In this document: one piece after another, positions 1-64,000 of the stretch
Position numbering within the stretch: position 1 is the stretch's first letter
Layout of the letters: the number at the start of each line of letters is the position of its first letter
DNA from: Fimbriimonadaceae bacterium
GTDB taxonomy: Bacteria > Armatimonadota > Fimbriimonadia > Fimbriimonadales > Fimbriimonadaceae
Assembly (NCBI GenBank): GCA_963666135.2
Contig: CAXXNR010000001.1
Location: forward strand, 1,513,853 to 1,577,852
Reading direction: 5' to 3'
DNA length: 64,000 bases
Program-made: the position numbers and the translations under genes
Notes under the pieces: generated by a model
Seen by the model: the letters and a program-made list of their open reading frames with translations, nothing else
What the model was told of the DNA's origin: nothing
Database searches by the model: none

Positions 1-360
1 CAAGCATTCTCCGAGTTTTGCGAAGGGTGGTCGATCAAGCCGAATCCGGAGCGGTTCTTCCGAGCGCTTCAAGGTAGCCGGCATGTGATCCTTGCGAAGG
101 ACGGAGAGAAGGTTGTCGGTTTCATCAATGCGATCTCTGACGGTGAGTTGTTCGCTTTCATTCCTATGCTTGAGGTCGTGGCTGAATACCGCAGCCAAGG
201 GATAGCGTCTGAGCTTGTCCGGTTAATGGTTGATAAGTGCGGCAACCTCTACGGTATGGATTTGCTTTGCGATGCAAACTTGGTTCCGTTCTACGAGCGC
301 TTCGGGATGCAAGAAGTCAGCGGCATGTGCCTTCGTAACCGAGGCCAACTGGAACATTAG
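1..360 (+). CDS. GNAT-family N-acetyltransferase, 5' end cut by the window edge
   Basis: Frame 1 is open from nt 1 to the stop at 358-360. The translated C-terminus (VVGFINAISDGELFAFIPMLEVVAEYRSQGIASELVRLM...VPFYERFGM) shows the GNAT acetyl-CoA-binding pattern (RxQGIA) and a C-terminal FYxxxGF. Confidence 0.7.
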   Translation, partial: QAFSEFCEGWSIKPNPERFFRALQGSRHVILAKDGEKVVGFINAISDGELFAFIPMLEVVAEYRSQGIASELVRLMVDKCGNLYGMDLLCDANLVPFYERFGMQEVSGMCLRNRGQLEH

Positions 361-396
361 GCGATTATCTTGCTTCTTATTTGTGGGAAGGATACG

Positions 397-1236
397 ATGA
401 AAGGTATTTGTGCGTCTGTTGTTGGGCTATGTTTGGTGTTGGCAGGTTGCGGAGGCTCCGGCGGAGGTTCGAACAACGGAGCATCGTGGGACGGTCTCGG
501 CGACAGCTATCCGTCTGCTGATCCTGGCACCTCAATAGTCATCAACCATGAGGAGGCCTATGCCAAAGCCAGTCTGATTCCGGATGCCGCATTGGCTGAC
601 GGCCGCCAACTCCAGGTGGTCTTCGGTCATCAATCAGTCGGCGGCAACATACTGTCTGGTCTTGGCGATCTTCAATCGAAAAGCAGCCGGTACGCCGCTA
701 ACACGGTCGATTATCCAGACTCCAACCCTAGCGGATGCATCTCGCAGTTTGGAGTCGGTTCGAACGGCGATCCGCAGAGCAAGATCGACGATTTTGTCGC
801 GAAAGTGAATAGCGGCTCAATGGCAAGCGCGAACGTCGCTTTCTTCAAGTTCTGCTATGTCGACTTCGACGGCGGCACCGATGCCGCGGCTGTTTTCAAC
901 GCGTATAAATCGGCAATGGAGAACCTGGAGACGGCTCATCCGGGTATCAAGTTCGTTTGGTGGACCGCACCGATTCAAACGGACTACCTCGAGAGTAGAC
1001 ACCAGTTCAATGAACTCGTTCGCAGCTATTGCACAGCAAACAACAAGGTCCTTTTCGATATTGCGGCCATCGAATCGCACAAGCCGGACGGAACCGAAAC
1101 GAACGCGAGCCAGCCAACCTTATATAGCGGCTACACAAGCGATGGCGGCCATCTGAACGACGCGGGAGCATTGAGGGTTGCTCGAGCTTGGCACTGGCTC
1201 ATGGCGCGGATCGCCGGCTGGAACGGACAGGGATAG
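397..1236 (+). CDS. secreted lipoprotein, possibly SGNH/GDSL-like hydrolase
   Basis: The track ORF starts at TTG 370. ATG 397 follows GGAAGGA and gives MKGICASVVGLCLVLAGC, a lipobox. Weak SGNH-like blocks are present (FGHQSVGGN, and DGGHLNDAG resembling the DxxH block). Confidence 0.55.
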   Translation: MKGICASVVGLCLVLAGCGGSGGGSNNGASWDGLGDSYPSADPGTSIVINHEEAYAKASLIPDAALADGRQLQVVFGHQSVGGNILSGLGDLQSKSSRYAANTVDYPDSNPSGCISQFGVGSNGDPQSKIDDFVAKVNSGSMASANVAFFKFCYVDFDGGTDAAAVFNAYKSAMENLETAHPGIKFVWWTAPIQTDYLESRHQFNELVRSYCTANNKVLFDIAAIESHKPDGTETNASQPTLYSGYTSDGGHLNDAGALRVARAWHWLMARIAGWNGQG

Positions 1237-1372
1237 CAGCGCATCGCCTTTAGACCCAAGACGCTGCTAAACGATTGAACCTGGCCCGTATTATTACCAG
1301 GTATTTTTGTTGCAGATTTCTTCAATTGCACTATGATAAATATATCGCTATCATTGGCGAAAGGAGAAAAAC

Positions 1373-2200
1373 ATGAGGATACGCGTGCCGATGGCTCTTG
1401 CCATCTTAGTTGCGACCTACAGGCTGGCCTCAGCCTCATTCCTACCTGATGAAGCCGATCTGCCGAAGACGTTGAAAGACATCCAGCCAGGCACCGGAAA
1501 CGACGTCACCGTTCAGCATTATGTCGACAAAAAGGTTCAACACTACGACGCTGATGTGTATTGTCCCGGAGAGGACGAAAAGATAGGGTCCCTTTCCTTT
1601 GACGCTTCGCCCTACACCGGCAAGTTCGGTCAAAACGGCGCAAACGACTCGTTTATGGGAATGCTGATACGAGGAGGATTTACATTCGATCCTGGGTACC
1701 AAGTTTGCGACGGCTACACGATGCGGTGGCTTCAGTATGTGAACACGTCGAACGAGACGTTCAACGGTGTGGCGCAAGCCGCTAGATCCTTTATCGATGG
1801 TTCGCCGTTGTACCCAGACTTCGCGACTGCCGGAGTTGACGCGCTTCTTTGGGACGCTCCAGGAAGGGGGACCGGTGCGGGCGAATGGTCGAGTATCACC
1901 TGGAGAGCAGAAAGCGCGTTGGTTTGCTACGACGGCAAATCCAGTCTCAAGTACATCGGCTCTTTCTTCTGGGGATTCGACATCGCAACGGCCAACGGCG
2001 TAACATCGGTTACAGGCAGCTATCCAAATGGCTGGAGCCCAGGCCTAACGCAAGGATTCAAGGATCAATTCGGCAAAGATTACCGAGGATGGACTTTGGA
2101 AGAAGGCTGCTGCGCTTGTGTGCCAGGGCCGCTAGCAATCTTGCCGTTCCTAGTTGGTACATCGCTGACGGCATTGCGTCGCAGAAGGTCTGCCCGATGA
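1373..2200 (+). CDS. secreted protein with PEP-CTERM-like C-terminal sorting tail
   Basis: N-terminal signal peptide (MRIRVPMALAILVATYRLASA). The C-terminus, VPGPLAILPFLVGTSLTALRRRRSAR, combines a P-x-P motif, a hydrophobic helix and an Arg cluster. Confidence 0.6.
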   Translation: MRIRVPMALAILVATYRLASASFLPDEADLPKTLKDIQPGTGNDVTVQHYVDKKVQHYDADVYCPGEDEKIGSLSFDASPYTGKFGQNGANDSFMGMLIRGGFTFDPGYQVCDGYTMRWLQYVNTSNETFNGVAQAARSFIDGSPLYPDFATAGVDALLWDAPGRGTGAGEWSSITWRAESALVCYDGKSSLKYIGSFFWGFDIATANGVTSVTGSYPNGWSPGLTQGFKDQFGKDYRGWTLEEGCCACVPGPLAILPFLVGTSLTALRRRRSAR

Positions 2201-2652
2201 AATTTCTGATCGGAGTTGCGGCTATCATCACCTTGATGATGAATTGCAACAAGTCCAGTTCTCATGGGCAGGTGCTCATTGAGATGAGCCAGTGGGGAGG
2301 AATGGAAACTCCGAACCAGGCGAAGACCAGCGTTCTGTATGTAAACGGCACGCTGGTCACGCCAGATCGCACTTCAAAACTTAGTTCTAAGGCTTTAGAG
2401 ACTATCAGGCAGATAGCCGTGTCGTTGACCAGCTCTAATCTCGACTTCAGCCAGGTGGGCGAATTATCAAACAAGGTTCCTGTTGTCGAGGGAGGAACCG
2501 GCAACTACAAGCTCATGGTTCACCAAGACGGCAAGCACGTTACCTTCGTGATTTCGTATCCGGAGCTGTTCCTTGACGATAAAAGACCAGAACTAAAGGC
2601 CGCGGCTCGTGCCGTTCTCAAGATAAGGGAAGCCTTCGCGTCTGCAAACTGA
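2197..2652 (+). CDS. small hypothetical lipoprotein
   Basis: ATG 2197 overlaps the upstream stop (ATGA). MKFLIGVAAIITLMMNC looks like a signal peptide plus lipobox. The 5' part of the longer track ORF 1849-2652 overlaps the preceding gene. Confidence 0.55.
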   Translation: MKFLIGVAAIITLMMNCNKSSSHGQVLIEMSQWGGMETPNQAKTSVLYVNGTLVTPDRTSKLSSKALETIRQIAVSLTSSNLDFSQVGELSNKVPVVEGGTGNYKLMVHQDGKHVTFVISYPELFLDDKRPELKAAARAVLKIREAFASAN

Positions 2653-2667
2653 CTTCGACAATTGGTC

Positions 2668-3198
2668 TTACTCGCCTAATCCTGCGTTCATGATCTCGTC
2701 GGCGACGAAAATGGGAGCCTCAAACCGTACGGCAATCGCTATGGCGTCAGACGGACGCGCGTCAAGTTCGATCTCTTCTTTGCCGTTTGCCAGGTAGACC
2801 TTGGCGTAATAAACTGAATTCCACAGGTCGTCAATCACGACGCGCGTGACGCGGTGGCCCAACCTCTCGAGGATATGCTGCATCAGGTCGTGCGACATGG
2901 GTCGATCCGGCCTTGATCCTTCTATGGGAAGGCTGATAGCCTGGGCCTCATAGGCTCCAATTAGGATCGGTAGCTTGCGGACGCCGTCCGTAAGAAGCAC
3001 AAATCGAGACACGTTGCCAGCGCTCTCGGCTGCGAACACGCCTTCGATGGAGACCTCGATAGGCTCGCCCATGTTGCCCGGCTCATGGTCGGGTTCGTCG
3101 CGGTCGTAGGGGAAAAACGACGGCGGCTCGTTCAGATTGTCGGGTCCATTCGGATCCTCAGGCATAGCATTAAGATACCCGCGAATCATAGGCCTCAA
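2668..3198 (-). CDS. bifunctional nuclease (BFN/DUF151) family protein
   Basis: The segment FVLLTDGVRKLPILIGAYEAQAISLPIEG...RPMSHDLM..IL..LG..V..VVIDDL....YYAKV.L......ELDARPSDAIAIAVRFEAPIFV matches the conserved BFN-domain pattern. Confidence 0.8.
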   Translation of the reverse strand: MRPMIRGYLNAMPEDPNGPDNLNEPPSFFPYDRDEPDHEPGNMGEPIEVSIEGVFAAESAGNVSRFVLLTDGVRKLPILIGAYEAQAISLPIEGSRPDRPMSHDLMQHILERLGHRVTRVVIDDLWNSVYYAKVYLANGKEEIELDARPSDAIAIAVRFEAPIFVADEIMNAGLGE

Positions 3199-3216
3199 GC
3201 CCTTTCACGGGATTGC

Positions 3217-3774
3217 CTAGGCTTCGAAATCAATCGGTTCGCCGATGTTGAACGAATCGAACCGAACCTTCAGTCCCAGCCTCGTCGGCGAACAGGCCAT
3301 CGGTCCAACCTGAACAGGCTCTCCTTCGGGCAAGTAGCACAAACGGACCATGTGCCAGTGTTCGCCATCTGAAGACGCCTGCACAGCCGCAGCATCGCCC
3401 TTCCGAATCAAGCGCACCCAAAACGGTCCATCGCAGGGCCATTCCTGCACCGACCAATCGGAATGTCCTCGGGTAGCCACGACCGAAAAGTGCCTCTTGC
3501 CGCCAAAAAACTCGATGCCGCACTTGATCCAGTTCTCGCTGTCGATGCGCAGCATGAGCCCAGCCTGGTCATAGAGCGCTTCAAACTCCGCGTCAACGCG
3601 CACCGTCGCGGCAAAGTCGCCCTCACGGACCTTAAACCAGAAGTGGCCGTTGTCATGGACGAAACCGTAATGCGTCTTTTGCCAGAAGTCGCCTTGATCC
3701 CCGGTTGCCAGCTCTAGATGGCTGTCGCTCGATGTCCACGAGGGAGGCTCGTTGAACCATTCCATGGTTCGCAC
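3217..3774 (-). CDS. DUF1349 (concanavalin-like, regulation-of-enolase-1-like) protein
   Basis: MEWFNEPPSW...DFWQKTHYGFVHDNGHFWF...YDQAGLMLRIDSENWIKCGIEF is the typical DUF1349 signature. Confidence 0.75.
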   Translation of the reverse strand: MRTMEWFNEPPSWTSSDSHLELATGDQGDFWQKTHYGFVHDNGHFWFKVREGDFAATVRVDAEFEALYDQAGLMLRIDSENWIKCGIEFFGGKRHFSVVATRGHSDWSVQEWPCDGPFWVRLIRKGDAAAVQASSDGEHWHMVRLCYLPEGEPVQVGPMACSPTRLGLKVRFDSFNIGEPIDFEA

Positions 3775-3860
3775 CTTACCTCAAAGCACTAATGAATGAA
3801 CTTGCGCAGAACGAAGGTGATAAATAGAACGGCTTTCATCTATAGTAAGGTCTAAGGAAG

Positions 3861-4313
3861 GTGCATTTGATGTCGGATTCTACGCAAGCGAAGAAGCCAA
3901 GTTTGAACAACTCGGATGTTTATCCCGACGACGTAGTCCTTAAGACTGAGCTAGCCGATGCGTTCGAGCCATTTGAGCTGTGGCGAGAGTCGCTGAAGTC
4001 GGATGATTTCGGCATGGATATCGAATGGCGGTATTACAAAGACGGCGGCTCATGGCTTTGCAAGGCGACGAAGCGCAAGAAGACGGTGTGCTGGCTCTCC
4101 GTTTGGGAAGGGTATTTCAAGATCGGCTTCTACTTCACCGACAAGAATGCAAGCGATATCGAAGTGCTACCGATAAGTCCCGTCGCCAAGGCTGAGTTTG
4201 CGAATGGCAAATACTATGGCAAACTGAAGCATCTTGGTTTCGAAGTTCGAGATGCGAGCGATCTTTCAGACTTGTCAACGGTAATGAAATATAAGATATC
4301 GATTTTACGATAA
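3861..4313 (+). CDS. DUF3788-like hypothetical protein
   Basis: 150-aa ORF. The central WRYYKDGGSWLCKATKRKKTVCWLSVWEGYFKIGFYF resembles the DUF3788 family. Confidence 0.55.
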   Translation: MHLMSDSTQAKKPSLNNSDVYPDDVVLKTELADAFEPFELWRESLKSDDFGMDIEWRYYKDGGSWLCKATKRKKTVCWLSVWEGYFKIGFYFTDKNASDIEVLPISPVAKAEFANGKYYGKLKHLGFEVRDASDLSDLSTVMKYKISILR

Positions 4314-4395
4314 GCCATGATAGGCGCTTTTGCATCAAGGCTGGCTGGTAGCCCCGTCGGCGAAAAGGGTAAAACCGCCTTGTCGTCTGAAATCC

Positions 4396-5541
4396 ATGTC
4401 TAGGTCATCCTTGCGCATAATCCATATCGAAACAGGAAAGCACTGGAGAGGAGCTCAGGTTCAGGTACTTCATACTTTGCTAGGCCAAAAGAAGCTTGGA
4501 CACCATGTAAGCCTCATATGTCCTCCTGGATCAGCGCTGGAGCAAAGAGCCCGAGAGGCTGGCATAGACGTTTACCCTCAACGTTGCAGAATCTCCCTCT
4601 ATGGCTTTGACGTGTTGAAAATGGCAGCCACCATCAGGCGCATCAAACCGGATATTGTCCACCTTCATAGCTCCCATGCCCACAACGTCGGCGGGATGGC
4701 GGCAAGCCTTGCCCGCGTGCCTGCGGTCGTTCTTTCGAGGCGAATGGACACGCCGATTACCCTCTGGCACCACAAACTCAAATACAAAGTGGGCTACGAC
4801 GCGGTGATCGCCATCTCGAAGGGAGTCAAACGCGCGCTGGTGGTTGCCGGAGTCAAAGAAAAGAAGATCGCAGTCGTAAGAAGCGCCATCGAAGACCACT
4901 GGTGGACGGTTCCAGGTAATCGAGACGCTGTCCGTCGTGAACTGAGCTATCAAGATTGCGACGTTGTGGTTGCCGTCATCGCCGCCATCGAGCCGCGAAA
5001 GGGTCAAGCGCTCTTGATCCAAGGCTTGCCGCAAATTCTCGCGAGCACACCTAATGTTAAGGTTCTTCTGGCAGGAAAAGACGACATCAGCCAGTCAGAA
5101 AAGGCTCTCGTACAAGAACTTGGGCTAGAAGGAAAAGTGATGTTCGCAGGATTTCGATCCGACATCAAGGACGTCATCGCGGCCGCCGACATCATCGCTG
5201 CGCCATCCTATCTCGAAGGCCTCGGCGTGTCGATCATGGAAGCAATGGCGTGTGGCAAGCCGATCGTCGCAAGCAATGTCGGCGGCATTCCAGAGAGCGT
5301 CGTGGACGGCGAGACCGGATTGCTTGTTGAGCCAGGCGACGCCGAAGCGCTTGCGAACGCTATCGTGGCATTAGCAAACGATGAAAACCTGAGACAAGAA
5401 ATGGGCCGAAAAGGGCAGCTTCGAGCCCAAGACGACTTCTCGATCGATTCGCTCATCAACGACACCCTTGCTGTGTACTGCCAATTGCTGCGCCTTCCGG
5501 TACCCGAGAGAGAGAAAGCGGCCTCGACCGTCGTAGGGTAA
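4396..5541 (+). CDS. glycosyltransferase family 4 (GT-B)
   Basis: PSYLEGLGVSIMEAMACGKPIVASNVGGIPESVVDGETGLLVEPGD is the GT4 E-x7-E region. I prefer ATG 4396 (MSRSSLRIIHIE) over the TTG at 4330. Confidence 0.85.
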   Translation: MSRSSLRIIHIETGKHWRGAQVQVLHTLLGQKKLGHHVSLICPPGSALEQRAREAGIDVYPQRCRISLYGFDVLKMAATIRRIKPDIVHLHSSHAHNVGGMAASLARVPAVVLSRRMDTPITLWHHKLKYKVGYDAVIAISKGVKRALVVAGVKEKKIAVVRSAIEDHWWTVPGNRDAVRRELSYQDCDVVVAVIAAIEPRKGQALLIQGLPQILASTPNVKVLLAGKDDISQSEKALVQELGLEGKVMFAGFRSDIKDVIAAADIIAAPSYLEGLGVSIMEAMACGKPIVASNVGGIPESVVDGETGLLVEPGDAEALANAIVALANDENLRQEMGRKGQLRAQDDFSIDSLINDTLAVYCQLLRLPVPEREKAASTVVG

Positions 5542-5573
5542 TCCGGTAAATGGGGTAACGTTGCCCCAACGCT

Positions 5574-7607
5574 ATGGAATATCCGCAGACTAAAAGACTC
5601 GATCTCGTTGAAACGCTTCACGGCCGTTCGGTTGCAGACCCCTATCGCTGGCTAGAGGACGATAACTCAAAAGAGACGGCCGAATGGGTAAAAGCTCAGA
5701 ATGCTGTAACGAACTCATATTTAGCCAAGCTGACTGTTCGCGAGGAGCTGAAGGCGCGTCTGACCGAATTGATGAACTACGAACGGTTCAGTCTGCCAAC
5801 CCCGAAGGGCGGCCGGTATTTCTACACCCGCAACGACGGACTGCAGAACCAAGCTGTGGTCTATGTATCCAAAGGTCTCGGTGCAGAAGCTAAGGTGCTC
5901 ATCGACCCGAACAAGTTCTCGGACGACGGCACGGTGGCTCTGTCGGGTTTTGCGATTTCGGACGACGGCAATCTCGCAGCCTATTCGGTATCGAGTGGAG
6001 GATCGGACTGGGTGGAGTGGCACGTCCGCGATGTCGAGACCGGCGAGGATCTACCCGACGTCATTCAGTGGTCGAAGTTCAGCGGGGCGAGCTGGACTCC
6101 CGACGGAAAAGGCTTCTACTACAGCGCATACGACGCGCCTGAAGAGGGCGCTGCGCTCCAGCAGATGAACCAGTTCCAGAAGCTGTACTATCACCGTCTC
6201 GGCACGCCGCAGTCTTCAGATGAGCTTGTCTATGAACGCAAGGATCAGCCGGATTGGGGCTTCGGCGGACATGTGACCGAAAATGGCCGCTATTTGGTCA
6301 TCCACGTCTGGCACGGCACGCATCGTGAGAACCGGCTGTTCTACAAAGACCTGGTTGCGGGCGGCCCAGTTGTCGAACTGTTCAAGGACGCCGATGCCAG
6401 CTACGGCTTGCTTGGCAACGTCGGAACCAGGTTCTTCATTCAAACCGATAGGAACGCGCCGATGGAGCGGATCTTCGCCGTCGACATCGACAATCCTTCG
6501 GCCGAGATCGAGATCCTGCCCGAATCCGATGCGGTGCTTAGCGGGGCAAGCATGGTCGGCGGCAAGCTGTTCGCGACCTATTTGCGCGATGCGCACACCC
6601 AGGTTTGCATCTACTCGCTCGATGGCAAGCTGGAGAAAGAGCTGGAACTGCCGGGAGTCGGCACCGCGGCGGGATTCGGCGGCGAGATGAAGGACGACGA
6701 GACGTTCTTCGCCTACACGAGCTATACCTATCCGACGTCTCTATATCGCTACGACATCAAGACCGGTCGGACCTCGTTATTTAAGAAACCTGACGTCAAG
6801 TTCAACGCTGACGACTATGAGACCAAACAGGTGTTCTATGCAAGCAAGGACGGCACCCGTGTCCCGATGTTCATCACGCACAAGAAGGGTTTGCAGCTTG
6901 ATGGCCAAAATCCGACGCTCTTGGGCGGTTACGGCGGCTTCAACATCCCGATCACACCCGGATTCAACCCGATGGACATCCCATGGCTGGAGCGGGGCGG
7001 AGTTGTCGCAGTCGCATGCCTTCGCGGCGGCGGCGAGTATGGCAAAACCTGGCACGACGGCGGACGCCTGAAGAACAAGCAGAACGTGTTCGACGACTTT
7101 ATCTCGGCAGCCGAGTATCTGATTGCTGAGAAGTACACGTCAACTCCGAGGCTGGCGATCCGTGGCGGAAGCAACGGCGGCCTGCTGGTTGGAGCATGTC
7201 TCACTCAGCGGCCCGATCTTTACGGAGCCTGCGTTCCGTATGTCGGCGTGCTCGACATGCTGCGTTTCCATAAGTTCACGATCGGCTGGGGCTGGTGCTC
7301 GGACTACGGCAACCCGGATGAGGCTGCTGATTTCGAAGTGGTGTACAAGTATTCGCCTTATCACAACGTCAAGGAAGGAACCGCCTATCCGCCGACTCTG
7401 GTGGTAACAGGCGACCACGACGACCGCGTGGTGCCGTTGCACAGCTTCAAGTTCGCTTCGGCCTTGCAGCATGCTCAAAGCGGTCCTGCTCCCGTGCTCA
7501 TCCGTGTTGAAACGCGGGCAGGCCATGGCGCAGGCAAGCCGCTCAGCATGGCAATCGAGGAGATGTCGGACGTCTATGCGTTCGTGATGGACAACCTGAA
7601 GGTGTAA
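5574..7607 (+). CDS. prolyl oligopeptidase (S9A prolyl endopeptidase)
   Basis: N-terminal DPYRWLED, a beta-propeller middle region, a GGSNGGLL nucleophile elbow and a C-terminal DHDDRV...GHG triad region. Confidence 0.9.
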   Translation: MEYPQTKRLDLVETLHGRSVADPYRWLEDDNSKETAEWVKAQNAVTNSYLAKLTVREELKARLTELMNYERFSLPTPKGGRYFYTRNDGLQNQAVVYVSKGLGAEAKVLIDPNKFSDDGTVALSGFAISDDGNLAAYSVSSGGSDWVEWHVRDVETGEDLPDVIQWSKFSGASWTPDGKGFYYSAYDAPEEGAALQQMNQFQKLYYHRLGTPQSSDELVYERKDQPDWGFGGHVTENGRYLVIHVWHGTHRENRLFYKDLVAGGPVVELFKDADASYGLLGNVGTRFFIQTDRNAPMERIFAVDIDNPSAEIEILPESDAVLSGASMVGGKLFATYLRDAHTQVCIYSLDGKLEKELELPGVGTAAGFGGEMKDDETFFAYTSYTYPTSLYRYDIKTGRTSLFKKPDVKFNADDYETKQVFYASKDGTRVPMFITHKKGLQLDGQNPTLLGGYGGFNIPITPGFNPMDIPWLERGGVVAVACLRGGGEYGKTWHDGGRLKNKQNVFDDFISAAEYLIAEKYTSTPRLAIRGGSNGGLLVGACLTQRPDLYGACVPYVGVLDMLRFHKFTIGWGWCSDYGNPDEAADFEVVYKYSPYHNVKEGTAYPPTLVVTGDHDDRVVPLHSFKFASALQHAQSGPAPVLIRVETRAGHGAGKPLSMAIEEMSDVYAFVMDNLKV

Positions 7608-7698
7608 GCTAGATTCTCGGGAGCGAGGGCTAAAGGTAACTATGTAAATAATGTGACGGTTCATCGGGAAGATCTCCGACGAACGGCAAGCCCTTCTG

Positions 7699-7913
7699 GA
7701 GCGCCATCGGCGCGAAACAGGATTAGCCTAGCCCCACGAGGGCTAGGAAAGGTATGTGGCAGAGAACCTGGAGGGCTGAAGGCCCGAGGATAGGGACGCG
7801 CATAGCTTAAGGCCTACAAACCTATCTCGCCCCTACAGGGCTCATGGTCTCCTCTGACTCAACAACCTTGGGCTAGCGCCCAAGGCTACTCCTGTTTCGC
7901 GCCGTTGGCGCTC
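7699..7913. repeat. composite palindromic element between convergent genes
   Basis: The 31-nt arms GAGCGCCATCGGCGCGAAACAGGATTAGCCT (7699-7729) and AGGCTACTCCTGTTTCGCGCCGTTGGCGCTC (7883-7913) are reverse complements with 2 mismatches. Inner hairpins include CCTAGCCC-cacga-GGGCTAGG and CCTTGGGC-tagc-GCCCAAGG. Confidence 0.7.
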
Positions 7914-8029
7914 GTGAAGAGGTGTTCCAATATTGTTTAGATATGTCAGGTTCTATTCGTAACTGCCATTAGCCTTCGTTGAACCTCAAGAAAAAGCGAT
8001 GCCAGCCCTATAGCTAGCAGCGCTTCAAC

Positions 8030-9601
8030 TTATCCTATGACGAACTCGCGCATCGCCTGCGGGACCGACGCGTCGAATCCGACAACGTCGAGCATTCCGG
8101 CATCGCGCGGGTCGGCGATCGTGAAGTTGTTGCCTGCCATGGCCACAACGATCAGTCTCGCGTTGATCCCCGACTTCTGCCGGTACTCGGCCAGCGCTTG
8201 CGACGGATGCACCTTGCCGTACCACGTCTCGCTGTCCGTGTAGACCACGAAGACATCGACCTGAAGCTTATGCCTCGTCGCATAAAGCATCGGCAGCGCG
8301 CAGTCGGTAGCCTCGAAAGGCAAGCTCTGCGTTAACCTCAGAGCGTCGGACAGCCGCATCTTTGGCGTCAGGTTCAGCTTGATAAAGCCGCTCGTAAACG
8401 CCATCGGAATGCAGTTTGGCTCTGAAACCATGTTGACCATGGCCATTGCCGTCGCCGCCTCGCTCGCTGTCAAGAGCGTTCCGCCTACGCGCGCCCCCGC
8501 CATCGAACCCGACACGTCGACTCCCAAGAGGAACCGCTTGCCTGTCGGCTCGATGTTCGCAAACGCTGCATAGAACGCCCCATCGAGCGCATCCGAAATG
8601 GCCGGAACCGGAATCCACTGGCCTTTGCCTTTGAACCCGGAACCCGAGCCGTATGTGGACGAAGCGAGCAAGAACGCCATCGGGTGCGCCCGAGAACGCT
8701 TGATCCGCTCCGCCGACTTCAGCTCGTTCAGCACCTTTTGGGTTGCCTCGGACTGTGGAGTCAGCAAGCCGCATTTCGTCATGTTGGCCAGGTTGCGGAC
8801 CATTGCCATCATCGGCATGTCTTCCAGCAACGCTTCCCAAACCGACGGATTCGTCAGGAACTGCGTTGGCACGCATTCGCGAGGCAATCGGTGCTCCCGG
8901 ATCCACTTGACTGCTTCGTCGGGATCCGAGGCCTTGGAAAGCCCCATGAACGCCTCGAGTTTCGCGTTTTCGCTGACGAGTTCGCCGTCGACGATCCACT
9001 TGAAGAGCGTTTTGTGCTCTTCGCTTGCCGGCTTCGGGTGCGCGAGTCGGAGCAAGTCGCGGTGCGACCAGCCTTCTCGCTGCTGGTACTTGATCGCCTG
9101 GTAGGTCAGGCCGTTGACCTCAGCGTCGTTGTACCAGTTCCCGATGGCGCGCCGGAGACCCCGTCCCCATCCGCGCATTTCGCCGCATTCCGAGGCAAAC
9201 TGAAACAGGTGCGTTCCTGTTCGGCACACCTTTCTCAGCGATGCGAGTGCAGCCTGCTTCGTTTTGGCGTCTCCGTGCGATGCGCAGAGGGACAAAGCGA
9301 AGATCGCCGGACCGTTTTTGGGCGCTCTGCCGGAATCGCTGATTTCAACGATTCGGTTGACCACCCTCTGGCCGTCCAGTTTGATCAGGCTCAAGACGTT
9401 CGACGCGTGGTCGAGCGTCAGCTTTCGCTCGCTGATGTAATAGGTGCCGCCTTCGGTTCCCAGGATGAGGAACCGATCAAGCAACGCCCAAGGATTGATC
9501 GCCCAGGCGTAGCCGCCCGCGGAGTTCGGGGTTTGGCCCGCTCCGAAGATCGGATCGCTCTGCGGCGTCTTTCGAATGCTTAAGTATTTGCTGAACTTCA
9601 T
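8030..9601 (-). CDS. rsr: Ro60-related protein Rsr (TROVE domain + vWA domain)
   Basis: MKFSKYLSIRKTPQSDPI...FLILGTEGGTYY...GRAPKNGPAIFAL...THLFQF...RGWGRGLRRAI is TROVE-like. The C-terminal vWA domain has a MIDAS motif (LLGVDVSGSM). ATG 9601 is preceded by GAGGTG. The upstream 123 codons of the track ORF lie over the structured RNA genes. Confidence 0.88.
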   Translation of the reverse strand: MKFSKYLSIRKTPQSDPIFGAGQTPNSAGGYAWAINPWALLDRFLILGTEGGTYYISERKLTLDHASNVLSLIKLDGQRVVNRIVEISDSGRAPKNGPAIFALSLCASHGDAKTKQAALASLRKVCRTGTHLFQFASECGEMRGWGRGLRRAIGNWYNDAEVNGLTYQAIKYQQREGWSHRDLLRLAHPKPASEEHKTLFKWIVDGELVSENAKLEAFMGLSKASDPDEAVKWIREHRLPRECVPTQFLTNPSVWEALLEDMPMMAMVRNLANMTKCGLLTPQSEATQKVLNELKSAERIKRSRAHPMAFLLASSTYGSGSGFKGKGQWIPVPAISDALDGAFYAAFANIEPTGKRFLLGVDVSGSMAGARVGGTLLTASEAATAMAMVNMVSEPNCIPMAFTSGFIKLNLTPKMRLSDALRLTQSLPFEATDCALPMLYATRHKLQVDVFVVYTDSETWYGKVHPSQALAEYRQKSGINARLIVVAMAGNNFTIADPRDAGMLDVVGFDASVPQAMREFVIG

Positions 9602-9740
9602 GTTCTTCACCTCATATGCGGCGGGTCGGGGAGGCATGTGTTCAGGTGTAGGTGTGTCTGCCTTGTCGGACAGGTCAAACCGGTCTGACAATGAAAATCC
9701 TTTCACAGCGAAACAAGCCCCAAAGGGACGAATGCAGCAT

Positions 9741-9806
9741 CCGGGCAAGGGACATCTATGGGGGCTGCCGTGCTTGAAACGATAACCCACAGACTTCGGC
9801 CCGGAA
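9741..9806 (-). ncRNA. Y-RNA-like gene 5 (minimal, about 66 nt, no tRNA-like module)
   Basis: The minus strand reads CCGGGCCGAAGUCUGUGGGUUAUCG...CCCCCAUAGAUGUCCCUUGCCCGG. The 5' CCGGGC-C-GA pairs with 3' UUGCCCGG, leaving a bulged C as in the Ro-binding helix. An upper stem forms between CUGUGGG and CCCAUAG. Ends are +/-5 nt. Confidence 0.7.
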
Positions 9807-9821
9807 GCCGACAAGGAAAGA

Positions 9822-9949
9822 GCCTGGGCAAGGTGTGTCCTTGGGCGTTTAGGCGCTTTACCGATTAAGCTACGTCCTTGCGGACGGCTGGATTCGAAAC
9901 CAGCAACTCCCCGGTTTAGAGACGGTAACCCACGAACATCGGCCCAGGC
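9822..9949 (-). ncRNA. Y-RNA-like gene 4 with tRNA-like module (YrlA-type)
   Basis: 5' GCCUGGGCCGAUGUUCGUGGGUUACCG pairs with 3' CACACCUUGCCCAGGC. Internal elements are a T-arm-like GCUGG-UUUCGAAU-CCAGC, a hairpin GUCCGCAAGGAC and a D-arm-like GUAGCUUAAUCGGUAAAGCGC. Confidence 0.75.
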
Positions 9950-9960
9950 TAGGATGGCGC

Positions 9961-10076
9961 GTGCGGGCAAGGAGCGGCATTAGGATTTCTCCGCCTTTCG
10001 GTCGGAGGGAGTTCCGTCAGGTTTCCCCGCCGGTTGGTGCTACTCTAAGCGATAACCCAAAACCATCGGCCCGCAC
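9961..10076 (-). ncRNA. Y-RNA-like gene 3 (no obvious T-arm)
   Basis: 5' GUGCGGGCCGAUGGUUUUGGGUUAUCG pairs with 3' CUCCUUGCCCGCAC. There is an internal hairpin CUCCG-ACCGAAAGG-CGGAG. Confidence 0.65.
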
Positions 10077-10085
10077 AAGAATGTC

Positions 10086-10211
10086 GAGTCTGGGCAAGTT
10101 GCGCCGCTGGCAAGCGCTCTAACCTCTGAGCTACGTCCTTTCGGACGGCCGGAATCGAACCGGCGACCACTCGCTTAACAGGCGATAATCCAACAGCATC
10201 GGCCCAGACGA
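10086..10211 (-). ncRNA. Y-RNA-like gene 2 with tRNA-like module (YrlA-type)
   Basis: 5' UCUGGGCCGAUGCUGUUGGAUUAUCG pairs with 3' AACUUGCCCAGA. It has a perfect T-arm (GCCGG-UUCGAUU-CCGGC), a hairpin GUCCGAAAGGAC and a D-arm (GUAGCUCAGAGGUUAGAGCGC). Confidence 0.78.
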
Positions 10212-10217
10212 ATCTGA

Positions 10218-10340
10218 GAAGCGCGGGCAAGGGGCGGACTGGGAAAACTTCTAGCCTTTCAGCTTGAAGCGCGAGATTTGAACCCGCTAGCCAATGTTTG
10301 TTGACCTTAACCGATAACCCAGACCTTCGGCCCGCACGAA
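10218..10340 (-). ncRNA. Y-RNA-like gene 1 with T-arm-like module
   Basis: 5' GCGGGCCGAAGGUCUGGGUUAUCGG pairs with 3' CCCCUUGCCCGCGC. It has a T-arm-like GCGGG-UUCAAAU-CUCGC. Confidence 0.7.
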
Positions 10341-10559
10341 CCATGTCAAGCCGGGTTCCATCCCATTCCCGGCGGAATTACAAGATGCTCTCGTTAGGCG
10401 CAAGACAGAGAGTTGTACAAATGCGCTTTGCGAGTGCAAGGAGTAATCTGACGAGCAAAGAAATCAAAAGGTTTCGGTTTTTATGTAAAAAACGAATTTC
10501 GTGGCACTTTCGATGAGCCTAACAGGTTTTCCAGCGGCTTTAGGCGGTAGCTTGTTAGT

Positions 10560-10964
10560 ATGGCCATGTTGCCGACAGTCGTTGTTGCTCTCGATTTGCT
10601 TCCTCATCTCGCGAAATGCGCGAAGGAACGCAAGACAATCACTTATGCCGAGCTTGGAACCTTGGTCGGTAAGTCTGCCTATTACCTCAGCAAGTCGCTC
10701 GATATCTTGAAAGACAAGTTCCTGCTTGCGCACCGTTTGCCTCGGTTGGATGCTCTGATCATCAAGAACCCAACCAAAGGAGCCGCCGACAGGTTCCTCG
10801 ATCCTGGCAGCGATCCAATGACCGCTGAGGAATATGAGAAGCATGTCGAGTCGCTAAGGCAAGAAGTTTACGCCTATGATCGATGGGACGAGATTGTAGA
10901 GAAACTTCAGGCGCATTATGGCGACTCGGAGTATATGAAGCACGCAGTTGCCCTGAAGCAATAA
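10560..10964 (+). CDS. hypothetical protein, possibly a winged-helix DNA-binding fold
   Basis: 134-aa ORF of ordinary composition. KTITYAELGTLVGKSAYYLSKSLDIL looks like a helix-turn-helix segment. The competing antisense ORF 10464-10844 has no recognisable features. Confidence 0.45.
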   Translation: MAMLPTVVVALDLLPHLAKCAKERKTITYAELGTLVGKSAYYLSKSLDILKDKFLLAHRLPRLDALIIKNPTKGAADRFLDPGSDPMTAEEYEKHVESLRQEVYAYDRWDEIVEKLQAHYGDSEYMKHAVALKQ

Positions 10965-10980
10965 GCGGCCGCACCTTTCC

Positions 10981-11283
10981 CTAGTGGATCGCCAGACCGA
11001 ACGGCTCTACGATGCCCGTCATCACACCTTCTGCGATGCACGGATCCTCCTTCATTAAGGCCTCGGCTTCCTCGTCGTTCTCGGCATAGAACACGGCGAT
11101 GCCCGTGATATCGCCTTCTATCGTTCGCCCGGCGAGTACCAAAATGCCATCTTCCTTCAGCTTCAGCAGCCGTTGAAAATGCCTTGAGACGGTGTCCTTC
11201 TCCTCTTCGGTCGGACTGAACGGCATCTCGGGACGCGAAGGCTTCAGGGTAAGCAAATATGCGCGCTTCTGGCTCATACCCAT
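10981..11283 (-). CDS. YciI-family protein
   Basis: About 100 aa. Pattern: YLLTLKP....P.S.EE......HF..L..L...G.LVLAGR.......GI.V..A....EA..L...DP. Confidence 0.7.
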   Translation of the reverse strand: MGMSQKRAYLLTLKPSRPEMPFSPTEEEKDTVSRHFQRLLKLKEDGILVLAGRTIEGDITGIAVFYAENDEEAEALMKEDPCIAEGVMTGIVEPFGLAIH

Positions 11284-11320
11284 TAGGATAAGCCAAACCG
11301 ATGGCCTTAACCAAGGACTT

Positions 11321-11851
11321 CTAGAGCTTTTGGCCGCCGGTTAGACTCGTTGCCCGTCCATCGGCATACGCCGCCGTGCTTCGCGAGTGCCTCGGCGGAT
11401 TTGGCAGCGTCGCTTCCTTCGAATGCGCATTTCTGGAAAGATCAGACGACTCAAAAAGGAGCACTTGCTTATTGATCTCCTTCAGGCTGCCCAGAGCTGC
11501 AAAGCTGAGGCCGTCGGACATGGCGAAGCCGTACTCATCCCTGCCGACGGCGGGACACCGCATCCTAGAGCCAGTGTCTCCATCCCCTTGAGGCACGTAC
11601 TTCTCGACACGGTCCATCCAAGTAGCCGCACCGGGAAAGCAACCGTCGTTCTCCTCCGCGTACATCAGCATTCCGGCCGCGGTTCGCTTCATGTTGGCGA
11701 AACAGGCTGAGTTGAATGCCGTGGTCCGCGAGCTGCGGAATATCGGGAAGAGGATCGCTGACAGCACGAGCAGCACGCCAACGATCAGGAGCACACCAAG
11801 CATCGAGTTCCGTTGAACCATGATGGCCGAATTGCCTGTTTCGCTACTCAT
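11321..11851 (-). CDS. membrane-anchored DUF1559/'H-X9-DG'-like protein
   Basis: N-terminal TM helix followed by ILFPIFRSSR. The C-terminal HSRSTAAYADGRA is like the H-Xn-DG motif. It is a paralog of the next gene. Confidence 0.65.
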   Translation of the reverse strand: MSSETGNSAIMVQRNSMLGVLLIVGVLLVLSAILFPIFRSSRTTAFNSACFANMKRTAAGMLMYAEENDGCFPGAATWMDRVEKYVPQGDGDTGSRMRCPAVGRDEYGFAMSDGLSFAALGSLKEINKQVLLFESSDLSRNAHSKEATLPNPPRHSRSTAAYADGRATSLTGGQKL

Positions 11852-11854
11852 CGG

Positions 11855-12412
11855 TTATCTTATCTGCTCCGGTTTCTTCGACTCGACATGTCCATCCGCA
11901 TAGCCTAAATTGACTTTTGTGTGTCTCCCACTGGTTGGTAACGTCGACAAATCCGAGTGGGCATTCGGCTCGCGCAAGTTGGAGTCAAAAATCATTGGTT
12001 CGTTCTGGGGCATCGCGATCTGGCCTAAGGCTAAGCTGGTTAAGGAGTCGCTATAGGCATAACCATACATGTGTGGAACTCCAGGGCAGTGGAAAACATC
12101 CTCTTTAATGACGTACTTGCGAACGGCATCATTCCAATTTGTCGCGAACGGTAGCTTGTCGTCGTTCTCTGCGGCATACATCAATGCTCCGTTGCTGAGC
12201 TGCTTCAGGTTCGACATGCACATTGTGTTCTTCGCGGAATTCTTGGCTTGCGAGAACACCGGAAAAAGTATAGCTGCTAATATCGGCACAAGCAGGCAGA
12301 AAAAGCCAAGCACGCAAGCCAGAACGATGATTACGATCTTCGTCGAGTTGTTTCTCGGCGGCTGATTAGTCTGAGCGTAGGGCGGCTGCTGGTATGGAGG
12401 AGGTGTCTGCAT
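11855..12412 (-). CDS. membrane-anchored DUF1559/'H-X9-DG'-like protein with Pro/Gln-rich N-terminus
   Basis: MQTPPPYQQPPYAQTNQPP, then a TM helix, then ILFPVFSQAKNSAKNTMCMSNLKQL. The C-terminal motif is GRHTKVNLGYADGHV. Confidence 0.7.
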   Translation of the reverse strand: MQTPPPYQQPPYAQTNQPPRNNSTKIVIIVLACVLGFFCLLVPILAAILFPVFSQAKNSAKNTMCMSNLKQLSNGALMYAAENDDKLPFATNWNDAVRKYVIKEDVFHCPGVPHMYGYAYSDSLTSLALGQIAMPQNEPMIFDSNLREPNAHSDLSTLPTSGRHTKVNLGYADGHVESKKPEQIR

Positions 12413-12520
12413 AAGGGTTCCTATTAACCAGACGCTCGAACCATTGCGAATCGTCTCATCTAGATTTCCCTTCGTCGCTTAAGTGGCGATATGGGGCGAT
12501 CAAGTAAACTCTCAAGCATC

Positions 12521-13714
12521 ATGAAGGTTCTCGTTGCGGATAAATTCGAACAAAGTGGTTTGGACGGGCTGAAAGCCCTTGGCGTTGAAGTCATTTTCGA
12601 TCCTTCGCTGAAGGAAGACGCCCTAGAAGCGAAGATCAAGGAAACCGAGGCGCAGGTTCTCATCGTCCGATCGACCAAGGTGACTGCTCCTATGCTCACC
12701 GGAGTCAAACTCGGCCTCGTCATCCGCGCAGGCGCAGGCGTCAATACCATCGACGTCGAGACCGCCATCAAGAACGGCGTTAAAGTCGCCAATTGCCCCG
12801 GTAAGAACAGCATCGCCGTCGCCGAACTCGCGCTCGGCCTGATGCTCGCGGTCGACCGCAAGATTCCAGACAACGTGATTGAGCTTCGCGCCGGCAATTG
12901 GAAGAAAGGCGCTTTTTCGAAGTCGCGCGGCCTTCACGGTCGAACGGTCGGTCTCATCGGCCTCGGCAACATTGCGCAAGAAGTTGTGAAGCGCGCCCAG
13001 GCGTTCGGCATGCGCGTCGTGGCCTATAGCCGCTGGATCACCCCCGAAATAGCCGCCGCTCTCGGAGTCGCCCGAGCTTCGAGCATCTATGAAGTCGCCG
13101 AGCTTTCCGATTTCGTCTCGATTCATGTCAGCTTGAACCCGGCAACGAGGGGCATGATCAACGAAGAGTTCTTCTCCAAGATGAAGAAAGGTGCAACGCT
13201 GATCAACACCAGCCGAGCCGAAGTCGTCGATGGCGCTGCTCTTCGCAAAGCGCTTGAGGAAGGCAAGATTTGCGCCGGACTCGACGTATTTGAGGGCGAG
13301 CCTGCCGGTTCCGAAGGCGAATACGACGGACCGATGAAGGACATCAAGAACGCCTATTGCACGCATCACATCGGCGCGAGCACCGAGCAAGCCCAAGAAG
13401 CCGTTGCCAGTGAGACGGTTCGCATAGTCAAGGAATTCATGGCCAGCGGAGTTGCCCTGAATGAGGTTAAGGGCGGCAAGAGCGGCGGATCGGAAGCCGT
13501 TATCGTGGTTCGCTGCCGCGACGAGGAATGCGCTCTCCAGTCGATCATCGCCGAACTCGCCAAGGCAGGTTCGACGGTCACCGAGTCGGAGTACATCACG
13601 CTACAAGGCGCTCTCATCGCCGAACTCGCGCTGGACAAGAAGCCGAGTGAGGAGACGGTGTGGAAGCTGAGAACTATGTCCTGCGTCCTCGACGCTAGCG
13701 TCATGGCGCTGTAG
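12521..13714 (+). CDS. serA: D-3-phosphoglycerate dehydrogenase-type 2-hydroxyacid dehydrogenase with C-terminal regulatory (ACT-like) domain
   Basis: MKVLVADK start and an NAD-binding GLIGLGNIAQEVVKRAQAFGMRVVAY. Catalytic-region residues include SRAEVVD and HIGAST. The roughly 80-aa C-terminal extension is ACT-like. Confidence 0.8.
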   Translation: MKVLVADKFEQSGLDGLKALGVEVIFDPSLKEDALEAKIKETEAQVLIVRSTKVTAPMLTGVKLGLVIRAGAGVNTIDVETAIKNGVKVANCPGKNSIAVAELALGLMLAVDRKIPDNVIELRAGNWKKGAFSKSRGLHGRTVGLIGLGNIAQEVVKRAQAFGMRVVAYSRWITPEIAAALGVARASSIYEVAELSDFVSIHVSLNPATRGMINEEFFSKMKKGATLINTSRAEVVDGAALRKALEEGKICAGLDVFEGEPAGSEGEYDGPMKDIKNAYCTHHIGASTEQAQEAVASETVRIVKEFMASGVALNEVKGGKSGGSEAVIVVRCRDEECALQSIIAELAKAGSTVTESEYITLQGALIAELALDKKPSEETVWKLRTMSCVLDASVMAL

Positions 13715-13746
13715 CTAAAATACCGTTCATATCCATCGCGCGACCA

Positions 13747-13785
13747 AACGAATCCCCGATTCTAAGCTAGATTGGGGGATTCGTT
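13747..13785 (+). terminator. hairpin downstream of serA
   Basis: AACGAATCCCC ... GGGGATTCGTT forms an 11-bp stem 33 nt after the stop codon. There is no clear U-tract. Confidence 0.4.
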
Positions 13786-13959
13786 AGCATTATCAAGCGC
13801 GAGTCGGCTTGGCAACCCGATCCGCTGCGAAGCTCTTGACTGACTCGCTGGCGATCACGGCATCAGCGCTTCACTCGTGATGCCGCAGGTTTGCGTCGAT
13901 ATCACCGGGGTCGCCTAACGGGCAGGATCAAAAACAAATCCTGACCAATCCAAACTAAT

Positions 13960-13980
13960 CCATGGGCTGGAAGCCCATGG
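13960..13980 (-). terminator. hairpin downstream of the aldo/keto reductase gene
   Basis: CCATGGGCT-gga-AGCCCATGG is a perfect 9-bp stem 7 nt past the stop on the minus strand. It is followed by the T-containing ATTAGTTTGG. Confidence 0.45.
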
Positions 13981-13986
13981 TACATC

Positions 13987-14931
13987 CTAAGGTAGCGGCT
14001 TCATCCGCGCGGCGACCAGCAGCTTGTACCAATCCTCGCGGTCGAGTTCGATCTCATCGGCTTTCGCGGCCGCCTTAATGTTCTCGGGCTTTGCGCTGCC
14101 GACAATCGGGATGATCTTGCTCGGATGCTTCATCAGCCAAGCCAGAGCAATAACCGTTCGAGATACACCATACTTCGAGGCCATCTCGTCCATCAGCTTC
14201 AGGAGCGCTTTCTGCTCCTCGGCGAAACCCTCATCGTCGGCGATCACGCTATTGTCGCCGAGTTTTCCGCCAGCCAGGGGACTCCACGAAAGCGGCGTGA
14301 TGTCCTTCTCAATGCATTGGTCGAGTGTGCCGTCGTAGAAGCAATTGAGCCTGCGCGGGTGGATTTCGACTTGGTTGACAACAAGCGGGAATGGCAAACC
14401 GGCTTGCAGGCACGAGACGAACGACGGCAGGAAGTTGGATACGCCAAACCAGCGGACCTTGCCCTGCTTGTGCAGGATCTCGAACGCTTCGCACACTTCT
14501 TGAGGATCCATCAGAAGGTCGGGACGGTGAAGCTGATAAATGTCGATGGTCTCGACGCCTAGCCGCTCAAGCGACTGATCGCACGACCATAGGATGTGCT
14601 CCTTGCTGAAGTCGTATCGGTGCGGGGAATCAGGACTGGGTTCGCCGCCGAACCGGATGCCGCACTTGGTCGCGATGATGACATCCTTGCGCATCGACGG
14701 CACTTTCTTGAGCACCCGGCCGAACGCGCTCTCGCAGCCGCCTCGGCAATAGATGTCGGCGTGGTCAAAGAGCGTATAGCCCGACTCGTAGGCGGCCAAG
14801 ATCGCCTTCTCAGCCATCTCCCATTTGGCATCGTCGATCTCATTGGGATTCCAGGTGCCAACGACGCGCATGCAACCGTAGGAAAGCCTCGACGAGACAA
14901 TGTCCGACTTACCGATCTTCTGCGTTCTCAT
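13987..14931 (-). CDS. aldo/keto reductase
   Basis: LSYGCMR...TLFDHADIY..G..E..FG, WFGVSNF and IPIVGS.KPENI form the AKR signature. Confidence 0.88.
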   Translation of the reverse strand: MRTQKIGKSDIVSSRLSYGCMRVVGTWNPNEIDDAKWEMAEKAILAAYESGYTLFDHADIYCRGGCESAFGRVLKKVPSMRKDVIIATKCGIRFGGEPSPDSPHRYDFSKEHILWSCDQSLERLGVETIDIYQLHRPDLLMDPQEVCEAFEILHKQGKVRWFGVSNFLPSFVSCLQAGLPFPLVVNQVEIHPRRLNCFYDGTLDQCIEKDITPLSWSPLAGGKLGDNSVIADDEGFAEEQKALLKLMDEMASKYGVSRTVIALAWLMKHPSKIIPIVGSAKPENIKAAAKADEIELDREDWYKLLVAARMKPLP

Positions 14932-14999
14932 GCGGTCAGGTTACCGCACGATCTAGTGAACGTAATCACGTCCTACGTCTTACGTCTTACGTCTGGCAA

Positions 15000-17123
15000 T
15001 CAGCCCAGAAAAACGCCTTCGTCGTCCTGCGGCCCTGGCAGACTGTCCAATGCAGGAGCGAACGCAGGCGCTTCGGCGGCCAGTTCGGCCAAAGCTTCGC
15101 GGGAGTTAAACACCGGCGTGCCCGGCTCAATGCGAAGGATCAGCTCAGAGCAAATCTTCCAGCCCGGCTTCGCATCGCCGTCAACCACAAGCGACTGCGG
15201 GAAAGCCTGAACGCGCCGCTCGATGTTCGTGAACGTACCCTCAGCCTCGCCTGGAGCGCAAGCAGGCAAGACAACAGATGCATACGCGGCGGCCTCATTG
15301 TCGACCGTTCCTTGCACAACCAAGAACGGCACCGTCTCAAGAGCCTTTTCAACCAATGCGCGATCGCCGATGGCGGCGAACGGGTCGATATTGGCCAACC
15401 ACAGGGCCTTGATCTTGCCCTCGGCGCATGCTTTCAAAATGCCGTATGTGCCCAAACCGCGCTCTCTCGCAGGAATCGGTTTGCGGCCGGGGAGCATGTC
15501 GGGCAATATGCCGATCTCCTCAGCGCCTTGGCCGTTGGCTGTCAATGCGTATAGGTTGAATGCGCCTTCTCGCGAAGCAGCCAAAGAAGAAAGGTTTTCA
15601 GCGATGGCTTGGCCGTTGTCCAGGTTCAGCAAGCGCCGGGTCGAAGCGATTAGAGTGCCTTCGCCCAAAATCGCAGCAGCCTCGCGCAAGGCCGATGCCG
15701 GAACGCCGCTGACTTCCTCAACTTTCTCAGGAGTCATTTCGCCGGTGCCGGTTGCCAGAGCAAGCAGACCCGCGGCAACCGCAGATGCCGTGCCAGGCTT
15801 ATAGCGCAAGACGACCGAGGCGAAATCGTCGGCTTCTGTCGCTTCATGGTAAGCAACGACGACCTTTGTGCGCTCGTAGAACCAACCCTTTCGAACGCGA
15901 AGGAAAAGAATCGGCAACTCGTCAGCTAGGCTTGTGCCGAACAGCAGAACGCTCGGCGCAGTTTCGAAGTCGGCAATCTTGCTCTGCACGGTCGGTGCGC
16001 CGCCAAGAACCTTCTGGCGATCCTCATAGGAAGGCAGGAACGACGTGAACCGGTGGTCCAGGTTGTTGCTCTTGAAGTGCTTTCGGAACAGCTTTTGTAG
16101 CAGATAGAGGTCCTCGTTCGAGGCGGTGCCGCCAGCAATGGCTGCGACTTCGTTGCCGCCAGGCTTGAACGCTTCGGCGATCTTGGCATAAACTTCGGGC
16201 CAGCTCGAGTTGGTAACGCTGTCGCCTTGGCGAGAAAGCGGAGCCGCCAGCCGCTTCGAGCTGTTTAAATAGTCGTGGCCGAACTTGCCTTTGTCGCAGG
16301 TCCATTCTTCGTTGACGCCTTCGTTGGTTCGGCCGTTGATGCGCACCATCTTGCCTTTGCGGTGGTCCACCCACACGTTGCAGCCGTTCGAGCAGATCGT
16401 GCAGATGCCGGGCTTGGTTTCGAGGTCCCACGGGCGGGCTCGGAAGCGATAATGCGTCGAGGTTAACGCGCCGACTGGACAGATTTCGATGACGTTGCCG
16501 CTAAACTTCGACTTGAAGTCGCCGAGTTTGAAGGTGGCTGGCTGCATCTCGGCGCCGCGGTGGCGGAACGCTAGTTCGGAGTCGCCCGATATCTCCTGTG
16601 TAAAACGAACGCAGCGGCCGCACTGAATGCACCGCTCAAGGTCGAGGGTGACGTATTTGCTGAGCGGATAGGCTTTCGGCGCGTGGCGCTTGTCGTCGAG
16701 AATGAAACGCGTGGTCGACGGGCCGTAGAAAAGCGTGTTGTTCTGGAGCGGGCACTCGCCGCCGCGGTCGCAAATCGGACAGTCAAGCGGGTGGTTGATC
16801 AGCAGGAACTCGAGAACGCCCTTGCGGTCCTTGTGAATCTTGGCGGTGTCGGTGTAAATGACCAAGCCAGGAGTTGCGGGAAGGGTGCAGGCGGCCTGGG
16901 GTTTTGGCATCATGCGCACGGTGCCGTCTTGCTGTTTCGTGCCGACTTCGACGAGGCACATGCGGCACATTCCAACCGGCTTCATGCGCGGGTGATAGCA
17001 GAAGATCGGGATTTCGAGGCCGATTCGTTTGACCGCTTCGACGATCAGTTCACCTTTGGGGACCTGAACTTCGATGTCGTTGATAGTGATGGTGACGGTC
17101 TCGGTTTGTGCGTTGGCTGCCAT
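15000..17123 (-). CDS. NuoG-like NADH dehydrogenase 75-kDa-type Fe-S subunit (orphan, not in a nuo operon)
   Basis: N-terminal [2Fe-2S] motif (CYHPRMKPVGMCRMCLVEV), then HPLDCPICDRGGECPLQ and CIQCGRCVRF [4Fe-4S] motifs, then a molybdopterin-oxidoreductase-like domain. Confidence 0.8.
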   Translation of the reverse strand: MAANAQTETVTITINDIEVQVPKGELIVEAVKRIGLEIPIFCYHPRMKPVGMCRMCLVEVGTKQQDGTVRMMPKPQAACTLPATPGLVIYTDTAKIHKDRKGVLEFLLINHPLDCPICDRGGECPLQNNTLFYGPSTTRFILDDKRHAPKAYPLSKYVTLDLERCIQCGRCVRFTQEISGDSELAFRHRGAEMQPATFKLGDFKSKFSGNVIEICPVGALTSTHYRFRARPWDLETKPGICTICSNGCNVWVDHRKGKMVRINGRTNEGVNEEWTCDKGKFGHDYLNSSKRLAAPLSRQGDSVTNSSWPEVYAKIAEAFKPGGNEVAAIAGGTASNEDLYLLQKLFRKHFKSNNLDHRFTSFLPSYEDRQKVLGGAPTVQSKIADFETAPSVLLFGTSLADELPILFLRVRKGWFYERTKVVVAYHEATEADDFASVVLRYKPGTASAVAAGLLALATGTGEMTPEKVEEVSGVPASALREAAAILGEGTLIASTRRLLNLDNGQAIAENLSSLAASREGAFNLYALTANGQGAEEIGILPDMLPGRKPIPARERGLGTYGILKACAEGKIKALWLANIDPFAAIGDRALVEKALETVPFLVVQGTVDNEAAAYASVVLPACAPGEAEGTFTNIERRVQAFPQSLVVDGDAKPGWKICSELILRIEPGTPVFNSREALAELAAEAPAFAPALDSLPGPQDDEGVFLG

Positions 17124-17666
17124 GCTCGATTAATACTCCCTCGCGCGAGTCAATGAAGGTGTACCCGAAGTGAGGGGTTTGACGCACGGGCTGGACTGGT
17201 TTGAAGGGCACGCATCTCTACCTGGCTGCATCGGATTGACCGTTTGCCATTGACTATTCCTAATCCATTCCGCTTTCCGAGCAGACAGCCTTTCTGGCCT
17301 TTGGCATCAACGGAGACTTTAGTAACGGCCCTTCGACTTCGCCTTCAGACTGGGCTGATATGAATCGCACCTTCGGTGTTCGGTGCGGCGCTCCAGCTTC
17401 CGCTTTGTCATCCTGAGCGTTAGCGAAGGACCTGTCAGTAGCCTTTGCTTTGTGCTAAAAGCATCACCCGACTTCTGCCTGATTCCTAATTTCGCTCGGA
17501 AAGATATAACGGACGCAGGCCCAAGGCCGCCTGCGCCTACAGCTTTGGCTACGATCTGTTCTTTCCTTCCGTGCGCCTAACGTCATACGTCATACGTCCT
17601 GACCACTGCTCGCGAGTACGCTCGCCCTCCAACCCGAGTACCATTTCCCAGCAAAATGGTCAATGG

Positions 17667-18962
17667 TCAATGGTCAATGGTCATTCCCGGGTTCTGTCGC
17701 GGAATCTTCAACGCCACGACCAGACCCGCAATGCCGAAAGCCAGCGCGCAAATGAACGTGGCGTAGTAGCCAAAAAAGGTCGCTATTAAGCCGCCGATCA
17801 GGCTATAACAGGCGCAAAGAGTCAGCGCCGTCGTCACGACACCGATGGCCAGCGGACGATCGGATTCGTCAACCGAAGCATACAGCAGGTTCTGGCACGT
17901 CGTCCACAGGCCGTCTTCTGCCGTGCCCATCAAGAAGAACAGCGGAATCATCAACAAAGGCGAGATGAACGACGAATAGATGCCCAGAATCGGCACTGCT
18001 AAGACGCAACAGGCAATGATCCGCACCGTCAGGATCGGCGAGAACCGGTCGCTAATGAATCCCCATAGGGGACCAGTTGCGATTTTGCCGATATTCTTTG
18101 CGATGAGATAGATGCCCGTTGCGGCAACGGCAACTTTAAGGTTCTCTTGGGCATGAAGGACATAGTAAGCCGTGGCGATGCCGGTACCGTCGAGGGTCCA
18201 ACGCAAGAAGATGATGCTTCTAACTCGCGGATATTTTCGGAGTAAAGGCACCATTCCTTTGAGAAAGTATCGGAACTTTGGTTTTTCGCTTCTGTCGATG
18301 TGCAGCCCGACTGGTTCGCGGATGCTTATGAGAAACATGAACGATGTAACCGAGCTTCCCGCCCAGAATGCCGCCAGGATGGTGTAATTCTCGGGAAAGC
18401 CGAAGTTGTCCTTGTTTAGCGCCCATGCCACGATGGTTCCAGCGACAACTGCCAAAATGCCGCTGATCGATTGCATGAAACCAAAGAAACGTCCGCGGAA
18501 ATCGGGCGGAATCGCCTTGGCGACGATGTCTGTCCAAGAGACCGCGCAGAACCCGTCGACCATCCAGAACGCCGAGTAAACGAAGATCAAGTAGCAAAGG
18601 GTCAGGCGCGGATGGTTGCTGCCAAGCAAGAAGATGACCGGCCACAGAGTCTGTACCAGCGAACGGCCGATGGCGGTGGTTCCGATCATGAATCGCTTGT
18701 GATAGGAACGGCCGTGGATGTGATGCGCCGCAAGCAAAGACGGTACGGCAAACCCTATTGTTTGCAAGAACCGCGTAATACCGATGAGCCAGTCGGGCGA
18801 TCCGAGTTTGTTCATCAGCACCGGGAAGACGGTCGCGCCGTCAAAAACGGCCAGACCAAAGATGAACAAACCCGCCTCCATCAGGAGCACGGGCGCATTC
18901 CACTTCAGGTTCCGGGCTGCGAACGCCTCGGAAGTCTCCGTTGTCAAACCAGGGGCCGCCAC
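17667..18962 (-). CDS. MFS transporter
   Basis: 431 aa, about 12 predicted hydrophobic helices, and an MFS-like loop (ISDRFSP). Confidence 0.75.
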   Translation of the reverse strand: MAAPGLTTETSEAFAARNLKWNAPVLLMEAGLFIFGLAVFDGATVFPVLMNKLGSPDWLIGITRFLQTIGFAVPSLLAAHHIHGRSYHKRFMIGTTAIGRSLVQTLWPVIFLLGSNHPRLTLCYLIFVYSAFWMVDGFCAVSWTDIVAKAIPPDFRGRFFGFMQSISGILAVVAGTIVAWALNKDNFGFPENYTILAAFWAGSSVTSFMFLISIREPVGLHIDRSEKPKFRYFLKGMVPLLRKYPRVRSIIFLRWTLDGTGIATAYYVLHAQENLKVAVAATGIYLIAKNIGKIATGPLWGFISDRFSPILTVRIIACCVLAVPILGIYSSFISPLLMIPLFFLMGTAEDGLWTTCQNLLYASVDESDRPLAIGVVTTALTLCACYSLIGGLIATFFGYYATFICALAFGIAGLVVALKIPRQNPGMTIDH

Positions 18963-19002
18963 TCAACGGATGTTATCACAGGCATGGCGCATAATACTGG
19001 CG

Positions 19003-19284
19003 ATGGAATACCGGGTCATGCTGGATGACGGGCACAGTTGCATGGGCGGCGACGATTCCGCTGTTGATTCGTCCTTTGAGATCTATGCGGCGGCAGTCGA
19101 GAGATGCGAGGAGATCGTCCGCGAGTCGCTGGCATCGTTGGCGTCTCAGGGCTTCTCAGGAGAATCGTTGCTCAGAGCCTACGAAGCCCGCGGAGCCCAG
19201 CCGTATATCGTGCCTGACGGCGATCCGCAGTTCGATGGGATAGCCTTTGCCGAGACGGTTGTTAGGCAGGCTAGCGCCGAGTAG
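19003..19284 (+). CDS. small hypothetical protein
   Basis: ATG 19003 (MEYRVMLDDGH...) lies divergent from the MFS gene. The product is acidic and soluble-looking with no recognisable domain. The start is uncertain; 18970 is also possible. Confidence 0.35.
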   Translation: MEYRVMLDDGHSCMGGDDSAVDSSFEIYAAAVERCEEIVRESLASLASQGFSGESLLRAYEARGAQPYIVPDGDPQFDGIAFAETVVRQASAE

Positions 19285-19500
19285 AGATTCTGCTCTCGAG
19301 TACGCTCGTGTTCAGTGGTCGTTAGGATTAATGAGGGTTAGTTTGGATTGGTAAGGATTTGCTTCATCCTTATCGATTTTAGTCTTGTATTTGCTGACAG
19401 GTACGCACGAACCACAATGTGAACACGGATCAGCCCATTGGTCATTCGTTATTCGTAAGTCGTCATTTGACCCTTCCGCCCCACGCCCCGACCTCGGCAG

Positions 19501-20283
19501 CTATGCCTTACCTTTCTTGCCGTCTTCATCGTCTGGATCGTCGATGAGGCTTCGCTCGAACAGCTCTCTAAGCCTGTCGCGCTCTTCTCGCTGGCGTTCT
19601 CTTCGTTGCACGTCCTCGAAATACGCTTTCTCCTGCTTCTGCTGGCGCTTCGAAGGCTTATGAACGTAGGAATACGACTTGTTGTAAGAAATCGGTAGCT
19701 TGTTGGCTGCAAATAGATAGGCAAGACCCATGGGTAAAACCGAGAAGATAGCCAGAACGATGTTGTTCGTGCCGAAGAACAAGATCGCCACAGATAGCCA
19801 AGCCACCCACATTGCTTTCATCGGGATGACGCACATGAGCTTGATGCACGACTGAGGATAGCGCGTTCCCCACAGCACGGTGACGGCAACGGCTGGAACA
19901 TACGCCCCGACAAGATAGCCGCCAGGAGCGAACAGACTCCCAAAGAAAGCGCAAATCGAAGCCAAGACCGAGATGACAACGAGGAATATGCCGTATCGAG
20001 CTGGAGCCATATCTAGCTCGACCACTGAACCGATGCTGAGCAACCACCAAATTAAGAAGACGACGCCGATAAGGTCAGCGCCGTTTCCGATGGATGAAAG
20101 CGGATAGGTGAGAAATGTCCAAGGTCTAGCCAGCGCGAAGTCCGGCTGGAAAGCAAGCAGGTCAAAGAAGATGCCTCGCACTCCAAACCAAGCCAACAGA
20201 AATGCCGCGCCGATGGCGGACACGAACCCCATCGTCACAGGGGTCTGCGACGTACGAAAACCTCGAAAAAGACTCATTGCCAA
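19501..20283 (-). CDS. rhomboid-like polytopic membrane protein, apparently lacking the catalytic Ser/His
   Basis: RPWTFLTYPL and GSVVELDMAPARY resemble the rhomboid WR..T..F.H and G..lE...G..r blocks. The GxSG position reads GAYVPA. The charged C-terminal tail is KRQQKQEK...RERQREERDRLRE...DDPDDEDGKKGKA. Confidence 0.5.
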   Translation of the reverse strand: MAMSLFRGFRTSQTPVTMGFVSAIGAAFLLAWFGVRGIFFDLLAFQPDFALARPWTFLTYPLSSIGNGADLIGVVFLIWWLLSIGSVVELDMAPARYGIFLVVISVLASICAFFGSLFAPGGYLVGAYVPAVAVTVLWGTRYPQSCIKLMCVIPMKAMWVAWLSVAILFFGTNNIVLAIFSVLPMGLAYLFAANKLPISYNKSYSYVHKPSKRQQKQEKAYFEDVQRRERQREERDRLRELFERSLIDDPDDEDGKKGKA

Positions 20284-20332
20284 TAGGAATTATGTCTTTT
20301 CCGAGGCTCGACCTCACTCATTATCCAAGCAA

Positions 20333-23300
20333 TTATGCCGGGGTTAGGACAATTGGCGCTACCAATATGCCCGTCGGCTTGAGTTGGTACTCGTCCGACC
20401 ATTGGTTTCCCGTTGTTCGCCAGCAGTGCGGACCGTGCCAAGTGAGGTGCGGATCGCAGTTGTGGACCGGTCCAAATGCATTCGCTCGGTTGCCGAACAA
20501 TGTGATATTCAGACAGTGATCGCCTTCCGGCAAGTTGCCAAGCGCAAGCCGATACGGAGGAAAAGCGATCTTGCCCAGTTCCTTGCCGCCCAGCTTGACC
20601 GACAGAAGCGGCGCGCCGAACCATGGCACGTCAACAACCGTTTCCTGGCCGCCCTTGATGGTGCACTTATAGACGATGTTGCCTGTGTAGAACGGCAAGC
20701 CCTGTCCGCAAATGTCGCCGAAGAGTAGCTCGCGAACGGGTTCTACGATCCTAGCTTCGCGGCCGGCCGCTTCAACGCCGAAATCGCCCAACAAGTAGCA
20801 CCATTCCAGGTTCGTCTTGCGGTGGAACGGTAGTTCAACAACCAGTTCGTGGCTGCCGGCTGAGATAGCAGGCATAGGCACGGTGCGAATCGCTTCATCG
20901 ACCCACCATCCGTCGTCCTTGTTACTAACCTCCTTGCCGTCCACCTTGATCTTCAATACCGAAGGATCCTCGACAGCCAGCTTGCTAGCGGGAACATCGA
21001 TCGTGGAATCGATCTTGAATAGAATTTGGACCTGCGCTTTTACGACGCACGGCTCCTTGTCGGTCCATGGCTGGGCGATGCTTCCGGTTACCGGCGGGAG
21101 TTCCAGCCTCGTCCGTATAACGTTCGCCAGCCGTAAAACCTCGATCTTCTCGGACCAAGGCTCATCTCCGATGCGGTATCGCGCCTGATCAAGCAAAAGC
21201 GCATTCGGCTCCGAAAGATCAACCGGCACTGGTGCCGCCAGACGCGCAACTTCCTTATATCGAGTCGGCGCAACAATCACGGGTTCAGGAACCGTCAGCC
21301 TGCCAGGGGTCATCGTAAACAACGCGCTTCCGGTACCCTCAAATCGCCAGGGAATGACCGTGCGGCCGCCAACTTGCTTTACCGAAACAGAGCCGATGGA
21401 GCCGTCAAACGTATCAAGCATCTCAACCGTGTACTCGCCAGCCACCGATATCTCGACATCTCGCCCGAACTCCCGGTCGGTGTTGCAGATGAACACGTGT
21501 TTCTTTCCGCTGTCGTCGCGCATCTGATAGAGCAGCGAATCGGCTTCGCGACCGTCGGTTCGCGTCACAACGAGGTCGGCGAATGGTCTGACGGCCTCGA
21601 GAACCGACACCTTGTCGAACGGGATCTTGGTGCATCTTCGCGCCAGCTCAATGGCCCTCAGGGAAGAAACGGCATCGACCAAAGAGGGAATCTCGCCCGC
21701 GAAAATAACCTTTCCGCCCTTATCGGCATACTTTTCGAGGAGGTCAAGGGTTGTCGAGCGGATAGTCCGCATGCCGGGCACCACGACTGCCTTATAGGAC
21801 ATAAAGCCAACACCAAAACCCTCTCGCTCGGATGCCAGCGAAGGTAAAAGCGCTTCTGATACATAGTCGTAGTCGACCATGCCGAAGAGCAGCCAAGAGG
21901 TGATCTCCTCAAACTGCTTCTCGCGCTGTTGGCGCAGGCTCCCGGTTTGATCCATCGGCCCCATGCAAAGCCAATAGCTCTCGATCGGATGAATCACCGC
22001 AATCGGAACTTGTGGATTGCCCCGCGTCATCGCCACGTTAACGCGGGCGAAATGGTCCTCAACCAACGTATATTCTGCCCACCACGGAGACTGATATCCG
22101 ATAGCCGCCGGGTAGTCGCGCTTGGCTTCGCCTGCCATCGAAACCCAGGCTAGGTGTGGCACGCGGACTGTGATGCCCAGCGCCGCTTGCCAGTCGCCTT
22201 GGTTCTTGTGGCCGTTAAAGGTGTAATTCCAGCTCGTGACGCCGTAGAGCTCGCTCATCACGCCCGGACGGCCCATTTGGCGAACCACACTCTGCGCTTG
22301 CTTGGCGGTTCCATATTCTCGGCTGTCGCAAAGCATGTCGATGCCGGGCAACTGGAACCCGCGATAAGCCCGCATGCACTCGCCGACTGCACCGGTTTGC
22401 GATTCGAGAGTCTGCTCAGCCATCATGTGGCCTGTCAGAGCGATGCCGTTCTCTGCACACCAGTTGCCGATCGTGTCGCAGAACGCTTCCGTAAACCTCT
22501 CGGCAGTGTGATCTTGGTATCTGTATCTGGCAACGCTAACAACCCCGTCCGCTCGCTCCCAGAACAGCTCGGGCAGACTGTCCAAAATGTCGTCGCCGTA
22601 GGTTGCCTTATAGGTAGCTGCAAAGTCGTCGGTCCAGGGCATGAAAAGGTCTTTCTTCTGGTCGGCGCGGTCCAAGTAGCGCTTCTCGCTGAACTGCGGC
22701 TCATCGGTGAAGATCGCCGGAACGACGTTGCCGAACCACTTCCCGATAGCCTTCTTATACGGTTCATGTGTGACCTCAATAAACCTGCTGACCGCGTCTT
22801 TGCTCATCGTGTCGAGATATGCCTGGTTGTTGAACCACGAACTCGACTTGCCAATCTCCAGGTAGGCGTACCACTTGGCTCCTTTAGCTTCAGCCTTGGC
22901 GTCTATGCGCTTGCCAGAAACCAGCTTGCCGTCTTCAAGAACGACATCGTAGACTGCCAGCAGCGTGCCGTCCTCGTTTCTGCTGGCGTAGGCGCGCGAG
23001 ATCGTCATGAGCTCCTTGGCGTCGCCTGAATAGGGCTCGGGAGTGAACAGCAAATGCTTCGTGCGGTGTTTGTGTTCGCAGGTGACGAGGCCGCCTGCGA
23101 ATCCGGAAGGCCATCGGTCTTCGTCATAGAGCCAAGCCAGCATCTTCTCGTCTTCGGCCTTCTCGCAGCATGCTTTGACAATACTGAGGAACTCCTCGCC
23201 CATGTATTCGGTGGCCAAGCCGGTTCGCGGATGCATATGGAATCCGCCCATGCCCATCTTCTTCAATATCTCGATTTGGCGGAATAGCTGGTCTTTGTCG

Positions 23301-23416
23301 AGCTTGTTGTTCCACGACCAGAACGGCGTGCCGCGGTATTCCGAGGTCGGATTGGTAAAAAGCGCACGGTCGAGTTCGGCTGCGCTGTTCTTCGGATAGA
23401 GTTCGTAGCGTTTCAT
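20333..23416 (-). CDS. large glycoside hydrolase (GH106-like N-terminal catalytic region; family assignment tentative)
   Basis: GTPFWSWNNKLDKDQLFRQIEILKKMGMGGFHMHPRTGL...YMGEEF...AWLYDEDRWPSGFAGG is the N-terminal signature I associate with the GH106-type rhamnosidase family. The protein is 1027 aa. Confidence 0.6.
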   Translation of the reverse strand: MKRYELYPKNSAAELDRALFTNPTSEYRGTPFWSWNNKLDKDQLFRQIEILKKMGMGGFHMHPRTGLATEYMGEEFLSIVKACCEKAEDEKMLAWLYDEDRWPSGFAGGLVTCEHKHRTKHLLFTPEPYSGDAKELMTISRAYASRNEDGTLLAVYDVVLEDGKLVSGKRIDAKAEAKGAKWYAYLEIGKSSSWFNNQAYLDTMSKDAVSRFIEVTHEPYKKAIGKWFGNVVPAIFTDEPQFSEKRYLDRADQKKDLFMPWTDDFAATYKATYGDDILDSLPELFWERADGVVSVARYRYQDHTAERFTEAFCDTIGNWCAENGIALTGHMMAEQTLESQTGAVGECMRAYRGFQLPGIDMLCDSREYGTAKQAQSVVRQMGRPGVMSELYGVTSWNYTFNGHKNQGDWQAALGITVRVPHLAWVSMAGEAKRDYPAAIGYQSPWWAEYTLVEDHFARVNVAMTRGNPQVPIAVIHPIESYWLCMGPMDQTGSLRQQREKQFEEITSWLLFGMVDYDYVSEALLPSLASEREGFGVGFMSYKAVVVPGMRTIRSTTLDLLEKYADKGGKVIFAGEIPSLVDAVSSLRAIELARRCTKIPFDKVSVLEAVRPFADLVVTRTDGREADSLLYQMRDDSGKKHVFICNTDREFGRDVEISVAGEYTVEMLDTFDGSIGSVSVKQVGGRTVIPWRFEGTGSALFTMTPGRLTVPEPVIVAPTRYKEVARLAAPVPVDLSEPNALLLDQARYRIGDEPWSEKIEVLRLANVIRTRLELPPVTGSIAQPWTDKEPCVVKAQVQILFKIDSTIDVPASKLAVEDPSVLKIKVDGKEVSNKDDGWWVDEAIRTVPMPAISAGSHELVVELPFHRKTNLEWCYLLGDFGVEAAGREARIVEPVRELLFGDICGQGLPFYTGNIVYKCTIKGGQETVVDVPWFGAPLLSVKLGGKELGKIAFPPYRLALGNLPEGDHCLNITLFGNRANAFGPVHNCDPHLTWHGPHCWRTTGNQWSDEYQLKPTGILVAPIVLTPA

Positions 23417-23516
23417 GGGCTGGATAGACTCCTTTATGCGTCTATCTTAGCCGTATTAGCTCGCTGAGTTCCATGCTCTCACTGCCTTCTGTATAAGATT
23501 CTATGCAAGTCGCAAT

Positions 23517-23879
23517 CTAGTGGTCGTCTCTTCCGTCAGATTCTATGTGCTCGCCTCTTTCTGAGCTAAAACCAGGACGTCCTTCGCCTTTGCGTTCCCG
23601 AGGCGGATCCGCCTGCATCGCCACAGCAATGCACAACACAATGCCAACACTGATCGAGATCAATGCCGTCTTCGTCCTAAGATAAGAAAGCAAGATCCGC
23701 CAGTTCACGATGATATGCAGCAGACCGACGGCGACCAGGCCCCAACTCATCCACTTATGAAGGAACTTGAAGCTTCCCGGGCCGGCATGGAAAAACATGA
23801 AAATACCAGTAACCGCCACAACCGTAAAAAGGATGGCTGTTAACGGACTGATCCAAGCTTTGTTAAAGACCTTTTGCAT
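23517..23879 (-). CDS. DUF4405-like small membrane protein
   Basis: TAILFTVVAVTGIFMFFH....FK.LHKWMSWGLVAVGLLHIIVNWR gives three TM helices with conserved His residues. Confidence 0.6.
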   Translation of the reverse strand: MQKVFNKAWISPLTAILFTVVAVTGIFMFFHAGPGSFKFLHKWMSWGLVAVGLLHIIVNWRILLSYLRTKTALISISVGIVLCIAVAMQADPPRERKGEGRPGFSSERGEHIESDGRDDH

Positions 23880-24159
23880 GTGGTTCTCCTATCGAGTTCC
23901 GGCTGGTATGTGTTTGCCAACCTTATATGAAGTGATACGCAATCAATCATGAAATCGGAATGAAACATTAGAAGAGCAATGAATCAACCGATTCCCAAGA
24001 CTGGGGTGCCACTGGTCGTAAGACCAGTGTTAAACTTGCTTAAGCATGGGTCCAACGATTCGTGGCACGCAAATGTTGAGTTCTGAATCTGGTTCAACAA
24101 AGACGAGCAAGCCTTCTCGCAAACAACTAAGGAGGCTTGATTGTATGTAGAGGAGTTGG

Positions 24160-26898
24160 CTACGATTTCTTCACTATCGGCATCGCCATGACGGCTACGG
24201 GCCTGTTCGTCGCAAAGAACCGAACGCTTTCGATCAAACCTCTGAATCCTGGTTGCTTGCCAGCCAAGTCCCGTCCGATGTAGCCGTGTAGCAACGCGGA
24301 GTTCGTGTTCGCCGGAAGAACCTGGTCGGGCTGGACGTCGATCTTTCCTTCGCTGACGAGTTTCGAGTTTATCCAGATACCTTCCGGCGAAACTTCAACC
24401 AATACCGTCTCGCCAACAGGAAGCGCCGGTCCGTTGATGCTGGTCTGCTTGCCGTTCTTGACGCTAGTCAGCCGACACTTTCCAGTTCCGTCGTTCGGTG
24501 TAAACGAGAAACCGTTGCTCTCACTCTCACCAAACGAGAACAGAACCTGGTTGGCTTCGCCGCCATCCCATTTGACTTTAGCCGATACCAGCAGCTGCGG
24601 GACGTCGAAAAGCTGGCGGTCGAGAATCGTATAGCCCTTGCCGTCAAGCTTAATGGCACCCGGCACCACCGACCATAAACCACCGAGAAGCGCATCCGAT
24701 GATCCTGCCCTGTCTGGAGCGAACGATTCGCCAGCTTCGCCAAACGCAATATCGGCAAGCATCATCGGCATCGGCGATTTGCGCTTGGCGATCCAGATAT
24801 TGCCTTCATACGGCATGTGCCCGTATTGGAAGCCGGTCTTGACCGACTGGCCGCCGCAATAGTCGCCGTCGATCACGCCGTATCCGCTGATCAAGCTTCC
24901 GCCCTCGCCCCAGGTTTCGGAGCGGCCCTTTGCCGTCGCATGGTCGGTAACTAAGGCGTTATCGCGAACGACGGCATGCTCTAAAGCGCGGCCGAATCCG
25001 TTGACTTTGGCGTTTCGAACCGTAGCGAAGTCGCGGACTTTTGCGTTCTCGCTAACGACCGAGTTGCCTGAAACCAGCGCGTGGCCGCTGACGACGGCGT
25101 TGTCGAGAACCTGCGCTGTGTCCTTTATCGTGGCAAAATCGAGAATTCGGGCATTGCCTTTTACCTGCGCCCGACCAAGGACCGCAGCATTCGGACCGAC
25201 GTAAGCCGACTGATCGACCGATGCCGTGTCAGCAACAAGGCCCCCGCCGTTCGGATGCTTGTGCATTTCGCCGACAACAACCGGAGAAGACTCTTTCGGA
25301 TGGCCGCCAGTAACCTTGACCATATACGGGAACCGCGTTTTGCCCGGCGCGGTGCGATACGGGCTCTCAATGTCGTCGAACGAAGCTCGGAGCATCTTGT
25401 CGGGCGTTGCTGCCACCGTCATAAGTAGCGTTCGCTCGTTCGGCTTCAAAGTGATGGCCATCTTGCCCTTGTTCCAGAGCTTGGAGTATCGCTCCTCGCC
25501 GGTTTCCGAGATGGCGATCAGGCATGCCCGCCAGTCAGCTCCGCGCGCTTTATTGGCAATGCCCTTGAACTCAACCGTCACGGATTTGCCATCCGGAACA
25601 ATCTCAACAATGTTGTATCCGGCTTGCATGGGAGCCATCTCCGAAGGAACCTGCCACCAGTCGGGCATATCCGGGCGCCGGCGAAGCTCAGTGCGCTCGC
25701 TCGTCTCCTTTGCTGCACGATGCTTGAAAGCGAAGCTTCGACGTCGGGCCACGTATCCAAGCAGATCCTTGCGATCGATCTTTGGGGCTAAGCGCTGAAT
25801 CGTGTCCCAGAAGTACTCACCTTTCTTGCCGCCAGCCCAAACCTTCCACCAGAATTGGCCGCCGATGCCGGGCAGATTCTCCGGATTCTCATAGAGATAG
25901 ACCATAAACGGCCAGTCGATGTAATACGTGCGGCTGTGCGGGATGCAGTAGTTCAGTAGAGTTGTGTATTCAATCGAGGTCTTCGGGCCCTTAGGGTCGT
26001 AGTAGGGTCCGTAGAACCACAGCCAGCACTCGCGGGTGTAGTTCGGATCGGACTCATACATGTTCTCGGGGCCGCCGCCTTCGCCGGTGTTCGAGAAGAA
26101 CTGGCACCGATGCCGGAACTCGTGCGGAATCACCCAGCTTGGCGGATCGACAGTCAGACCAGAGATGTCGATGTTCAACCGGTCTCCACCTGCCCAGTAT
26201 CCGGACTCGGTGCACGTGAAGTTGATCAGATACTTGCGGCCTTGCTTGTCTTTGCCGCAAGGCTCGTTCATCCCGAAGCCTTTCATATAGAGCGCCCAGC
26301 ATTCCTCGGCGTTGCGCAAGACTCCGTGAGCCCACTTCGGGTTCATTCCTTGCTTCTCTTTCTCAGCGTTCCAGACGAAGCGAAAGTGCTTGGAGTGAAG
26401 CTCGTATTTCGTTACGGGCAAGTTGGCGTCTTCGGGCACGTAGTCGGGTCCTGGTTCGTCGCCGACCTTTACCATGTTTATAGTTGCGCCTTGGCAGTCC
26501 ACCTGCAAGTCGGTCAATGAGCCGCGCCACCAGCGCTCAAGGGCCAGATCCAGACGGTAGATATGCCATTTGTTGTCGCGCTTCAGGTCCTTGTCAGGAA
26601 TCAGAATGAGGCGTTCTTGGCTGGAGCCGGGAGTACGGTCGGTGCCGTATCGCAGAACAACCGGGTTCTTGGAAGACTTGTCTAGACGCAAGCCGATGTC
26701 AACATAGTCGTTGAACGCCAGATCAAGGTCGGGTCCGCCAGCGATATCTTTTAGAATCCAAGACGAGACCTTAGCTTCCTTCAGAAGAACGGTGCCCTTA
26801 AGCTCGTTTGCAGGATCGCACACAACCCTTAAGGTTTGGACCTCTTGACTCCAAGCAGAACAGACGATGGCGGCTGCGAATAGGACGGCGATGCGCAA
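24160..26898 (-). CDS. secreted 912-aa multidomain protein: HExxH-containing region + hexapeptide beta-helix repeats + LamG/concanavalin-like C-terminus
   Basis: Signal peptide MRIAVLFAAAIVCSAWS. A VIPHEFRH (HExxH) motif is present. A long run of V/I-x-N/D-hexapeptide-like repeats follows (AVLGRAQVKGNARILDFATIKDTAQVLDNAVVSGHALVSGNSVVSENAKVRDFATVRNAKV...). The C-terminal roughly 180 aa look jelly-roll-like. Confidence 0.6.
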   Translation of the reverse strand: MRIAVLFAAAIVCSAWSQEVQTLRVVCDPANELKGTVLLKEAKVSSWILKDIAGGPDLDLAFNDYVDIGLRLDKSSKNPVVLRYGTDRTPGSSQERLILIPDKDLKRDNKWHIYRLDLALERWWRGSLTDLQVDCQGATINMVKVGDEPGPDYVPEDANLPVTKYELHSKHFRFVWNAEKEKQGMNPKWAHGVLRNAEECWALYMKGFGMNEPCGKDKQGRKYLINFTCTESGYWAGGDRLNIDISGLTVDPPSWVIPHEFRHRCQFFSNTGEGGGPENMYESDPNYTRECWLWFYGPYYDPKGPKTSIEYTTLLNYCIPHSRTYYIDWPFMVYLYENPENLPGIGGQFWWKVWAGGKKGEYFWDTIQRLAPKIDRKDLLGYVARRRSFAFKHRAAKETSERTELRRRPDMPDWWQVPSEMAPMQAGYNIVEIVPDGKSVTVEFKGIANKARGADWRACLIAISETGEERYSKLWNKGKMAITLKPNERTLLMTVAATPDKMLRASFDDIESPYRTAPGKTRFPYMVKVTGGHPKESSPVVVGEMHKHPNGGGLVADTASVDQSAYVGPNAAVLGRAQVKGNARILDFATIKDTAQVLDNAVVSGHALVSGNSVVSENAKVRDFATVRNAKVNGFGRALEHAVVRDNALVTDHATAKGRSETWGEGGSLISGYGVIDGDYCGGQSVKTGFQYGHMPYEGNIWIAKRKSPMPMMLADIAFGEAGESFAPDRAGSSDALLGGLWSVVPGAIKLDGKGYTILDRQLFDVPQLLVSAKVKWDGGEANQVLFSFGESESNGFSFTPNDGTGKCRLTSVKNGKQTSINGPALPVGETVLVEVSPEGIWINSKLVSEGKIDVQPDQVLPANTNSALLHGYIGRDLAGKQPGFRGLIESVRFFATNRPVAVMAMPIVKKS

Positions 26899-26946
26899 TG
26901 GAACACCTCTTGCTAGTTATTTAGCTATTAACATAGCCATTCTAGC

Positions 26947-29550
26947 ATGCTTTCGGCGATATTGCACCTTTTCGGCCGGCAGTGGCTTTTTAGTGCCTTT
27001 TGTTACTCAGAGAGAAGGCCTAAACGAATTACGCTGTATACTGCATCTGTGCTTTCACCTATTAGTAGAATTGCTCGCCTGTGCTTTCCGCTAGCCATAG
27101 CGACTTTGTTCTGCCATGTTCAGAGCGCTGATCTTGCTCAGTGCCCGACCTTAGCGAACTGGGATGCCAGCAAAAGCGGCCCGCTGCTTGTTCTCGAGCC
27201 AGATAAGGTGAAATCCAAGACCGGCACGAACCTGGCCGACTTCAAGCGCAAGCTTGTCGAAATCGGCGGCATCCACGCCATCGTCCCCGACACCATGGTT
27301 ATCATCGACGAGTCGGGACTCAGCAATCCGGACCTCTACGATGGCTTGCCGATGCATTCAAAGGTGCTCTACCTGCTGTCGACTCTCGATAAGGGACAAT
27401 TTGGCAAGGTGAGCGGCGATGGACTTTGCCTAACCGATTTGCGAGACGAACAGGTTCGGGTACTCGATTCGATCTTACCAAAGCCGTTCAAATTCGAGAA
27501 GACAGCCAGCGGAGTATCGACCAAGACAACTCTGAGCGATGCCGATCGAACAAAAGTGAAGCTAAAAGTAAGCCGGTTTGTGGCGTTCATGCTACAAAGC
27601 AACGAAGGCGGATATTCGCAGTTCTCGGCAAACCGAGGAATGTCCAACATAGCCAATCCAACTTACCGACGCGATATCTCGGCTGAGTTTGATACGCCAA
27701 ACACCCTTGGAGTGACCCTAAAGAAGTCGGTGCCGAACAATGTCAAAGCATCCGACATCGACTACAAGTCTCCGGCGCTCGATAAACAAATCGACCTGTT
27801 GCCAACCGAAAAGACCATTGACCTGCTGAAGAGGATCGAACGATCAACAGGCAGAGAGCTGTTTGCCGACATACGCGTGGCGAACCGCATGGTCGTGTCA
27901 AAGGGCGGCAAAGCAAAGGCAGGCGATGTTCTTCAAGCGATCGCCTTTTGCGTCACTGGAACCTATCGCAAAGTCGGCTCGATGTATCTTCTGACAAGCG
28001 ACCTGACGGGTCTGGGCACACGCGCCGTCCGCATTGCGCTGTGGAATGGAAAACTACGGAAGAGCATCTGGGAGCAAGAGTCTAGATGGCGCGAGAAGCT
28101 GGCGCAATCCGGTGCGATGTCCAAGGTTGGCTTCGACTCCAAAGATCCTTTGGCCCCAAACGACAGTGTCAAGAACTACCTTGAGGCCAATCGTCAGAAC
28201 ATCTATCCCATGAAGTTCGACTTCGACTTCACCAAGTTGCCAGCCAATGCTCAGGATTTCCTGCGGAAGCAGAATGAAATGTATGAGAGCCGCTACACGT
28301 TCGATAAAGTCAGTCTTGAAGCGGGTATCGGCTATGGATTCGTGCTTCCAGACGGCAACAACTTGGTTCTTGAGCATCAGGATTTCGGACCGCTCGATAT
28401 GTTTGAACCGAGAAACCGCCAGGCCGCCGAGCCCCCAGAGGAAGTTAAAGGAAACTTCGACTTGGCTTCGGTCAAAGGTCAGAAGCCTCTTGCGCTGAAA
28501 CTCGCCGACAAAAGCCAAGCCGCCAAAGCGGTCACAACCGCGAAGGCCTATGGCTTCAGTGAGCTTTGGATTGAGTCTAGGTCCAAGCAGACCATCGAAG
28601 AAGCGGTCAAACGAGGCAAAACATCAGGAATCGCCGTTCGTCTCGTTGTCCAACCCTTCGCTTTGGGCGAGGAAAGCACAAAAGGTGAAGACCTTAGCAT
28701 TCTAGGCGAGAACGGCAATCAGATTGGAAAGAGAATCCTAGATAGGGCAATGTCCGAATCGATCAAGGACATGTTGCCGCCGAAACCGATTAGTCGCACA
28801 CTTTGTCCAGAAACGGCAATGAGCCCATCTTGGATCAATCGATTCGTCGATCTTGCCAAAACCGGAGATCTCGCTGGAATTGTCGTGCTCGACACATTGC
28901 CGCGAGGATATACGAAGCAGCGGATTTCGGGAACAAGCCTTCAACCGTTTGCCCAAGCGCTGTTTGGCTATTCGTTGAATGCCAGAGAGCAGAGCATTCG
29001 GAGGTCGAGTATCGATCCGATCGACATCGCACCAGAGGAGTGCTACACCGGTGCAGACTTAAGGCAGCCGTTCTTCCTCGACGACGGGTTGCGCGGCGGA
29101 AATTCGACTTACGACGGCCGGGATGTTCCGTTGCCCGAGATCTATAACTTCAATGCTGCCTATTCGAAAACTCTGTCCGAAAGCAATGAGAAGGCAACGC
29201 TCGCCATCCTGAACCAGTTGTCCGATGCCGCAGGAACCATTCCGGTTTGGGTCGAAGCTCGATTCGGCCAGAGCAACCCGCTTGAGACGATTACGGCGTT
29301 GCTTGAGTGGAAGAAAGGCATGAAACTGGCGCAGGTTAGCCCGGAAACAGAGAACGGCATTGCGGGTTGCCTCGCTCTTGTCATGCCTGCTCCAACCAAG
29401 CGCGATGCTAATACGTTTAAGTGGTGGGGCGGCGTTTGCGGCTATACCGAATCGGACTCGCGATTTGGCTTCGTGGCCCACAACGCCCTGGGCATTGGCC
29501 TCAACCAGCTAGATTCTTACCTGAGCTTGCTGTTCAAACGACAACTATAG
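26947..29550 (+). CDS. large hypothetical secreted protein (no recognisable domain)
   Basis: 867-aa uninterrupted ORF with a hydrophobic N-terminal segment (ARLCFPLAIATLFCHVQSA). It is divergent from the 912-aa gene. Confidence 0.55.
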   Translation: MLSAILHLFGRQWLFSAFCYSERRPKRITLYTASVLSPISRIARLCFPLAIATLFCHVQSADLAQCPTLANWDASKSGPLLVLEPDKVKSKTGTNLADFKRKLVEIGGIHAIVPDTMVIIDESGLSNPDLYDGLPMHSKVLYLLSTLDKGQFGKVSGDGLCLTDLRDEQVRVLDSILPKPFKFEKTASGVSTKTTLSDADRTKVKLKVSRFVAFMLQSNEGGYSQFSANRGMSNIANPTYRRDISAEFDTPNTLGVTLKKSVPNNVKASDIDYKSPALDKQIDLLPTEKTIDLLKRIERSTGRELFADIRVANRMVVSKGGKAKAGDVLQAIAFCVTGTYRKVGSMYLLTSDLTGLGTRAVRIALWNGKLRKSIWEQESRWREKLAQSGAMSKVGFDSKDPLAPNDSVKNYLEANRQNIYPMKFDFDFTKLPANAQDFLRKQNEMYESRYTFDKVSLEAGIGYGFVLPDGNNLVLEHQDFGPLDMFEPRNRQAAEPPEEVKGNFDLASVKGQKPLALKLADKSQAAKAVTTAKAYGFSELWIESRSKQTIEEAVKRGKTSGIAVRLVVQPFALGEESTKGEDLSILGENGNQIGKRILDRAMSESIKDMLPPKPISRTLCPETAMSPSWINRFVDLAKTGDLAGIVVLDTLPRGYTKQRISGTSLQPFAQALFGYSLNAREQSIRRSSIDPIDIAPEECYTGADLRQPFFLDDGLRGGNSTYDGRDVPLPEIYNFNAAYSKTLSESNEKATLAILNQLSDAAGTIPVWVEARFGQSNPLETITALLEWKKGMKLAQVSPETENGIAGCLALVMPAPTKRDANTFKWWGGVCGYTESDSRFGFVAHNALGIGLNQLDSYLSLLFKRQL

Positions 29551-29571
29551 GTTCAAATCGGACCACGAAGG

Positions 29572-32082
29572 TTAATAGTCGAGTAGGAACGTTTTAATCT
29601 CAAATGGCTTGAGATCGAAGGTCAAGGTGTTCATCTTCATGTCGTTCCATTCTGTCGGTTTTTCAAGCACGTCCGTCTCGCACCAACGATGGATTGGCGT
29701 GTTGAAACGGAAATACGCACCGCAGTTTTGAAGACCAGCACTTTCATAGACCCGAACGACGAGGCCGTCGTCATGCCAATGAACCGAACTGACGACAACA
29801 TTGGCGGGTTCTACTTCGGCAAGGCTCCAAGTCTTTGGGAGCTTTCCTTCATGCCGAGACGTCTTGCGAACGAGAAGCGGGGCGTTATACGCCTGGCCAT
29901 CCTTAACGGTGTTCGCTGCTTTCCAAGTACCTTCATGCGGTAACAAAGCATATTGGAATGTCCGTTCGACACCGATTTCGAATGCTGTTTCCGACGGGCG
30001 ACCGAAGTTGTAGCCGATGAGGTCGACCGACCTCAGCAACGAAACCATGTGGGTGCCGTTTGCCGCTACGTTTCCGGGCAATCCTCGGTTCAAAACGGCC
30101 AGCCCAACCTCGGCGTTCGAGACATCGGTCCAGTTCTGCGCTGGGTTCTCGACTCCATTTGATCGCTCGACAGCGCCGAACGGGATTTCCTGCGTATAAG
30201 AGCCGCCTGTGATTGTCGTTGGGATTAAAGCCTGGTACCGGACATGCTTGCGCATGTTGGTCAGCTTGATCTCGCATTCGACCTTCGGACTGCCTTTCGT
30301 CAATCGTATTCGGGTCGAATATAAGCCGTCGGGAAAGGCGCGGCTCATTGCAAACTCCTGGTATACAGGGCCGGACACGATCGTCCAACCTTCTCCGTCG
30401 AATGAGTTCGAAATATAGGTTTCTTGTCCTGGCACTTCGTCGATTTCAGTCGCGCATAGATACATCCCGCCGTCCAGAGGTTTGTAAAGCTCCCAAATGT
30501 CGCCGTTGTCTTCGCGCTGGGCGATGGCGTTGGCAGGTCCGGAAAGCATCTCCTTGCCCAAGCGTTTGTCAATCAGGCTCGTAATCGTTCCGCAAGACGG
30601 ATCAATAGTAACCCTAAGGAATCCGTTCTCAAGCATTGGCTGGTTAGGTTGATTCTGAGAAGGCGTAGATTGGCTGCCTCGCGCGAAGTAAACGGCATGG
30701 CCCAAGGACGGAACCGTCGCAACGAAATGAGCTCTTGCGCGCCGAAGCGATCCATCTTCATAGCTCTCAACTGCGCTTAGCTGGACAGGTATCACCCTCC
30801 CGTCAGACTCAAACACAGATACGCTCCGGATGCCTGCTTCGGCGAAGCCTAAGTCGACCTCGACTGCCTCGGTTCGCTCAAATCCAAGTGTATTGACGAC
30901 AACGATCGGAGTGCCCTCTCCGGTTGTGTCAATCTGTTCGATCCAGGCACCCAAGCTCTCATCGATGACGACATCGGCAAGCCGCTCGGAAAACAGATAG
31001 CTCTGCAGGGAGTCATCATATACGACATCGGTCATGACTCCCGAAGCCGTGTCGTGGGCCTGGTTGAAGAGCACCGGTTCCCAGGCTTGCCCTATTCGAG
31101 AGCTGTCGAAAGGTTTGCCATGAACCATTGCCATGGCGCTGAGGAACTCGGCATCGAGCAGCTTCCGCTCAATTCGCCTCGTCAACTGATGTAGCTCGAT
31201 GCGGCTGCTGTATGTGCCCTGGAATATCGGGCACATGTCGATGCTGTAGACCTTCCTAGGACCGCGAGAACGGACGGCAGCCATGAACTCCGCCGGAGTC
31301 GAAAACCGAATCTCGAATGGGTGTTCTCCGGCTTCGTTGAAGGATTGAACCAGATCTGGCACATGCTGCTCAGCGTCGGTCACGTCGGCTCCAGCCAAAC
31401 CCACGCGGTGGCCAGGTTGCGCGAAAGGGTCAAGAGAAGCATATCTCTCAGAGAAGAACGAGTCGAAACCAGCCTGGTCTCTCGGCGGACCGTAGAACAA
31501 CCCATAGAAGCCGGGCAGCCAGACTGCGTCGATCTCGCTGCCGTCGATGCCGCGCCAGACGAACTCAGAAGGCATCTCGTCCGTCTTAACGCCCCTGCTG
31601 AACCACATCGAGTCGAAGCCCGACTGTCGAAGGAGCTGCGGCATCTGCGGATGATGGCCGAACGTGTCGAGTAGCCAAGCATCGCCATGCCTTCTTCCGA
31701 AAGCCGTTTCGAAATAGCGCTGACCATATTGGACTTGGCGAACGAACAGCTCTCCGCCGGGCTTTACATCGTCCGGCATGATGTCCATTCCGCCTACCAG
31801 TTGCAACCGTCCCTCTTCGACATACCGTCGGAACTCTGCCTCCAGTTCTGGATAGCGCTCGATAAACGGCTTGACATATGCCGCCTGGTCGAGAGCGAAC
31901 CGATACTCCGGATACTCCTGAAGTAGCTTCAAGGCCGTCATGATATGCGACAGTCCTTGGTCTAGGTACTCATCGCGAGTAAAGAACACGGCCCCTTCCC
32001 AATGGGTGTGCGGGATCAAATGCAGAATCGGCTTTTCGTCCATTGACCACCTAGTTCCATTTGCGTATGAACAGATACTCAC
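29572..32082 (-). CDS. GH38 alpha-mannosidase
   Basis: HLIPHTHWEGAVFFTRDEY, WLLDTFGH and NQAHD are GH38 N-terminal catalytic motifs. GTG 32082 overlaps the upstream stop (GTGA). ATG 32043 is an alternative start. Confidence 0.85.
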   Translation of the reverse strand: MSICSYANGTRWSMDEKPILHLIPHTHWEGAVFFTRDEYLDQGLSHIMTALKLLQEYPEYRFALDQAAYVKPFIERYPELEAEFRRYVEEGRLQLVGGMDIMPDDVKPGGELFVRQVQYGQRYFETAFGRRHGDAWLLDTFGHHPQMPQLLRQSGFDSMWFSRGVKTDEMPSEFVWRGIDGSEIDAVWLPGFYGLFYGPPRDQAGFDSFFSERYASLDPFAQPGHRVGLAGADVTDAEQHVPDLVQSFNEAGEHPFEIRFSTPAEFMAAVRSRGPRKVYSIDMCPIFQGTYSSRIELHQLTRRIERKLLDAEFLSAMAMVHGKPFDSSRIGQAWEPVLFNQAHDTASGVMTDVVYDDSLQSYLFSERLADVVIDESLGAWIEQIDTTGEGTPIVVVNTLGFERTEAVEVDLGFAEAGIRSVSVFESDGRVIPVQLSAVESYEDGSLRRARAHFVATVPSLGHAVYFARGSQSTPSQNQPNQPMLENGFLRVTIDPSCGTITSLIDKRLGKEMLSGPANAIAQREDNGDIWELYKPLDGGMYLCATEIDEVPGQETYISNSFDGEGWTIVSGPVYQEFAMSRAFPDGLYSTRIRLTKGSPKVECEIKLTNMRKHVRYQALIPTTITGGSYTQEIPFGAVERSNGVENPAQNWTDVSNAEVGLAVLNRGLPGNVAANGTHMVSLLRSVDLIGYNFGRPSETAFEIGVERTFQYALLPHEGTWKAANTVKDGQAYNAPLLVRKTSRHEGKLPKTWSLAEVEPANVVVSSVHWHDDGLVVRVYESAGLQNCGAYFRFNTPIHRWCETDVLEKPTEWNDMKMNTLTFDLKPFEIKTFLLDY

Positions 32083-34043
32083 TTAGCGATCGAGTTCGAA
32101 ACCGGAAATACTGCTAGCCTCAGCCGAGTGCTGCCGTAAGGTACGAGGGTGATTATCAGCCCTTGCCCTTCCGGTTCAACCGATCCTTTCTTGGGGAGCG
32201 GAGGCGTGAACCGGCCCTCGACCAATTGCCAGCCCTTGACAGGATGAGCAGCCACCTTAATGACCAAGGGGGCATTCCCTGGGTCGAAGGGATACCCTTT
32301 CTTGCCGGTCTTGACCGTCTTCAGCGCTTTTGCGCTTGTTGTGGCGAGGGCATAGTTCCACAGTCCGTTCGGCCGCAGGTCAAGCGCCGGGAAGTCGGGG
32401 CCGACGAACTTCTTGCCGCCAATGTTTTCATACAGTTTCATGTCGGCAGTAACCTTCTCGGGCACGGCTAAGGCGTAGAGGATCGGGCCGCGTTCGACGT
32501 AGACGCCATAATCGAGCCAGGGCAGAATCTTGGCTTGCATCGGCAGAACAATTTTGACTGTTGCGGCGTCTTTGATATCCAAGCCAACAGAGACGAATGA
32601 GCCCGGTTTCAGCATGCCTTCGTAGCTCTGACCGTTGACGGTAACCGATGGCCGGGTGCACCAGACAGGGATGCGGAACGTAAATGGCACCTTCGCCGGC
32701 TTCGAGGCTGAGAACTTGAAGACGACCGTCTCGCCGAACGGATATTCGGTCTGTTCCTCGACCTTAATCGTTGCTCCGCCAACCTCGAACTCGTTGGAAG
32801 ACGGGCCGTACAGAGCTGCCACGATGCCGCCTTTGGCATCGCGCATCCACATTCGCGCGGCATAGTTCGGCATGAAACGCTGGCCGTCGCCGATGCAGCA
32901 TTCCACCTGGTTGAACGGCCGATATTGCATCCAGGTCGAACCGTGGAACATCGGGTTGTGGTTCGATTCGCCGGTGGCGATCACCTGGTTCGGGCTGCTG
33001 AAGTATTGCATCGTCTTAAAGTCTTTGGAGACCGCGCCAGGCCCAGCGTTGAATATCGCGCGCTCGATGCGGTCGGCCCAGGTCGCATCGCCGGTCGCCT
33101 GGAGCAGGTATCCCCAAGTCCAGGTCGTGTCGGTGATGTCGCAAGTCTCGTGGCTTTCCAGCGGATCGCGTCCGGCCAGGTTCTCCTTCGAGCTGGGAAT
33201 GCCGTCGGGGAGCATGTGGTCCCGGTCGACCTTCAGCATCACGTTGACAGCGGCATCGAGGTATTTCTTCTTGCCGGTGTAGCTATAGAGCATCGTCGGC
33301 AGCTTCGCCTCTTCCATGTGCGTGACGCCGTGGATGTAGAGCGGGTCGGGCGAGGCGCACATGTCGAAGGTAAGTTCGCCGCCAAGAGCCAGGCGGTTCG
33401 ATTCGGCGTAGGCTTGCTCCGCGACGTCCAGCAGCTTTCGGTCGCCGGTCAGGCCATAGGTCCATAGGATGCCCTCGATGTTAACGACATGCCTGAGTCC
33501 GTCGGCGACGTCCTTGACGCTGTAAGTTGAGAAGTGCTTGTGCAGGCTTTTCAGCAGTTCTGGATCGCCTGAGGCGAGATATTGGGCCTGCAAAGCGCGG
33601 AAGTAGACGGCGATCGGCCACTGGATAGGGAACAGGTTCGGACCGAGTCGGCCGCTCTTCTGCGGGTTTTGGAGCACATTGTCGATGACCTTCTTGGCTT
33701 TGGCCTTTAGGTCTTGGTCGTGCAGAACCAGCCCGAGGCGCGTTGCCGCGTCCCAATAGTAAGCCGTCTGCTCGTAGGGCCACCAGAAGACTTCAGGCAC
33801 GCCTTCTTTCTGCAGCGTGTCGTTCCACCACGGCCTGTCATAGGGGAACGACATCGCTTCGGGGTGTCCGGTCAGGCCCGTCTTTTGCCTTGTAAGGAAC
33901 TCTTTTAGCCATCCTTTGGGTTGCACCTTCGCCAGCGAGGCGTCCTGGAACTTATCGAACCGTGGTGTTTGTGCTTCGGCTTGGGTCGATAAGGCTGCAA
34001 GCGCTGCGAGGCTGATGGCGATGAATCGATATCGAATCGGCAT
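32079..34043 (-). CDS. GH127-like (DUF1680, beta-L-arabinofuranosidase family) glycoside hydrolase
   Basis: ATG 34043 is preceded by AAGGAG and gives a signal peptide (MPIRYRFIAISLAALAALSTQAEA). It has a WLKEFLTRQKTGLTGH-type N-terminus, an (alpha/alpha)6-like middle region and a Cys-containing QVECCIGDG. The family call is tentative. Confidence 0.6.
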   Translation of the reverse strand: MPIRYRFIAISLAALAALSTQAEAQTPRFDKFQDASLAKVQPKGWLKEFLTRQKTGLTGHPEAMSFPYDRPWWNDTLQKEGVPEVFWWPYEQTAYYWDAATRLGLVLHDQDLKAKAKKVIDNVLQNPQKSGRLGPNLFPIQWPIAVYFRALQAQYLASGDPELLKSLHKHFSTYSVKDVADGLRHVVNIEGILWTYGLTGDRKLLDVAEQAYAESNRLALGGELTFDMCASPDPLYIHGVTHMEEAKLPTMLYSYTGKKKYLDAAVNVMLKVDRDHMLPDGIPSSKENLAGRDPLESHETCDITDTTWTWGYLLQATGDATWADRIERAIFNAGPGAVSKDFKTMQYFSSPNQVIATGESNHNPMFHGSTWMQYRPFNQVECCIGDGQRFMPNYAARMWMRDAKGGIVAALYGPSSNEFEVGGATIKVEEQTEYPFGETVVFKFSASKPAKVPFTFRIPVWCTRPSVTVNGQSYEGMLKPGSFVSVGLDIKDAATVKIVLPMQAKILPWLDYGVYVERGPILYALAVPEKVTADMKLYENIGGKKFVGPDFPALDLRPNGLWNYALATTSAKALKTVKTGKKGYPFDPGNAPLVIKVAAHPVKGWQLVEGRFTPPLPKKGSVEPEGQGLIITLVPYGSTRLRLAVFPVSNSIAK

Positions 34044-34255
34044 GGGTTGCTCCTTGATTCCGATTATAGCCTTGAGCATGACCCAACGGACAAATTGTCT
34101 ATCAAGAATGTGACGCAATTCGAAACACGATGGCCTTCGACACAGCCTCAACAATCCCGATTGTTGAGGCTGTGTCGAATACCTAATCGAGCAGGACCCT
34201 CCACGATTGGGATCGTGGAGGGATGGAAACGATGGCCTACGCAGTTGCCTTTAGA

Positions 34256-35485
34256 CTAACCGAACAGGCCGACCGGTTTGGGCGTGTAGCCCTCGAAGAC
34301 CTCGTTCGGCTTTTGGACGCCCATACGCCTGGATAGCACCTCGGAGAGAACATCGCGGTAGTCGGTCGTCACGCGCAAGTCGCCGACATCGTCGAGTTGG
34401 CTAGCTTCCAGTCCGGGCCATTTCGCCACGACCCGTCCGCCACGAACTCCGCCGCCGAGAACGACCATCGCGCCGGCGCGGCCGTGGTCGGTGCCGAAGC
34501 CGTTGTTCTCGCGCAGCCTTCGGCCGAACTCGGTCATGACGACCAGCGTCACGCTGTTCATTCTCTCGCCTAAATCCTGAGCGAAAGCGCTGACAGATGC
34601 GCCTAGGTTCGTGACCAAGCCTGCGATCAAGCCTCCGGTTGTACCTTGGGCAACGTGGGTGTCCCATCCGCCCATATCCATCGCCGCCACTTCGAGCCCA
34701 ACATCGGCGCGAATCAGCATCGCCGTCTGCCGAAGGCTCTCGCCCAGATCGGTATTCGGATACTTAGCCTCGTTCAGCGTCTTTTCGGCTGATTTGTCGA
34801 GCTTGCGGAGCGTGTCGAGAACGCTGAGGGTGTCTTGGCCGGCCTGGGCAACCTCGTCGCCGTGCATCGCATAGAGCCCGGTCAAGCTCTTGAATGCCTG
34901 ATTTGAGTCCACCCCGAAGGTTTCAAGCTTGAACTCGTCGATCGTTTCCATCGCCACAGCATGGGTTGCTCCTCTCAGCGAGTTCGGCATAACCGAGCTG
35001 AGCGCCACCGCACGCAACGGCGAGTCGCCTTCGGCCTCAGTGACCGACAGATATCGGGCAAGCCACCCGTTGGTTGGGCCGGCTCCATCGTTGGCCAAGC
35101 CCCGCTCCATGGCCGACATCGCCTCGAAATGCGAACGCGTTTTGTCATCGGACCCGACGGCATGAACGACAGCCAATTTGCCTTCTTTATGGGCAGGCAT
35201 CAAGGGAGCAAGCATCGGGTTCAGGGCGAACCGGTCGTCCAGGCGCAACGACTTAGACGGACTGAACGCCAAGTTCGGCCTTTCACGATGGTAGGCGTCC
35301 TCGGCAAAGGGCACGAATAGACTCATGCAGTCTGCGCCGCCGCGCAAGAAGAGAACGACGAGCGTGTCGTGCTTGCGATCTCGGTTCGCCGAAAAGGCCA
35401 TCTGCGCAATCGATGTTCGCGTTCCAACCAGAGACGCCAAGCCGACTCCGGCGCTGATGAGCACGCCTCTTCGAGTGACATGCAT
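34256..35485 (-). CDS. DUF1501 (sulfatase-fold) protein with Tat signal
   Basis: MHVTRRGVLISAGVGLASLVG is a Tat-type leader. VVLFLRGGADCMS...TEFGRR...N...GTDHG is the DUF1501 signature. Confidence 0.8.
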   Translation of the reverse strand: MHVTRRGVLISAGVGLASLVGTRTSIAQMAFSANRDRKHDTLVVLFLRGGADCMSLFVPFAEDAYHRERPNLAFSPSKSLRLDDRFALNPMLAPLMPAHKEGKLAVVHAVGSDDKTRSHFEAMSAMERGLANDGAGPTNGWLARYLSVTEAEGDSPLRAVALSSVMPNSLRGATHAVAMETIDEFKLETFGVDSNQAFKSLTGLYAMHGDEVAQAGQDTLSVLDTLRKLDKSAEKTLNEAKYPNTDLGESLRQTAMLIRADVGLEVAAMDMGGWDTHVAQGTTGGLIAGLVTNLGASVSAFAQDLGERMNSVTLVVMTEFGRRLRENNGFGTDHGRAGAMVVLGGGVRGGRVVAKWPGLEASQLDDVGDLRVTTDYRDVLSEVLSRRMGVQKPNEVFEGYTPKPVGLFG

Positions 35486-35566
35486 TGATTCCGTTGGCGC
35501 ACTGTGCCTTGATGCCGGCTCTGATCCGCCCGTTCCGTTGCAACTCCACCAGCGATCAGGCATCGT

Positions 35567-36997
35567 TTACCTCCATTGAAACTCCGGCGAGGCGATTAGG
35601 GCGGCAGCCTGTCCGCGCTCATCCAGGTTGGCCATGGCCGCCAGCAGCTTGCCGTCGTCGGCAACAATCGGTCTGCAGAACAGCATGCTTGCTCTGTCTT
35701 TCAATGGACTTTCGACAATCTCCTTGCTGATTCGGGTGCCGCCAATGGAGTCGGAGGCCAGCGCAAAGGCGAAGTTCCAGCGCGAGAGCATCGAGCCTGT
35801 CCAGGCGGAGTTGCGGTCGGGATATCCGTCCGGCATCGGCCACTCGTAGGATGCTTGGCCCATGTTTTCCAACCAGCGCAGAAGCGGCTTGCCTCCGTCG
35901 GTTGTTGCTCCGGTTGCTCTTAGGGCAGACACAACATAGTCGAACGGCCGCTTGAGAATCGGCTCGCTCTCGTGGAGTTCCTTTGACAGCAGCAAGGGCT
36001 TCAGCATTTGGCGAATGTCTCCGCCGGTCGCGAGGTAAGTTTTGGCGGTCGGCTCGATCCACTTTCCGCCCGAGCTTCCCAGAATGTATCTGCAGAGCTT
36101 GCCAGCGATGAATCGGGCAGCGCTTGGATGGTTCGCCAGCAAGTCGAGCACCTGCTCGCCGTCTTCGATGCCGCCGCCAGCCGGAATGCGATGCCCGAGA
36201 ACGACCTTTTCGCCTTTGTCGTGAAGATCCTCGTTGAACCGGAAGGTCTCGCGGGGCTTAAGGAAGCGCTTCTCGATGGTCCAACCGGTGAAGCATCGGG
36301 CAACCTCGCGGATGTCGTGGTGGTTGTATCCGCCGTCGACTCCGAGGCTGTGAAGCTCCATCAACTCACGAGCATAGTTCTCGTTTGGATTGCCATTGCG
36401 GCTCGACGAGTTATCGAGGTAGGCGAGCATGGCGGGACTGTGCGCGGACGCCTTGAGCATATCGGGGAACTTGCCAAGAGCGTTCTGCCGAACAACCTCC
36501 GTTTCCTCTTTGCCTTTGCGAATAGAAGCGTATCCCTTTCTGCCGTAGATGTTGAAATGGTTGCTCCAGAAATCGGAAATTCGCTCGAACAACGGGTTGG
36601 CCCCCATGGCCGCACGGAGAATCGCCGCCTGCTGGAGCTGGCGCATGACTTCGTCTTCGGGAAAGTCGAGCAGCTCGGTTGGGTGGAGCTGCAGGACATC
36701 GAGCCGGCTCAATTGAAGGTTGAGAGCTAACGGCTCATCTTCTTTTGCTTCGAGCAGGCGGTTGACGGTGCTCTCGAAGCCCTCCTTCGTGACTCGCTCG
36801 AAGTCTGCAGGGGAAGGTCCAAACCCGGCTCGGTTCAACAGTCTCACTTCTTGCGAATGGCTGACGGCAACAGGTTTCGGTTTGGCGCGAGTTTGCCTTT
36901 CAGCGACTCTCGACGCCAGCGGGCCGCAACCTGCGGCAACGCCTGCAAGGGTCGCGCCGATTCCGGTTTTCAGGCAGTCGCGTCGGCTATACGTCAT
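35567..36997 (-). CDS. DUF1800 protein (usual partner of DUF1501)
   Basis: MTYSRRDCLKTGIGATLAG leader, then FWSNHFNI, YLDN..S....PNENYARELMELH..G and GYPD are DUF1800 motifs. Confidence 0.8.
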   Translation of the reverse strand: MTYSRRDCLKTGIGATLAGVAAGCGPLASRVAERQTRAKPKPVAVSHSQEVRLLNRAGFGPSPADFERVTKEGFESTVNRLLEAKEDEPLALNLQLSRLDVLQLHPTELLDFPEDEVMRQLQQAAILRAAMGANPLFERISDFWSNHFNIYGRKGYASIRKGKEETEVVRQNALGKFPDMLKASAHSPAMLAYLDNSSSRNGNPNENYARELMELHSLGVDGGYNHHDIREVARCFTGWTIEKRFLKPRETFRFNEDLHDKGEKVVLGHRIPAGGGIEDGEQVLDLLANHPSAARFIAGKLCRYILGSSGGKWIEPTAKTYLATGGDIRQMLKPLLLSKELHESEPILKRPFDYVVSALRATGATTDGGKPLLRWLENMGQASYEWPMPDGYPDRNSAWTGSMLSRWNFAFALASDSIGGTRISKEIVESPLKDRASMLFCRPIVADDGKLLAAMANLDERGQAAALIASPEFQWR

Positions 36998-37490
36998 ATG
37001 CTGGTGCGTTGGCGTGCTTGGTCAAGAGCGTCGAAATGCCAGCGCCAAGCGATATGATGAAGAGAATCGGGCCGAGAACGAACCAGCCGAAGACCGGAAA
37101 CATGCACGCGGCAACGAGAAGTCCAGATCCTTTCGTGAACGCCGCATAGTCGGTGCAGCCGCCTTCGGCGCGAATCCGTTCGCCCATGATTCGAGACATT
37201 CCGGCATTCCCAAGAAAGGCGGCTAAAACGATGAAGCCAGCAGTCAAGGTGCCTAGGAATTTCACCGCAGGATTCGGAACGCTAAGCAATATGATGCTTA
37301 CCAGTCCCACGGTTGCCAACGCCGCGAACCCTAGTCCCAGAGACAGCCACGGCTTCTTTTGAATGGCGCGGGCAGCGCTGGCGGCGTGGTTGCTGAAAAG
37401 GTAACCCATGCAAATTGTGAGCGCCCAAGCGGTAACCCCTATGCCGATGACGCTTGCTACGATGGCAAGAATATCGCCAAGAATCAACAT
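36987..37490 (-). CDS. hypothetical polytopic membrane protein
   Basis: 167 aa with 4-5 hydrophobic helices. It overlaps the DUF1800 start by 11 nt. Confidence 0.5.
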   Translation of the reverse strand: MLILGDILAIVASVIGIGVTAWALTICMGYLFSNHAASAARAIQKKPWLSLGLGFAALATVGLVSIILLSVPNPAVKFLGTLTAGFIVLAAFLGNAGMSRIMGERIRAEGGCTDYAAFTKGSGLLVAACMFPVFGWFVLGPILFIISLGAGISTLLTKHANAPAYDV

Positions 37491-37807
37491 CCTCTAACTC
37501 CTATGCCCATAGACGCGGGCTACATACTACATTAGGGTATCGGGTGCAGTTTGGTTGGCGATGCGCCGAACAATGTGACTTTTGGCTGCGTTTGGCAAAG
37601 GCGATATGTATATTGGCGGCTGGGAAGGTACCGGTTGGCTTTGTAGCTCGCGGGTACGGTCGCGATCCAACTCGGACTCCGATGCCTGCCGGCGAGACGC
37701 CGGCGGTCCCAGCTACGTTCTTTACAACTCAAATCGTTATGTTGGATCAGGGTCGATCAGGAGGTTTTTCGTGCGCAAACCGATAATGAAGAACGGAGCG
37801 TAAAAGC

Positions 37808-38167
37808 ATGCGCAAGTTCGCCGTAATAATGGTTTTTGCCGTCGTCTTGATGGTTGCTAATCCGCTTTCTATAGCGAAGAACCTTCAGCTCGGCGGCTAT
37901 GCGAAGAGTCCGCAAGAGGCGACGATTCGGCTTGGGCAGACTGTAACCGTGGCTGGCGGCAGAGCGCACATCTGGTATGCAGGCGGAGACACTGGAGGCG
38001 ATTTCGAGATCAAGTGCAAGGACGAATCGCGCTATATCCAGCCGGAGAAGGGCGAAGTCTACGAGGGATGCAAGGTCAGGGTTTCGTTGATAGACATTAA
38101 AGAGCCGAAAGGCAGAGGCGTTCCGAAGGCCAAGTTCCGCATCGAATGGGATCAAAAGGCGCAGTGA
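37808..38167 (+). CDS. small secreted hypothetical protein
   Basis: Signal peptide MRKFAVIMVFAVVLMVANPLSIA. 119 aa with no recognisable domain. Confidence 0.45.
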   Translation: MRKFAVIMVFAVVLMVANPLSIAKNLQLGGYAKSPQEATIRLGQTVTVAGGRAHIWYAGGDTGGDFEIKCKDESRYIQPEKGEVYEGCKVRVSLIDIKEPKGRGVPKAKFRIEWDQKAQ

Positions 38168-38272
38168 ACCCGGCCTGCACAAGACGGATTCATCCGGCTA
38201 TAATTTACATAACGAGGTCGCTATGGTCTCGTTAAATCAACGAGGCATTATGCCCTCGATCAAGGATCGGCG

Positions 38273-38518
38273 ATGAGCAAAGAAGCACCCGCTGAACAAA
38301 AAACAGAATCGGACCAACAACCGAGCATCGAAGTTAAAGAGGAATGGTGCAAGTCGTGCGGAATATGTGTGGCTGTCTGCCCGCGGCACGTGCTTGAGAT
38401 GCGAGACGGACTCCCCGTTGTCGTCAAGATTGAATCTTGCACCGCTTGCGAACTCTGCGAAACCCACTGCCCCGATTTCGCTATATGCGTCACATGCGGC
38501 CGGCGAAAATTGGAGTAG
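38273..38518 (+). CDS. korD: 2-oxoacid:ferredoxin oxidoreductase delta subunit (2x[4Fe-4S] ferredoxin)
   Basis: CKSCGICVAVCP and CTACELCETHCP motifs. It is the first gene of a four-gene OFOR operon. Confidence 0.8.
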   Translation: MSKEAPAEQKTESDQQPSIEVKEEWCKSCGICVAVCPRHVLEMRDGLPVVVKIESCTACELCETHCPDFAICVTCGRRKLE

Positions 38519-38527
38519 AGACCGCAG

Positions 38528-39694
38528 ATGATCACCCACACCCTTATGACACCATCTAAAAACACCGAGGCTGTGCGCCTCCTCACAGGCAACGAAGCCT
38601 GCGCGCTTGCGGCGATCGCTTGCGGTATGCGGTTTTACGCCGGATATCCCATTACGCCTTCTTCCGAGATTGCCGAGTATTTGGCGAAACTCTTGCCAAA
38701 GCACGGCGGCGTCTTCATCGGAATGGAAGACGAAATTGCATCGATGGGCGCTATCATCGGCGCTTCGCTGACAGGTGCTAAGTCGATGACCGCCACGAGC
38801 GGCCCCGGCTTCTCGCTGATGCAAGAGAACATCGGCTTTGCGTCGATGGCCGAAGTGCCTTGCGTGGTCGTGAACGTGATGCGCGGCGGACCCAGCACCG
38901 GCTTGCCGACTCTGCCTGCCCAAGGCGACGTGATGCAGGCCCGATGGGGAACTCACGGCGACCATCCGATCATCGCTCTGACGCCTTATTCCGTTCGCGA
39001 GACCTACGATTTAACCATACGGGCATTCAACCTCTCCGAGAAATACCGCGTGCCGGTCATCTTGCTGCTTGACGAAACGATCGGCCACGTGAACGAGAAG
39101 GTTGAGATCCCAGACATCAGCGCTTACGAGATCGTCGATCGAACCCAGCCGACGTGTCCGCCTGAGGAATACCTGCCTTTCGAGCACACCGAGAGCGGCG
39201 TTCCTCCGATGGCGAACTTTGGCACCGGCTATCGTTACCATGTGACCGGCCTCTCGCACGATGAGACCGGATTCCAGACCAACGACAACGCCGAGATTGA
39301 GAAGCTTCTGTTAAGGTTGCACCGCAAGATCGACATCGCGAGAGACGACATCGTTGAGGCAGACGCTTACCTGATGGACGACGCCGAGATTGGAATCGTC
39401 GCATACGGTTCTGCGGCCCGGGCTTCGCGCGAAGCGATCCGAACCGCTCGCGTGCAAGGTATCAAGGTCGGCATGCTTCGTCCGCGAACCCTTTGGCCGT
39501 TCATGGACAAAGAAATCCAAGCGTATGCGGAGCAGATTCGAACCTGGATCGTGCCGGAGATGAACCTTGGGCAGATTGCCCACGAAGTCGAATGCGCGCT
39601 GCGCGGCAAAGGCGTGGTTCACAGAGTCAACCGAGTGGATGGGTGCTTGATTGAGCCGCCCCAAATCCTTGCCAAGATCAAGGAGGTTTGCTGA
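38528..39694 (+). CDS. korA: 2-oxoglutarate/2-oxoacid:ferredoxin oxidoreductase alpha subunit
   Basis: GNEA.A.AAI.CG.RF.AGYPITPSSEI...GG.F..MEDEIAS...IGAS..G.K.MTATSGPGFSLM is the OFOR alpha signature. Confidence 0.88.
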   Translation: MITHTLMTPSKNTEAVRLLTGNEACALAAIACGMRFYAGYPITPSSEIAEYLAKLLPKHGGVFIGMEDEIASMGAIIGASLTGAKSMTATSGPGFSLMQENIGFASMAEVPCVVVNVMRGGPSTGLPTLPAQGDVMQARWGTHGDHPIIALTPYSVRETYDLTIRAFNLSEKYRVPVILLLDETIGHVNEKVEIPDISAYEIVDRTQPTCPPEEYLPFEHTESGVPPMANFGTGYRYHVTGLSHDETGFQTNDNAEIEKLLLRLHRKIDIARDDIVEADAYLMDDAEIGIVAYGSAARASREAIRTARVQGIKVGMLRPRTLWPFMDKEIQAYAEQIRTWIVPEMNLGQIAHEVECALRGKGVVHRVNRVDGCLIEPPQILAKIKEVC

Positions 39695-40521
39695 TGGATT
39701 ACGAATACTATCTGCGCGACAAGCACTTTCCGCTGATCTGGTGCTCCGGTTGCGGCGCCGGCATCGTCCTCAAGGCTATGCTCCGAGCCATCGACAAGAT
39801 GGGCTACGACAAGGACGAGGTTTGCATCGTCTCGGGCATCGGCTGCTCCAGCCGCATCCCCGGCTACACCGACTTCAACACGCTGCACACCACGCATGGA
39901 CGGGCATTGACCTTTGCGACCGGCGTCAAGATGGCAAAGCCGAACATGAAGGTCATCGTGGTCACCGGCGACGGCGACTGCACGGCGATCGGCGGCAACC
40001 ACTTTATCCACGCCGCGCGGCGAAACATCGACCTGACCGTCGTGCTGATCAACAACTACATTTACGGCATGACGGGCGGCCAGGCATCTCCGACAACGCC
40101 AGCAGGAAAGAAGGCGACGACTGCGCCCTATGGCTCCGCTGAGAATGTGTTCAATGTCAGCGGACTGGCGCAGGCGGCTGGCGCGACTTTCGTGGCACGA
40201 ACTTCGACCTATCACACGGTTCAGTGCGAGAAGATGATCGAGAAGGGAATGCAGAACAAAGGTTTCTCGCTCGTCGAGATCATCGCGGCGTGCCCGACAT
40301 CGTTCGGCCGGCCGAACAAGCAAGGCGATCCGGTTGAGATGCTGATGTGGCAGAAAGACCATGCGGTGCCTTTGGCGCGCGCCGCCAACATGACCGAGGA
40401 AGATTTGGACGGCAAGTTCACGACCGGCATCATCGTCGACAAGACGGCGCCTGAGTGCCGAAGCGAGTATCAAAAGCTCATCGACCAACTGTATCATCCC
40501 GAAGAGGTGTCTGTGAAATGA
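39688..40521 (+). CDS. korB: 2-oxoacid:ferredoxin oxidoreductase beta subunit (TPP-binding)
   Basis: WCSGCG, SGIGCSSR, TGDGD...IGGNH and NN.IYGMTGGQ are TPP and Fe-S motifs. It overlaps korA by 7 nt. Confidence 0.88.
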   Translation: MLMDYEYYLRDKHFPLIWCSGCGAGIVLKAMLRAIDKMGYDKDEVCIVSGIGCSSRIPGYTDFNTLHTTHGRALTFATGVKMAKPNMKVIVVTGDGDCTAIGGNHFIHAARRNIDLTVVLINNYIYGMTGGQASPTTPAGKKATTAPYGSAENVFNVSGLAQAAGATFVARTSTYHTVQCEKMIEKGMQNKGFSLVEIIAACPTSFGRPNKQGDPVEMLMWQKDHAVPLARAANMTEEDLDGKFTTGIIVDKTAPECRSEYQKLIDQLYHPEEVSVK

Positions 40522-41057
40522 GGTGCGAAGTTCGACTCAGCGGCGAGGGCGGACAAGGGCTCGTTCTGGCGGGCAAGATTTTGGCGACGGCGGCGGCAAT
40601 CCATGCCGGACTGAACGCCACCCAAAGCCAATCCTATGGACCGGAAGCGCGCGGCGGCGCGTCCCGTTCCGAGGTCATCATCTCGGACGGCGACATCGAC
40701 TTTCCGAAGGCGATCAACGTCGATGTGTTTCTGGCTTTGACGCAGAAATCGTTCGATTCCTATCGGCACGACGTGAAGCCGACAGCGTTTACCATTATTG
40801 ATTCTGAAGCCGTATCTGCTTCTTCAAATGTGCCTTTCAAGGTCGTTTCGGCTCCAATCGTATCGATTGCGGTTAACGAACTGGGTCGTGCTTTGTTTAC
40901 GAACATCGTTGCGCTTGGGCTGGTCGTCGGCGTTTCGAACATCGTTCCGGTCGATGCAGTTCGTGCAGCGATCAAGCAGATCGTTCCAAAAGGCACCGAC
41001 GAAAAGAACCTGAAGGCGTTTGAGCTGGGACTAGAAGAGGCTCAGAAGCAGGCGTAA
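40518..41057 (+). CDS. korC: 2-oxoacid:ferredoxin oxidoreductase gamma subunit
   Basis: ATG 40518 overlaps the korB stop (ATGA). RLSGEGGQGLVLAGKILA....G.....QSYGPEARGG.S is the gamma-subunit signature. Confidence 0.85.
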   Translation: MRCEVRLSGEGGQGLVLAGKILATAAAIHAGLNATQSQSYGPEARGGASRSEVIISDGDIDFPKAINVDVFLALTQKSFDSYRHDVKPTAFTIIDSEAVSASSNVPFKVVSAPIVSIAVNELGRALFTNIVALGLVVGVSNIVPVDAVRAAIKQIVPKGTDEKNLKAFELGLEEAQKQA

Positions 41058-41430
41058 GAGGGTATAGGGTTTAGGGTCTAGGGTTCAGGTGGTACCGCCG
41101 ACGTCTTCGTCGGCAACCTGTCTCGATCACTGCTTCTGCATCCCTCAGGATTCGTAATCATGAGGGTATTGAACGCATTAAGCCTCGGGAAAGCGTTTCC
41201 CGAGGCATGAAATTCTGACCCTTAACTTTGCCGCCTGGCAGGCGGCGATACCGGGTTGGGTCGCAATGACCCAGCCACAAGCCGCCGGCGCACCCAGCTA
41301 GGTTCTGAACAATTAGTCGGAACAGTCGGACTTGTCAGACCTGTCAAAAATGCCCTAAACCCAATACGTTATTGGCATCCCTCGGGATTCGAAATCCCGA
41401 GGGATGAACTGAACCCTATACCCTATTACC

Positions 41431-42705
41431 CTAGCCCCTTTTTCTAGCCTCTTCCGCGATCGCCTGCGCATAGCGTTCGCCGGCATTTACGTGCTGGCTG
41501 ACATACTCCCTCGCGCTGTCACCCATACCTTTGCGCTTATCGGCGTCGTTCAGCAGATCGTCGATCGTTTGCGCGAGTTCATCTGGAGTCGAGCAGATGA
41601 CAGAGCATCCGGCTTCGACCGACGCCTTGGCGAACTCGGCGAAGTTGCGCATATTCGGACCATGGATAACCGGCTTGCCGTGGGCCAGCGGCTGCATAAT
41701 ATCCTGCCCGCCGAGGTTGGCGAACCCGCCGCCGACGATGGCGATATCAGCGACGCAATAGACCTTCATCAGCTCGCCGTAGGTGTCGAGGAGCATATAG
41801 AACGGACCGTCAGCGGCGTTCGGTTTGCCTTCGGAACGCAGATAGACCGAGCCGAAGCGCTTCTTGATCTCTTCTTTAAGATCGGAGACACGTTCCAAAT
41901 GCCGAGGAGCATGAACGATCGAAACCTTATCCAAACCGACTTTCTGAAGGGCATCCAGAACGAAATGCTCCTCTTCCTCGCCGCGAGTAGAACCGATTAC
42001 CACAACCGGGCGGCCAACAGGTAACCCAAGGTCTTTGCGCCACTTGGCCGGATCTGCCTCGAGTCCTTTAAGAGCCTGGTCGAACTTCGTGCTGCCCATT
42101 CGCTCCGCCGACTTCGCACCAAGCGCCAGAATCCGCTCGACGTCTTTATCAGTTTGCATCAGGCACCGGTCGACCTTCGCAAGCAGAGCTTTGAAAAAGA
42201 ACCGCAGCTTCTTCTCGCGGTTGAAGCTGCGCTCGCTGATGCGGCCGTTGACGATGAGCGTGCGCGCGCCGACCACCTTGGCAGCCCAAAGGAAGTTGAA
42301 CCAAAGCTCGGTTTCCATCAGGACAACTACCGAAGGCCGAACTGAAGCCATCGCCTTGAGCTGGAACGCCGCCATGTCGATCGGCATGTAAACCAGCTTG
42401 TCGTAGAGCCCTTCCGCTTGTTCGCGCGCGGTTTGGTGTCCGCTGCTGGTGGTCACGCTGAGCACGATCTCATGCTTCGGCAACTTCTTTCTAAGCTCCC
42501 GCAGAATCGGCAGACAAGCGATGGTCTCGCCTACTGAGACGGCATGGACCCATATCCGCTTGCCGTCTTTTCGAGGTTGGATGTCGTAGATGCCGCGCCG
42601 CTCCAGCCAGTTCGGCGCTTCTTTCCTCTTGTTCGCCCGCCAAAGCATCCACGGCAGCCAAAGCGGAGCCGTGAATGAAAGTAGCAGGTTATAGAGGATG
42701 TACAC
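41431..42705 (-). CDS. waaA: 3-deoxy-D-manno-octulosonic acid (Kdo) transferase
   Basis: IWVHAVSVGE is the KdtA N-terminal motif, followed by a C-terminal GT-B domain (GGSF-like region, GGQDIMQPLAHGKPVIHGP). The start is GTG. Confidence 0.85.
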   Translation of the reverse strand: MYILYNLLLSFTAPLWLPWMLWRANKRKEAPNWLERRGIYDIQPRKDGKRIWVHAVSVGETIACLPILRELRKKLPKHEIVLSVTTSSGHQTAREQAEGLYDKLVYMPIDMAAFQLKAMASVRPSVVVLMETELWFNFLWAAKVVGARTLIVNGRISERSFNREKKLRFFFKALLAKVDRCLMQTDKDVERILALGAKSAERMGSTKFDQALKGLEADPAKWRKDLGLPVGRPVVVIGSTRGEEEEHFVLDALQKVGLDKVSIVHAPRHLERVSDLKEEIKKRFGSVYLRSEGKPNAADGPFYMLLDTYGELMKVYCVADIAIVGGGFANLGGQDIMQPLAHGKPVIHGPNMRNFAEFAKASVEAGCSVICSTPDELAQTIDDLLNDADKRKGMGDSAREYVSQHVNAGERYAQAIAEEARKRG

Positions 42706-42708
42706 CGG

Positions 42709-43602
42709 CTAGGCCTTCAGCTCGCGGCCGGTGAGAAGGCGAAATGCCTCAAGGTATTTCTCGCGTGTTCTTGTCACGACGTCCTCTGGCAGGCGAGGAC
42801 CAGGAGGCCGCTTGTCCCAAGCCAGGGTCTCTAGGTAGTCGCGAACGAACTGCTTGTCGTAGCTAGGCTGCGCTCCACCCGGCTTATAGAGGCTGGCATC
42901 CCAGAAGCGCGAGCTGTCCGGAGTCAGCGCCTCGTCGATCCAGATCAGCCCGTCGTCGGTCAGACCGAACTCGAACTTCGTGTCGGCCAGGATGATGCCC
43001 TTGGTCGCGGCATATTCGGCGGCTTTCGTGTAGATGGCCAGCGTCCAATCTCGCGCCTTCTCGGCGATTTCTTTGCCCACGACGTCGCAAGCCTGCGCAA
43101 AGCTGCAGTTCTCATCATGGCCGGTCGTGGCCTTGGTTGATGGCGTGAAGAGAGGTTCGGGAAGCTTGTCGCTATCTACCAATCCGTCCGGCAGGTTCAA
43201 GCCATGGATTTTGCCGCCCGACTTCTTGTATTCCTTGAAGAGCGAACCGGAGATGTAGCCGCGGGCGATGCACTCGATCTCCAGGGGCTTGGCTTTTTTG
43301 GCGACGATGCTTCGGCCTCTGAGCTCTGGATGCGTTCCAGGAATCCTAGAGGCAATCTCGTCATCGTCGCTGGAGATGATGTGGTTCGGCGCAATAGTCG
43401 AAAGCGTCTCGAACCAGAAATTGCTCATCTGCGTCAGGATCGCGCCTTTGTCGGGCACGCCGTTCGCCATGATGACATCGAACGCGGAGAGGCGGTCAGT
43501 GGCCACGATGAGTAGCTCGTTGCCCAGGTCGTAAACTTCGCGGACTTTGCCCTTGCGCGGTTCGGGAAGGCCAGGAATCGAAGAGGTAAGCAGCTCAGCC
43601 AT
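42709..43602 (-). CDS. purC: phosphoribosylaminoimidazole-succinocarboxamide (SAICAR) synthase
   Basis: GKVREVYD..N.LLIVATDRLSAFD, ILADTKFEFG and DE..TPDSSRFW are SAICAR synthase motifs. I prefer ATG 43602 (MAELLT). Confidence 0.9.
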   Translation of the reverse strand: MAELLTSSIPGLPEPRKGKVREVYDLGNELLIVATDRLSAFDVIMANGVPDKGAILTQMSNFWFETLSTIAPNHIISSDDDEIASRIPGTHPELRGRSIVAKKAKPLEIECIARGYISGSLFKEYKKSGGKIHGLNLPDGLVDSDKLPEPLFTPSTKATTGHDENCSFAQACDVVGKEIAEKARDWTLAIYTKAAEYAATKGIILADTKFEFGLTDDGLIWIDEALTPDSSRFWDASLYKPGGAQPSYDKQFVRDYLETLAWDKRPPGPRLPEDVVTRTREKYLEAFRLLTGRELKA

Positions 43603-43620
43603 GCCCTGATTATGGCGCAC

Positions 43621-44484
43621 TCAAGGCTCTATCAACTGCCTCTCGGTAAGGAAGTCTCGGACTGCTTTGTGGAACTCGTCGGGTCGAATCCATCTGCCTT
43701 CGGAGTGCCCGCAGCCTTCCAACCACACGAGCTTCGAGCCGGGGGTCTTCGCATGGTTTCTCTCGGCTTCGCTCGGCAGCGCTAACGTGTCGGTAGTGCC
43801 GTGGATGAAGAGGAGTTTTTCAGATGGGATGGATGGCAGCGCTTTGGCGACATCGACGCCCAGCGGACTGAAACCAGCGAACGGACCGGCCAGATAGACG
43901 CACGGCCATAGGACGATCTCGAGCACTTTTCCGCCGAGGAACCGCCACCAACCGCCGACTGCCGAACTCAAACGGCTGTAGCAGCTGTCGAGAATGGCGG
44001 CTTCGGCTATCGTCGGATCTTGCGAGAGAGCGAATGCGCTGGCTGCCGAACCCATGCTGCTGCCGACCAGCAAAACACGCGGATTCTCGACCTTCGTCTT
44101 TACGAACTCAACCGAGGCAAGAACGTCGTCTTTCTCGCGCCATCCCATGCCGCACTTTGCTTTCGCGCTGCGGCCATGAGCCCGGAAGTCGATGAGAAGG
44201 CACGAGAAACCCCAGTTCCAGAGCGTGGCGGCCAAAGGCGTCAGCTCGCATCGATTCATCATGAACCCATGGCACAGAACGGCGACTTCGTTGGATCCTT
44301 CCTTACCGACCCACCATCCGCGCAGGATCAGACCGTCGGCGACTTCGAACTCGACTTCTTCTTGGGGAACACCCATCGCGCCTGGAGAGAGATAAATCGG
44401 CAGGCGGTAGGGATGGATGAACGCCCACGAGATGGCGATGAGGATGCCCAGATAAATGAGAAGCGCGATGGAAAGCCAGAGCAT
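43621..44484 (-). CDS. alpha/beta-fold hydrolase with N-terminal membrane anchor
   Basis: N-terminal TM helix, an HG oxyanion region (LCHGFMMN), a nucleophile elbow (GSSMGSA) and a C-terminal GCGHSE His. Confidence 0.75.
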   Translation of the reverse strand: MLWLSIALLIYLGILIAISWAFIHPYRLPIYLSPGAMGVPQEEVEFEVADGLILRGWWVGKEGSNEVAVLCHGFMMNRCELTPLAATLWNWGFSCLLIDFRAHGRSAKAKCGMGWREKDDVLASVEFVKTKVENPRVLLVGSSMGSAASAFALSQDPTIAEAAILDSCYSRLSSAVGGWWRFLGGKVLEIVLWPCVYLAGPFAGFSPLGVDVAKALPSIPSEKLLFIHGTTDTLALPSEAERNHAKTPGSKLVWLEGCGHSEGRWIRPDEFHKAVRDFLTERQLIEP

Positions 44485-44665
44485 GGTTATAGGTTGTTAC
44501 GTCGGAGAGAAGCGGTGTGGTTTGATTGTATCATTTCGCCGGTGATCGCAGGCCCAAGCCGCCTGCGCCTACGACATGTGGCTACGACGCCTTCTCAATG
44601 GTCGAGCTAATTTCAAAACTTGTTTTCTTTCAATAAAGCTACGGGGCACAATTAGGTCTTGGTTG

Positions 44666-44753
44666 CGTCGGGCTTTCAGCCCTCAGGTTCAAACCGGCCT
44701 CTTTTCCTAGCCATTGCGGGCTAGGCTATATTGCGCCGCGCCTTTGGCGCAGG
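44666..44753. repeat. second, inverted copy of the 7.7-kb composite palindromic element
   Basis: CGTCGGGCTTTCAGCCCTCAGGTTC, TTCCTAGCCATTGCGGGCTAGGCT and TTGCGCCGCGCCTTTGGCGCAGG match the reverse complements of sub-hairpins at 7699-7790. Confidence 0.55.
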
Positions 44754-44945
44754 GGATTCGAGAGAGTTCTGATATTTCCTCGGTCAATAGTCGAGTCAGT
44801 TTCGAAACTCCAAGTTTTGGTGCTGCGGATCGTAAGATCCGTGTTCTTGCAGGTTCAACATTGGTCTAACGACCAGTGGCACCCCTGGCCAGAATCGAGT
44901 TCTGAAATTGGCTCGGTCAATCGTTAACGGTAAATGGTCATGCTC

Positions 44946-45103
44946 GCGCTCCAACCTGGCTCCGATCTCGCATCATGGTCATTTGTCATTCGTAATTCGT
45001 CATTCCTTACCTCTTACGTCCTACATCCAAAATTCTCGCCCTCCAACCTGGCTCCGATCTCGCACCATGGTCATTTGTCATTCGTAATTTGTCATTCCTT
45101 ACC
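44946..45103. repeat. two direct copies of a roughly 66-bp unit (period 92 bp)
   Basis: CGC(G/C)CTCCAACCTGGCTCCGATCTCGCA(T/C)CATGGTCATTTGTCATTCGTAATT(C/T)GTCATTCCTTACC occurs at 44946-45011 and 45038-45103. Related GTCATTCGT / ACGTCATACGTC low-complexity tracts lie at about 14960-15000, 17575-17690 and 19436-19470. Confidence 0.75.
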
Positions 45104-45111
45104 CCGTTTCC

Positions 45112-46185
45112 CTACGGCACCCACTTCCTCTTGAAATACTCGTCCCACTTCTTCCCGGCAGGTTTCAGCGCGCCGTTCTCGTCTTGCAGGCCCGTGAACT
45201 CCCAAATGCTCGCGATCTCGTCGGCGGGGGACGGCAGCTTCTTGCACAGCTTTTCGAAGTCGGTTGTCGCAAAGTTGATCACGAACTTGTATTTGTCCTT
45301 CACGGCGCGGGAAAGCAGCGTGTCCACAAAATGGACTTGATCTTCCGTCGAACCGAACAAAGTCAGCTTGTAGCTTTTCAGCTCGACGTTCTTCGATGTC
45401 ATGCCGGACTCGCTGACCGTCACAGGCTTGCCGAACTTCGTCGCAAAGTCGAGGTAACTCGCAGGGAACGGGCGCTTAATCGCGTAACTCATGTGCGGAT
45501 AGATGCTCATCGCAAAGATGTCGGCATCGTTCTTGAGAAGGTCGGAAACCTCGCGGTCCTGCAGGATGGCGTCCGCGCCTTGCGAATACCCCTTATAGTG
45601 GTTGACCTCGCAGGTGAAGAACACCGGCAAGCTCGGATGCTTCGCCTTGACCGCAGCGCGCGTCAACTTGTAGAGCTTCTTGGCGGCTTGCCATTGCGAC
45701 GGCGTGTTCGTCATCAGCGCGTTCAGTTCCACGCCGATGGCCAAGTAGTCGGGTTTCATGGCCTCGACGGCGTCGAGAGAGTAGCGTTTCAGCGCTTGGA
45801 TTGTCTCGGAACTGTCGAAGTTCTTGTCCTTCCATTCGGACGGCAAGGGCATGTTGTCGGTCGTTCCTTTGTAGAGGCTGAGTCCGGCGCGATTGTCGTT
45901 AAGGAACGAGATCGACAGAAACAGCTTCGTTCCCTTCGTCCTCTTCTTGGCGAACAGGTCCTGCACCGACTTCGGATAAGGCTTGCCGGCATAGGCCTCT
46001 GGCCACGGAATGCCGCCCATCAGCATCTCGCTGACGATGTCGCCGTGCTTGGCCGCAAAGTCTTCGGAGAGCTTGATGCCTTCGATTGTAATGTCGGCGG
46101 GCCAGGGCGTGAAGCCCATGAGAAAGGGCCGAGTCTCGGAGGCTGTTTGGGTGAGGATTGCAATTGACAATGCCAGTGCGAGCAT
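45112..46185 (-). CDS. hypothetical secreted protein (possibly a TIM-barrel glycosidase-like fold)
   Basis: ATG 46185 gives a signal peptide (MLALALSIAILTQTASE). The roughly 357-aa product has alternating beta/alpha-like segments. No family was recognised. Confidence 0.5.
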   Translation of the reverse strand: MLALALSIAILTQTASETRPFLMGFTPWPADITIEGIKLSEDFAAKHGDIVSEMLMGGIPWPEAYAGKPYPKSVQDLFAKKRTKGTKLFLSISFLNDNRAGLSLYKGTTDNMPLPSEWKDKNFDSSETIQALKRYSLDAVEAMKPDYLAIGVELNALMTNTPSQWQAAKKLYKLTRAAVKAKHPSLPVFFTCEVNHYKGYSQGADAILQDREVSDLLKNDADIFAMSIYPHMSYAIKRPFPASYLDFATKFGKPVTVSESGMTSKNVELKSYKLTLFGSTEDQVHFVDTLLSRAVKDKYKFVINFATTDFEKLCKKLPSPADEIASIWEFTGLQDENGALKPAGKKWDEYFKRKWVP

Positions 46186-46255
46186 AGCTTCAGTATATGG
46201 TGAGGTTGGAGATTGAAATGAGGATATACTCAATGGACTCCTTAGTAAATATCAT

Positions 46256-47668
46256 ATGGAATACTTACGTCGCGCGTCTTTCTTTACCGTTCTGTCTGTA
46301 GCACTTGTCTTGGGTTGCCACCGAGATTCCCAGCCAATGGACCAGGATGGCAAGACCAAAGTGAACCTCCCTTCTCCGTGGGCAACATCATCGCCGAAGG
46401 AACAAGGCGGTTTGAGACTGGTCGCAATTCAGCCAACGATACCTGCCGAGTTCTCGCATCTGTTGAACTACGAGAACTGGCCGAAAAACCACAAGGACAA
46501 TCCAAATCAGTTCATTTGGCTTGAGTCGTTGACTAAGGAAAATAATGAACTCCTAAATGACTTTGTCCGCATTCGCTTCGGTCTGGTCGGCAAAGACGGA
46601 GAGTTTGCCACGATATTTCGCGATATTGTCGATTCAAACCAAAACTCCAACACGGTCTTCGCCCTTGAGGTTCCTCCAAACCCAAGTCCCAACTACCATG
46701 GAAGCGAACTCGTGGCCATGGATGGCGCGAAAGTTCTGGGCAGGTGGGTTATTGACGGAATGCCTACTCCTCAGAAGCAAATTGGAGACGAGGAAAAGGC
46801 GGTACTGTCTGGTGAAGCCAACGGGATGAGAGTCGCATGTGTGAGTAGCCAACCGTATCGTCTATACGGAAACAAAGCACCAAATATCTCATTCCGTCAT
46901 TACTTCCATACATTGGCGATAACCGACTCCAAGTCTGGAAAGCCCGTCGACCTGAGCAACTATAACATCTTGTCAAAGAACACTAGGTCAACCTGGGAAG
47001 CTAAACCTCAACAAGAGAGTCTTTGCCAGCAAGTAGCCGGCAAGGTCGGCCAGGTTCTTCTGAGTGACGGCAACCAGTTCCTGTCGGATACAAAGATGAT
47101 GGAGTATGAGATTACTCTTCAGAAGTTCGCGACTTACGATGAAGAGATTCGAATCAAGAACCTTAGCATAGAACGCTTGGTATGGGACTCAAACCATCCA
47201 AACACATTCAGCTTCATAACGAGCAACGCTACAGCACAAGATTTTGAAACTCCAAGCGGAGTGAAGCTTACTATCCCGGCTTACGATCGGGCAAATTGCT
47301 CAGGACAAAACTGGATCGGCATTGGTGTTCAGTTTCCGACCGGGTACAAAAACCTTATCATTAAGGCTTCACCACTGTATAAAAAGTACCGTAAACCAGT
47401 TAATATTATCTTGTTCCACCCCAGCTTTCCCCAGATCGGCCAATCGATATCTTCATCGTCAAGCGATGATTTCTTGACATTTGGCATGGTCATTCGTGAT
47501 CCTCTTCGCAAAGGAAAATGGATCGAACCGTCCTTTCCTGTCGTTGTCCGTCAAAAAGCGATTATTGAAGAAGGAAAGGTGAACCTTCGGCTTCCGGTAG
47601 AGCATGTCAAGGTCTCGGCAAAATCACCCGCTAAGAGCCTTGGCGGCGGCAAGGCAAAGGCACCCTAG
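46256..47668 (+). CDS. hypothetical lipoprotein
   Basis: FFTVLSVALVLGC is a lipobox. 470 aa with no recognisable domain. The 3' end overlaps the convergent gene by 45 nt. Confidence 0.5.
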   Translation: MEYLRRASFFTVLSVALVLGCHRDSQPMDQDGKTKVNLPSPWATSSPKEQGGLRLVAIQPTIPAEFSHLLNYENWPKNHKDNPNQFIWLESLTKENNELLNDFVRIRFGLVGKDGEFATIFRDIVDSNQNSNTVFALEVPPNPSPNYHGSELVAMDGAKVLGRWVIDGMPTPQKQIGDEEKAVLSGEANGMRVACVSSQPYRLYGNKAPNISFRHYFHTLAITDSKSGKPVDLSNYNILSKNTRSTWEAKPQQESLCQQVAGKVGQVLLSDGNQFLSDTKMMEYEITLQKFATYDEEIRIKNLSIERLVWDSNHPNTFSFITSNATAQDFETPSGVKLTIPAYDRANCSGQNWIGIGVQFPTGYKNLIIKASPLYKKYRKPVNIILFHPSFPQIGQSISSSSSDDFLTFGMVIRDPLRKGKWIEPSFPVVVRQKAIIEEGKVNLRLPVEHVKVSAKSPAKSLGGGKAKAP

Positions 47669-48514
47669 ACCGTAGTAGGTGTATTCGAGATCGGCATCGG
47701 GGTCGGCGGCGCACGAGCGGAACCCGCCCTCGGACGTCGCCATCGAGCCGGCAAACTGCACGCTGCGCTTCAGTGGTTCTTTCTTGAGCGTGCCGATCAT
47801 AGCTAGAGCTGTCATCGAAGTGAAGGTCGAGAGAAGGTCGGGTATCGGCGCTTCGGCGTGCGCTCGGAAGCCGCCGTCGGGGTGTTCCATCGATTGGAGA
47901 AAGTCTGAGGCGTCATATAGGTCCCAGTTGATCTCCGGATTCGTATGCATCAGCACGACTCGGTATAGATAGCCGACCGCCGCACAGGTCGAATTGGTTT
48001 GCGATTTGCCTTGCGATCCGCAGTCGATGAATCCGCCGTCGCTTTGCTGCAGGTCGAGAATGCCCTGGATGGAAGCTTCGCTCGTTCTATGTCCTTGGTC
48101 GGCCATGTCTTCGCACAAAGCTCCTAAAAACGTCCAATAGGCGCTGGGCTCGCCTACCGTTCTCGTGAGACATCCCGAATCTAGCCTCCATTTGGCCAGG
48201 CAATCCTGAGTGCCGCGCGGCGAGTCTTGACCGCATATCTCGGCAATCGACAGCCTCGAAAAGCACTCCGGGACGTCGGCTATTGGGCCGTCATAGAGCG
48301 AGTAGAGAACCGATTCGCCAATCTCCTCCGGCCTTGTTAGGGCCAGCAGGCGCAGGGCGAAATCGGTGTAATAGGGGTCGGACGAACCTGCGCGGCCCCG
48401 ATAGCCGCCATCTTGCTGGCGAAACGATAGGACAAAGTCGGCGATGCGGCTCTTTAGCGCAGGGCTCAGGCCGCGTGAGCCTTCGAGCAAGATCGCGTCG
48501 ATGATCTGGCTCAT
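47624..48514 (-). CDS. prenyltransferase/squalene-oxidase-repeat (alpha-alpha toroid) protein, protein-prenyltransferase-beta-like
   Basis: Repeated Q.DGG(F/Y) motifs (FRQQDGGYRGRAG, LQQSDGGFIDCG, MEHPDGGFRAH, ATSEGGFRSC). ATG overlaps the upstream stop (ATGA). Confidence 0.7.
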   Translation of the reverse strand: MSQIIDAILLEGSRGLSPALKSRIADFVLSFRQQDGGYRGRAGSSDPYYTDFALRLLALTRPEEIGESVLYSLYDGPIADVPECFSRLSIAEICGQDSPRGTQDCLAKWRLDSGCLTRTVGEPSAYWTFLGALCEDMADQGHRTSEASIQGILDLQQSDGGFIDCGSQGKSQTNSTCAAVGYLYRVVLMHTNPEINWDLYDASDFLQSMEHPDGGFRAHAEAPIPDLLSTFTSMTALAMIGTLKKEPLKRSVQFAGSMATSEGGFRSCAADPDADLEYTYYGLGCLCLAAAKALSG

Positions 48515-50151
48515 GCCGGCCTTTTCTCGGGCAAGACAACCCGCGCCAGGAAACCGAGAAGCGACTGCAACGCCGGATCGGGGTGCTCTTCGGCGAGGCT
48601 CAGCGCTCGCTGGCGAAGCTTTACGTAAAGAGATTCAGCTTTGGCGAACGCGCCTGACTCGCGGTAGATCGCCGCCAGCTCGCTGATCATCGTGCCGCTC
48701 TTGGGATCGCAGAGCGCTTTCTTGATGGCTTGGCCCGCTCCGGCTTCCAGCGCGAACGCCAGAAGAACCGTCGGCCTCATTGCCCGCGCATCAAGGCCCA
48801 TCGAGCCTTTGTTGTCGGCGTCCTCCCAGTCGTCAAGGTCGTTTTGAACCTGATAGGCTTCGCCGAGATAGGCTCCAAAGCGATTCAACAGCTCGGGGGA
48901 GACGACTTCTCCGGCCGCCCGCAGACCGACATAGAGAGCTGCGGAAAAAGCGGGTGCGGTCTTCTGGCGATAACATCTCAGCGCATCGAGCGGAGATAGA
49001 ACTTCAGGGCGTTCGCGGGTCCACTGCAGCTCTTGCCCTTGGCCCCGGCAGAGCTCAATATGCGCTGCCGACATCTCTTTCATCATGTCCGACGTTGCCT
49101 GCGGACCAAGTTCGCTGGAGCAAGAAGCAATGAGATCGTAGCCGAGTCCGACCAAGTAATCGCCGATGTTGATGGCAATCGGCACGCCGTGAGTTCGATG
49201 CAGCGTCTTTCGGCCATAGCGCATCAGGTCGCCGTCTTGGATATCGTCGTGCGCCAGCGACGCTTTGTGCATCGCCTCGATGGCAACCGCAAGCCTCTTG
49301 ACTGTGTCCGGAACCAGGGGTTCGAGGTCGGTCTGAGAGTCGAGAACGCCTAGTCCGTGCTTGCTTACGGCATACGATGCCAAGGTCACAAACGGTCGGA
49401 ACCGTTTGCCGCCAACAGAGAGCCATTGGTGCGCAATTCTATCGGCGTCCGTGTTGCCGTCGATCCATTTCGTCTCGAAAAGCCTGTTGGCGAACCGAAG
49501 CAGGGGCACATAGCTGGTGTAGCTTTTAGCCAGCTTATCTTCCCTTAGTTGAAGGCACCGCGAAAGTTCTGTGAGGTCGGCCTCGGTGTCTTCACATCCG
49601 TCTGTCAGGAGCGGCACGGCCATATGCGGAATGCCCCATTCGGAGATGCGGCCGTACGACTTTTCGAGCGAATCGAGGCAAGCCACGCCCAGGATCGCAT
49701 CGGCTTGGCCTTCCAGAGCGTGCATCGTCACCGAAGTCACGCCTTCGGCTACGGCGACGCGGTAGCCCAGCTTCTCGGCCCTGGTTTGGATGTCGCTGAT
49801 CGGACACAAGGCGCAGTGCGCGCAGATGAGGCCTTCGCTGTCGAAAGCAGCTGAGCACGATGTAGAAGAGCGTAAGCAGTGAGGAAGGAGCAGGAGCCTT
49901 CTGTCGAAGGGGGTTGCTGCAAAGGCTGAGGCCCACCAGGCATTGCTGAGGACGACCATGGCGAAACCGGTGTTTTCGTGGGGGAGGTTTAGCCGTTCGA
50001 CTAGCGAGATGGCCAGCATTCGCAACGTTTCTTGGCTCGGTATGCCGTCAAATTGAACTTGCGTGGCGGCGTCCCTGATCACCTGCCGAATCTCAGCCGA
50101 CTCGGGCATTCGCTTTATATCCAATATGTTCGGCGTCGGTTCTGTCGGCAT
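48511..50151 (-). CDS. fusion: N-terminal Cys-rich DUF116-like domain + C-terminal trans-polyprenyl diphosphate synthase
   Basis: The N-terminal half contains LLLLPHCLRSSTSCSAAFDSEGLICAHCALCPI (DUF116-like, tentative). The C-terminal half has a first Asp-rich motif (LAHDDIQDGDLMRYGRKTLH) and a second motif reading YQVQNDLDDWED. The start is ATG 50151 (2 nt after the upstream stop) or GTG 50169. Confidence 0.7.
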   Translation of the reverse strand: MPTEPTPNILDIKRMPESAEIRQVIRDAATQVQFDGIPSQETLRMLAISLVERLNLPHENTGFAMVVLSNAWWASAFAATPFDRRLLLLPHCLRSSTSCSAAFDSEGLICAHCALCPISDIQTRAEKLGYRVAVAEGVTSVTMHALEGQADAILGVACLDSLEKSYGRISEWGIPHMAVPLLTDGCEDTEADLTELSRCLQLREDKLAKSYTSYVPLLRFANRLFETKWIDGNTDADRIAHQWLSVGGKRFRPFVTLASYAVSKHGLGVLDSQTDLEPLVPDTVKRLAVAIEAMHKASLAHDDIQDGDLMRYGRKTLHRTHGVPIAINIGDYLVGLGYDLIASCSSELGPQATSDMMKEMSAAHIELCRGQGQELQWTRERPEVLSPLDALRCYRQKTAPAFSAALYVGLRAAGEVVSPELLNRFGAYLGEAYQVQNDLDDWEDADNKGSMGLDARAMRPTVLLAFALEAGAGQAIKKALCDPKSGTMISELAAIYRESGAFAKAESLYVKLRQRALSLAEEHPDPALQSLLGFLARVVLPEKRPA

Positions 50152-50153
50152 AG

Positions 50154-52088
50154 CTAGTGTCGGAGGCACCTTCCGAGGGCTTCCACGGCCCAGATCATCG
50201 GGTACAGCTTTTCGGAATACCAGAGTTTAGCGAAATATAACCCTATCGGCTGGGCGTCGTTCAGGCCGTCCCGCTCAATGCACGGAATGAGATACGCAAG
50301 TCCGCTCTCGATCGCTTCTTCAATTTCCCTTTTCGGTTTGAAATATGAGAGGGCAGAAAGGGATAAAGAGGTTTCTTGGAGCATCGAGGGACTCCCGATA
50401 GCGGCTCCCCATCCGCCGTCTACGTTTTGCGCTTTAAGGAGGTAATTGATGCCTTTGTCGGTTGTTTCGTTCCTTTGGATGCTTTCGCCGTAGGCCATCA
50501 GGACGCGGGCTGTGCCGAAAGCGGGATTCTCGTTGTCGCGGGTGAGTTGGCTGCCGAACCACAGGGGCACCCATGAACCGTCGGCTCGCTGGGTCTTGGC
50601 GAGGTAGTCGTAGCCTCGGGCTTTCGCCGTTTCGGCTTTGGAAAAGAGTTCTTTGAGCCCTCTCCCCGACCCTCCCCCATGTGATGGGGGAGGGAGCATT
50701 TCCGATTCTTGCCTGGAACCCCCATCTGTGTTCGCTTCGCTCACACTTCTTCCCCCTGCAAGCAAGGGGAAGATGAGTTTGTTCTTGTCTTCTAGCGACT
50801 GGATCGCCCGTATCGCGTGGGCCGTGATGTCGGCGCAGCTTTGGTCGAAGGGCAGGCGTCCCCAGCCGCGGCAGAACGGAGGCCAGCCGCCGTCTCTGTT
50901 CTGAAGGTTGAGGAGCCAGGTGATACCTTTCTCAATTTGGCCGGTTGGGATGGTCGGACTTGTTAGGCTTCCAGAAAGAACTAGCTGCGCTGCCGAGGTG
51001 TCGTCGCCGTCGGGAACCGAGCCGCTGAGGTCGGTCCACCCCCAGCCGCCGGGAGCTGCGTGAGTGAACGGATGGACGGTCGTTGTTTGGTTCGCCAAGG
51101 TCCACTCGATGGCAGATCGCGGCGGCTCGACTCTGGCTGTTCGCAGTGCGTTGATCGCGCACGACGTCACCCATTGAGCCAGATTCGTGTCAATCGGCCA
51201 CGAACCGTCTTCTCGTTGCTGGCTCCTGAGGAAGATAAGGGCTTTTGCTAGAACGCGGTCAATGGGGGTGCTTTGCCCCCTCCCTAACCCTCCCCCGCCG
51301 AGCGGGAGAGGGGATTTCTCCCTCCCCCATCCTATGGGGGAGGGCTGGGGAGAGGGTTCGTCTTTCCCATCTGAAGTAGGAAGATCGTTGCGAATCGTCA
51401 GCAACGACATCGAGACAAACGCCGTCAGCGGGGTCGCTTCGAGGAAGCCGCCGGACTCAGGCATGATCTGCTGGAGGATGCGAAGCGCTTTCTTTTCCGT
51501 CAACTTCCCAAGAACGGTTTGTCCTCGTTGCTTGTCGATGGCCAATCCGACAGCGATCAACGCAGGCATGGCGTAGCTGACGACTTGGAGCTTTAGCAAG
51601 TTGAACAACTGATAAGGCATCGCGGCCAACGGATAAGGAAGCCTCGGCACGGAAGACCAGCTCACGATGCCCGCAATGGCGCATGTCGTGAGGATCGGCA
51701 CCGAGAACGTGTGGTCCTCGCCGTAGATCTCGTGGATTCCTGCGGCTATATCGTCACCGAGAATGCTTTTAAGGTAGGCGAGCGCCCTTGCATCTTCGAC
51801 ACGACCAGTGATTTTCAACGCAGACAAGACTAAAAGCGTCGTGGATGGATTGCTTAGCGACTTCGGACAGTCACCCCAGCCGCCGTCGGATTTCTGGGTT
51901 TGAATTAGCCACGCCAATCCTCTTTCGATCTTGGGCGAATCTGAAGCATCGCCGTTTAGGTGCAAGGCGATAATCGCCACTGCTCCAGCTAAAGCAGAGG
52001 ACGACAGCTCGCCGACCCAATGGCCATCAGGTGTCAGCTCAGCCATAAGAGCTTCAACGGCAATGTGCAAGGCCTGCTCCGGCGTCAC
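50154..52088 (-). CDS. shc: squalene-hopene cyclase family class II terpene cyclase
   Basis: GGWGWTDLSGSVPDGDDTSAAQLVL carries the DxDDTA-type catalytic motif. Multiple QW-type repeats are present (SDGGWGDC, EDGSWPID, RDGGWPPF, ADGSWVPLWFG, VDGGWGAA), plus DITAHAIRA (compare SHC DVTAHVL). I prefer GTG 52088, which overlaps the upstream stop (GTGA). The upstream 93 codons of the track ORF overlap the radical SAM gene. Confidence 0.8.
   Translation of the reverse strand: MTPEQALHIAVEALMAELTPDGHWVGELSSSALAGAVAIIALHLNGDASDSPKIERGLAWLIQTQKSDGGWGDCPKSLSNPSTTLLVLSALKITGRVEDARALAYLKSILGDDIAAGIHEIYGEDHTFSVPILTTCAIAGIVSWSSVPRLPYPLAAMPYQLFNLLKLQVVSYAMPALIAVGLAIDKQRGQTVLGKLTEKKALRILQQIMPESGGFLEATPLTAFVSMSLLTIRNDLPTSDGKDEPSPQPSPIGWGREKSPLPLGGGGLGRGQSTPIDRVLAKALIFLRSQQREDGSWPIDTNLAQWVTSCAINALRTARVEPPRSAIEWTLANQTTTVHPFTHAAPGGWGWTDLSGSVPDGDDTSAAQLVLSGSLTSPTIPTGQIEKGITWLLNLQNRDGGWPPFCRGWGRLPFDQSCADITAHAIRAIQSLEDKNKLIFPLLAGGRSVSEANTDGGSRQESEMLPPPSHGGGSGRGLKELFSKAETAKARGYDYLAKTQRADGSWVPLWFGSQLTRDNENPAFGTARVLMAYGESIQRNETTDKGINYLLKAQNVDGGWGAAIGSPSMLQETSLSLSALSYFKPKREIEEAIESGLAYLIPCIERDGLNDAQPIGLYFAKLWYSEKLYPMIWAVEALGRCLRH
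50658..50694. repeat. palindromic G/C-homopolymer element inside the cyclase CDS (copy A)
   Basis: CCCTCTCCCCGA-CCCTCCCCCAT-gtg-ATGGGGGAGGG has an 11-bp stem. It is translated in frame as ...LPPPSHGGGSGRG... Confidence 0.75.
51275..51356. repeat. palindromic G/C-homopolymer elements inside the cyclase CDS (copy B, inverted relative to A, plus a second hairpin)
   Basis: CCCTCCCCCAT-cct-ATGGGGGAGGG-CTGGGGAGAGGG together with CCCTCCCCCGCCGAGCGGGAGAGGGG. It is translated in frame as PSPQPSPIGWGREKSPLPLGGGGLGRGQ. Confidence 0.75.
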
Positions 52089-53638
52089 GCTTTCGCCTTC
52101 CTTTGCTTCAGTCGAAACGCCGCGTTCCACCACACAACTTGGCTTTTGCCGATGACCTGAGCGGCCAAACTCCGCGCCGTCGGCACACCTGAACCTTGCT
52201 CGTTGTCCCAGACCAGCTTCGGTACCCACTTGAAGTTCAGTCGGTAAGATTCGATTACGGTTTGCCAGTGAGTTTTGGTCAGACTCGGCAATGGGTCGCT
52301 TTGACCAAGCGGGGCGAGGGCAACAGGAAACACAGACATTCGCTGATCGCTGAGTTCTTGAACCCATCTGAGGCTCTGCCGGGCTTCGTCAGGCGTTTCT
52401 GTTGGAAGCCCGAGGACGATGGAAACCAGGGGATAGAAGCCTGCGCGAATCAAGCGCCTCATCTGCTCCTGGGTGTGCGCGTGCCATTCCTCTGGCGGGC
52501 CTCCGGCCATCTTGGCGCGGCCGCCGTTCCTCGCCAGCAACGGACCGGAAGCCGTCTCAACGCCGATATTGACCCAGACGTACTCGTGCTGCTGGCCTAG
52601 AGTAAGCAATCGGCGGACTTCCAACAGCTCTTGGTCGCTGAACTGGGCGATGGAGCTGACGTTCACGTGGTCGATCTGCATCAGCTTAACAGCTTTGTTT
52701 TCTCTGAGTTTGGTTAGCGTCTTGATGAGCGTTTCTGGTTTGACTTTCGCTCCTGATGAGCCGTAGCGGAAGAAGTCCTCGCTGAGCAAGGAAAGGCTGG
52801 TTTGGCCGCCTTCGAGGTTCTTTACAATATCGCTCTCGATGGTTTCGATCGGCAAGTGGCACATCGGGGTATGGGCGATGGTGCAGAACTCGCAACCCCA
52901 TCCGCAGCCGCGGCTCATCTCGACGGCGCCCATCGTGGCAGCTGCATTGATGGCTGGGATGTCGACTGGTTGCTCGCCCTTGACGGTTCCTAAGCCTTGG
53001 CAGGTCTCAATAATCTGATTGATGATGGAAGCAATGTTGCCTTCGCAGTACCCGTCGACGACGGTGAGTTGGGCGTTCTTTTGCAAGCGTTGCAGAATCC
53101 CCAAGGTTTTTGCCGGCAAGGTGCCGGCGCTCCCAGCTATCTCATTTGGACGTACCGGGTTATCTATCTCTTGCGCGATCTGCCACGCTCCCGGTCCGCC
53201 GATGACGACTTGGGCGTTAGGAGCTTTCTTGAAAGCAGACAACAGAACCTGTTCGAAAAACACCTGAGGCCAGATGCGGCCGCCCGCGATGGCAACCATC
53301 GTCGATGAGTTCATGCCCTTGCCCAGCGGTTCGCCGGTAGCGATGCCGATGATCTTCGTTTCCGGCCCAATCGCATCTACAAGGCGGTCCGGATGGCAGA
53401 CACACACCTCATGTCCAGCGTGGACGAGTGCCGATTCAATGCGCCGCAAACCCAAAGGCGCGACTTTGGCAGGCAACGGATTGGGTCTTGGAACCGGCAT
53501 CAATAGGTTTTCGAGAATGAACCTTGGCGTCGATGTCGTCTGGCTGGCGGCAACCATGGCGTCGAACAAGCAGGCGTAGTCGGCCATCAGCAGACGGTCT
53601 GCCGTGAGAACGATTTGGTGGCCGCCTTTAGTCGCCAT
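52085..53638 (-). CDS. radical SAM enzyme with N-terminal B12-binding-like (Rossmann) domain
   Basis: EMSRGCGWGCEFCTIAH is a CxxxCxxC radical SAM motif about 240 aa after an N-terminal alpha/beta domain (KIIGIATGEPLG...). 517 aa. Confidence 0.75.
   Translation of the reverse strand: MATKGGHQIVLTADRLLMADYACLFDAMVAASQTTSTPRFILENLLMPVPRPNPLPAKVAPLGLRRIESALVHAGHEVCVCHPDRLVDAIGPETKIIGIATGEPLGKGMNSSTMVAIAGGRIWPQVFFEQVLLSAFKKAPNAQVVIGGPGAWQIAQEIDNPVRPNEIAGSAGTLPAKTLGILQRLQKNAQLTVVDGYCEGNIASIINQIIETCQGLGTVKGEQPVDIPAINAAATMGAVEMSRGCGWGCEFCTIAHTPMCHLPIETIESDIVKNLEGGQTSLSLLSEDFFRYGSSGAKVKPETLIKTLTKLRENKAVKLMQIDHVNVSSIAQFSDQELLEVRRLLTLGQQHEYVWVNIGVETASGPLLARNGGRAKMAGGPPEEWHAHTQEQMRRLIRAGFYPLVSIVLGLPTETPDEARQSLRWVQELSDQRMSVFPVALAPLGQSDPLPSLTKTHWQTVIESYRLNFKWVPKLVWDNEQGSGVPTARSLAAQVIGKSQVVWWNAAFRLKQRKAKA
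53111..53159. repeat. 49-nt hairpin element inside the radical SAM CDS
   Basis: TGCCGGCAAGGTGCCGGCGCTCCCAGCTATCTCATTTGGACGTACCGGG contains a GCCGGCA-agg-TGCCGGC stem. It is translated as VRPNEIAGSAGTLPA. Confidence 0.8.
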
Positions 53639-53647
53639 TGAGGTTCA

Positions 53648-54466
53648 TTATGGCTGAGCGTCGAGCAGGTCGATCAGGGCGTCGATGTCGTCCTTTATCG
53701 GCGATACGGGCGGCGTGTAGGGTCCTCCGCACTCTGGGCAAGTGTCGCCTGATTTCGGAGCAGGTCCAAGCGGAACCATTTTACAGACGGGACAGGCTTG
53801 TTTGGTGCGCAGATAGAACATCCGCTTGGCGTTCGCATCGGGCGACATGTAGAGTCCAGGAGAGCCGCTGATGGCTTGATCCTGAACGTACATTGGGAAT
53901 ATGATTGCGCCTTGGGGGCATATGCGCGAACACGCCGGGCAGCCGGTTTTGCATGAGTCTGGGTTCGTGATGACGACGTGCTGGGCTTCGTCGCGCGTAT
54001 AAACGCCGAAAAGGCAGAACTGCAAGCACTGGCCGCAGTCGTCGCATCGGTCTTTATCGACAACGGGGTGCCAGCGGGGTGCAGGGGCTAAGTCAGATAA
54101 AACGATAGCTCCAGTCTCTGCCGGCAAGGTGCCGGCGCTCCCAGCTATCTCACTTGGATGTACCGGGATCTCCCGCAACAACGCCTCAAAACAACCCTCG
54201 GTAGACTCAAAAGCATCGTATCGAAAACAGGCCGCACTCAATCCGTGGCGGTGCAAAATCCATTGCGTAGGACGCGGATGAAGGTCGGACCAAACCGCCG
54301 AGATCGAACCCAATGAGGCCAGTTGATTCCATAAAGAGCTAGACTCAGGAATGTCGTAAAGCGATGGTGCCAAAACGACCCGAAAACCGGCAAAAAGCAA
54401 ACGATCGGCAAGTTCGCGAACTCGATCTTCGTCTATTGAACGGCATAAAACAACGGTGGCACTCAT
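53648..54466 (-). CDS. 2x[4Fe-4S] ferredoxin-domain protein with N-terminal alpha/beta domain and C-terminal zinc-ribbon
   Basis: CDDCGQCLQFC and CKTGCPACSRICP cluster motifs, then CPVC...CPEC. It is the first gene of the operon, ending 9 nt before the radical SAM gene. Confidence 0.7.
   Translation of the reverse strand: MSATVVLCRSIDEDRVRELADRLLFAGFRVVLAPSLYDIPESSSLWNQLASLGSISAVWSDLHPRPTQWILHRHGLSAACFRYDAFESTEGCFEALLREIPVHPSEIAGSAGTLPAETGAIVLSDLAPAPRWHPVVDKDRCDDCGQCLQFCLFGVYTRDEAQHVVITNPDSCKTGCPACSRICPQGAIIFPMYVQDQAISGSPGLYMSPDANAKRMFYLRTKQACPVCKMVPLGPAPKSGDTCPECGGPYTPPVSPIKDDIDALIDLLDAQP
54119..54167. repeat. 49-nt hairpin element inside the ferredoxin-like CDS (47/49 identical to 53111-53159)
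   Basis: TGCCGGCAAGGTGCCGGCGCTCCCAGCTATCTCACTTGGATGTACCGGG is translated as VHPSEIAGSAGTLPA. A diverged intergenic relative sits at about 37686-37715. Confidence 0.8.
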
Positions 54467-54493
54467 CGGAGTCGTAAATCAGTATAAAAGATG

Positions 54494-54511
54494 TACCGTT
54501 AACCTACGGTA
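54494..54511. promoter_or_regulatory. candidate operator palindrome in the 99-bp divergent intergenic region
   Basis: TACCGT-taacct-ACGGTA lies between the two divergent operon starts (54466 and 54566). Positional evidence only. Confidence 0.25.
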
Positions 54512-54565
54512 AAATCCACCTTACCACGAACGCGAACGCGCAAGCTGTGACGGCCCGGCCAAAAC

Positions 54566-55972
54566 ATGAAGCAGTTCCTCATCGAAAAAGGCGTCCCATC
54601 GGTTGTCGCTCTGATAGCGATAGGCGCAATGGCAGCTTGGTTTAAGAGCTATAGCCAAGACCTCGGCATCAAAGACCGGCCGCTTGGCATCGAGCTCTCA
54701 GAGAGGAAGCAGGCCGAACCGGAACCGACGCAGACCAACCAAGCCGCGCCTCAAGCCTCCCAAGTAACCGCAAATCCGGCTGCGACCATTGAAGATCTGC
54801 CCGGAGAATGGACACAGTTTCGTGGACCGAACGCCGATAACGTCAGTCCCGAAACGACTCCCTTAACCAGCCTATTCCCAGCACAAGGTCCGCCTTTGCT
54901 GTGGGCTGCCGACATGGGCGAAGGATATGCCGCGGCTGCGGTCCATAAGGGCCGCGTGTTCGTCCTCGACTACGACACTCCCACTCGTTCGGATGTATTG
55001 AGATGCCTCTCGCTGGCGAACGGTCAAGAGGTTTGGCGGCGTAGCTATCCAGTAGTGGTGAAGCGCAACCATGGTATGTCACGAACTGTTCCAGCCGTGA
55101 ACGATAAATACGTCGTCACGCTTGGACCGAAGTGCCACCTCATGGTTTGCGATCCAGTCACGGGCAAAGAGTTTTGGCGCAAAGACCTGGTCGCTGAGTT
55201 CGGAGTCGAAGTGCCCCAATGGTATGCAGGCGAGTGCCCGATCATCGACGGCAACAACGTCATCGTCGGCACGGGCGGCAAAGCGCTAATGGTGGCGTTC
55301 GACCTCGCCACAGGCAAGCCGGCCTGGAAAACTCCGAATCCTAAAGGCTGGAAGATGACGCACAGCACCATCGTCAAAACGACCTTCCAAGGCAAGCCGA
55401 TTTACATATGGTGCGCCAATGAAGGCGTTGTCGGCGTTTCGGCCGAGGACGGCAAGCTGTTGTGGGAGACCGAGGAGTGGAAGGTCAGTACGGCGACGGT
55501 ACCGACTCCAATACCGATTGGCGATGGTCGACTCTTTATTTGTGGCGGCTACGATTCTGGCGCGGCGATGTTTCAGATAACGGCTGCCGGACTCAAGCTT
55601 CTTTATCGAGTGGCGTCGAAGGAGTTCGGCAGCGACCAGCAGACGCCGGTGCTTTACAAGAATTACATCTATGGCGTGACGCCCGACAAGAGCCTAACGT
55701 GCCTTACCCTCGACGGTAAAGTTGCATGGAAAAGCGGATCGACAACGAACTTCGGCCTCGGACCGTATCTCATCGCCGACGGCAAGATTTTTGTGCTCGA
55801 CGATAAAGGCACGCTCACAATCGCCGAGGTGTCTCCCAAAGGGTACAAGCCTCTGGCTCAAGCTAAGGTCCTTCAAGGGCCGGACGCGTGGGGGCCGATG
55901 GCGCTTGTTGGCGGGCGCTTAATCTGCAGAGACTTGAAAAGGATGGTTTGCTTGGATGTTTCGAAGAAATAG
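54566..55972 (+). CDS. membrane-anchored PQQ-like (BamB-type) beta-propeller protein
   Basis: N-terminal TM helix (VPSVVALIAIGAMAAW), a low-complexity linker, WTQFRGPNADNVS, then repeated G..(L/V)W(R/K) blade motifs. Confidence 0.75.
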   Translation: MKQFLIEKGVPSVVALIAIGAMAAWFKSYSQDLGIKDRPLGIELSERKQAEPEPTQTNQAAPQASQVTANPAATIEDLPGEWTQFRGPNADNVSPETTPLTSLFPAQGPPLLWAADMGEGYAAAAVHKGRVFVLDYDTPTRSDVLRCLSLANGQEVWRRSYPVVVKRNHGMSRTVPAVNDKYVVTLGPKCHLMVCDPVTGKEFWRKDLVAEFGVEVPQWYAGECPIIDGNNVIVGTGGKALMVAFDLATGKPAWKTPNPKGWKMTHSTIVKTTFQGKPIYIWCANEGVVGVSAEDGKLLWETEEWKVSTATVPTPIPIGDGRLFICGGYDSGAAMFQITAAGLKLLYRVASKEFGSDQQTPVLYKNYIYGVTPDKSLTCLTLDGKVAWKSGSTTNFGLGPYLIADGKIFVLDDKGTLTIAEVSPKGYKPLAQAKVLQGPDAWGPMALVGGRLICRDLKRMVCLDVSKK

Positions 55973-56867
55973 CCTGATCTTAATCGGAATATTGGTCCTG
56001 GCCGGTTGTTCGCCAAAAGGCGGCAACGGCAACGTCTCAAAAGTCGATCCCAACTCTCCCGAGCCGACATACGGCAAAGAGCTACAGTTCGACGTTCCGC
56101 TTGAGAAGCCAACGGGACTGGCTAAGACGGACAACGCGATCTATGTCGTTGGCGATCGGCAATTGCTTAAGTTTGACTTGAAAGGCAAACTCGCAGAAAC
56201 GATTGACGCGCCCGATGAGCCTACATGCGTTACCGTGAGTCCGAATGGCAGAGTGTTTCTTGCCGGACTCAATAGGGTCTACGAGCTCATTGACGGACAG
56301 GTTCAACCTCTTCTGGTTCTTTCATCAGGAAAGGCGCATATCACCTCTATATCATCGTCGCCTACCTATTTGTGGATAGCGGACGCTGGCTCAAGGAGGG
56401 TTATGAGAGCCGAGCTGAGAACGCTGGCTCTAACTGAGTACGGCCAGAAGACCAAAGACTATCCGGGCTTGATCGTTCCCAGCCCGCACCTTGATGTGGC
56501 CGTACTCGGCAATGAAGACGTCATCTGGACCAACCCCGGCGCGCACCGGTTTGAACAGCATGACAAAGATGGAAAGCTTCTGAAGGCCTGGGGTAAGGCG
56601 TCCCAGGATCTAGACGGTTTCTGCGGATGCTGCAATCCGACCGACGTGGCTCGGTTCATGGACAACACGATCATCACATCGGAGAAAGGTCTGCCGCGCA
56701 TCAAAACCTATTGGCGAGGCAAGTTCGACAACGTGGTAGCGCCAGCTAGCGCTCGATCTGAGAAGGCTGCCGGCATCGACTTAGCTGCCGACAGCACGCG
56801 CATTTATGCCCTAGATCCGTTCGCCAAGAATGTCACCGTCTACATTCATAAGGATAAGCTCAAATGA
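55956..56867 (+). CDS. NHL/six-bladed-propeller-like lipoprotein with CGCC motif
   Basis: LILIGILVLAGC is a lipobox. Repeated beta-strand blades are visible (IYVVGD, RVFLAG, LWIADAG, VIWTNPG). It carries a DGFCGCCNPTDVA Cys cluster and overlaps the previous gene by 17 nt. Confidence 0.55.
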   Translation: MFRRNSLILIGILVLAGCSPKGGNGNVSKVDPNSPEPTYGKELQFDVPLEKPTGLAKTDNAIYVVGDRQLLKFDLKGKLAETIDAPDEPTCVTVSPNGRVFLAGLNRVYELIDGQVQPLLVLSSGKAHITSISSSPTYLWIADAGSRRVMRAELRTLALTEYGQKTKDYPGLIVPSPHLDVAVLGNEDVIWTNPGAHRFEQHDKDGKLLKAWGKASQDLDGFCGCCNPTDVARFMDNTIITSEKGLPRIKTYWRGKFDNVVAPASARSEKAAGIDLAADSTRIYALDPFAKNVTVYIHKDKLK

Positions 56868-57076
56868 AGGAAAGCAAGCAGACATCGCGGCGCGAATTCC
56901 TCTTGGGCCTTGTCCGATGGGGTGCGATTGCTGGAGCCGCAGGAGTTGCCGTAAAGCTAACCGCTAAAGACGGCGAGACCTGCACGAACCTAGGCATTTG
57001 CAGCTCGTGCGGACGGTTTGATGGATGCGGATTGCCGCAAGCACTTTCAGCCAAAGCAACGCAACGTGAATCATGA
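56864..57076 (+). CDS. 70-aa Tat-signal mini-protein with Cys-rich mature part
   Basis: SRREFLLGLVRWGAIAGAAGVAV is a twin-arginine leader. The mature part is about 35 aa with CTNLGICSSCGRFDGC (Cx5Cx2Cx5C). ATGA overlaps occur at both ends. Confidence 0.6.
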   Translation: MKESKQTSRREFLLGLVRWGAIAGAAGVAVKLTAKDGETCTNLGICSSCGRFDGCGLPQALSAKATQRES

Positions 57077-57636
57077 GCGAACAAGGCGAGAAGAGAACGA
57101 GGCGAGAAGTCCTGAGAGAAGGGATACGGCTGGGCGGCCTGATCACAGTCAGCGCAACGCTCGGTTCATTCGCGTCAAGATCTTCCGCCGAAGGAACCGT
57201 TTGGCAGATCGACCCGTATCTCTGCGTCCAATGTGAAAAGTGCGGCACGGAATGCGTTCTCGAGCCTTCCGCGGTCAAGTGCGTGCATGCTTATGCAATG
57301 TGCGGCTACTGCCAGCTTTGCTTCGGACTTTACCGCGATCAGAGAACAGGGAACGAGATTGCCGCCGAAAACAACCGCTGTCCGACCGACGCCATTAAGC
57401 GCAACTTTATTGAGGATCCGTATTACGAGATGTCGATCGACGAGTCGCTGTGCGTCGGCTGTTCCCGGTGCGTCAAAGGATGCAACCAGTTCGGCAATGG
57501 GTCGATGCACTTGCAGATTCGGCACGACCGTTGCGTCAACTGCAACCAGTGCGCCATCGCCCAGCATTGCCCAGCAGGGGCTATCAAGCGCGTGCCTGCC
57601 TCTCAGCCGTACTTGTTCAAGACGGTGAAGAAATGA
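57073..57636 (+). CDS. Tat-exported polyferredoxin (NapG/MauM/DmsB-like, four Cys motifs)
   Basis: TRREVLREGIRLGGLITV is the leader. Four Cys motifs follow: CVQCEKCGTEC, CGYCQLC...CP, CVGCSRCVKGC and CVNCNQCAIAQHCP. Confidence 0.75.
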   Translation: MSEQGEKRTRREVLREGIRLGGLITVSATLGSFASRSSAEGTVWQIDPYLCVQCEKCGTECVLEPSAVKCVHAYAMCGYCQLCFGLYRDQRTGNEIAAENNRCPTDAIKRNFIEDPYYEMSIDESLCVGCSRCVKGCNQFGNGSMHLQIRHDRCVNCNQCAIAQHCPAGAIKRVPASQPYLFKTVKK

Positions 57637-57764
57637 GGGGCTTGCGATTGCCCTCTCTCTTGAGAAGTGGGAAGGAACCAGGTATCGCTGGCAACTTAAG
57701 AACGAGCCAATGTGATTTGAACGCGGAACTGCAGCCTCTGGATGTATCGCATCATATGAGTGCT

Positions 57765-57862
57765 GTCATTCCGAGCGCGGCGAGGAAACTGAGTGGACTC
57801 ATGGCCAGTAGCTGCTATCAGGAAGCGCCCGCACTCAGATCCCTCGCCGCGCTCGGGATGAC
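57765..57862. repeat. roughly 100-nt hairpin repeat in the only sizeable gap of the operon
   Basis: The arms GTCATTCCGAGCGCGGCGAGGAA (57765-57787) and TCCCTCGCCGCGCTCGGGATGAC (57840-57862) are complementary at 21 of 23 positions. The stem is extended by CTGAGTG/CACTCAG. A related arm, GTCATCCTGAGCGTTAGCGAAGGACC, is at 17407-17432. Confidence 0.75.
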
Positions 57863-59282
57863 ACGGAGTGAAGCTAGACAACTCCCCAGCAACGACTTTC
57901 CGGCAACCTCTCTAGCTGGACAGGCAAACGCGGCTACAGGTCGACGACAGAATGGTCAGGGAGTGGGGAAGCTAGTAGCGGCTGCCGCCCTGCTCGCATT
58001 AACACCCCTTACCTACGCCCAAGAACAGTCCCGCCAAGATCCGCCCGACTTCACTTCGGGTTATGCGCTGCCGTCGCCGACAGCACCCGGGCCGCGCGCT
58101 GACCTATTCGGATACATCGACGTCGCTGTTCTCATGCTTGTCATGGCTCTTTGTGCTTTCTTCCTTTTGCGCAAACGGTCGAGGCGAGAAATCCAGGTCC
58201 TATCGATCTTCTCGCTCCTCTATTTTGGATTCTATCGTCTTGGCTGCGTGTGCTCGGTCGGCTCGGTACAGAATATCGCTTTGGCTCTAGGCGACAATAA
58301 ATACGCCGTGCCGTTTACCGTCATGGCGTTTTTCCTGCTCCCATTGGTCTTTACGCTGTTCTTTGGACGGGTGTTTTGCGGATCTGCCTGCCCGCTCGGG
58401 GCGATGCAGGATCTTGTGGCGTTCAAACCGCGAAAAGTGCATCCGGGCCTGGATCGCGGGCTCGGAATCTTGCCTTATGTCTGGCTGGCGATCGGCGTGT
58501 TCTTCGCCTACGAAGGCGCGGCGTTCTTCATTTGCGAATACGATCCCTTTGTCGGTTTCTTTCGGCTGAGTATGCGCTCCGGCGTGTTTTGGGTAAGCAT
58601 CGTCTTTCTGGTTCTGAGCGTCTTTGTCGGCCGACCCTATTGCCGGTTCCTTTGCCCCTATGGCGGTTTGCTTAGGCTGATCAATCCGCTGGCTAAGTGG
58701 AAGGTCAGCATCACGCCAAACGAGTGCATCAATTGCCACCTATGCGCTGAAGCGTGTCCGTTTGGATCGATCCAGCCCCCGACTTCGGCTTCGGAGGACC
58801 TAAATCGACCGAAAGCTCGTAAGCATCTCGCATGGGCGGTTCTTTCGGTGCCGATCCTTGCCGTTTTGTTCGCTGGAATTGCCTATTGGGCTGCTCCGGC
58901 TTTGGCTAGTCAACATCTGACTGTTGCCAAGGCGAAGGTCGTTTGGGAAGAAGGCAAACAACCATCAGAAAAGACGCCAGACAAGCTGCGCGCGTGGCGT
59001 AATACGGGTAGACCCGAAGGCGAACTTTACTTCGAAGCCTTAAAGGTGAAAAATAAATTCCAGGAGGATGCGCCGTACCTTGGAGGCTTTATTGGATTGA
59101 TAATCGGGCTGAGCCTTGTATCAGCAGCTAGAATAAGGAAGCGTACGCAGTATCTCGCGGACGAAGGCTGCGTATCGTGCGGCCGATGCTATTCGTCTTG
59201 TCCTGTGGAGCAAGCAAGAGTAAACCCCGATCTAGCCCCGAGGCTTGAGCAGTTGAAGAAGGAGTTAAGAGTCTTACCGTGA
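57858..59282 (+). CDS. NapH/MauN/NosR-type integral-membrane polyferredoxin
   Basis: GRVFCGSACPLGAMQD and GRPYCRFLCPYGG are CxxxCP membrane-proximal motifs. CINCHLCAEACP and CVSCGRCYSSCP are [4Fe-4S] motifs, and there are at least 6 TM helices. The start is uncertain: ATG 57858 gives a possible leader (...GRRQNGQGVGKLVAAAALLALTPLTYA). The 5' part of the track ORF (57450-) overlaps the previous gene. Confidence 0.7.
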   Translation: MTRSEARQLPSNDFPATSLAGQANAATGRRQNGQGVGKLVAAAALLALTPLTYAQEQSRQDPPDFTSGYALPSPTAPGPRADLFGYIDVAVLMLVMALCAFFLLRKRSRREIQVLSIFSLLYFGFYRLGCVCSVGSVQNIALALGDNKYAVPFTVMAFFLLPLVFTLFFGRVFCGSACPLGAMQDLVAFKPRKVHPGLDRGLGILPYVWLAIGVFFAYEGAAFFICEYDPFVGFFRLSMRSGVFWVSIVFLVLSVFVGRPYCRFLCPYGGLLRLINPLAKWKVSITPNECINCHLCAEACPFGSIQPPTSASEDLNRPKARKHLAWAVLSVPILAVLFAGIAYWAAPALASQHLTVAKAKVVWEEGKQPSEKTPDKLRAWRNTGRPEGELYFEALKVKNKFQEDAPYLGGFIGLIIGLSLVSAARIRKRTQYLADEGCVSCGRCYSSCPVEQARVNPDLAPRLEQLKKELRVLP

Positions 59283-61225
59283 GCAGCGCCAACCAACAGA
59301 TAAACGGTTCCAAAAGCTGGGAAAGAGCCATGGCGGCAGCGAGCTGGGTCGCCATCGTCTTCTGCGCTGTCGTAGCGATCGCTATAGCCGTAACCACATT
59401 CAACGCGCGCAAGTACGATCCGCTGGCCACCACTCTCCTTGAGAACAAGCTGCTCGCCCTCAATCGCGACCCCAAGAACGAGACCCTTCGGCTTGAAGCC
59501 CGTAAACTGGACCTGCAGATAAGGCAAACTTACTTCCAGCGCCAAGCCTTTGCAGTCAACGGCTTCTACTTGATACTCGCCGGAGCAGCCGTATTCTTCT
59601 TGGCCAACGAGGCAAGAAAGGCGATTCGTCGTTCCGTGCCCTTGCCTAAACCTTCTTCATCCGAGTTTGAAGAAAGAACGAGCGCAGGCGCAAGGCGATC
59701 GGTCGCTGTTCTTGGAGTGTTGCTTGGTGGGGGATTGATCACCTTAGCGGCCGTCTCAAGACACGACTCGGCAGCCGAGTATGCAAAGGAAGCCATTAAA
59801 CCGGCTAAGAAAGTCGCGGCTTCCGCTTCGACTGAAGGAACACAGCCCGACGGCCAAGGCGGAACGGCGCTTCAGCCGCTGGCTCTTCCGGGCATTTCCG
59901 GTCCAATTGGTAGCGGTCTACCCTCTGGAGGAGGAACGCTGAACTCCGGATCGACCGGCGGCGGAACGAACCTGGAGCCGGTCAAGGGCGGCGGAGGCGG
60001 CGCAACTACAAAGGCGGCCCAGCCGTCTGCCCAGCCCATCGAAGCGTACGTTCAAGATTCGCTGAAGAACGATTGGCCGTCGTTTCGCGGTCCCGGCGGC
60101 ATCGGCGTTGCCTTGAACGCTAAGCCGATGACCGATTGGTCGCCGACCAGCAACATACTCTGGAAAGCCAAGATCGACCTGCCGGGTTGGAACTCACCGA
60201 TCGTGGTTGGCGGCAAAGTGTTCCTAGCCGGTGCGGATAAGTCAAAGCGCACGGTCTATTGCTTCAACTCGATCAACGGCGATGAGGTTTGGCGAAAGGA
60301 CGTGCCTTCCACCACCAAGGATGCCCCGCAGGTTCTGGACGACACAGGATATGCGCCTTCGACCATGGCCTCGGACGGCCAGCGCGTGTTCGCTATCTTT
60401 CCAAACGGCGATGTCTACGGGTTCGACCTAGAAGGCAAGCAGCTCTGGCAGAAAGCGCTTGGCATGCCGTCTAATGTTTATGGCCATGCGACATCGCTTG
60501 TTGTATACGGCAGCGGACTTCTCATCCAGTTCGACCAAGGCACGGCTCCCGAAGACGGCAAGTCGAAGCTGATCGCCCTAGAATGCGCGACGGGCAAGGT
60601 GGCATGGGAAGTGAAGCGGCCGGTAGCGGGCTCGTGGTCCACGCCGCTGGTAATCAAGGTCGGCGGCAAAGAGCAGATCATTACGACTTCGAATCCGCTG
60701 GCCATCGCTTATGATGCAGCTTCAGGCAACGAGCTTTGGCGCGTCGAGTGCCTAAGCGGCGACGTCGCCCCTTCGCCTGCATTCGGCTCTGGCTTTGTAC
60801 ATGTTGCCAACTTGGGTTCATACATGTCGGCGCTAAGGCCCGACCTCAAGGGCGACATCGCCAAGACAGGCATCGGCTGGCAATCGCAAGATGACTTGCC
60901 CGACATAACGAGCCTTCTTTGCCATCATGACCTGCTTTACCTTCTGACGACTGAGGGCGTTCTTACATGCGTGGACGCTAAAACCGGCAAGAAGGTCTGG
61001 AACCACAACTATAACGAGCGTTTCAACGCCTCGCCGATCTTCGCCGACGGCAAAGTTTACTTGATGGAGATCAGCGGCAAAGCGCACATTTTGGAGGCTG
61101 GCCGCGCTTACAAAGAAATCGGATCGCCTTCGATTGGTGAGGAGGTTCGCGCGACTCCAGCATTCGTCAGCGACCGAGTCTACATCCGCGGCAAGCAGCA
61201 TTTGTTCTGCATCGGAGGTCTATGA
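59279..61225 (+). CDS. PQQ-like beta-propeller protein with three N-terminal TM helices and Gly-rich linker
   Basis: The GTG start overlaps the upstream stop (GTGA). TM segments are followed by WPSFRGPGGIGVA and repeated G.(E/K)(V/L)W(R/K/Q) blades. It is a paralog of 54566-55972. Confidence 0.75.
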   Translation: MSSANQQINGSKSWERAMAAASWVAIVFCAVVAIAIAVTTFNARKYDPLATTLLENKLLALNRDPKNETLRLEARKLDLQIRQTYFQRQAFAVNGFYLILAGAAVFFLANEARKAIRRSVPLPKPSSSEFEERTSAGARRSVAVLGVLLGGGLITLAAVSRHDSAAEYAKEAIKPAKKVAASASTEGTQPDGQGGTALQPLALPGISGPIGSGLPSGGGTLNSGSTGGGTNLEPVKGGGGGATTKAAQPSAQPIEAYVQDSLKNDWPSFRGPGGIGVALNAKPMTDWSPTSNILWKAKIDLPGWNSPIVVGGKVFLAGADKSKRTVYCFNSINGDEVWRKDVPSTTKDAPQVLDDTGYAPSTMASDGQRVFAIFPNGDVYGFDLEGKQLWQKALGMPSNVYGHATSLVVYGSGLLIQFDQGTAPEDGKSKLIALECATGKVAWEVKRPVAGSWSTPLVIKVGGKEQIITTSNPLAIAYDAASGNELWRVECLSGDVAPSPAFGSGFVHVANLGSYMSALRPDLKGDIAKTGIGWQSQDDLPDITSLLCHHDLLYLLTTEGVLTCVDAKTGKKVWNHNYNERFNASPIFADGKVYLMEISGKAHILEAGRAYKEIGSPSIGEEVRATPAFVSDRVYIRGKQHLFCIGGL

Positions 61226-63597
61226 AGCCTAGGATCGAAACGGCGCACGAAGATTCGATTTCCTATGTCGACCAGCTCGTCCAGCAGCTTGGCCGCGGGG
61301 AAGAGAACGCCATTCCGATCTTGCAGGCCATCCAAAAGCGCTACCGTTTCCTTCCCGAAGAAGCGCTTCGCCGCGTCGCCGAATCGACTCATATAACGCC
61401 CGCTACAATCCAGGGCATCGCATCGTTCTATTCGATGTTTCGGCTCAGGCCGGTCGGCAAGCACATCGTCAGCGTCTGCCACGGCACCGCCTGCCACGTC
61501 AAAGGATCGGTGTTGATTGAAGATTCGATCCGCCGCCATCTGAAGCTTAACGGCACAGAAGACACCGATAAGGACGGCACCTTTACCCTCGCTAAAGTCG
61601 CTTGTCTGGGTTGTTGCACGCTCGCGCCGGTGGTTCAAATCGACGGCGTGACTTACGGCCATCTGACTCCAGAAACCGCACAAAAGGCGTTGAACGACTT
61701 CCTTCGTTTAGAAAAGAAGGGCTTGGTTGCCGATTCCTTTGATGTTGGCCGCGAACACAAAAACGGCTTAACCGAGGTTCGAATAGGCGTTGGCTCGTGC
61801 TGCGTCGCAGGCGGAAGCATGAAGGTCGGAGAAGCGCTGATCGATGCTTTGAAATCGACTGGAGCCAAAGCGGTCGTCAAGCCAGTCGGCTGCGTGGGCA
61901 TGTGCCACCAGACGCCGTTAGTCGAGATTGCCAAGAACGGCAGCCGAACCGGACTCTATGCCAAGGTGAAGCCGGGAGACGCCGAAGCGATCATCCGCAA
62001 GCACTTTAGACCGCGCGGCATCGCCGGCTTGCTGAAGTCGGCGTGGACCGGCTCGCTAGATCGGATGTTGGAAGTCGACGTTGATGAAGATCCGCTGACA
62101 CGATATGCCATCGATGCTCGCGATCCCCAAGTGTGCGCGTTCCTCGGTCCACAAAAGCACATCGCAACGGAGTTTTGCGGGGCGATTGACCCGCTTGATC
62201 TGGATGAATATCTCTCGCATGACGGCTTCGACGGCTTGACTAAGGTGCTTGAAGACAACAATCCTCAGGCCATCATCGACGAAGTGAAGACTGCCGGTCT
62301 GCGCGGACGAGGCGGCGCGGGATTTCCAACAGGACGCAAGTGGGACCTGACGCGCAACGCCAAGTCGTCCAAGAAATATGTGGTTGTAAACGGCGACGAG
62401 GGCGATCCGGGCGCATTTATGGACAGGATGCTACTCGAGTCCTATCCCTACCGAGTGCTCGAAGGTTTAGCGATCGCAGCGTTCGCTGTCGGTGCAGACG
62501 AGGGCATTCTCTATATCCGATCCGAGTATCCACTTGCGGTCCAGCGCATCCAAGAGGCGATCAAGCGTTGCGAGGAGCGCGGCCTGCTGGGTTCGAACAT
62601 CCTCGGCAAAGGTTTCAATCTGACGTTGCGCATCATGGAAGGCGCAGGTGCATTCGTTTGCGGCGAGGAGACCGCCATGCTCGCCTCCATCGAAGGCAAA
62701 CGCGGAACGCCGACGCTTCGTCCGCCATATCCTGCAGAGAAGGGCCTTTGGGGCAAGCCGACGAACATCAACAATGTGGAGACCTATGCGTTGGTGCCTT
62801 GGATCGTGCGGCACGGCGGCCAGACCTTTGCCGAACTGGGCACCGAAACGAGCAAGGGAACGAAGGTTTTTGCCCTGACCGGCAAAGTCAAGCGCGGCGG
62901 CTTGGTCGAAGTGCCGATGGGCATCTCCATACGCGACATCGTCGAAAAGATCGGCGGCGGGGTCCTGGATGGACGTAAGTTCAAAGCGGCGCAGATCGGC
63001 GGACCTTCGGGAGGGTGCGTGCCTGAAGCATTAGCCGACACTCCCGTTGACTACGAAGCGCTGGCCAAAGTCGGCACGATGATGGGCTCAGGCGGACTGG
63101 TTGTGTTGGACGACAAGACCTGTATGGTCGACATCGCGAGGTACTTCCTCGAGTTCACCCAGAAGGAATCGTGCGGCAAGTGCACTTTCTGCCGGGTCGG
63201 AACGCGGCGCTTACTCGACATCCTCGAGGATTTCTGCTCAGGCAAGGCCAAGAAGGGCGACATCGAGAAGCTGGAGGAACTGAGCGCTCAAGTGAAGCAA
63301 GGCAGCATCTGCGGCCTTGGTCAGACAGCGCCGAATCCGGTTCTCACCACAATTCGCTACTTCCGAGATGAATATGTGGCGCACCTAGAAGGCCGCTGTC
63401 CGGCTGGAGTTTGCAAAGACCTGATCCATTACACGATCAACGACGCCTGCATCGGATGCACGAAATGCGCGCAGGCCTGCCCTGTCGGTGCGATCGAAAT
63501 GAAGCCGTTCGAGAAGCATATCGTTGACGACGCGCTTTGCACGCGATGCGATTCGTGCGTTAAGGTTTGCCCTGAGAATGCCGTGGAGGTGCGCTAG
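61222..63597 (+). CDS. fused NuoE-like [2Fe-2S] + second thioredoxin-like [2Fe-2S] + NuoF-like FMN/NADH/[4Fe-4S] + C-terminal 2x[4Fe-4S] ferredoxin (HydC-HydB/Bfu-type flavoprotein)
   Basis: VCHGTACHVKG...CLGCCTLAP is NuoE-like. SCCVAGG...GCVGMCH is the second [2Fe-2S]. GRGGAGFPTGRKW and VVNGDEGDPGAF are the NuoF FMN/NAD site. ESCGKCTFCR is the N3 cluster. CIGCTKCAQACP and CTRCDSCVKVCP are the C-terminal ferredoxin motifs. ATGA overlaps the upstream gene. Confidence 0.85.
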   Translation: MKPRIETAHEDSISYVDQLVQQLGRGEENAIPILQAIQKRYRFLPEEALRRVAESTHITPATIQGIASFYSMFRLRPVGKHIVSVCHGTACHVKGSVLIEDSIRRHLKLNGTEDTDKDGTFTLAKVACLGCCTLAPVVQIDGVTYGHLTPETAQKALNDFLRLEKKGLVADSFDVGREHKNGLTEVRIGVGSCCVAGGSMKVGEALIDALKSTGAKAVVKPVGCVGMCHQTPLVEIAKNGSRTGLYAKVKPGDAEAIIRKHFRPRGIAGLLKSAWTGSLDRMLEVDVDEDPLTRYAIDARDPQVCAFLGPQKHIATEFCGAIDPLDLDEYLSHDGFDGLTKVLEDNNPQAIIDEVKTAGLRGRGGAGFPTGRKWDLTRNAKSSKKYVVVNGDEGDPGAFMDRMLLESYPYRVLEGLAIAAFAVGADEGILYIRSEYPLAVQRIQEAIKRCEERGLLGSNILGKGFNLTLRIMEGAGAFVCGEETAMLASIEGKRGTPTLRPPYPAEKGLWGKPTNINNVETYALVPWIVRHGGQTFAELGTETSKGTKVFALTGKVKRGGLVEVPMGISIRDIVEKIGGGVLDGRKFKAAQIGGPSGGCVPEALADTPVDYEALAKVGTMMGSGGLVVLDDKTCMVDIARYFLEFTQKESCGKCTFCRVGTRRLLDILEDFCSGKAKKGDIEKLEELSAQVKQGSICGLGQTAPNPVLTTIRYFRDEYVAHLEGRCPAGVCKDLIHYTINDACIGCTKCAQACPVGAIEMKPFEKHIVDDALCTRCDSCVKVCPENAVEVR

Positions 63598-64000
63598 ATG
63601 GTTCATGCGGTGACGGGAGCTTTCGGCTATAGCGGCCGCTACATAACTCAAAAGCTTCTCGGGAAAGGCGAGGACGTTCTCACGCTAACCAACGCCCCGA
63701 AGGACCGCGATCCCTTCGGCGGCAAGGTCAGAGCGTTTCCTTTGCGGTTCGATAGCATCGACCTTCTTTCGCAATCCTTGGTTGGCGTCGACGTGCTTTA
63801 CAACACTTATTGGGTGCGCTTTAACCATAAGGATTTCACCCACCAAGAGGCTGTTCGCAACACGAAGGTGTTGTTCGATGCCGCTAAGGAGGCTGGCGTC
63901 CGGCGTGTGGTCCACGTCAGCATAACGAATCCCTCGCTCGATTCGCCCTACGAGTACTTCAAGGGTAAGGCCGAACTTGAAGAAGCGCTAATGAACTCAG
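63598..64000 (+). CDS. NAD(P)-binding SDR / NmrA- or NDUFA9-like protein, 3' end cut by the window edge
   Basis: ATG 63598 directly follows the upstream TAG. MVHAVTGAFGYSGRYITQKLL has a GxxGxxG Rossmann motif. The frame is open to the window end and so is absent from the ORF track. Confidence 0.7.
   Translation, partial: MVHAVTGAFGYSGRYITQKLLGKGEDVLTLTNAPKDRDPFGGKVRAFPLRFDSIDLLSQSLVGVDVLYNTYWVRFNHKDFTHQEAVRNTKVLFDAAKEAGVRRVVHVSITNPSLDSPYEYFKGKAELEEALMNS

Follow-up and report, generated by a model that had tools for sequence, protein, structure and literature searches.

How does a protein-coding gene come to carry palindromic repeats inside an intact reading frame? This question is raised by a terpene cyclase gene of a Fimbriimonadaceae bacterium (Armatimonadota), which lies in the window, i.e. 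the whole stretch of 64,000 nucleotides analysed here. Two segments of this gene had been read in an initial annotation as selfish DNA of the REP/MITE type, colonising a coding region while preserving the frame. We consider it very probable that they are lineage-specific in-frame insertions of genome-wide G/C-tract repeats, tolerated in protein loops that have been visited repeatedly.

Palindromic elements at two sites of a class II terpene cyclase

The host gene encodes a class II terpene cyclase of the SHC family, with the DxDD motif, the QW repeats and the beta-gamma double alpha-barrel fold of this class. In the translation, the DGDDT acid motif is intact at residues 360-364 and QW-type motifs are found downstream of both inserts. 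The protein matches the Pfam families SQHop_cyclase_N and SQHop_cyclase_C, and Foldseek aligns it with TM scores of 0.70-0.71 to 1SQC/2SQC and of 0.64 to drimenyl diphosphate synthase, 7XQ4 being among its matches. The order of the surrounding genes (radical SAM, cyclase, DUF116/polyprenyl synthase, prenyltransferase) is conserved. Purifying selection acts on the core of the gene, dN/dS being 0.11-0.15 among three insert-bearing lineages.

The elements occupy two sites (Table 1): site 1, or loop B (insert B), at 50658-50774 and site 2, or loop A, at 51276-51356. The hairpin CCCTCCCCCAT-N3-ATGGGGGAGGG, with a perfect 11-bp stem, is present exactly at 50670-50694 and 51320-51344, where chance would give no match within the window. 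A third arm, CCCTCTCCCC, lies on the + strand at 50658-50667 and on the - strand at 51347-51356, and the two type A units of the cyclase are thus oppositely oriented. A hairpin of a second type, CCCTCCCCCGCCGAGCGGGAGAGGG, stands at 51288-51312. All these features had been noted in the initial annotation and were recovered, as were the low-complexity peptides PSPQPSPIGWGREKSPLPLGGGGLGRG (residues 245-271) and LPPPSHGGGSGRG (residues 465-477) in the 644-codon translation.

At site 1, the type A motif is followed by a spacer, possibly the remains of a type B hairpin as judged by eye from the B-A composite of the orthologue P0003, and by a type C element, which extends the site to 50774 and gives a full insert (50658-50774) of 39 codons. 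Site 2 is an inverted pair of a type B and a type A motif, 81 nt or 27 codons long. The two G blocks of its type B motif form a perfect mirror repeat, GGGAGGGGG mirroring block 2 exactly. As a single strand, the pair folds by Watson-Crick pairing into a three-way junction, with -30.4 kcal/mol (z -3.3) for the sense strand and -30.6 kcal/mol (z -3.7) for the + strand. The stems of all three type A and type B hairpins of the cyclase are perfect or near-perfect, and each element is open in four of the six reading frames.

The segments had been placed between QW repeats, probably on surface loops. The predicted structure supports a location in low-confidence loops between helices: residues 237-272 and 436-475, both stretches lying between helices, have pLDDT values under 50, and a helix with a QW motif, read directly from the sequence, follows immediately after each insert.

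Table 1. The cyclase gene and the elements inserted in it (positions in the window).
Feature	Coordinates	Strand	Description	Encoded peptide
Class II (SHC-family) terpene cyclase ORF	50154..52088	-	GTG start, 644 codons; ORF and translation	
Triplex-type motif, type A short	50658..50694	-	Sense strand CCCTCCCCC-ATCACAT-GGGGGAGGG-TCG-GGGAGAGGG	PPPSHGGGSGRG
Spacer within insert B, 20 nt	50695..50714	-	No second genomic copy	
Type C element, complete, 60 nt	50715..50774	-	ATCTTCCCCTTGCTTGCAGGGGGAAG-AAGT-GTGAGCGAAGCGAAC-ACAGATGGGGGTTCC	IFPLLAGGRSVSEANTDGGS
Triplex-type motif, type B	51276..51312	-	Sense strand CCCTCTCCC-GCTCGGC-GGGGGAGGG-TTA-GGGAGGGGG	SPLPLGGGGLGRG
Triplex-type motif, type A short	51320..51356	+	+ strand CCCTCCCCC-ATCCTAT-GGGGGAGGG-CTG-GGGAGAGGG	PSPQPSPIGWGR (sense-strand reading)
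Extra 27 nt, gained along with the type A motif (loop A)	51357..51383	-	Single genomic copy	LPTSDGKDE

Comparison with cyclase orthologues

Both inserts are absent from the syntenic orthologues P0004 and P0005 (62-64% identity; 573 and 569 aa versus 644) and from all more distant homologues (56% identity or lower). In the two closest orthologues, P0002 and P0003, other combinations of the same modules occupy the same two loops, the tree being (P0006,((P0004,P0005),(P0003,(own,P0002)))), where own is the gene studied here. Judged from these alignments, the cyclase segments are lineage-specific in-frame insertions and not ancestral sequence, which agrees with the initial reading.

The combinations record several kinds of change. 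Shorter versions of the site 2 type B motif are common to P0002 and P0003, while the type A motif of loop A and the 27 extra nucleotides are absent from both, so that this motif is specific to the lineage studied here. At loop B, the type C element exists in a hairpin-only version in P0002 and in a decayed version in P0006. The two loops show accretion in steps, and at one position a type B motif has taken the place of type A; decay is also seen, as are in-frame deletions such as that of a 21-nt linker lost in P0002. The loop B type A unit with its CT..CTC flanks is identical to that of P0003 at 42 of 42 nt, for a gene-wide identity of 78.4%, a dS of ~0.9 and only ~61% identity in the other insert columns. 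Plain neutral junk does not predict such identity at this dS; re-insertion, conversion from other copies or selection on the sequence is needed.

When 40 relatives were searched for the cyclase, only weak N-terminal matches came up. Metagenome contigs searched for closer orthologues yielded none above 43% identity and led to the recovery of L125, a soil homologue. In two independently assembled metagenomes, Logan SRR28229722 and JGI 3300021167, the orthologous gene also contains homologous inserts.

A dispersed family that is mostly extragenic

The nucleotide motif is frequent elsewhere in the genome, as expected for a mobile repeat in the initial annotation. The pattern CCCTCCCCCAT-N3-ATGGGGGAGGG has 16 exact and 21 one-mismatch copies genome-wide, with none for the mirrored control pattern; the same hairpin was not found in 60 relatives. 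The 4.6-Mb genome contains ~52 type A and type B hairpins in total, and type C has at least 12 related copies outside the cyclase. Only 6 of the 52 hairpins lie 60 codons or more inside an ORF, in three genes, of which the cyclase has three hairpins, mnmE two and the gene of a LamG-domain protein one; the remaining 46 lie outside genes or at their ends, in a genome where ORFs of at least 200 aa make up roughly 84%. The family is dispersed, depleted from genes and mostly extragenic.

Outside genes, the hairpins are mostly positioned 3' of genes, and intergenic DNA shows mosaics in which different repeat families are clustered. Inverted pairs of types B and A occur at 51276-51356, at C2:2446075-2446140 and in mnmE. 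Long variants of the motif have a structured second loop of 19 nt (GTGAGCGAAGCGAAC).

Copies in other genes and organisms

In MnmE, an A..B pair is read in the same frame as in the cyclase (PSPQPSPMRWGR...SPLPPRGGGLGRGQ), between the G4 NKAD and G5 SA motifs. In the sample that also yielded P0002, a 95%-identical MnmE orthologue is devoid of this 55-residue insert and retains a remnant only. The 98-nt spacer of the mnmE insert has no other copy in the genome. The soil homologue L125, at 40% identity to the cyclase, carries an inverted motif pair in frame in a different loop. No target-site duplications were seen by eye at the junctions in the cyclase, mnmE and L125, and no pair of empty and filled sites with exact junctions was found.

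Beyond this group, the hairpin recurs without mismatch, together with the same arms, in Erwinia, Nitrospiraceae, Reyranella, Myxococcota and Elusimicrobia, while Azospirillum has related sequences. Of 102 exact hairpin copies from other phyla, four were candidates for an intragenic location; inspected by eye, they were judged to represent spurious high-GC ORFs. A search of phages and plasmids as vectors of this cross-phylum hairpin gave one match in a viral contig; plasmid matches (Azospirillum, Sphingobium, Aeromonas, Deinococcus) fell only in unannotated spacers.

Relationship with published triplex motifs

By their letters, the cyclase elements belong to the class II intrastrand triplex motifs, rich in G/C, that are known as TMECO / PIT / BoxC. 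The published TMECO consensus is CCCTCNCCC-N3-6-GGGNGAGGG-N3-GGGNGAGGG, with one stem mismatch allowed (Holder et al. 2015, PMC4666352); earlier work on triplex motifs, by Hoyne and Maher, is cited in the same paper. The type A units of the cyclase display the three blocks and the second loop of this consensus. Their first loop of 7 nt is one above the published 3-6; taken as an 11-bp stem, the unit has a loop of 3 nt. The letters of the three-block architecture are nearly the same (CCCTCNCCC-loop-GGGNGAGGG-3-nt loop-second G block), and the TTA second loop of type B here is that of TMECO type A. Both systems moreover comprise tens of dispersed copies per genome, frequently in inverted pairs of two subtypes, with a highly conserved consensus, a patchy distribution among relatives and local instability around copies.

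On the other hand, the family has been described as proteobacterial and TMECO as confined to intergenic DNA in E. coli K-12 MG1655 (PMC4666352), whereas the host here belongs to Armatimonadota and six hairpins are in frame in three genes, even if an intergenic location holds for most of the family. Other differences are a first loop of 7-8 nt (3-4 nt if the stem is counted as 11 bp) versus 3-6 nt, the long variants with their 19-nt second loop, and type C with its CCCCTT/AAGGGG blocks. The triplex is here a predicted one: the G-block mirror symmetry required for a purine-motif triplex is read from the sequence, and the folding was computed with Watson-Crick pairs only. In published tests, PIT/TMECO showed neither promoter or terminator activity nor a stable triplex in vivo; in E. 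coli, small local changes are concentrated at TMECO loci, and no link to mobile elements was found there (PMC4666352). A literature search by literal motif returned no relevant paper.

Association with DUF559 nuclease genes

To our knowledge, the BoxC / PIT / TMECO triplex motifs have been without explanation since the 1990s. In this genome, both DUF559 genes, at C1:1137258-1137515 and C2:1877405-1877719, are bracketed by triplex-type motifs when read by eye (the strict motif pattern misses both loci), and that on C2 is flanked by type C elements like the one in the cyclase. For the 28 DUF559 loci scanned in relatives, the strict pattern finds a motif no more than about 300 nt away at at least 14 and none at the other 14. 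Across all 30 DUF559 loci scanned, motif density reaches 1.61 per kb near the gene versus 0.10 further away, a 16-fold difference. This positional link leads us to propose, tentatively, that the motifs could be the terminal repeats and cargo-less offspring of selfish cassettes whose sole gene encodes a homing-endonuclease-like DUF559 (Vsr-like) nuclease.

A further positional clue to this proposal comes from one relative, in which a DUF559 domain with such repeats on its flanks makes up the endonuclease portion of an intein-like insertion within a DNA methyltransferase.

Comparison with RPEs, REPs and MITEs

The initial annotation had compared the segments with the Rickettsia palindromic elements (RPEs). 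As summarised in a review, RPEs are 100-150 bp long, restricted to Rickettsia and about half intragenic (Ogata et al. 2000; PMC10969869). The elements studied here behave alike: they are palindromic repeats that have entered the frames of unrelated genes (cyclase, MnmE, LamG-domain protein), where they would add peptides at tolerant, fold-compatible places, and they also have non-coding copies. According to the description of RPEs given there, the present elements are set apart by units of 37-81 bp, an intragenic share of ~12% and another sequence family. Given their length and the Armatimonadota host, they would be analogues of RPEs and not members, and the comparison stands as a behavioural analogy.

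The initial reading of a selfish repeat inserted in frame is supported, the family of the repeat being now specified more closely. Intragenic REPs tagged by GTAG/CGTC (Di Nocera et al. 2013, PMC3733652) and the REPIN-RAYT system (Bertels and Rainey 2011, PMC3116915) resemble the elements in being short palindromes, mostly 3' of genes and often inverted dimers, with occasional in-frame genic copies, sometimes two per gene, that add 20-80 residues. A RAYT-associated REP is not borne out: the GTAG/CGTC tag is absent from the flanks of 18 type A copies and of type B copies, and the seven Y1_Tnp matches, considered as mobilisers, have no G/C-tract arm nearby. Several Y1_Tnp genes are flanked by a repeat of the GCCGGC type, (G/A)TAGCTGGGAGCGCCGGC-N5-GCCGGCAG, which carries (G/A)TAG and is the true REP of this genome. 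Two palindromes of this family are likewise in frame, in genes adjacent to the cyclase in its operon, and roughly 5-6 of the genome's dozen or so intragenic palindromic elements are found within ~4 kb at the cyclase operon.

MITEs such as ERIC, Correia and BOX also have in-frame intragenic copies (reviewed in PMC10969869), and our elements share with them the character of small non-autonomous repeats able to form in-frame fusions. Our units are palindromic. They differ from MITEs by junctions at which no direct repeats are seen and by the candidate parent, a nuclease cassette with inverted motif ends and not a transposase; a search for a parent insertion sequence or transposase partner of the triplex-type motifs found none.

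Origin and maintenance of the inserts

We propose the following scenario. The repeat unit is composed of a C-rich block, the G-rich block complementary to it, and another G-rich block that mirrors the preceding one. Its home is mainly intergenic DNA just 3' of genes, and genic copies would normally vanish; those would survive whose length is a multiple of three, whose frame is free of stops and whose Pro/Gly/Ser-rich peptide falls in a tolerant loop. The cyclase loops would have been hit repeatedly, newcomers adjoining or displacing older copies, which would account for the different combinations in the three closest orthologues at the two sites. We infer translation of the inserts and near-neutrality of their effect. 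As for copying, we tentatively infer a mechanism whose likeliest source would be the small DUF559 (Vsr-like) cassettes with motif ends, solo and paired motifs being non-autonomous derivatives.

The copying step could also proceed without transposition. Hairpins or triplexes would stall replication, template switching or gene conversion would seed copies, and growth would be local. The local instability of TMECO loci in E. coli (PMC4666352) speaks for this, together with junctions free of visible target-site duplications, the accretion, A-to-B replacement, in-frame deletions and decay observed in the loops, and the intergenic mosaics of different families. Yet the first arrival at copy-free sites (mnmE, LamG-domain protein, L125) and the inverted motif pairs bracketing DUF559 genes would stay unexplained. 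We regard this route as possible, if on the unlikely side; it is compatible with our main explanation and concerns the copying step only.

Alternatively, the host might keep the elements for a function in DNA or RNA, as pause, processing or stability signals in the operon mRNA or as recombination or replication signals, the peptide being a by-product. We judge this improbable. At a dS of ~0.9, P0003 shares the 42-nt type A unit of loop B without a single difference, the unusual CAC loop and the junctions included, and a weaker reading is that this unit is under nucleotide-level selection; the good preservation of the three type A/B stems and the two in-frame palindromes of another family in the same terpenoid operon point the same way. 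However, identity across species could also arise through conversion or re-insertion from a conserved consensus. The sister P0002 has a different element there and P0004 and P0005 have none, so that a conserved requirement is not apparent. The same units, moreover, reside in the unrelated mnmE and LamG-domain genes and mostly after genes, and published tests detected no promoter or terminator activity (PMC4666352).

That the Pro/Gly/Ser-rich loops are ancestral low-complexity protein, secondarily similar to intergenic repeats, seems very improbable to us and is largely refuted by the sequence comparisons. A decayed type C-like stretch (VFPLLAEPESGS) at loop B of P0006, the outgroup of the clade, means that the type C piece may be old or twice gained. 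But P0004, P0005 and all homologues at 56% identity or lower are devoid of the segments, their identity to dozens of non-coding copies is at the nucleotide level, and the same units stand in the unrelated MnmE, from whose 95%-identical orthologue they are missing. An assembly or sequencing artefact at G/C-rich palindromes is hardly conceivable, given the open frame and the homologous inserts in independent assemblies (SRR28229722, 3300021167).

Repeats inserted in frame, as we read the cyclase segments, provide a clear example of genes that tolerate selfish DNA. Triplex-motif repeats are now found in Armatimonadota and would be read through in working genes, including that of a housekeeping GTPase, which widens their host range and their consequences. 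The two loops offer dated, stepwise snapshots of the accretion, replacement and decay of inserts, useful for understanding how selfish DNA supplies loop length and low-complexity sequence to proteins. They also call for practical caution in annotation and in alignment-based work on cyclases. Thanks to the positional link with DUF559, the question of what spreads the BoxC/PIT/TMECO motifs becomes testable at the bench. If the cassette reading is true, these elements would have entered reading frames without breaking them, and the cyclase loops would be a record of their repeated visits.

The repeat units and their host gene

The initial annotation had described, within a terpene cyclase gene, two CCCTCCCCCAT-N3-ATGGGGGAGGG hairpins lying in opposite orientations, a second hairpin and the Pro/Gly/Ser peptides encoded there; all were recovered. 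The hairpin pattern had no match in 100 shuffles of the window. The extra arm is read directly at one unit and as its complement at the other, so the two units are oppositely oriented, and all hairpins and arms lie within the cyclase ORF, the peptides being residues 245-271 and 465-477. Insert B consists almost wholly of repeat modules, and in insert A a type B unit is paired, in inverted orientation, with one of type A, a three-way junction being the predicted fold.

Coordinates of the repeat units and their host loci (positions without prefix are window coordinates; C1 and C2 are contigs of the Fimbriimonadaceae genome)
Feature	Position	Strand	Remarks
Class II cyclase ORF	50154-52088	-	GTG start, 644 codons
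Insert B	50658-50774		39 codons
Extra arm CCCTCTCCCC	50658-50667	+	direct reading
CCCTCCCCCAT-N3-ATGGGGGAGGG	50670-50694		
Type C copy	50715-50774		complete
Insert A	51276-51356		27 codons
Second hairpin CCCTCCCCCGCCGAGCGGGAGAGGG	51288-51312		direct reading
CCCTCCCCCAT-N3-ATGGGGGAGGG	51320-51344		
Complement of CCCTCTCCCC	51347-51356		
Type A			CCCTCCCCCAT-N3-ATGGGGGAGGG
Type B			CCCTCCCCCGC-N3-4-GCGGGAGAGGG
Type C			CCCCTTG..CAAGGGGGAAG-linker-GAAGGGGGTTC; at least 12 copies
mnmE	C1:57637-59148	-	55-residue in-frame insert; outside the window
LamG-domain protein	C1:1099685-1104706	-	secreted, 1673 residues; type B hairpin at C1:1103310
L125 motif pair	1900-2020, metagenome contig Ga0066903_100079841		CCCCCCACCC-TAA-CCCTCCCCC..GGGGGGAGGG / mirror copy; C-terminal loop
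Second-repeat copies	53123-53149, 54131-54157 (-); C1:1131339, C1:1604774, C2:1251407		
Carbamoyl-phosphate synthase large subunit ORF	C1:1878268-1882602	+	1426 residues
L229 methyltransferase	G031:C9:17500-25500, ORF 1588-5823	-	relative of the same order

The GTG start agrees with that annotated in close orthologues, Pfam assigns the SQHop_cyclase_N and _C domains, and the DGDDT motif is intact. An AlphaFold model (alignment of 13 sequences, pTM 0.80) superposes on squalene-hopene cyclase (SHC) with TM 0.70-0.71 and on drimenyl diphosphate synthase with TM 0.64. At the sequence level it resembles solved SHC only weakly (E 4e-23, in pieces); the enzyme belongs to the class II cyclases of the SHC family without being a canonical SHC. 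Synteny of the radical SAM, cyclase, DUF116/polyprenyl synthase and prenyltransferase genes is kept across orthologous contigs. A search of 40 relatives gave no clear cyclase orthologue in the same family or order; the matches were weak, N-terminal and within frames of 630-670 aa. The terpenoid operon is thus patchy in the lineage, and it may have been acquired horizontally.

Lineage-specific insertion

Both segments are missing in the cyclase homologues P0004 and P0005 (62-64% identity; 573 and 569 aa) and in all more distant ones. The closest orthologues, P0002 and P0003 (79% and 77% identical), carry other insert versions in the same loops: a type B unit alone in loop A of both and, in loop B, a type C hairpin with a reversed type B unit in P0002 and a B-A composite in P0003. 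Judged by this alignment, which the initial annotation had proposed as a check, the segments are insertions rather than ancestral protein sequence. The cyclase tree is (P0006,((P0004,P0005),(P0003,(own,P0002)))). A type C-like stretch, in decayed form, is present in loop B of the homologue P0006; it is either an old piece followed by two losses or the product of two gains at one hot spot.

Over 42 nt, CAC loop and junctions included, the type A unit of loop B does not differ between our genome and P0003; the two genes are 78.4% identical overall, with dS ~0.9 and ~61% identity in the other insert columns. Re-insertion, conversion from a strongly conserved consensus or sequence selection could each suffice to produce this identity.

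MnmE is an independent test of the insertion reading. Its insert, located in the G domain between the NKAD (G4) and SA (G5) motifs, joins a type A to a type B unit through 98 nt of unique sequence, with the same units and reading frame as in the cyclase. The 95%-identical orthologue P0122, from the sample of P0002, lacks the 55 residues and keeps a short remnant. The LamG-domain protein carries one in-frame type B hairpin (..SLSRLTGEGQGGG..) between domains. In L125, a soil cyclase homologue of 40% identity, triplex-type motifs form an inverted pair, in frame, in a third loop; they represent an invasion of this enzyme family that arose independently.

Tolerance of the inserts

In the cyclase model, residues 237-272 and 436-475 have pLDDT values under 50; they fall between helices 219-235/275-290 and 419-447/473-499, and a QW-type motif follows each insert (ALIFLRSQQREDGSW; YLAKTQRADGSW). 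The predicted structure thereby agrees with the loop location initially proposed. Core dN/dS is 0.11-0.15 across the three insert-bearing lineages, so the cyclase kept its function following the earliest insertions. In each element four of the six frames are open, making special coding adaptation unnecessary. The unbroken frame, together with the selection pattern, suggests that the inserts are translated.

Genome-wide distribution

The genome (4.62 Mb, 54% G+C; the window is C1:1513853-1577852) holds 16 exact copies of the type A hairpin, a further 21 with one mismatch, and none of a mirrored control pattern; the hairpin was found in none of 60 relatives searched. The names carried by MnmE homologues put the genome near Fimbriimonadaceae, in Armatimonadota. 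A looser search gave ~52 hairpins of types A and B, each with an extra arm joined by a connector of 2-3 nt or a 19-nt linker with GTGAGCGAAGCGAAC. With gene context judged by ORFs and not by a gene caller, just 6 of these hairpins (of 52) are located 60 codons or more inside an ORF: the cyclase has three, mnmE two and the LamG-domain protein one. By a rough estimate, ~84% of the genome is covered by ORFs of 200 aa or longer. Many other copies are found directly 3' of stop codons, some being followed by a T run. This count had also been suggested at the outset and, overall, the initial reading as selfish DNA inserted in frame is supported.

Candidate mobilisers and a second repeat family

A source related to RAYTs (Y1-type transposases) was rejected: none of seven Y1-transposase matches is associated with the triplex-type family. 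Several, such as the RAYT-type gene at C2:151528, are bordered by a second, GTAG-tagged repeat, (G/A)TAGCTGGGAGCGCCGGC-N5-GCCGGCAG (~40 copies), unrelated to that family. Two genes of the operon, those for the radical SAM protein and the ferredoxin, contain this repeat in frame (..EIAGSAGTLPA..), as do a few genes elsewhere. A large share of the genome's intragenic palindromes thus falls within the terpenoid operon.

DUF559 nuclease genes do lie next to triplex-type motifs. One of the two in the genome is preceded by a C-G-G unit and followed by a C-C-G unit, and the other has type C elements on both flanks. Among relatives, 14 of 28 DUF559 loci scanned with the strict pattern carry a motif within ~300 nt (upstream 12, downstream 10, both 8), and across the full set of 30 scanned loci the motifs reach 1.61 per kb close to the gene versus 0.10 per kb further off. 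At typical loci such as L226, perfect inverted copies flank the gene. From this positional association, DUF559 cassettes might be candidate copiers of the motifs.

Two further genes were observed. In the carbamoyl-phosphate synthase ORF, an in-frame Y1_Tnp domain of RAYT-like type (Pfam residues 532-607, 32 bits) separates the first ATP-grasp half from the oligomerisation domain, and the ORF has further extra sequence; it is a case of a transposase-like domain read through within an essential enzyme. At L229, an intein-like insert ending ..VVHN|C interrupts the DPTC|GSGTT motif of an N6/N4 DNA methyltransferase. The insert has Intein_splicing (E 5e-5) and weak Hint_2 matches in Pfam, both under cut-offs; its centre is DUF559 (E 1e-28), with the repeat-derived peptide LTPSQPPPQAGEE on both flanks.

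Relationship to known repeats

Literature searches retrieved Rickettsia palindromic elements (RPEs) and intragenic REPs; for the motif string itself they gave no match. TMECO / PIT / BoxC, published G/C-rich intrastrand triplex motifs, have the consensus CCCTCNCCC-N3-6-GGGNGAGGG-N3-GGGNGAGGG, second loops TTA or CCG and two subtypes that often form inverted pairs; TMECO numbers 3610 copies across 262 proteobacterial genomes and is always intergenic in E. coli K-12 MG1655, with no mobile-element link found, no known function, and local variability near copies raised (PMC4666352). The cyclase units match this consensus in every block, although their loop 1 exceeds the published range by one base; the third type B block is an exact mirror of its second.

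The hairpin is found in exact form, together with the same arms (e.g. ccccctccctaaCCCTCCCCC...GGGGGAGGGttagggaggggg), in Erwinia, Winslowiella, Nitrospiraceae, Reyranella, Myxococcota, Elusimicrobia and others, and related sequences lie on Azospirillum replicons. On genome contigs L016-L114, Erwinia sp. and many Nitrospiraceae carry the exact 25-nt hairpin and arms dozens of times, embedded in a longer unit that differs per lineage. By their sequence, the cyclase repeats are of the known TMECO / PIT / BoxC kind. In-frame read-through of palindromic repeats has precedents in Rickettsia RPEs and intragenic REPs (PMC10969869, PMC3733652); for the TMECO / PIT / BoxC kind, the phylum is new, and copies here lie inside genes.

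Follow-up and report, generated by a model that had tools for sequence, protein, structure and literature searches.

A multi-phylum gene system of putative membrane redox proteins and beta-propellers neighbouring a terpenoid gene cassette

The operon at the 3' end of the window, i.e. of the whole 64,000-nucleotide stretch of DNA that was analysed, belongs to a real, large, multi-phylum gene system that was previously uncharacterised. No literature description or curated family was found for the system as a whole and no characterised orthologue for any of its proteins. Our best explanation, a tentative one with a probability of roughly 0.45, is a heme-free, Bfu-driven conduit that would export low-potential electrons to propeller and NHL proteins acting on an envelope substrate, possibly a terpenoid. 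The window would then show a portion of an operon of roughly 12 genes, which runs on past the window end, where its content was read from a relative (locus L085). Together with the divergent five-gene terpenoid cassette (Table 1), the operon would form a conserved cell-envelope system.

Table 1. Features of the redox operon and of the divergent terpenoid cassette, with positions in the window.
Feature	Position	Strand	Matches and signatures
Prenyltransferase/terpene-cyclase-type alpha-alpha toroid protein, last cassette gene	47624-48514	-	PF00432, E 2.9e-13
DUF116 + polyprenyl diphosphate synthase (PPS) fusion	48511-50169	-	PF01976, PF00348
Class II terpene cyclase-like (SHC-like)	50154-52088	-	PF13243, PF13249
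Radical SAM enzyme	52085-53638	-	weakly like B12-binding/radical SAM family TIGR04013
Ferredoxin-domain protein Fd272, first cassette gene	53648-54466	-	Fer4 dicluster matches
PQQ1 propeller	54566-55972	+	PF13360
NHL lipoprotein	55956-56867	+	lipobox LAGC; homologues with PF01436
70-aa 4-Cys mini-protein	56864-57076	+	SRREFL, one hydrophobic helix
NapG-like four-cluster ferredoxin	57073-57636	+	Fer4 families, Tat leader
REP-like hairpin	57764-57863	no strand	32-nt arms, 36-nt loop
NapH-like polyferredoxin	57858 or 57963 to 59282	+	PF12801 twice + Fer4
PQQ2 propeller	59279-61225	+	PF13360, three TM helices
NuoE-NuoF-ferredoxin fusion	61222-63597	+	PF01257, PF01512, PF10589, Fer4
SDR / NAD(P)-binding epimerase-like gene	63598-64000, cut by window end	+	PF01370, PF13460

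The genes of the operon are joined, in order, by a 17-nt overlap, ATGA, ATGA, a gap of about 221 nt, GTGA, ATGA and TAGATG. Open reading frame coordinates and a repeat search gave exactly the chain of junctions with a single hairpin-filled gap that the original prediction had described. The inverted repeat in the gap has 91% complementary arms (57764-57795 and 57832-57863) and forms a long hairpin on folding (z = -3.1). Its two arms are the sole matches to the motif in the whole window, with none expected by chance. The hairpin is a REP-like insertion between the NapG-like and NapH-like genes; it is absent from a relative (L001) in which these two genes overlap. It is not terminator-like, and no terminator signal above chance was found anywhere in the operon. 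The start of the NapH-like gene is ambiguous, being either ATG 57858 within a hairpin arm or GTG 57963. Pfam results matched the earlier domain calls for the propellers, the four-cluster ferredoxin, the NapH-like protein, the NuoE/NuoF fusion and the SDR, and the topology predicted at that stage held when signal motifs and transmembrane (TM) helices were read from the sequence.

In nearly all of the 80 loci that were compared, seven genes (PQQ1, NHL, mini-protein, NapG-like, NapH-like, PQQ2 and NuoEF fusion) follow one another as they do here. Relatives of the NapH-like protein occur in more than ten phyla and in at least 572 genomes at species level; cultured candidate carriers are Rhodopirellula sp. 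SM50, Novipirellula herctigrandis and Ancylomarina sp. DW003. The conserved order reads PQQ1(xN)-NHL-mini-NapG-NapH-PQQ2-NuoEF-GltD-(PQQ)-(GT4)-ABC-FtsX and occurs in Armatimonadota, Planctomycetota, Verrucomicrobiota, Kiritimatiellales, Bacteroidota, Omnitrophota, Poribacteria, Aminicenantes, KSB1, Calditrichota and others. The conserved unit is larger than first noted: the terpenoid cassette, a third propeller, a GltD-like subunit, an ABC exporter of the MacB type and often a GT4 glycosyltransferase belong to it as well. The probability that eight unrelated genes came together by chance is negligible. Apart from the SDR, which is indeed an unrelated insert, nothing favours it, while the order is kept across many phyla, stop and start codons overlap in the window and gene fusions exist; synteny has already refuted it. 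The co-occurrence check across the 80 loci bore out the view that the genes are co-conserved and not chance neighbours.

The NuoEF fusion consists of NuoE and NuoF domains followed by a C-terminal 2x[4Fe-4S] domain. Its best solved relatives are StnB (8oh5_B, E 2.9e-220), 9bov_B, NfnB (9n5u_B) and HydB, with complex I NuoF well behind at about 1e-109. The best PDB matches of the GltD-like protein are also of the StnABC/NfnABC type (E 1e-105). StnABC and NfnABC are experimentally bifurcating complexes (PMC10482914; PMC9304861). Judged by its sequence, the fusion most resembles a NuoE-like protein joined to a HydB/StnB-type NuoF, i.e. a Bfu B/C bifurcating-type core. The "NuoEF-type" label given earlier was right as to the domains, and the closest PDB relatives sharpen it to the Bfu/Stn class. 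In 51 of 59 loci the gene is found at most 5 kb 3' of the NapH-like gene. Some 14% of the loci with adequate coverage have no nearby copy, which counts against our best explanation.

The SDR has an Epimerase/NAD_binding_10 N-terminus and was present in none of the 80 related loci. It is a lineage-specific insert between the NuoEF and GltD-like genes and not a conserved member, so its assignment to an eight-gene module had to be dropped. The close relative L085 shares 87% nucleotide identity with positions 62770-63991 of the window; its SDR has 303 aa and its gene order is NuoEF-SDR-GltD-like-ABC-FtsX-propeller. A GltD-like gene (P0381) is also present in the source genome itself, on the contig to which the window belongs. 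No known terminal enzyme was found in the continuation of L085 past the SDR. NapA, Mau, Qhp, cytochrome and molybdoenzyme partners were absent from the window, from the L085 downstream region and from 160 related loci, in agreement with the lack of a recognisable terminal enzyme that had been claimed.

The Tat motif of the NapG-like protein is TRREVL, and its Cys motifs would accommodate four [4Fe-4S] clusters; 69 orthologues share the RR motif and 17 conserved Cys. Its gene lies at most 1 kb 5' of the NapH-like gene in 72 of 73 loci. In the NapH-like protein, which has seven TM helices by hydropathy, PF12801 is matched twice and is accompanied by two ferredoxin motifs. Two CX3CP and two CX2CX2CX3CP motifs are invariant, as are the additional Cys C130, C132 and C226. 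Its relatives form 366 clusters at 50% identity (E <= 1e-30). The names NapG and NapH are justified as a superfamily resemblance and not as membership of NapGH proper: the NapH-like protein scored 60.8 and 47.7 bits against curated NapH models with cut-offs of 213 and 234, and the NapG-like protein did not match the NCBIfam NapG model. To our knowledge, no electron route through a heme-free protein of the NapH type has been established, NapH included, which counts against our best explanation. NapH-like proteins are already regarded as modular trans-membrane electron-transfer units (PMC8238504).

PQQ2 (PF13360 at 99 bits) is built of three TM helices, a Gly/Ser-rich linker and a PQQ_2 beta-propeller. 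Its gene is joined to the NapH-like gene by the GTGA overlap and lies directly 3' of it in at least 56 of 68 loci. Other organisms have NapH-like and PQQ_2 parts in single polypeptides of 985-1136 aa (P0393, P0395, P0399 and P0443), and PQQ2 probably belongs, as a subunit, to the membrane complex of the NapH-like protein. PQQ1 (PF13360 at 94 bits) has one TM helix, read from the sequence as an N-terminal anchor. Its AlphaFold2 model (pLDDT 88.8) indicates an eight-bladed beta-propeller of the PQQ_2/BamB-like fold, held at the membrane by this helix. Foldseek places BamB and tetrathionate hydrolase closest to it (E about 1e-18 to 1e-16), at 14-20% identity. The family keeps 50-60% identity across phyla with 56 invariant columns, which include Cys and only two His. 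The invariant polar residues would lie in D-A and B-C loops, i.e. on one propeller face, as read from the secondary structure of the model. A propeller gene stands immediately 5' of the NHL gene in 50 of 59 loci.

A role of the propellers as PQQ dehydrogenases was considered and rejected, with 24 and 52 bits on TIGR03075 against a cut-off of 480 and BamB and tetrathionate hydrolase as the nearest folds; PQQ dependence is not supported. A sequence scan found no heme motif in the periplasmic proteins of the operon. Electrons that flow inward to about -320 mV oppose the membrane potential, and a very low-potential periplasmic donor is needed. These points bear on a reversed scheme, in which the propeller and NHL proteins would oxidise a low-potential substrate and pass electrons via the NapG-like and NapH-like proteins to the Bfu module, which would reduce NAD(P)+ by confurcation. 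Such inward flow is quite unlikely with propellers of this kind and heme-free periplasmic proteins, despite the reversibility of Bfu/Stn enzymes (PMC10482914) and the NapH-like proteins that adjoin periplasmic oxidases such as ExaA in other systems (PMC8238504).

The NHL protein has the lipobox LAGC, which was read from the sequence. It has no Pfam match itself, while most of its 651 homologues carry PF01436. Its AlphaFold2 model (pLDDT 89.5) is a six-bladed NHL propeller whose fold matches are TRIM and other NHL domains. The vicinal-cysteine motif GCCNP (G224-C225-C226-N227-P228) is invariant, and the gene lies at most 2.5 kb 5' of the NapH-like gene in 62 of 67 loci. Neither the NHL protein nor the propellers show a match to any known site for a redox cofactor, and their nearest folds (BamB, TRIM-NHL) are non-catalytic. 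Both observations count against our best explanation.

The mini-protein had no Pfam or NCBIfam match. It consists of a twin-arginine motif and one hydrophobic helix, followed by C-X5-C-X2-C-X5-C. The general layout RR/RK-x-F, helix, C-X4-8-C-X2-C-X4-8-C was found 5' of the NapH-like gene in at least 57 of 76 loci, and the four Cys may bind an Fe-S cluster. A parallel to mau and qhp clusters had been suggested. In a system of that kind, the radical SAM enzyme would cross-link the mini-protein, which would then be exported and assemble with a propeller subunit into an enzyme with a quinone-type cofactor. There is a superficial likeness, as a propeller, a small Cys-rich Tat protein, a MauM/MauN-like pair, a radical SAM enzyme and an ABC exporter occur together. 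The parallel fails in the details, however, and is very improbable: the mini-protein keeps only its knot of four Cys and no conserved Trp for TTQ or CTQ, MauG-, QhpG- and QhpE-like genes are missing from the conserved set, and the radical SAM enzyme matches no curated maturase model and is missing from most redox loci.

The radical SAM enzyme also served as anchor for 80 metagenome loci. Its homologues have CX3CX2C in 75 of 75 cases, and its weak curated-family matches are to B12-binding/radical SAM and MiaB-like models only. In related loci, Fd272 is always encoded 5' of it. The terpene cyclase homologues share the motif D-x-D-D-T (51 of 51). The cyclase gene starts at GTG 52088, overlapping the radical SAM stop codon, and contains two in-frame REP-like insertions. 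DUF116 is a Cys-rich, predicted metal-binding domain (PMC5898192), and the toroid gene is located 3' of the DUF116-PPS gene in related loci as well. The cassette, the same GT4 family and ABC-FtsX-PQQ3 adjoin the redox genes, their arrangement taking at least four forms, and in L088 all of them are on one strand. This recurrent linkage in differing gene orders backs the suspected tie to the divergent terpenoid operon. Only three of 20 fully flanked NapH-anchored loci have terpenoid genes within 10 kb and about half of the cassette loci lack neighbours of the redox, ABC or GT4 kind, so the link is frequent and not obligatory.

The cassette could accordingly be a functionally independent, merely frequent neighbour of a periplasmic reductase or repair system for soluble or protein substrates such as disulfides, polysulfide, sulfur compounds or oxidised envelope components. 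We consider this rather unlikely. The three of 20 loci, the invariant Cys of the NHL protein and PQQ1, the weak likeness of PQQ1 to tetrathionate hydrolase and the sulfide dehydrogenase/NfnB relatives among GltD-like proteins are in its favour, but in many loci redox genes and cassette are bridged by the ABC-FtsX-propeller unit and by one and the same GT4 family, single-strand super-operons such as L088 exist and the conserved set has no thioredoxin-fold or DsbD-like genes.

Radical SAM enzymes require low-potential electrons, and here the radical SAM gene comes directly after the gene for a ferredoxin protein of its own. The Bfu module might mainly keep the radical SAM and DUF116 enzymes of the cytoplasm supplied with reduced ferredoxin, with the propellers as non-catalytic scaffolds of envelope biogenesis or export in the manner of BamB, Lol or MacB and the NapH-like and NapG-like proteins as anchor or sensor. 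The top fold matches to BamB and NHL scaffolds and an ABC ATPase closest to LolD, FtsE and MacB are in line with it. Still, it is quite improbable given a Tat-exported four-cluster ferredoxin with no obvious purpose other than periplasmic electron transfer, the cross-phylum identity and polar invariant face of PQQ1, which are atypical for a scaffold, and a redox core that often has no radical SAM gene nearby.

In the preferred reading of outward flow, the Stn/Nfn-type flavoprotein, made up of the fusion and the NADPH-binding GltD-like subunit encoded just beyond the window behind the inserted SDR, would oxidise NAD(P)H in the cytoplasm and give off low-potential electrons at its C-terminal 2x[4Fe-4S] domain. 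These would pass to the cytoplasmic Fe-S motifs of the NapH-like protein, which may form one membrane complex with PQQ2, and cross the membrane without heme or covalent flavin. Beyond it they would reach the exported four-cluster ferredoxin and the membrane-anchored mini-protein, to be consumed at the strongly conserved face of PQQ1 and/or at the NHL lipoprotein. The substrate is most likely an envelope molecule, with a terpenoid (glyco)lipid from the neighbouring cyclase, polyprenyl synthase and radical SAM genes as the best candidate; the GT4 glycosyltransferase and the MacB-type exporter with its own propeller would handle this lipid. Gene set and predicted topology are in line with the NAD(P)H-linked conduit to periplasmic propellers of the original prediction. 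The analysis shows which genes are present, conserved, fused and linked and which domains and folds they encode; from this we infer the electron flow itself, its direction, bifurcation, an Fe-S content of the mini-protein and the substrate.

Several known systems resemble this one in part. With NapGH, NosGH and MauMN it shares a Tat-exported four-[4Fe-4S] ferredoxin next to a multi-helix membrane protein (PF12801) with two CX3CP and two ferredoxin motifs, and the lack of heme. It differs in the seven TM helices, of which two are extra and come with a periplasmic loop between the ferredoxin motifs, in the absence of a nap, nos or mau catalytic gene, in a predicted donor that is a cytoplasmic Bfu flavoprotein and not quinol, and in the partnership or occasional fusion with a propeller protein. 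StnABC and NfnABC (PDB 8OH5, 9N5U, 9BOV) likewise have a NuoE-like [2Fe-2S] domain, a HydB-type flavoprotein with N-terminal [2Fe-2S] and C-terminal 2x[4Fe-4S], and a NuoG-N-terminus plus GltD-like NADPH subunit. Here, however, a single fused polypeptide holds the NuoE-like and NuoF-like parts. The GltD-like protein, with no more than about 520 aa, is without the large C-terminal half that resembles formate dehydrogenase in StnC/NfnA, and the module shares its operon with membrane and periplasmic Fe-S proteins, which would take the place of soluble ferredoxin.

The NapH-like systems of ApbE flavinylation (Meheust et al. 2021, PMC8238504), some of whose clusters contain propeller oxidases (ExaA), also use a modular conduit from cytosolic or membrane electron pools to extracytosolic redox proteins. 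In contrast, the NapH-like protein described here has no FMN-binding domain, ApbE is absent from the conserved set, the periplasmic carriers are Fe-S proteins and the propellers are not ExaA-type PQQ enzymes. The nitrous oxide reductase system (NosZ, NosR, NosL, NosDFY) offers a comparable set of periplasmic propeller, NapH-family membrane Fe-S protein, accessory lipoprotein and ABC machine working in the periplasm. By sequence, though, the system is unrelated to NosZ, NosD and NosL; PQQ1 has no CuZ-type seven-His site because only two His are invariant, and the ABC protein is of the MacB type and not ABC-2. The mau and qhp clusters, too, bring together in one neighbourhood a propeller, an ABC exporter, an exported small protein rich in Cys and either a MauM/N-like pair or a radical SAM enzyme, but they differ in their propeller families, in the Trp or cross-link motifs of the small protein and in having MauG, QhpA or QhpG genes and heme. 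Finally, PQQ1 shares its eight-bladed PQQ_2-type fold with BamB and tetrathionate hydrolase, known propellers without PQQ. It is anchored by a TM helix and not by a lipid, scores far under the cut-off of the BamB model and is far more conserved than BamB.

The ORF calls reproduced exactly the chain of the original prediction, in which eight genes are joined by a 17-nt overlap, ATGA, ATGA, a gap of ~221 nt and then GTGA, ATGA and TAGATG junctions. The hairpin expected in the gap was found as an inverted repeat with 32-nt arms, which forms a long hairpin on folding (z = -3.1). The two arms were the only matches to this motif in the window, and none was expected by chance. In L001, the closest related locus with a long contig, the hairpin is missing and the NapG-like and NapH-like genes overlap; the element was therefore regarded as a REP-like insertion. 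A function as terminator was rejected, as there is no T-tract and terminator-like sites occur across the operon at chance level. For the NapH-like protein, two starts are possible: ATG 57858, within the 3' arm, and GTG 57963, at which the L001 orthologue begins in the alignment. The window gave no matches in scans against Rfam and for tRNAs.

Features of the redox operon, the divergent terpenoid cassette and the repeats in the window
Feature	Position	Strand	Remark
Distant GT4 glycosyltransferase	4330-5541		
72-nt repeat, partial third copy	17621-17653		intergenic
72-nt repeat, first copy	44940-45011		upstream of GH53-like gene
72-nt repeat, second copy	45032-45103		upstream of GH53-like gene
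Ferredoxin-domain protein		-	cassette, divergent
Radical SAM enzyme		-	cassette, divergent; CX3CX2C
Class II cyclase-like protein	50154-52088	-	cassette; D-x-D-D-T
DUF116-polyprenyl synthase fusion		-	cassette, divergent
Alpha-alpha toroid protein		-	cassette, divergent
49-nt inverted repeat, arms	50655-50703, 51311-51359		in cyclase gene
59-nt direct repeat, copy 1	53106-53164		in radical SAM gene (- strand)
59-nt direct repeat, copy 2	54114-54172		in ferredoxin-domain gene (- strand)
PQQ1 propeller	54566-55972	+	
NHL lipoprotein	55956-56867	+	
Mini-protein	56864-57076	+	
NapG-like protein	57073-57636	+	187 aa
Hairpin, arms	57764-57795, 57832-57863		
NapH-like protein	~57858-59282	+	
PQQ2 propeller	59279-61225	+	
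NuoEF fusion	61222-63597	+	791 aa
SDR	from 63598	+	runs past window end

The NapH-like alignment was used to scan one genome per species and found relatives in at least 572 genomes; at E ≤ 1e-30, this subfamily forms 366 clusters at 50% identity. Synteny was read from the best 80 of these at least 572 loci, annotated with the window proteins as queries, a set without the source genome itself and with a best match of 52% identity. The 80 loci come from Armatimonadota, Planctomycetota (including Rhodopirellula sp. SM50 and Novipirellula herctigrandis), Verrucomicrobiota, Kiritimatiellales, Bacteroidota (including Ancylomarina sp. DW003), Omnitrophota, Poribacteria, Aminicenantes, KSB1, Calditrichota and some MAGs labelled Bacillota. 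The recurrent order is PQQ1 (1-5 copies), NHL, mini-protein, NapG, NapH, PQQ2, NuoEF, a GltD-like protein, in some cases a propeller and a GT4 glycosyltransferase, and ABC-FtsX. Among loci long enough to judge the respective component, the NapG-like protein was present in 72 of 73 and the NHL protein in 62 of 67; the counts for the others were a propeller upstream of NHL (50/59), NuoEF (51/59), PQQ2 (at least 56/68), the GltD-like protein (46/56) and the mini-protein pattern (at least 57/76); ABC or FtsX was seen in 17 of 20. That the genes stand together by chance is refuted by this order, which is strongly kept across the best 80 loci for all of the predicted set except the SDR. In Bacteroidota, 3-5 tandem paralogues of the PQQ1-type propeller lie upstream of NHL (L019, L041, L051, L053, L056, L071, L080), while the lineage of the window has one copy.

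The SDR, with an Epimerase/NAD_binding_10 N-terminus, had been counted as a member of the redox module. It was dropped as a component of the system after being found in 0 of the 80 loci. A metagenome contig, L085, which shares 87% DNA identity with window positions 62770-63991, continues from the NuoEF 3' end through an SDR (303 aa) to a GltD-like protein (521 aa), an ABC ATPase, an FtsX permease (1036 aa) and a secreted PQQ_2 propeller. From this gene order, the SDR was inserted in this lineage into an operon that is canonical in all other respects. The 1.93-Mb contig of the source genome encodes a GltD-like protein as well (P0381), and this together with the L085 order settles indirectly what follows the window. 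As anticipated, no known terminal enzyme lies just downstream: L085 contains no nitrate reductase, amine dehydrogenase, cytochrome or molybdoenzyme, and neither napA, napB, napC nor another known terminal reductase occurred in the window neighbourhood, downstream in L085 or among the conserved families of 160 loci. The MacB-type exporter, an ABC ATPase with a permease of MacB periplasmic core and FtsX domains (PF00005, PF12704 and PF02687), was seen in relatives only and is not visible inside the window.

The cytoplasmic NuoEF fusion combines PF01257, PF01512 and PF10589 with a 2x[4Fe-4S] domain. It has the core architecture of the electron-bifurcating flavoprotein (Bfu) family, which includes StnABC, NfnABC and HydBC, namely a NuoE-like [2Fe-2S] subunit and a NuoF-like subunit with N-terminal [2Fe-2S], FMN/NAD site, [4Fe-4S] and C-terminal 2x[4Fe-4S] domain; its Cys motifs are kept in 52 orthologues. 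The closest PDB sequence was StnB of the Sporomusa StnABC transhydrogenase (8oh5_B, E 2.9e-220), followed by 9bov_B, NfnB (9n5u_B) and HydB subunits of bifurcating hydrogenases. The earlier label of a NuoEF-type flavoprotein can be narrowed to this Bfu/Stn type: the matches to StnB, NfnB and HydB span residues 185-790, and complex I NuoF follows at a wide distance. The GltD-like partner, encoded outside the window, beside the SDR in L085, has the NuoG-type N-terminus and GltD-like FAD/NADPH domain of the Stn/Nfn type. It is closest to the N-terminal ~310 residues of 9bov_A, StnC (8oh5_C) and NfnA. In contrast to StnC and NfnA, it has no formate-dehydrogenase-like C-terminal half, and the NuoE-like and NuoF-like subunits, unlike those of the Stn/Nfn type, are fused. 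Judged by this architecture, the input module is a Bfu family member.

In the Stn architecture, the GltD-like FAD oxidises NADPH, the FMN in the HydB-like subunit is the site of bifurcation, and the C-terminal 2x[4Fe-4S] domain reduces ferredoxin (PMC10482914). By likeness, NuoEF and the GltD-like protein may carry out electron bifurcation. A survey of the Bfu family includes many clades that are uncharacterised and expects some members to be membrane-bound; it mentions none coupled to NapH or propellers (PMC9304861).

No operon protein reached a function-specific curated NCBIfam model at its cut-off; the N-terminal domain of the NuoEF fusion marginally passed the generic NuoE model NF005722 (141.2 vs 141 bits). 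The predicted NapG/NapH-like pair stood in its motifs and failed in its curated identity. The NapG-like protein carries ferredoxin motifs in Pfam, a TRREVL twin-arginine motif and four CxxCxxC(xxxC) groups that account for 16-17 conserved Cys, as in a Tat-exported ferredoxin with four [4Fe-4S] clusters. It did not match the curated NapG model PRK09476 at E ≤ 0.01. The NapH-like protein matched PF12801 twice (68.5 bits, cut-off 22) and contains two CX3CP and two C-terminal [4Fe-4S] ferredoxin motifs of the NapH/MauN kind, invariant in the alignment, but scored only 60.8 and 47.7 bits against TIGR02163 (213) and PRK09477 (234). Hydropathy indicated seven TM helices. By the positive-inside rule, the CX3CP pair and the ferredoxin motif pair are predicted to face the cytoplasm, and the invariant C130, C132 and C226 are placed where helices end on the periplasmic side. 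A profile search against PDB sequences returned generic ferredoxin motifs only. In other organisms, the region equivalent to window positions 57858-61225 is encoded as single polypeptides of 985-1136 aa (P0393, P0395, P0399, P0443), with the NapH-like part N-terminal and the PQQ_2 propeller C-terminal, in several independent 50%-identity clusters. These natural fusions and the GTGA overlap in the window argue for a single membrane complex of NapH-like and PQQ2.

PQQ1 and PQQ2 are PF13360 (PQQ_2/BamB-type) propellers by Pfam, and they are neither PQQ enzymes nor BamB. PQQ dehydrogenases have a propeller domain of ~570-600 aa with a PQQ/metal site; a dependence on PQQ was rejected since both proteins stayed below the TIGR03075/TIGR03074 cut-offs (23.9 and 51.8 bits vs 480). 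On PF01011, PQQ1 reached 18.9 bits, below the cut-off of 26.7, and PQQ2 37 bits, with no individual matching stretch passing alone in either protein. BamB identity was rejected with 56.8 and 66.9 bits against the TIGR03300 cut-off of 285. In contrast to BamB, a lipoprotein of the BAM complex, the propellers are TM-anchored and have no lipobox: sequence reading and a hydropathy scan gave a single N-terminal TM helix for PQQ1, and a Gly/Ser-rich linker with three TM helices for PQQ2.

The AlphaFold2 model of PQQ1 is an eight-bladed propeller (pLDDT 88.8) with BamB and tetrathionate hydrolase as nearest folds. PQQ1 is 50-60% identical across phyla, with 56 invariant columns and almost invariant C190 and C224. 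The invariant polar residues include K166, H169, S172, R173, T174, Y220, N258, M264, H266, Y329, Q358, R455 and D456 in the D-A and B-C loops, and probably lie on one face, as judged by loop assignment from the DSSP string and not by 3D mapping. The NHL lipoprotein (lipobox LAGC) had no Pfam match itself; most of its 651 homologues carry PF01436, and its AlphaFold2 model is a six-bladed NHL propeller (pLDDT 89.5). G224-C225-C226-N227-P228 is invariant in the family and sits in a loop before an inner strand. The mini-protein carries SRREFL and one helix; its only conserved features are RR/RK-x-F, the helix and C-X5-6-C-X2-C-X5-6-C, a pattern that would fit a small Fe-S or metal knot. None of these candidate reaction sites in PQQ1, NHL and the mini-protein matches a known cofactor site. 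That the propellers are scaffolds only would agree with the fold searches, which for both the NHL protein and PQQ1 gave generic propeller matches and no catalytic homologues; the conservation of PQQ1, with its invariant polar face, would be atypical for a scaffold.

Maturation of the mau/qhp type, the parallel drawn at first from the propeller and small Cys-rich protein, did not hold. The mini-protein keeps four Cys only and not the Trp/Cys for TTQ or CTQ. In contrast to the mau and qhp systems with their MauG or QhpA hemes, the periplasmic proteins of the operon have no CXXCH motif, and the radical SAM enzyme of the cassette, unlike the SPASM enzyme QhpD, weakly matches B12-binding/radical SAM and MiaB-like models. 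c-type heme was rejected in general, as the sole CXXCH lies within a ferredoxin motif. ApbE flavinylation was likewise rejected: FMN_bind was unmatched, and neither an FMN-binding nor an ApbE family was among the conserved neighbours.

The cyclase of the divergent terpenoid cassette has the features of a class II terpene cyclase (SHC-like), for which alpha-alpha toroid QW repeats and the D-x-D-D catalytic motif were the criterion; it matched PF13243 and PF13249, with D-x-D-D-T in 51/51 homologues. With a score of 96 against the SHC equivalog cut-off of 431, it does not count as a hopene cyclase orthologue. In L001, L004, L006, L009, L020 and L040, cassette and redox operon point away from each other; in other loci they share one direction, with the cassette downstream of the operon (L066, L077) or upstream of it (L070). 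In L088, a single strand reads NapG-NapH-PQQ2-NuoEF-GltD-PQQ-Fd-rSAM-cyclase-DUF116PPS-PT-ABC-FtsX-PQQ3, PQQ3 being a third propeller. In a reciprocal test with metagenome loci anchored on the radical SAM gene, 71 contained the cassette, and redox, propeller, ABC or GT4 genes were found in 41 of them, directly adjacent or inside in 31. A GT4 family (E 1e-110 to 1e-190) that adjoins ABC-FtsX in NapH-anchored loci also adjoins the cassette in radical-SAM-anchored loci. A reductase with no relation to the terpenoid genes would fit the NapH-anchored loci, where terpenoid genes lay within 10 kb in only 3 of 20 fully flanked cases; in Bacteroidota, this 10-kb flank is mostly taken by PQQ1 paralogue arrays. 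The link between redox operon and cassette is frequent, occurs in several arrangements and is not obligatory.

GT4 stands directly before ABC-FtsX or beside the cassette in L081 (18226-19524), L036 (4225-5517) and 25+ other loci, and the one sequence read has an N-terminal CxxC. The window contains no close GT4 copy, only a distant one. Genes for DXP synthase, for isoprenoid precursor supply, and a URO-D-like protein adjoin the system in two Planctomycetota loci (L077:5951-7840, L066:336-1448). A conserved ORF of ~150 aa lies directly upstream of the ferredoxin-domain gene in 10 metagenome loci (L115, L122, L147, L149 and six more).

Further repeats were found in and near genes. The longest cyclase ORF (to 52367) is too long; the actual start is GTG 52088, which overlaps the radical SAM stop codon. 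The gene has two in-frame insertions (~41 and ~33 aa) missing in the L001 and L004 orthologues, and these coincide with the 49-nt inverted-repeat pair, in which each arm is a palindrome in its own right (CCCTCCCCCAT..ATGGGGGAGGG). They look like REP-like elements within coding sequence. The 59-nt direct repeat (90% identical) encodes EIAGSAGTLPA in both genes, within a variable linker that differs among orthologues, and resembles a further small mobile insertion that the reading frame tolerates. The two full 72-nt copies are 94% identical and 92 nt apart.

In the proposed mechanism, the Bfu-type module would oxidise NAD(P)H and pass low-potential electrons from its C-terminal ferredoxin domain to the cytoplasmic clusters of the NapH-like protein. 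Cys-ligated centres would carry them across the membrane, where the Tat-exported four-cluster ferredoxin and the anchored mini-protein would take them up, and they would finally be used at PQQ1 and/or the NHL protein. The rival direction, with electrons flowing inward, would use the same conduit and is taken as less likely. With outward flow, the substrate would most likely be an envelope molecule, the best candidate being a terpenoid (glyco)lipid made by the cassette. GT4 would glycosylate the terpenoid, the MacB-type ABC with its propeller would move the resulting lipid, and the radical SAM enzyme could draw the same low-potential electrons via its dedicated ferredoxin.

In its strongest form, this reading makes the whole assembly a categorically new, previously unrecognised envelope machine of the PVC and FCB groups, Armatimonadota and other phyla, for which we estimate a probability of roughly 0.3. 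A flavin-based bifurcating NAD(P)H module would be permanently coupled to an Fe-S conduit that contains neither heme nor flavin and delivers very low-potential electrons into the periplasm, where cofactor-less or novel-cofactor propellers (PQQ1 and the vicinal-Cys NHL protein) would act reductively on a cyclic terpenoid glycolipid that the cassette builds and the MacB-type ABC moves. If true, it would be the first Bfu-type, potentially bifurcating flavoprotein directly coupled to a trans-membrane Fe-S conduit, and low-potential, ferredoxin-level chemistry would reach the periplasm. It would also give a role to thousands of hypothetical proteins annotated as 'BamB-like / PQQ-like / NHL repeat', which rank among the best-conserved unknown genes of Planctomycetota, Verrucomicrobiota, Bacteroidota, Armatimonadota and several candidate phyla. 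That the system is repeatedly linked to the class II cyclase/radical SAM cassette, a dedicated glycosyltransferase and a MacB-type exporter points to an undescribed envelope terpenoid pathway. The system is directly testable because cultured strains (Rhodopirellula, Novipirellula, Ancylomarina) carry it.

The system is widespread, well conserved and entirely uncharacterised, and nothing describing this gene combination was found in the literature or in curated families. Compared with known systems, its conduit would work similarly to NapGH, NosGH and MauMN and to the modular NapH-like systems of Meheust et al. (PMC8238504), from which it differs by the absence of flavinylation parts. It is rated as a NapH-type system for extracytoplasmic electron transfer in which the donor and the acceptors are new.
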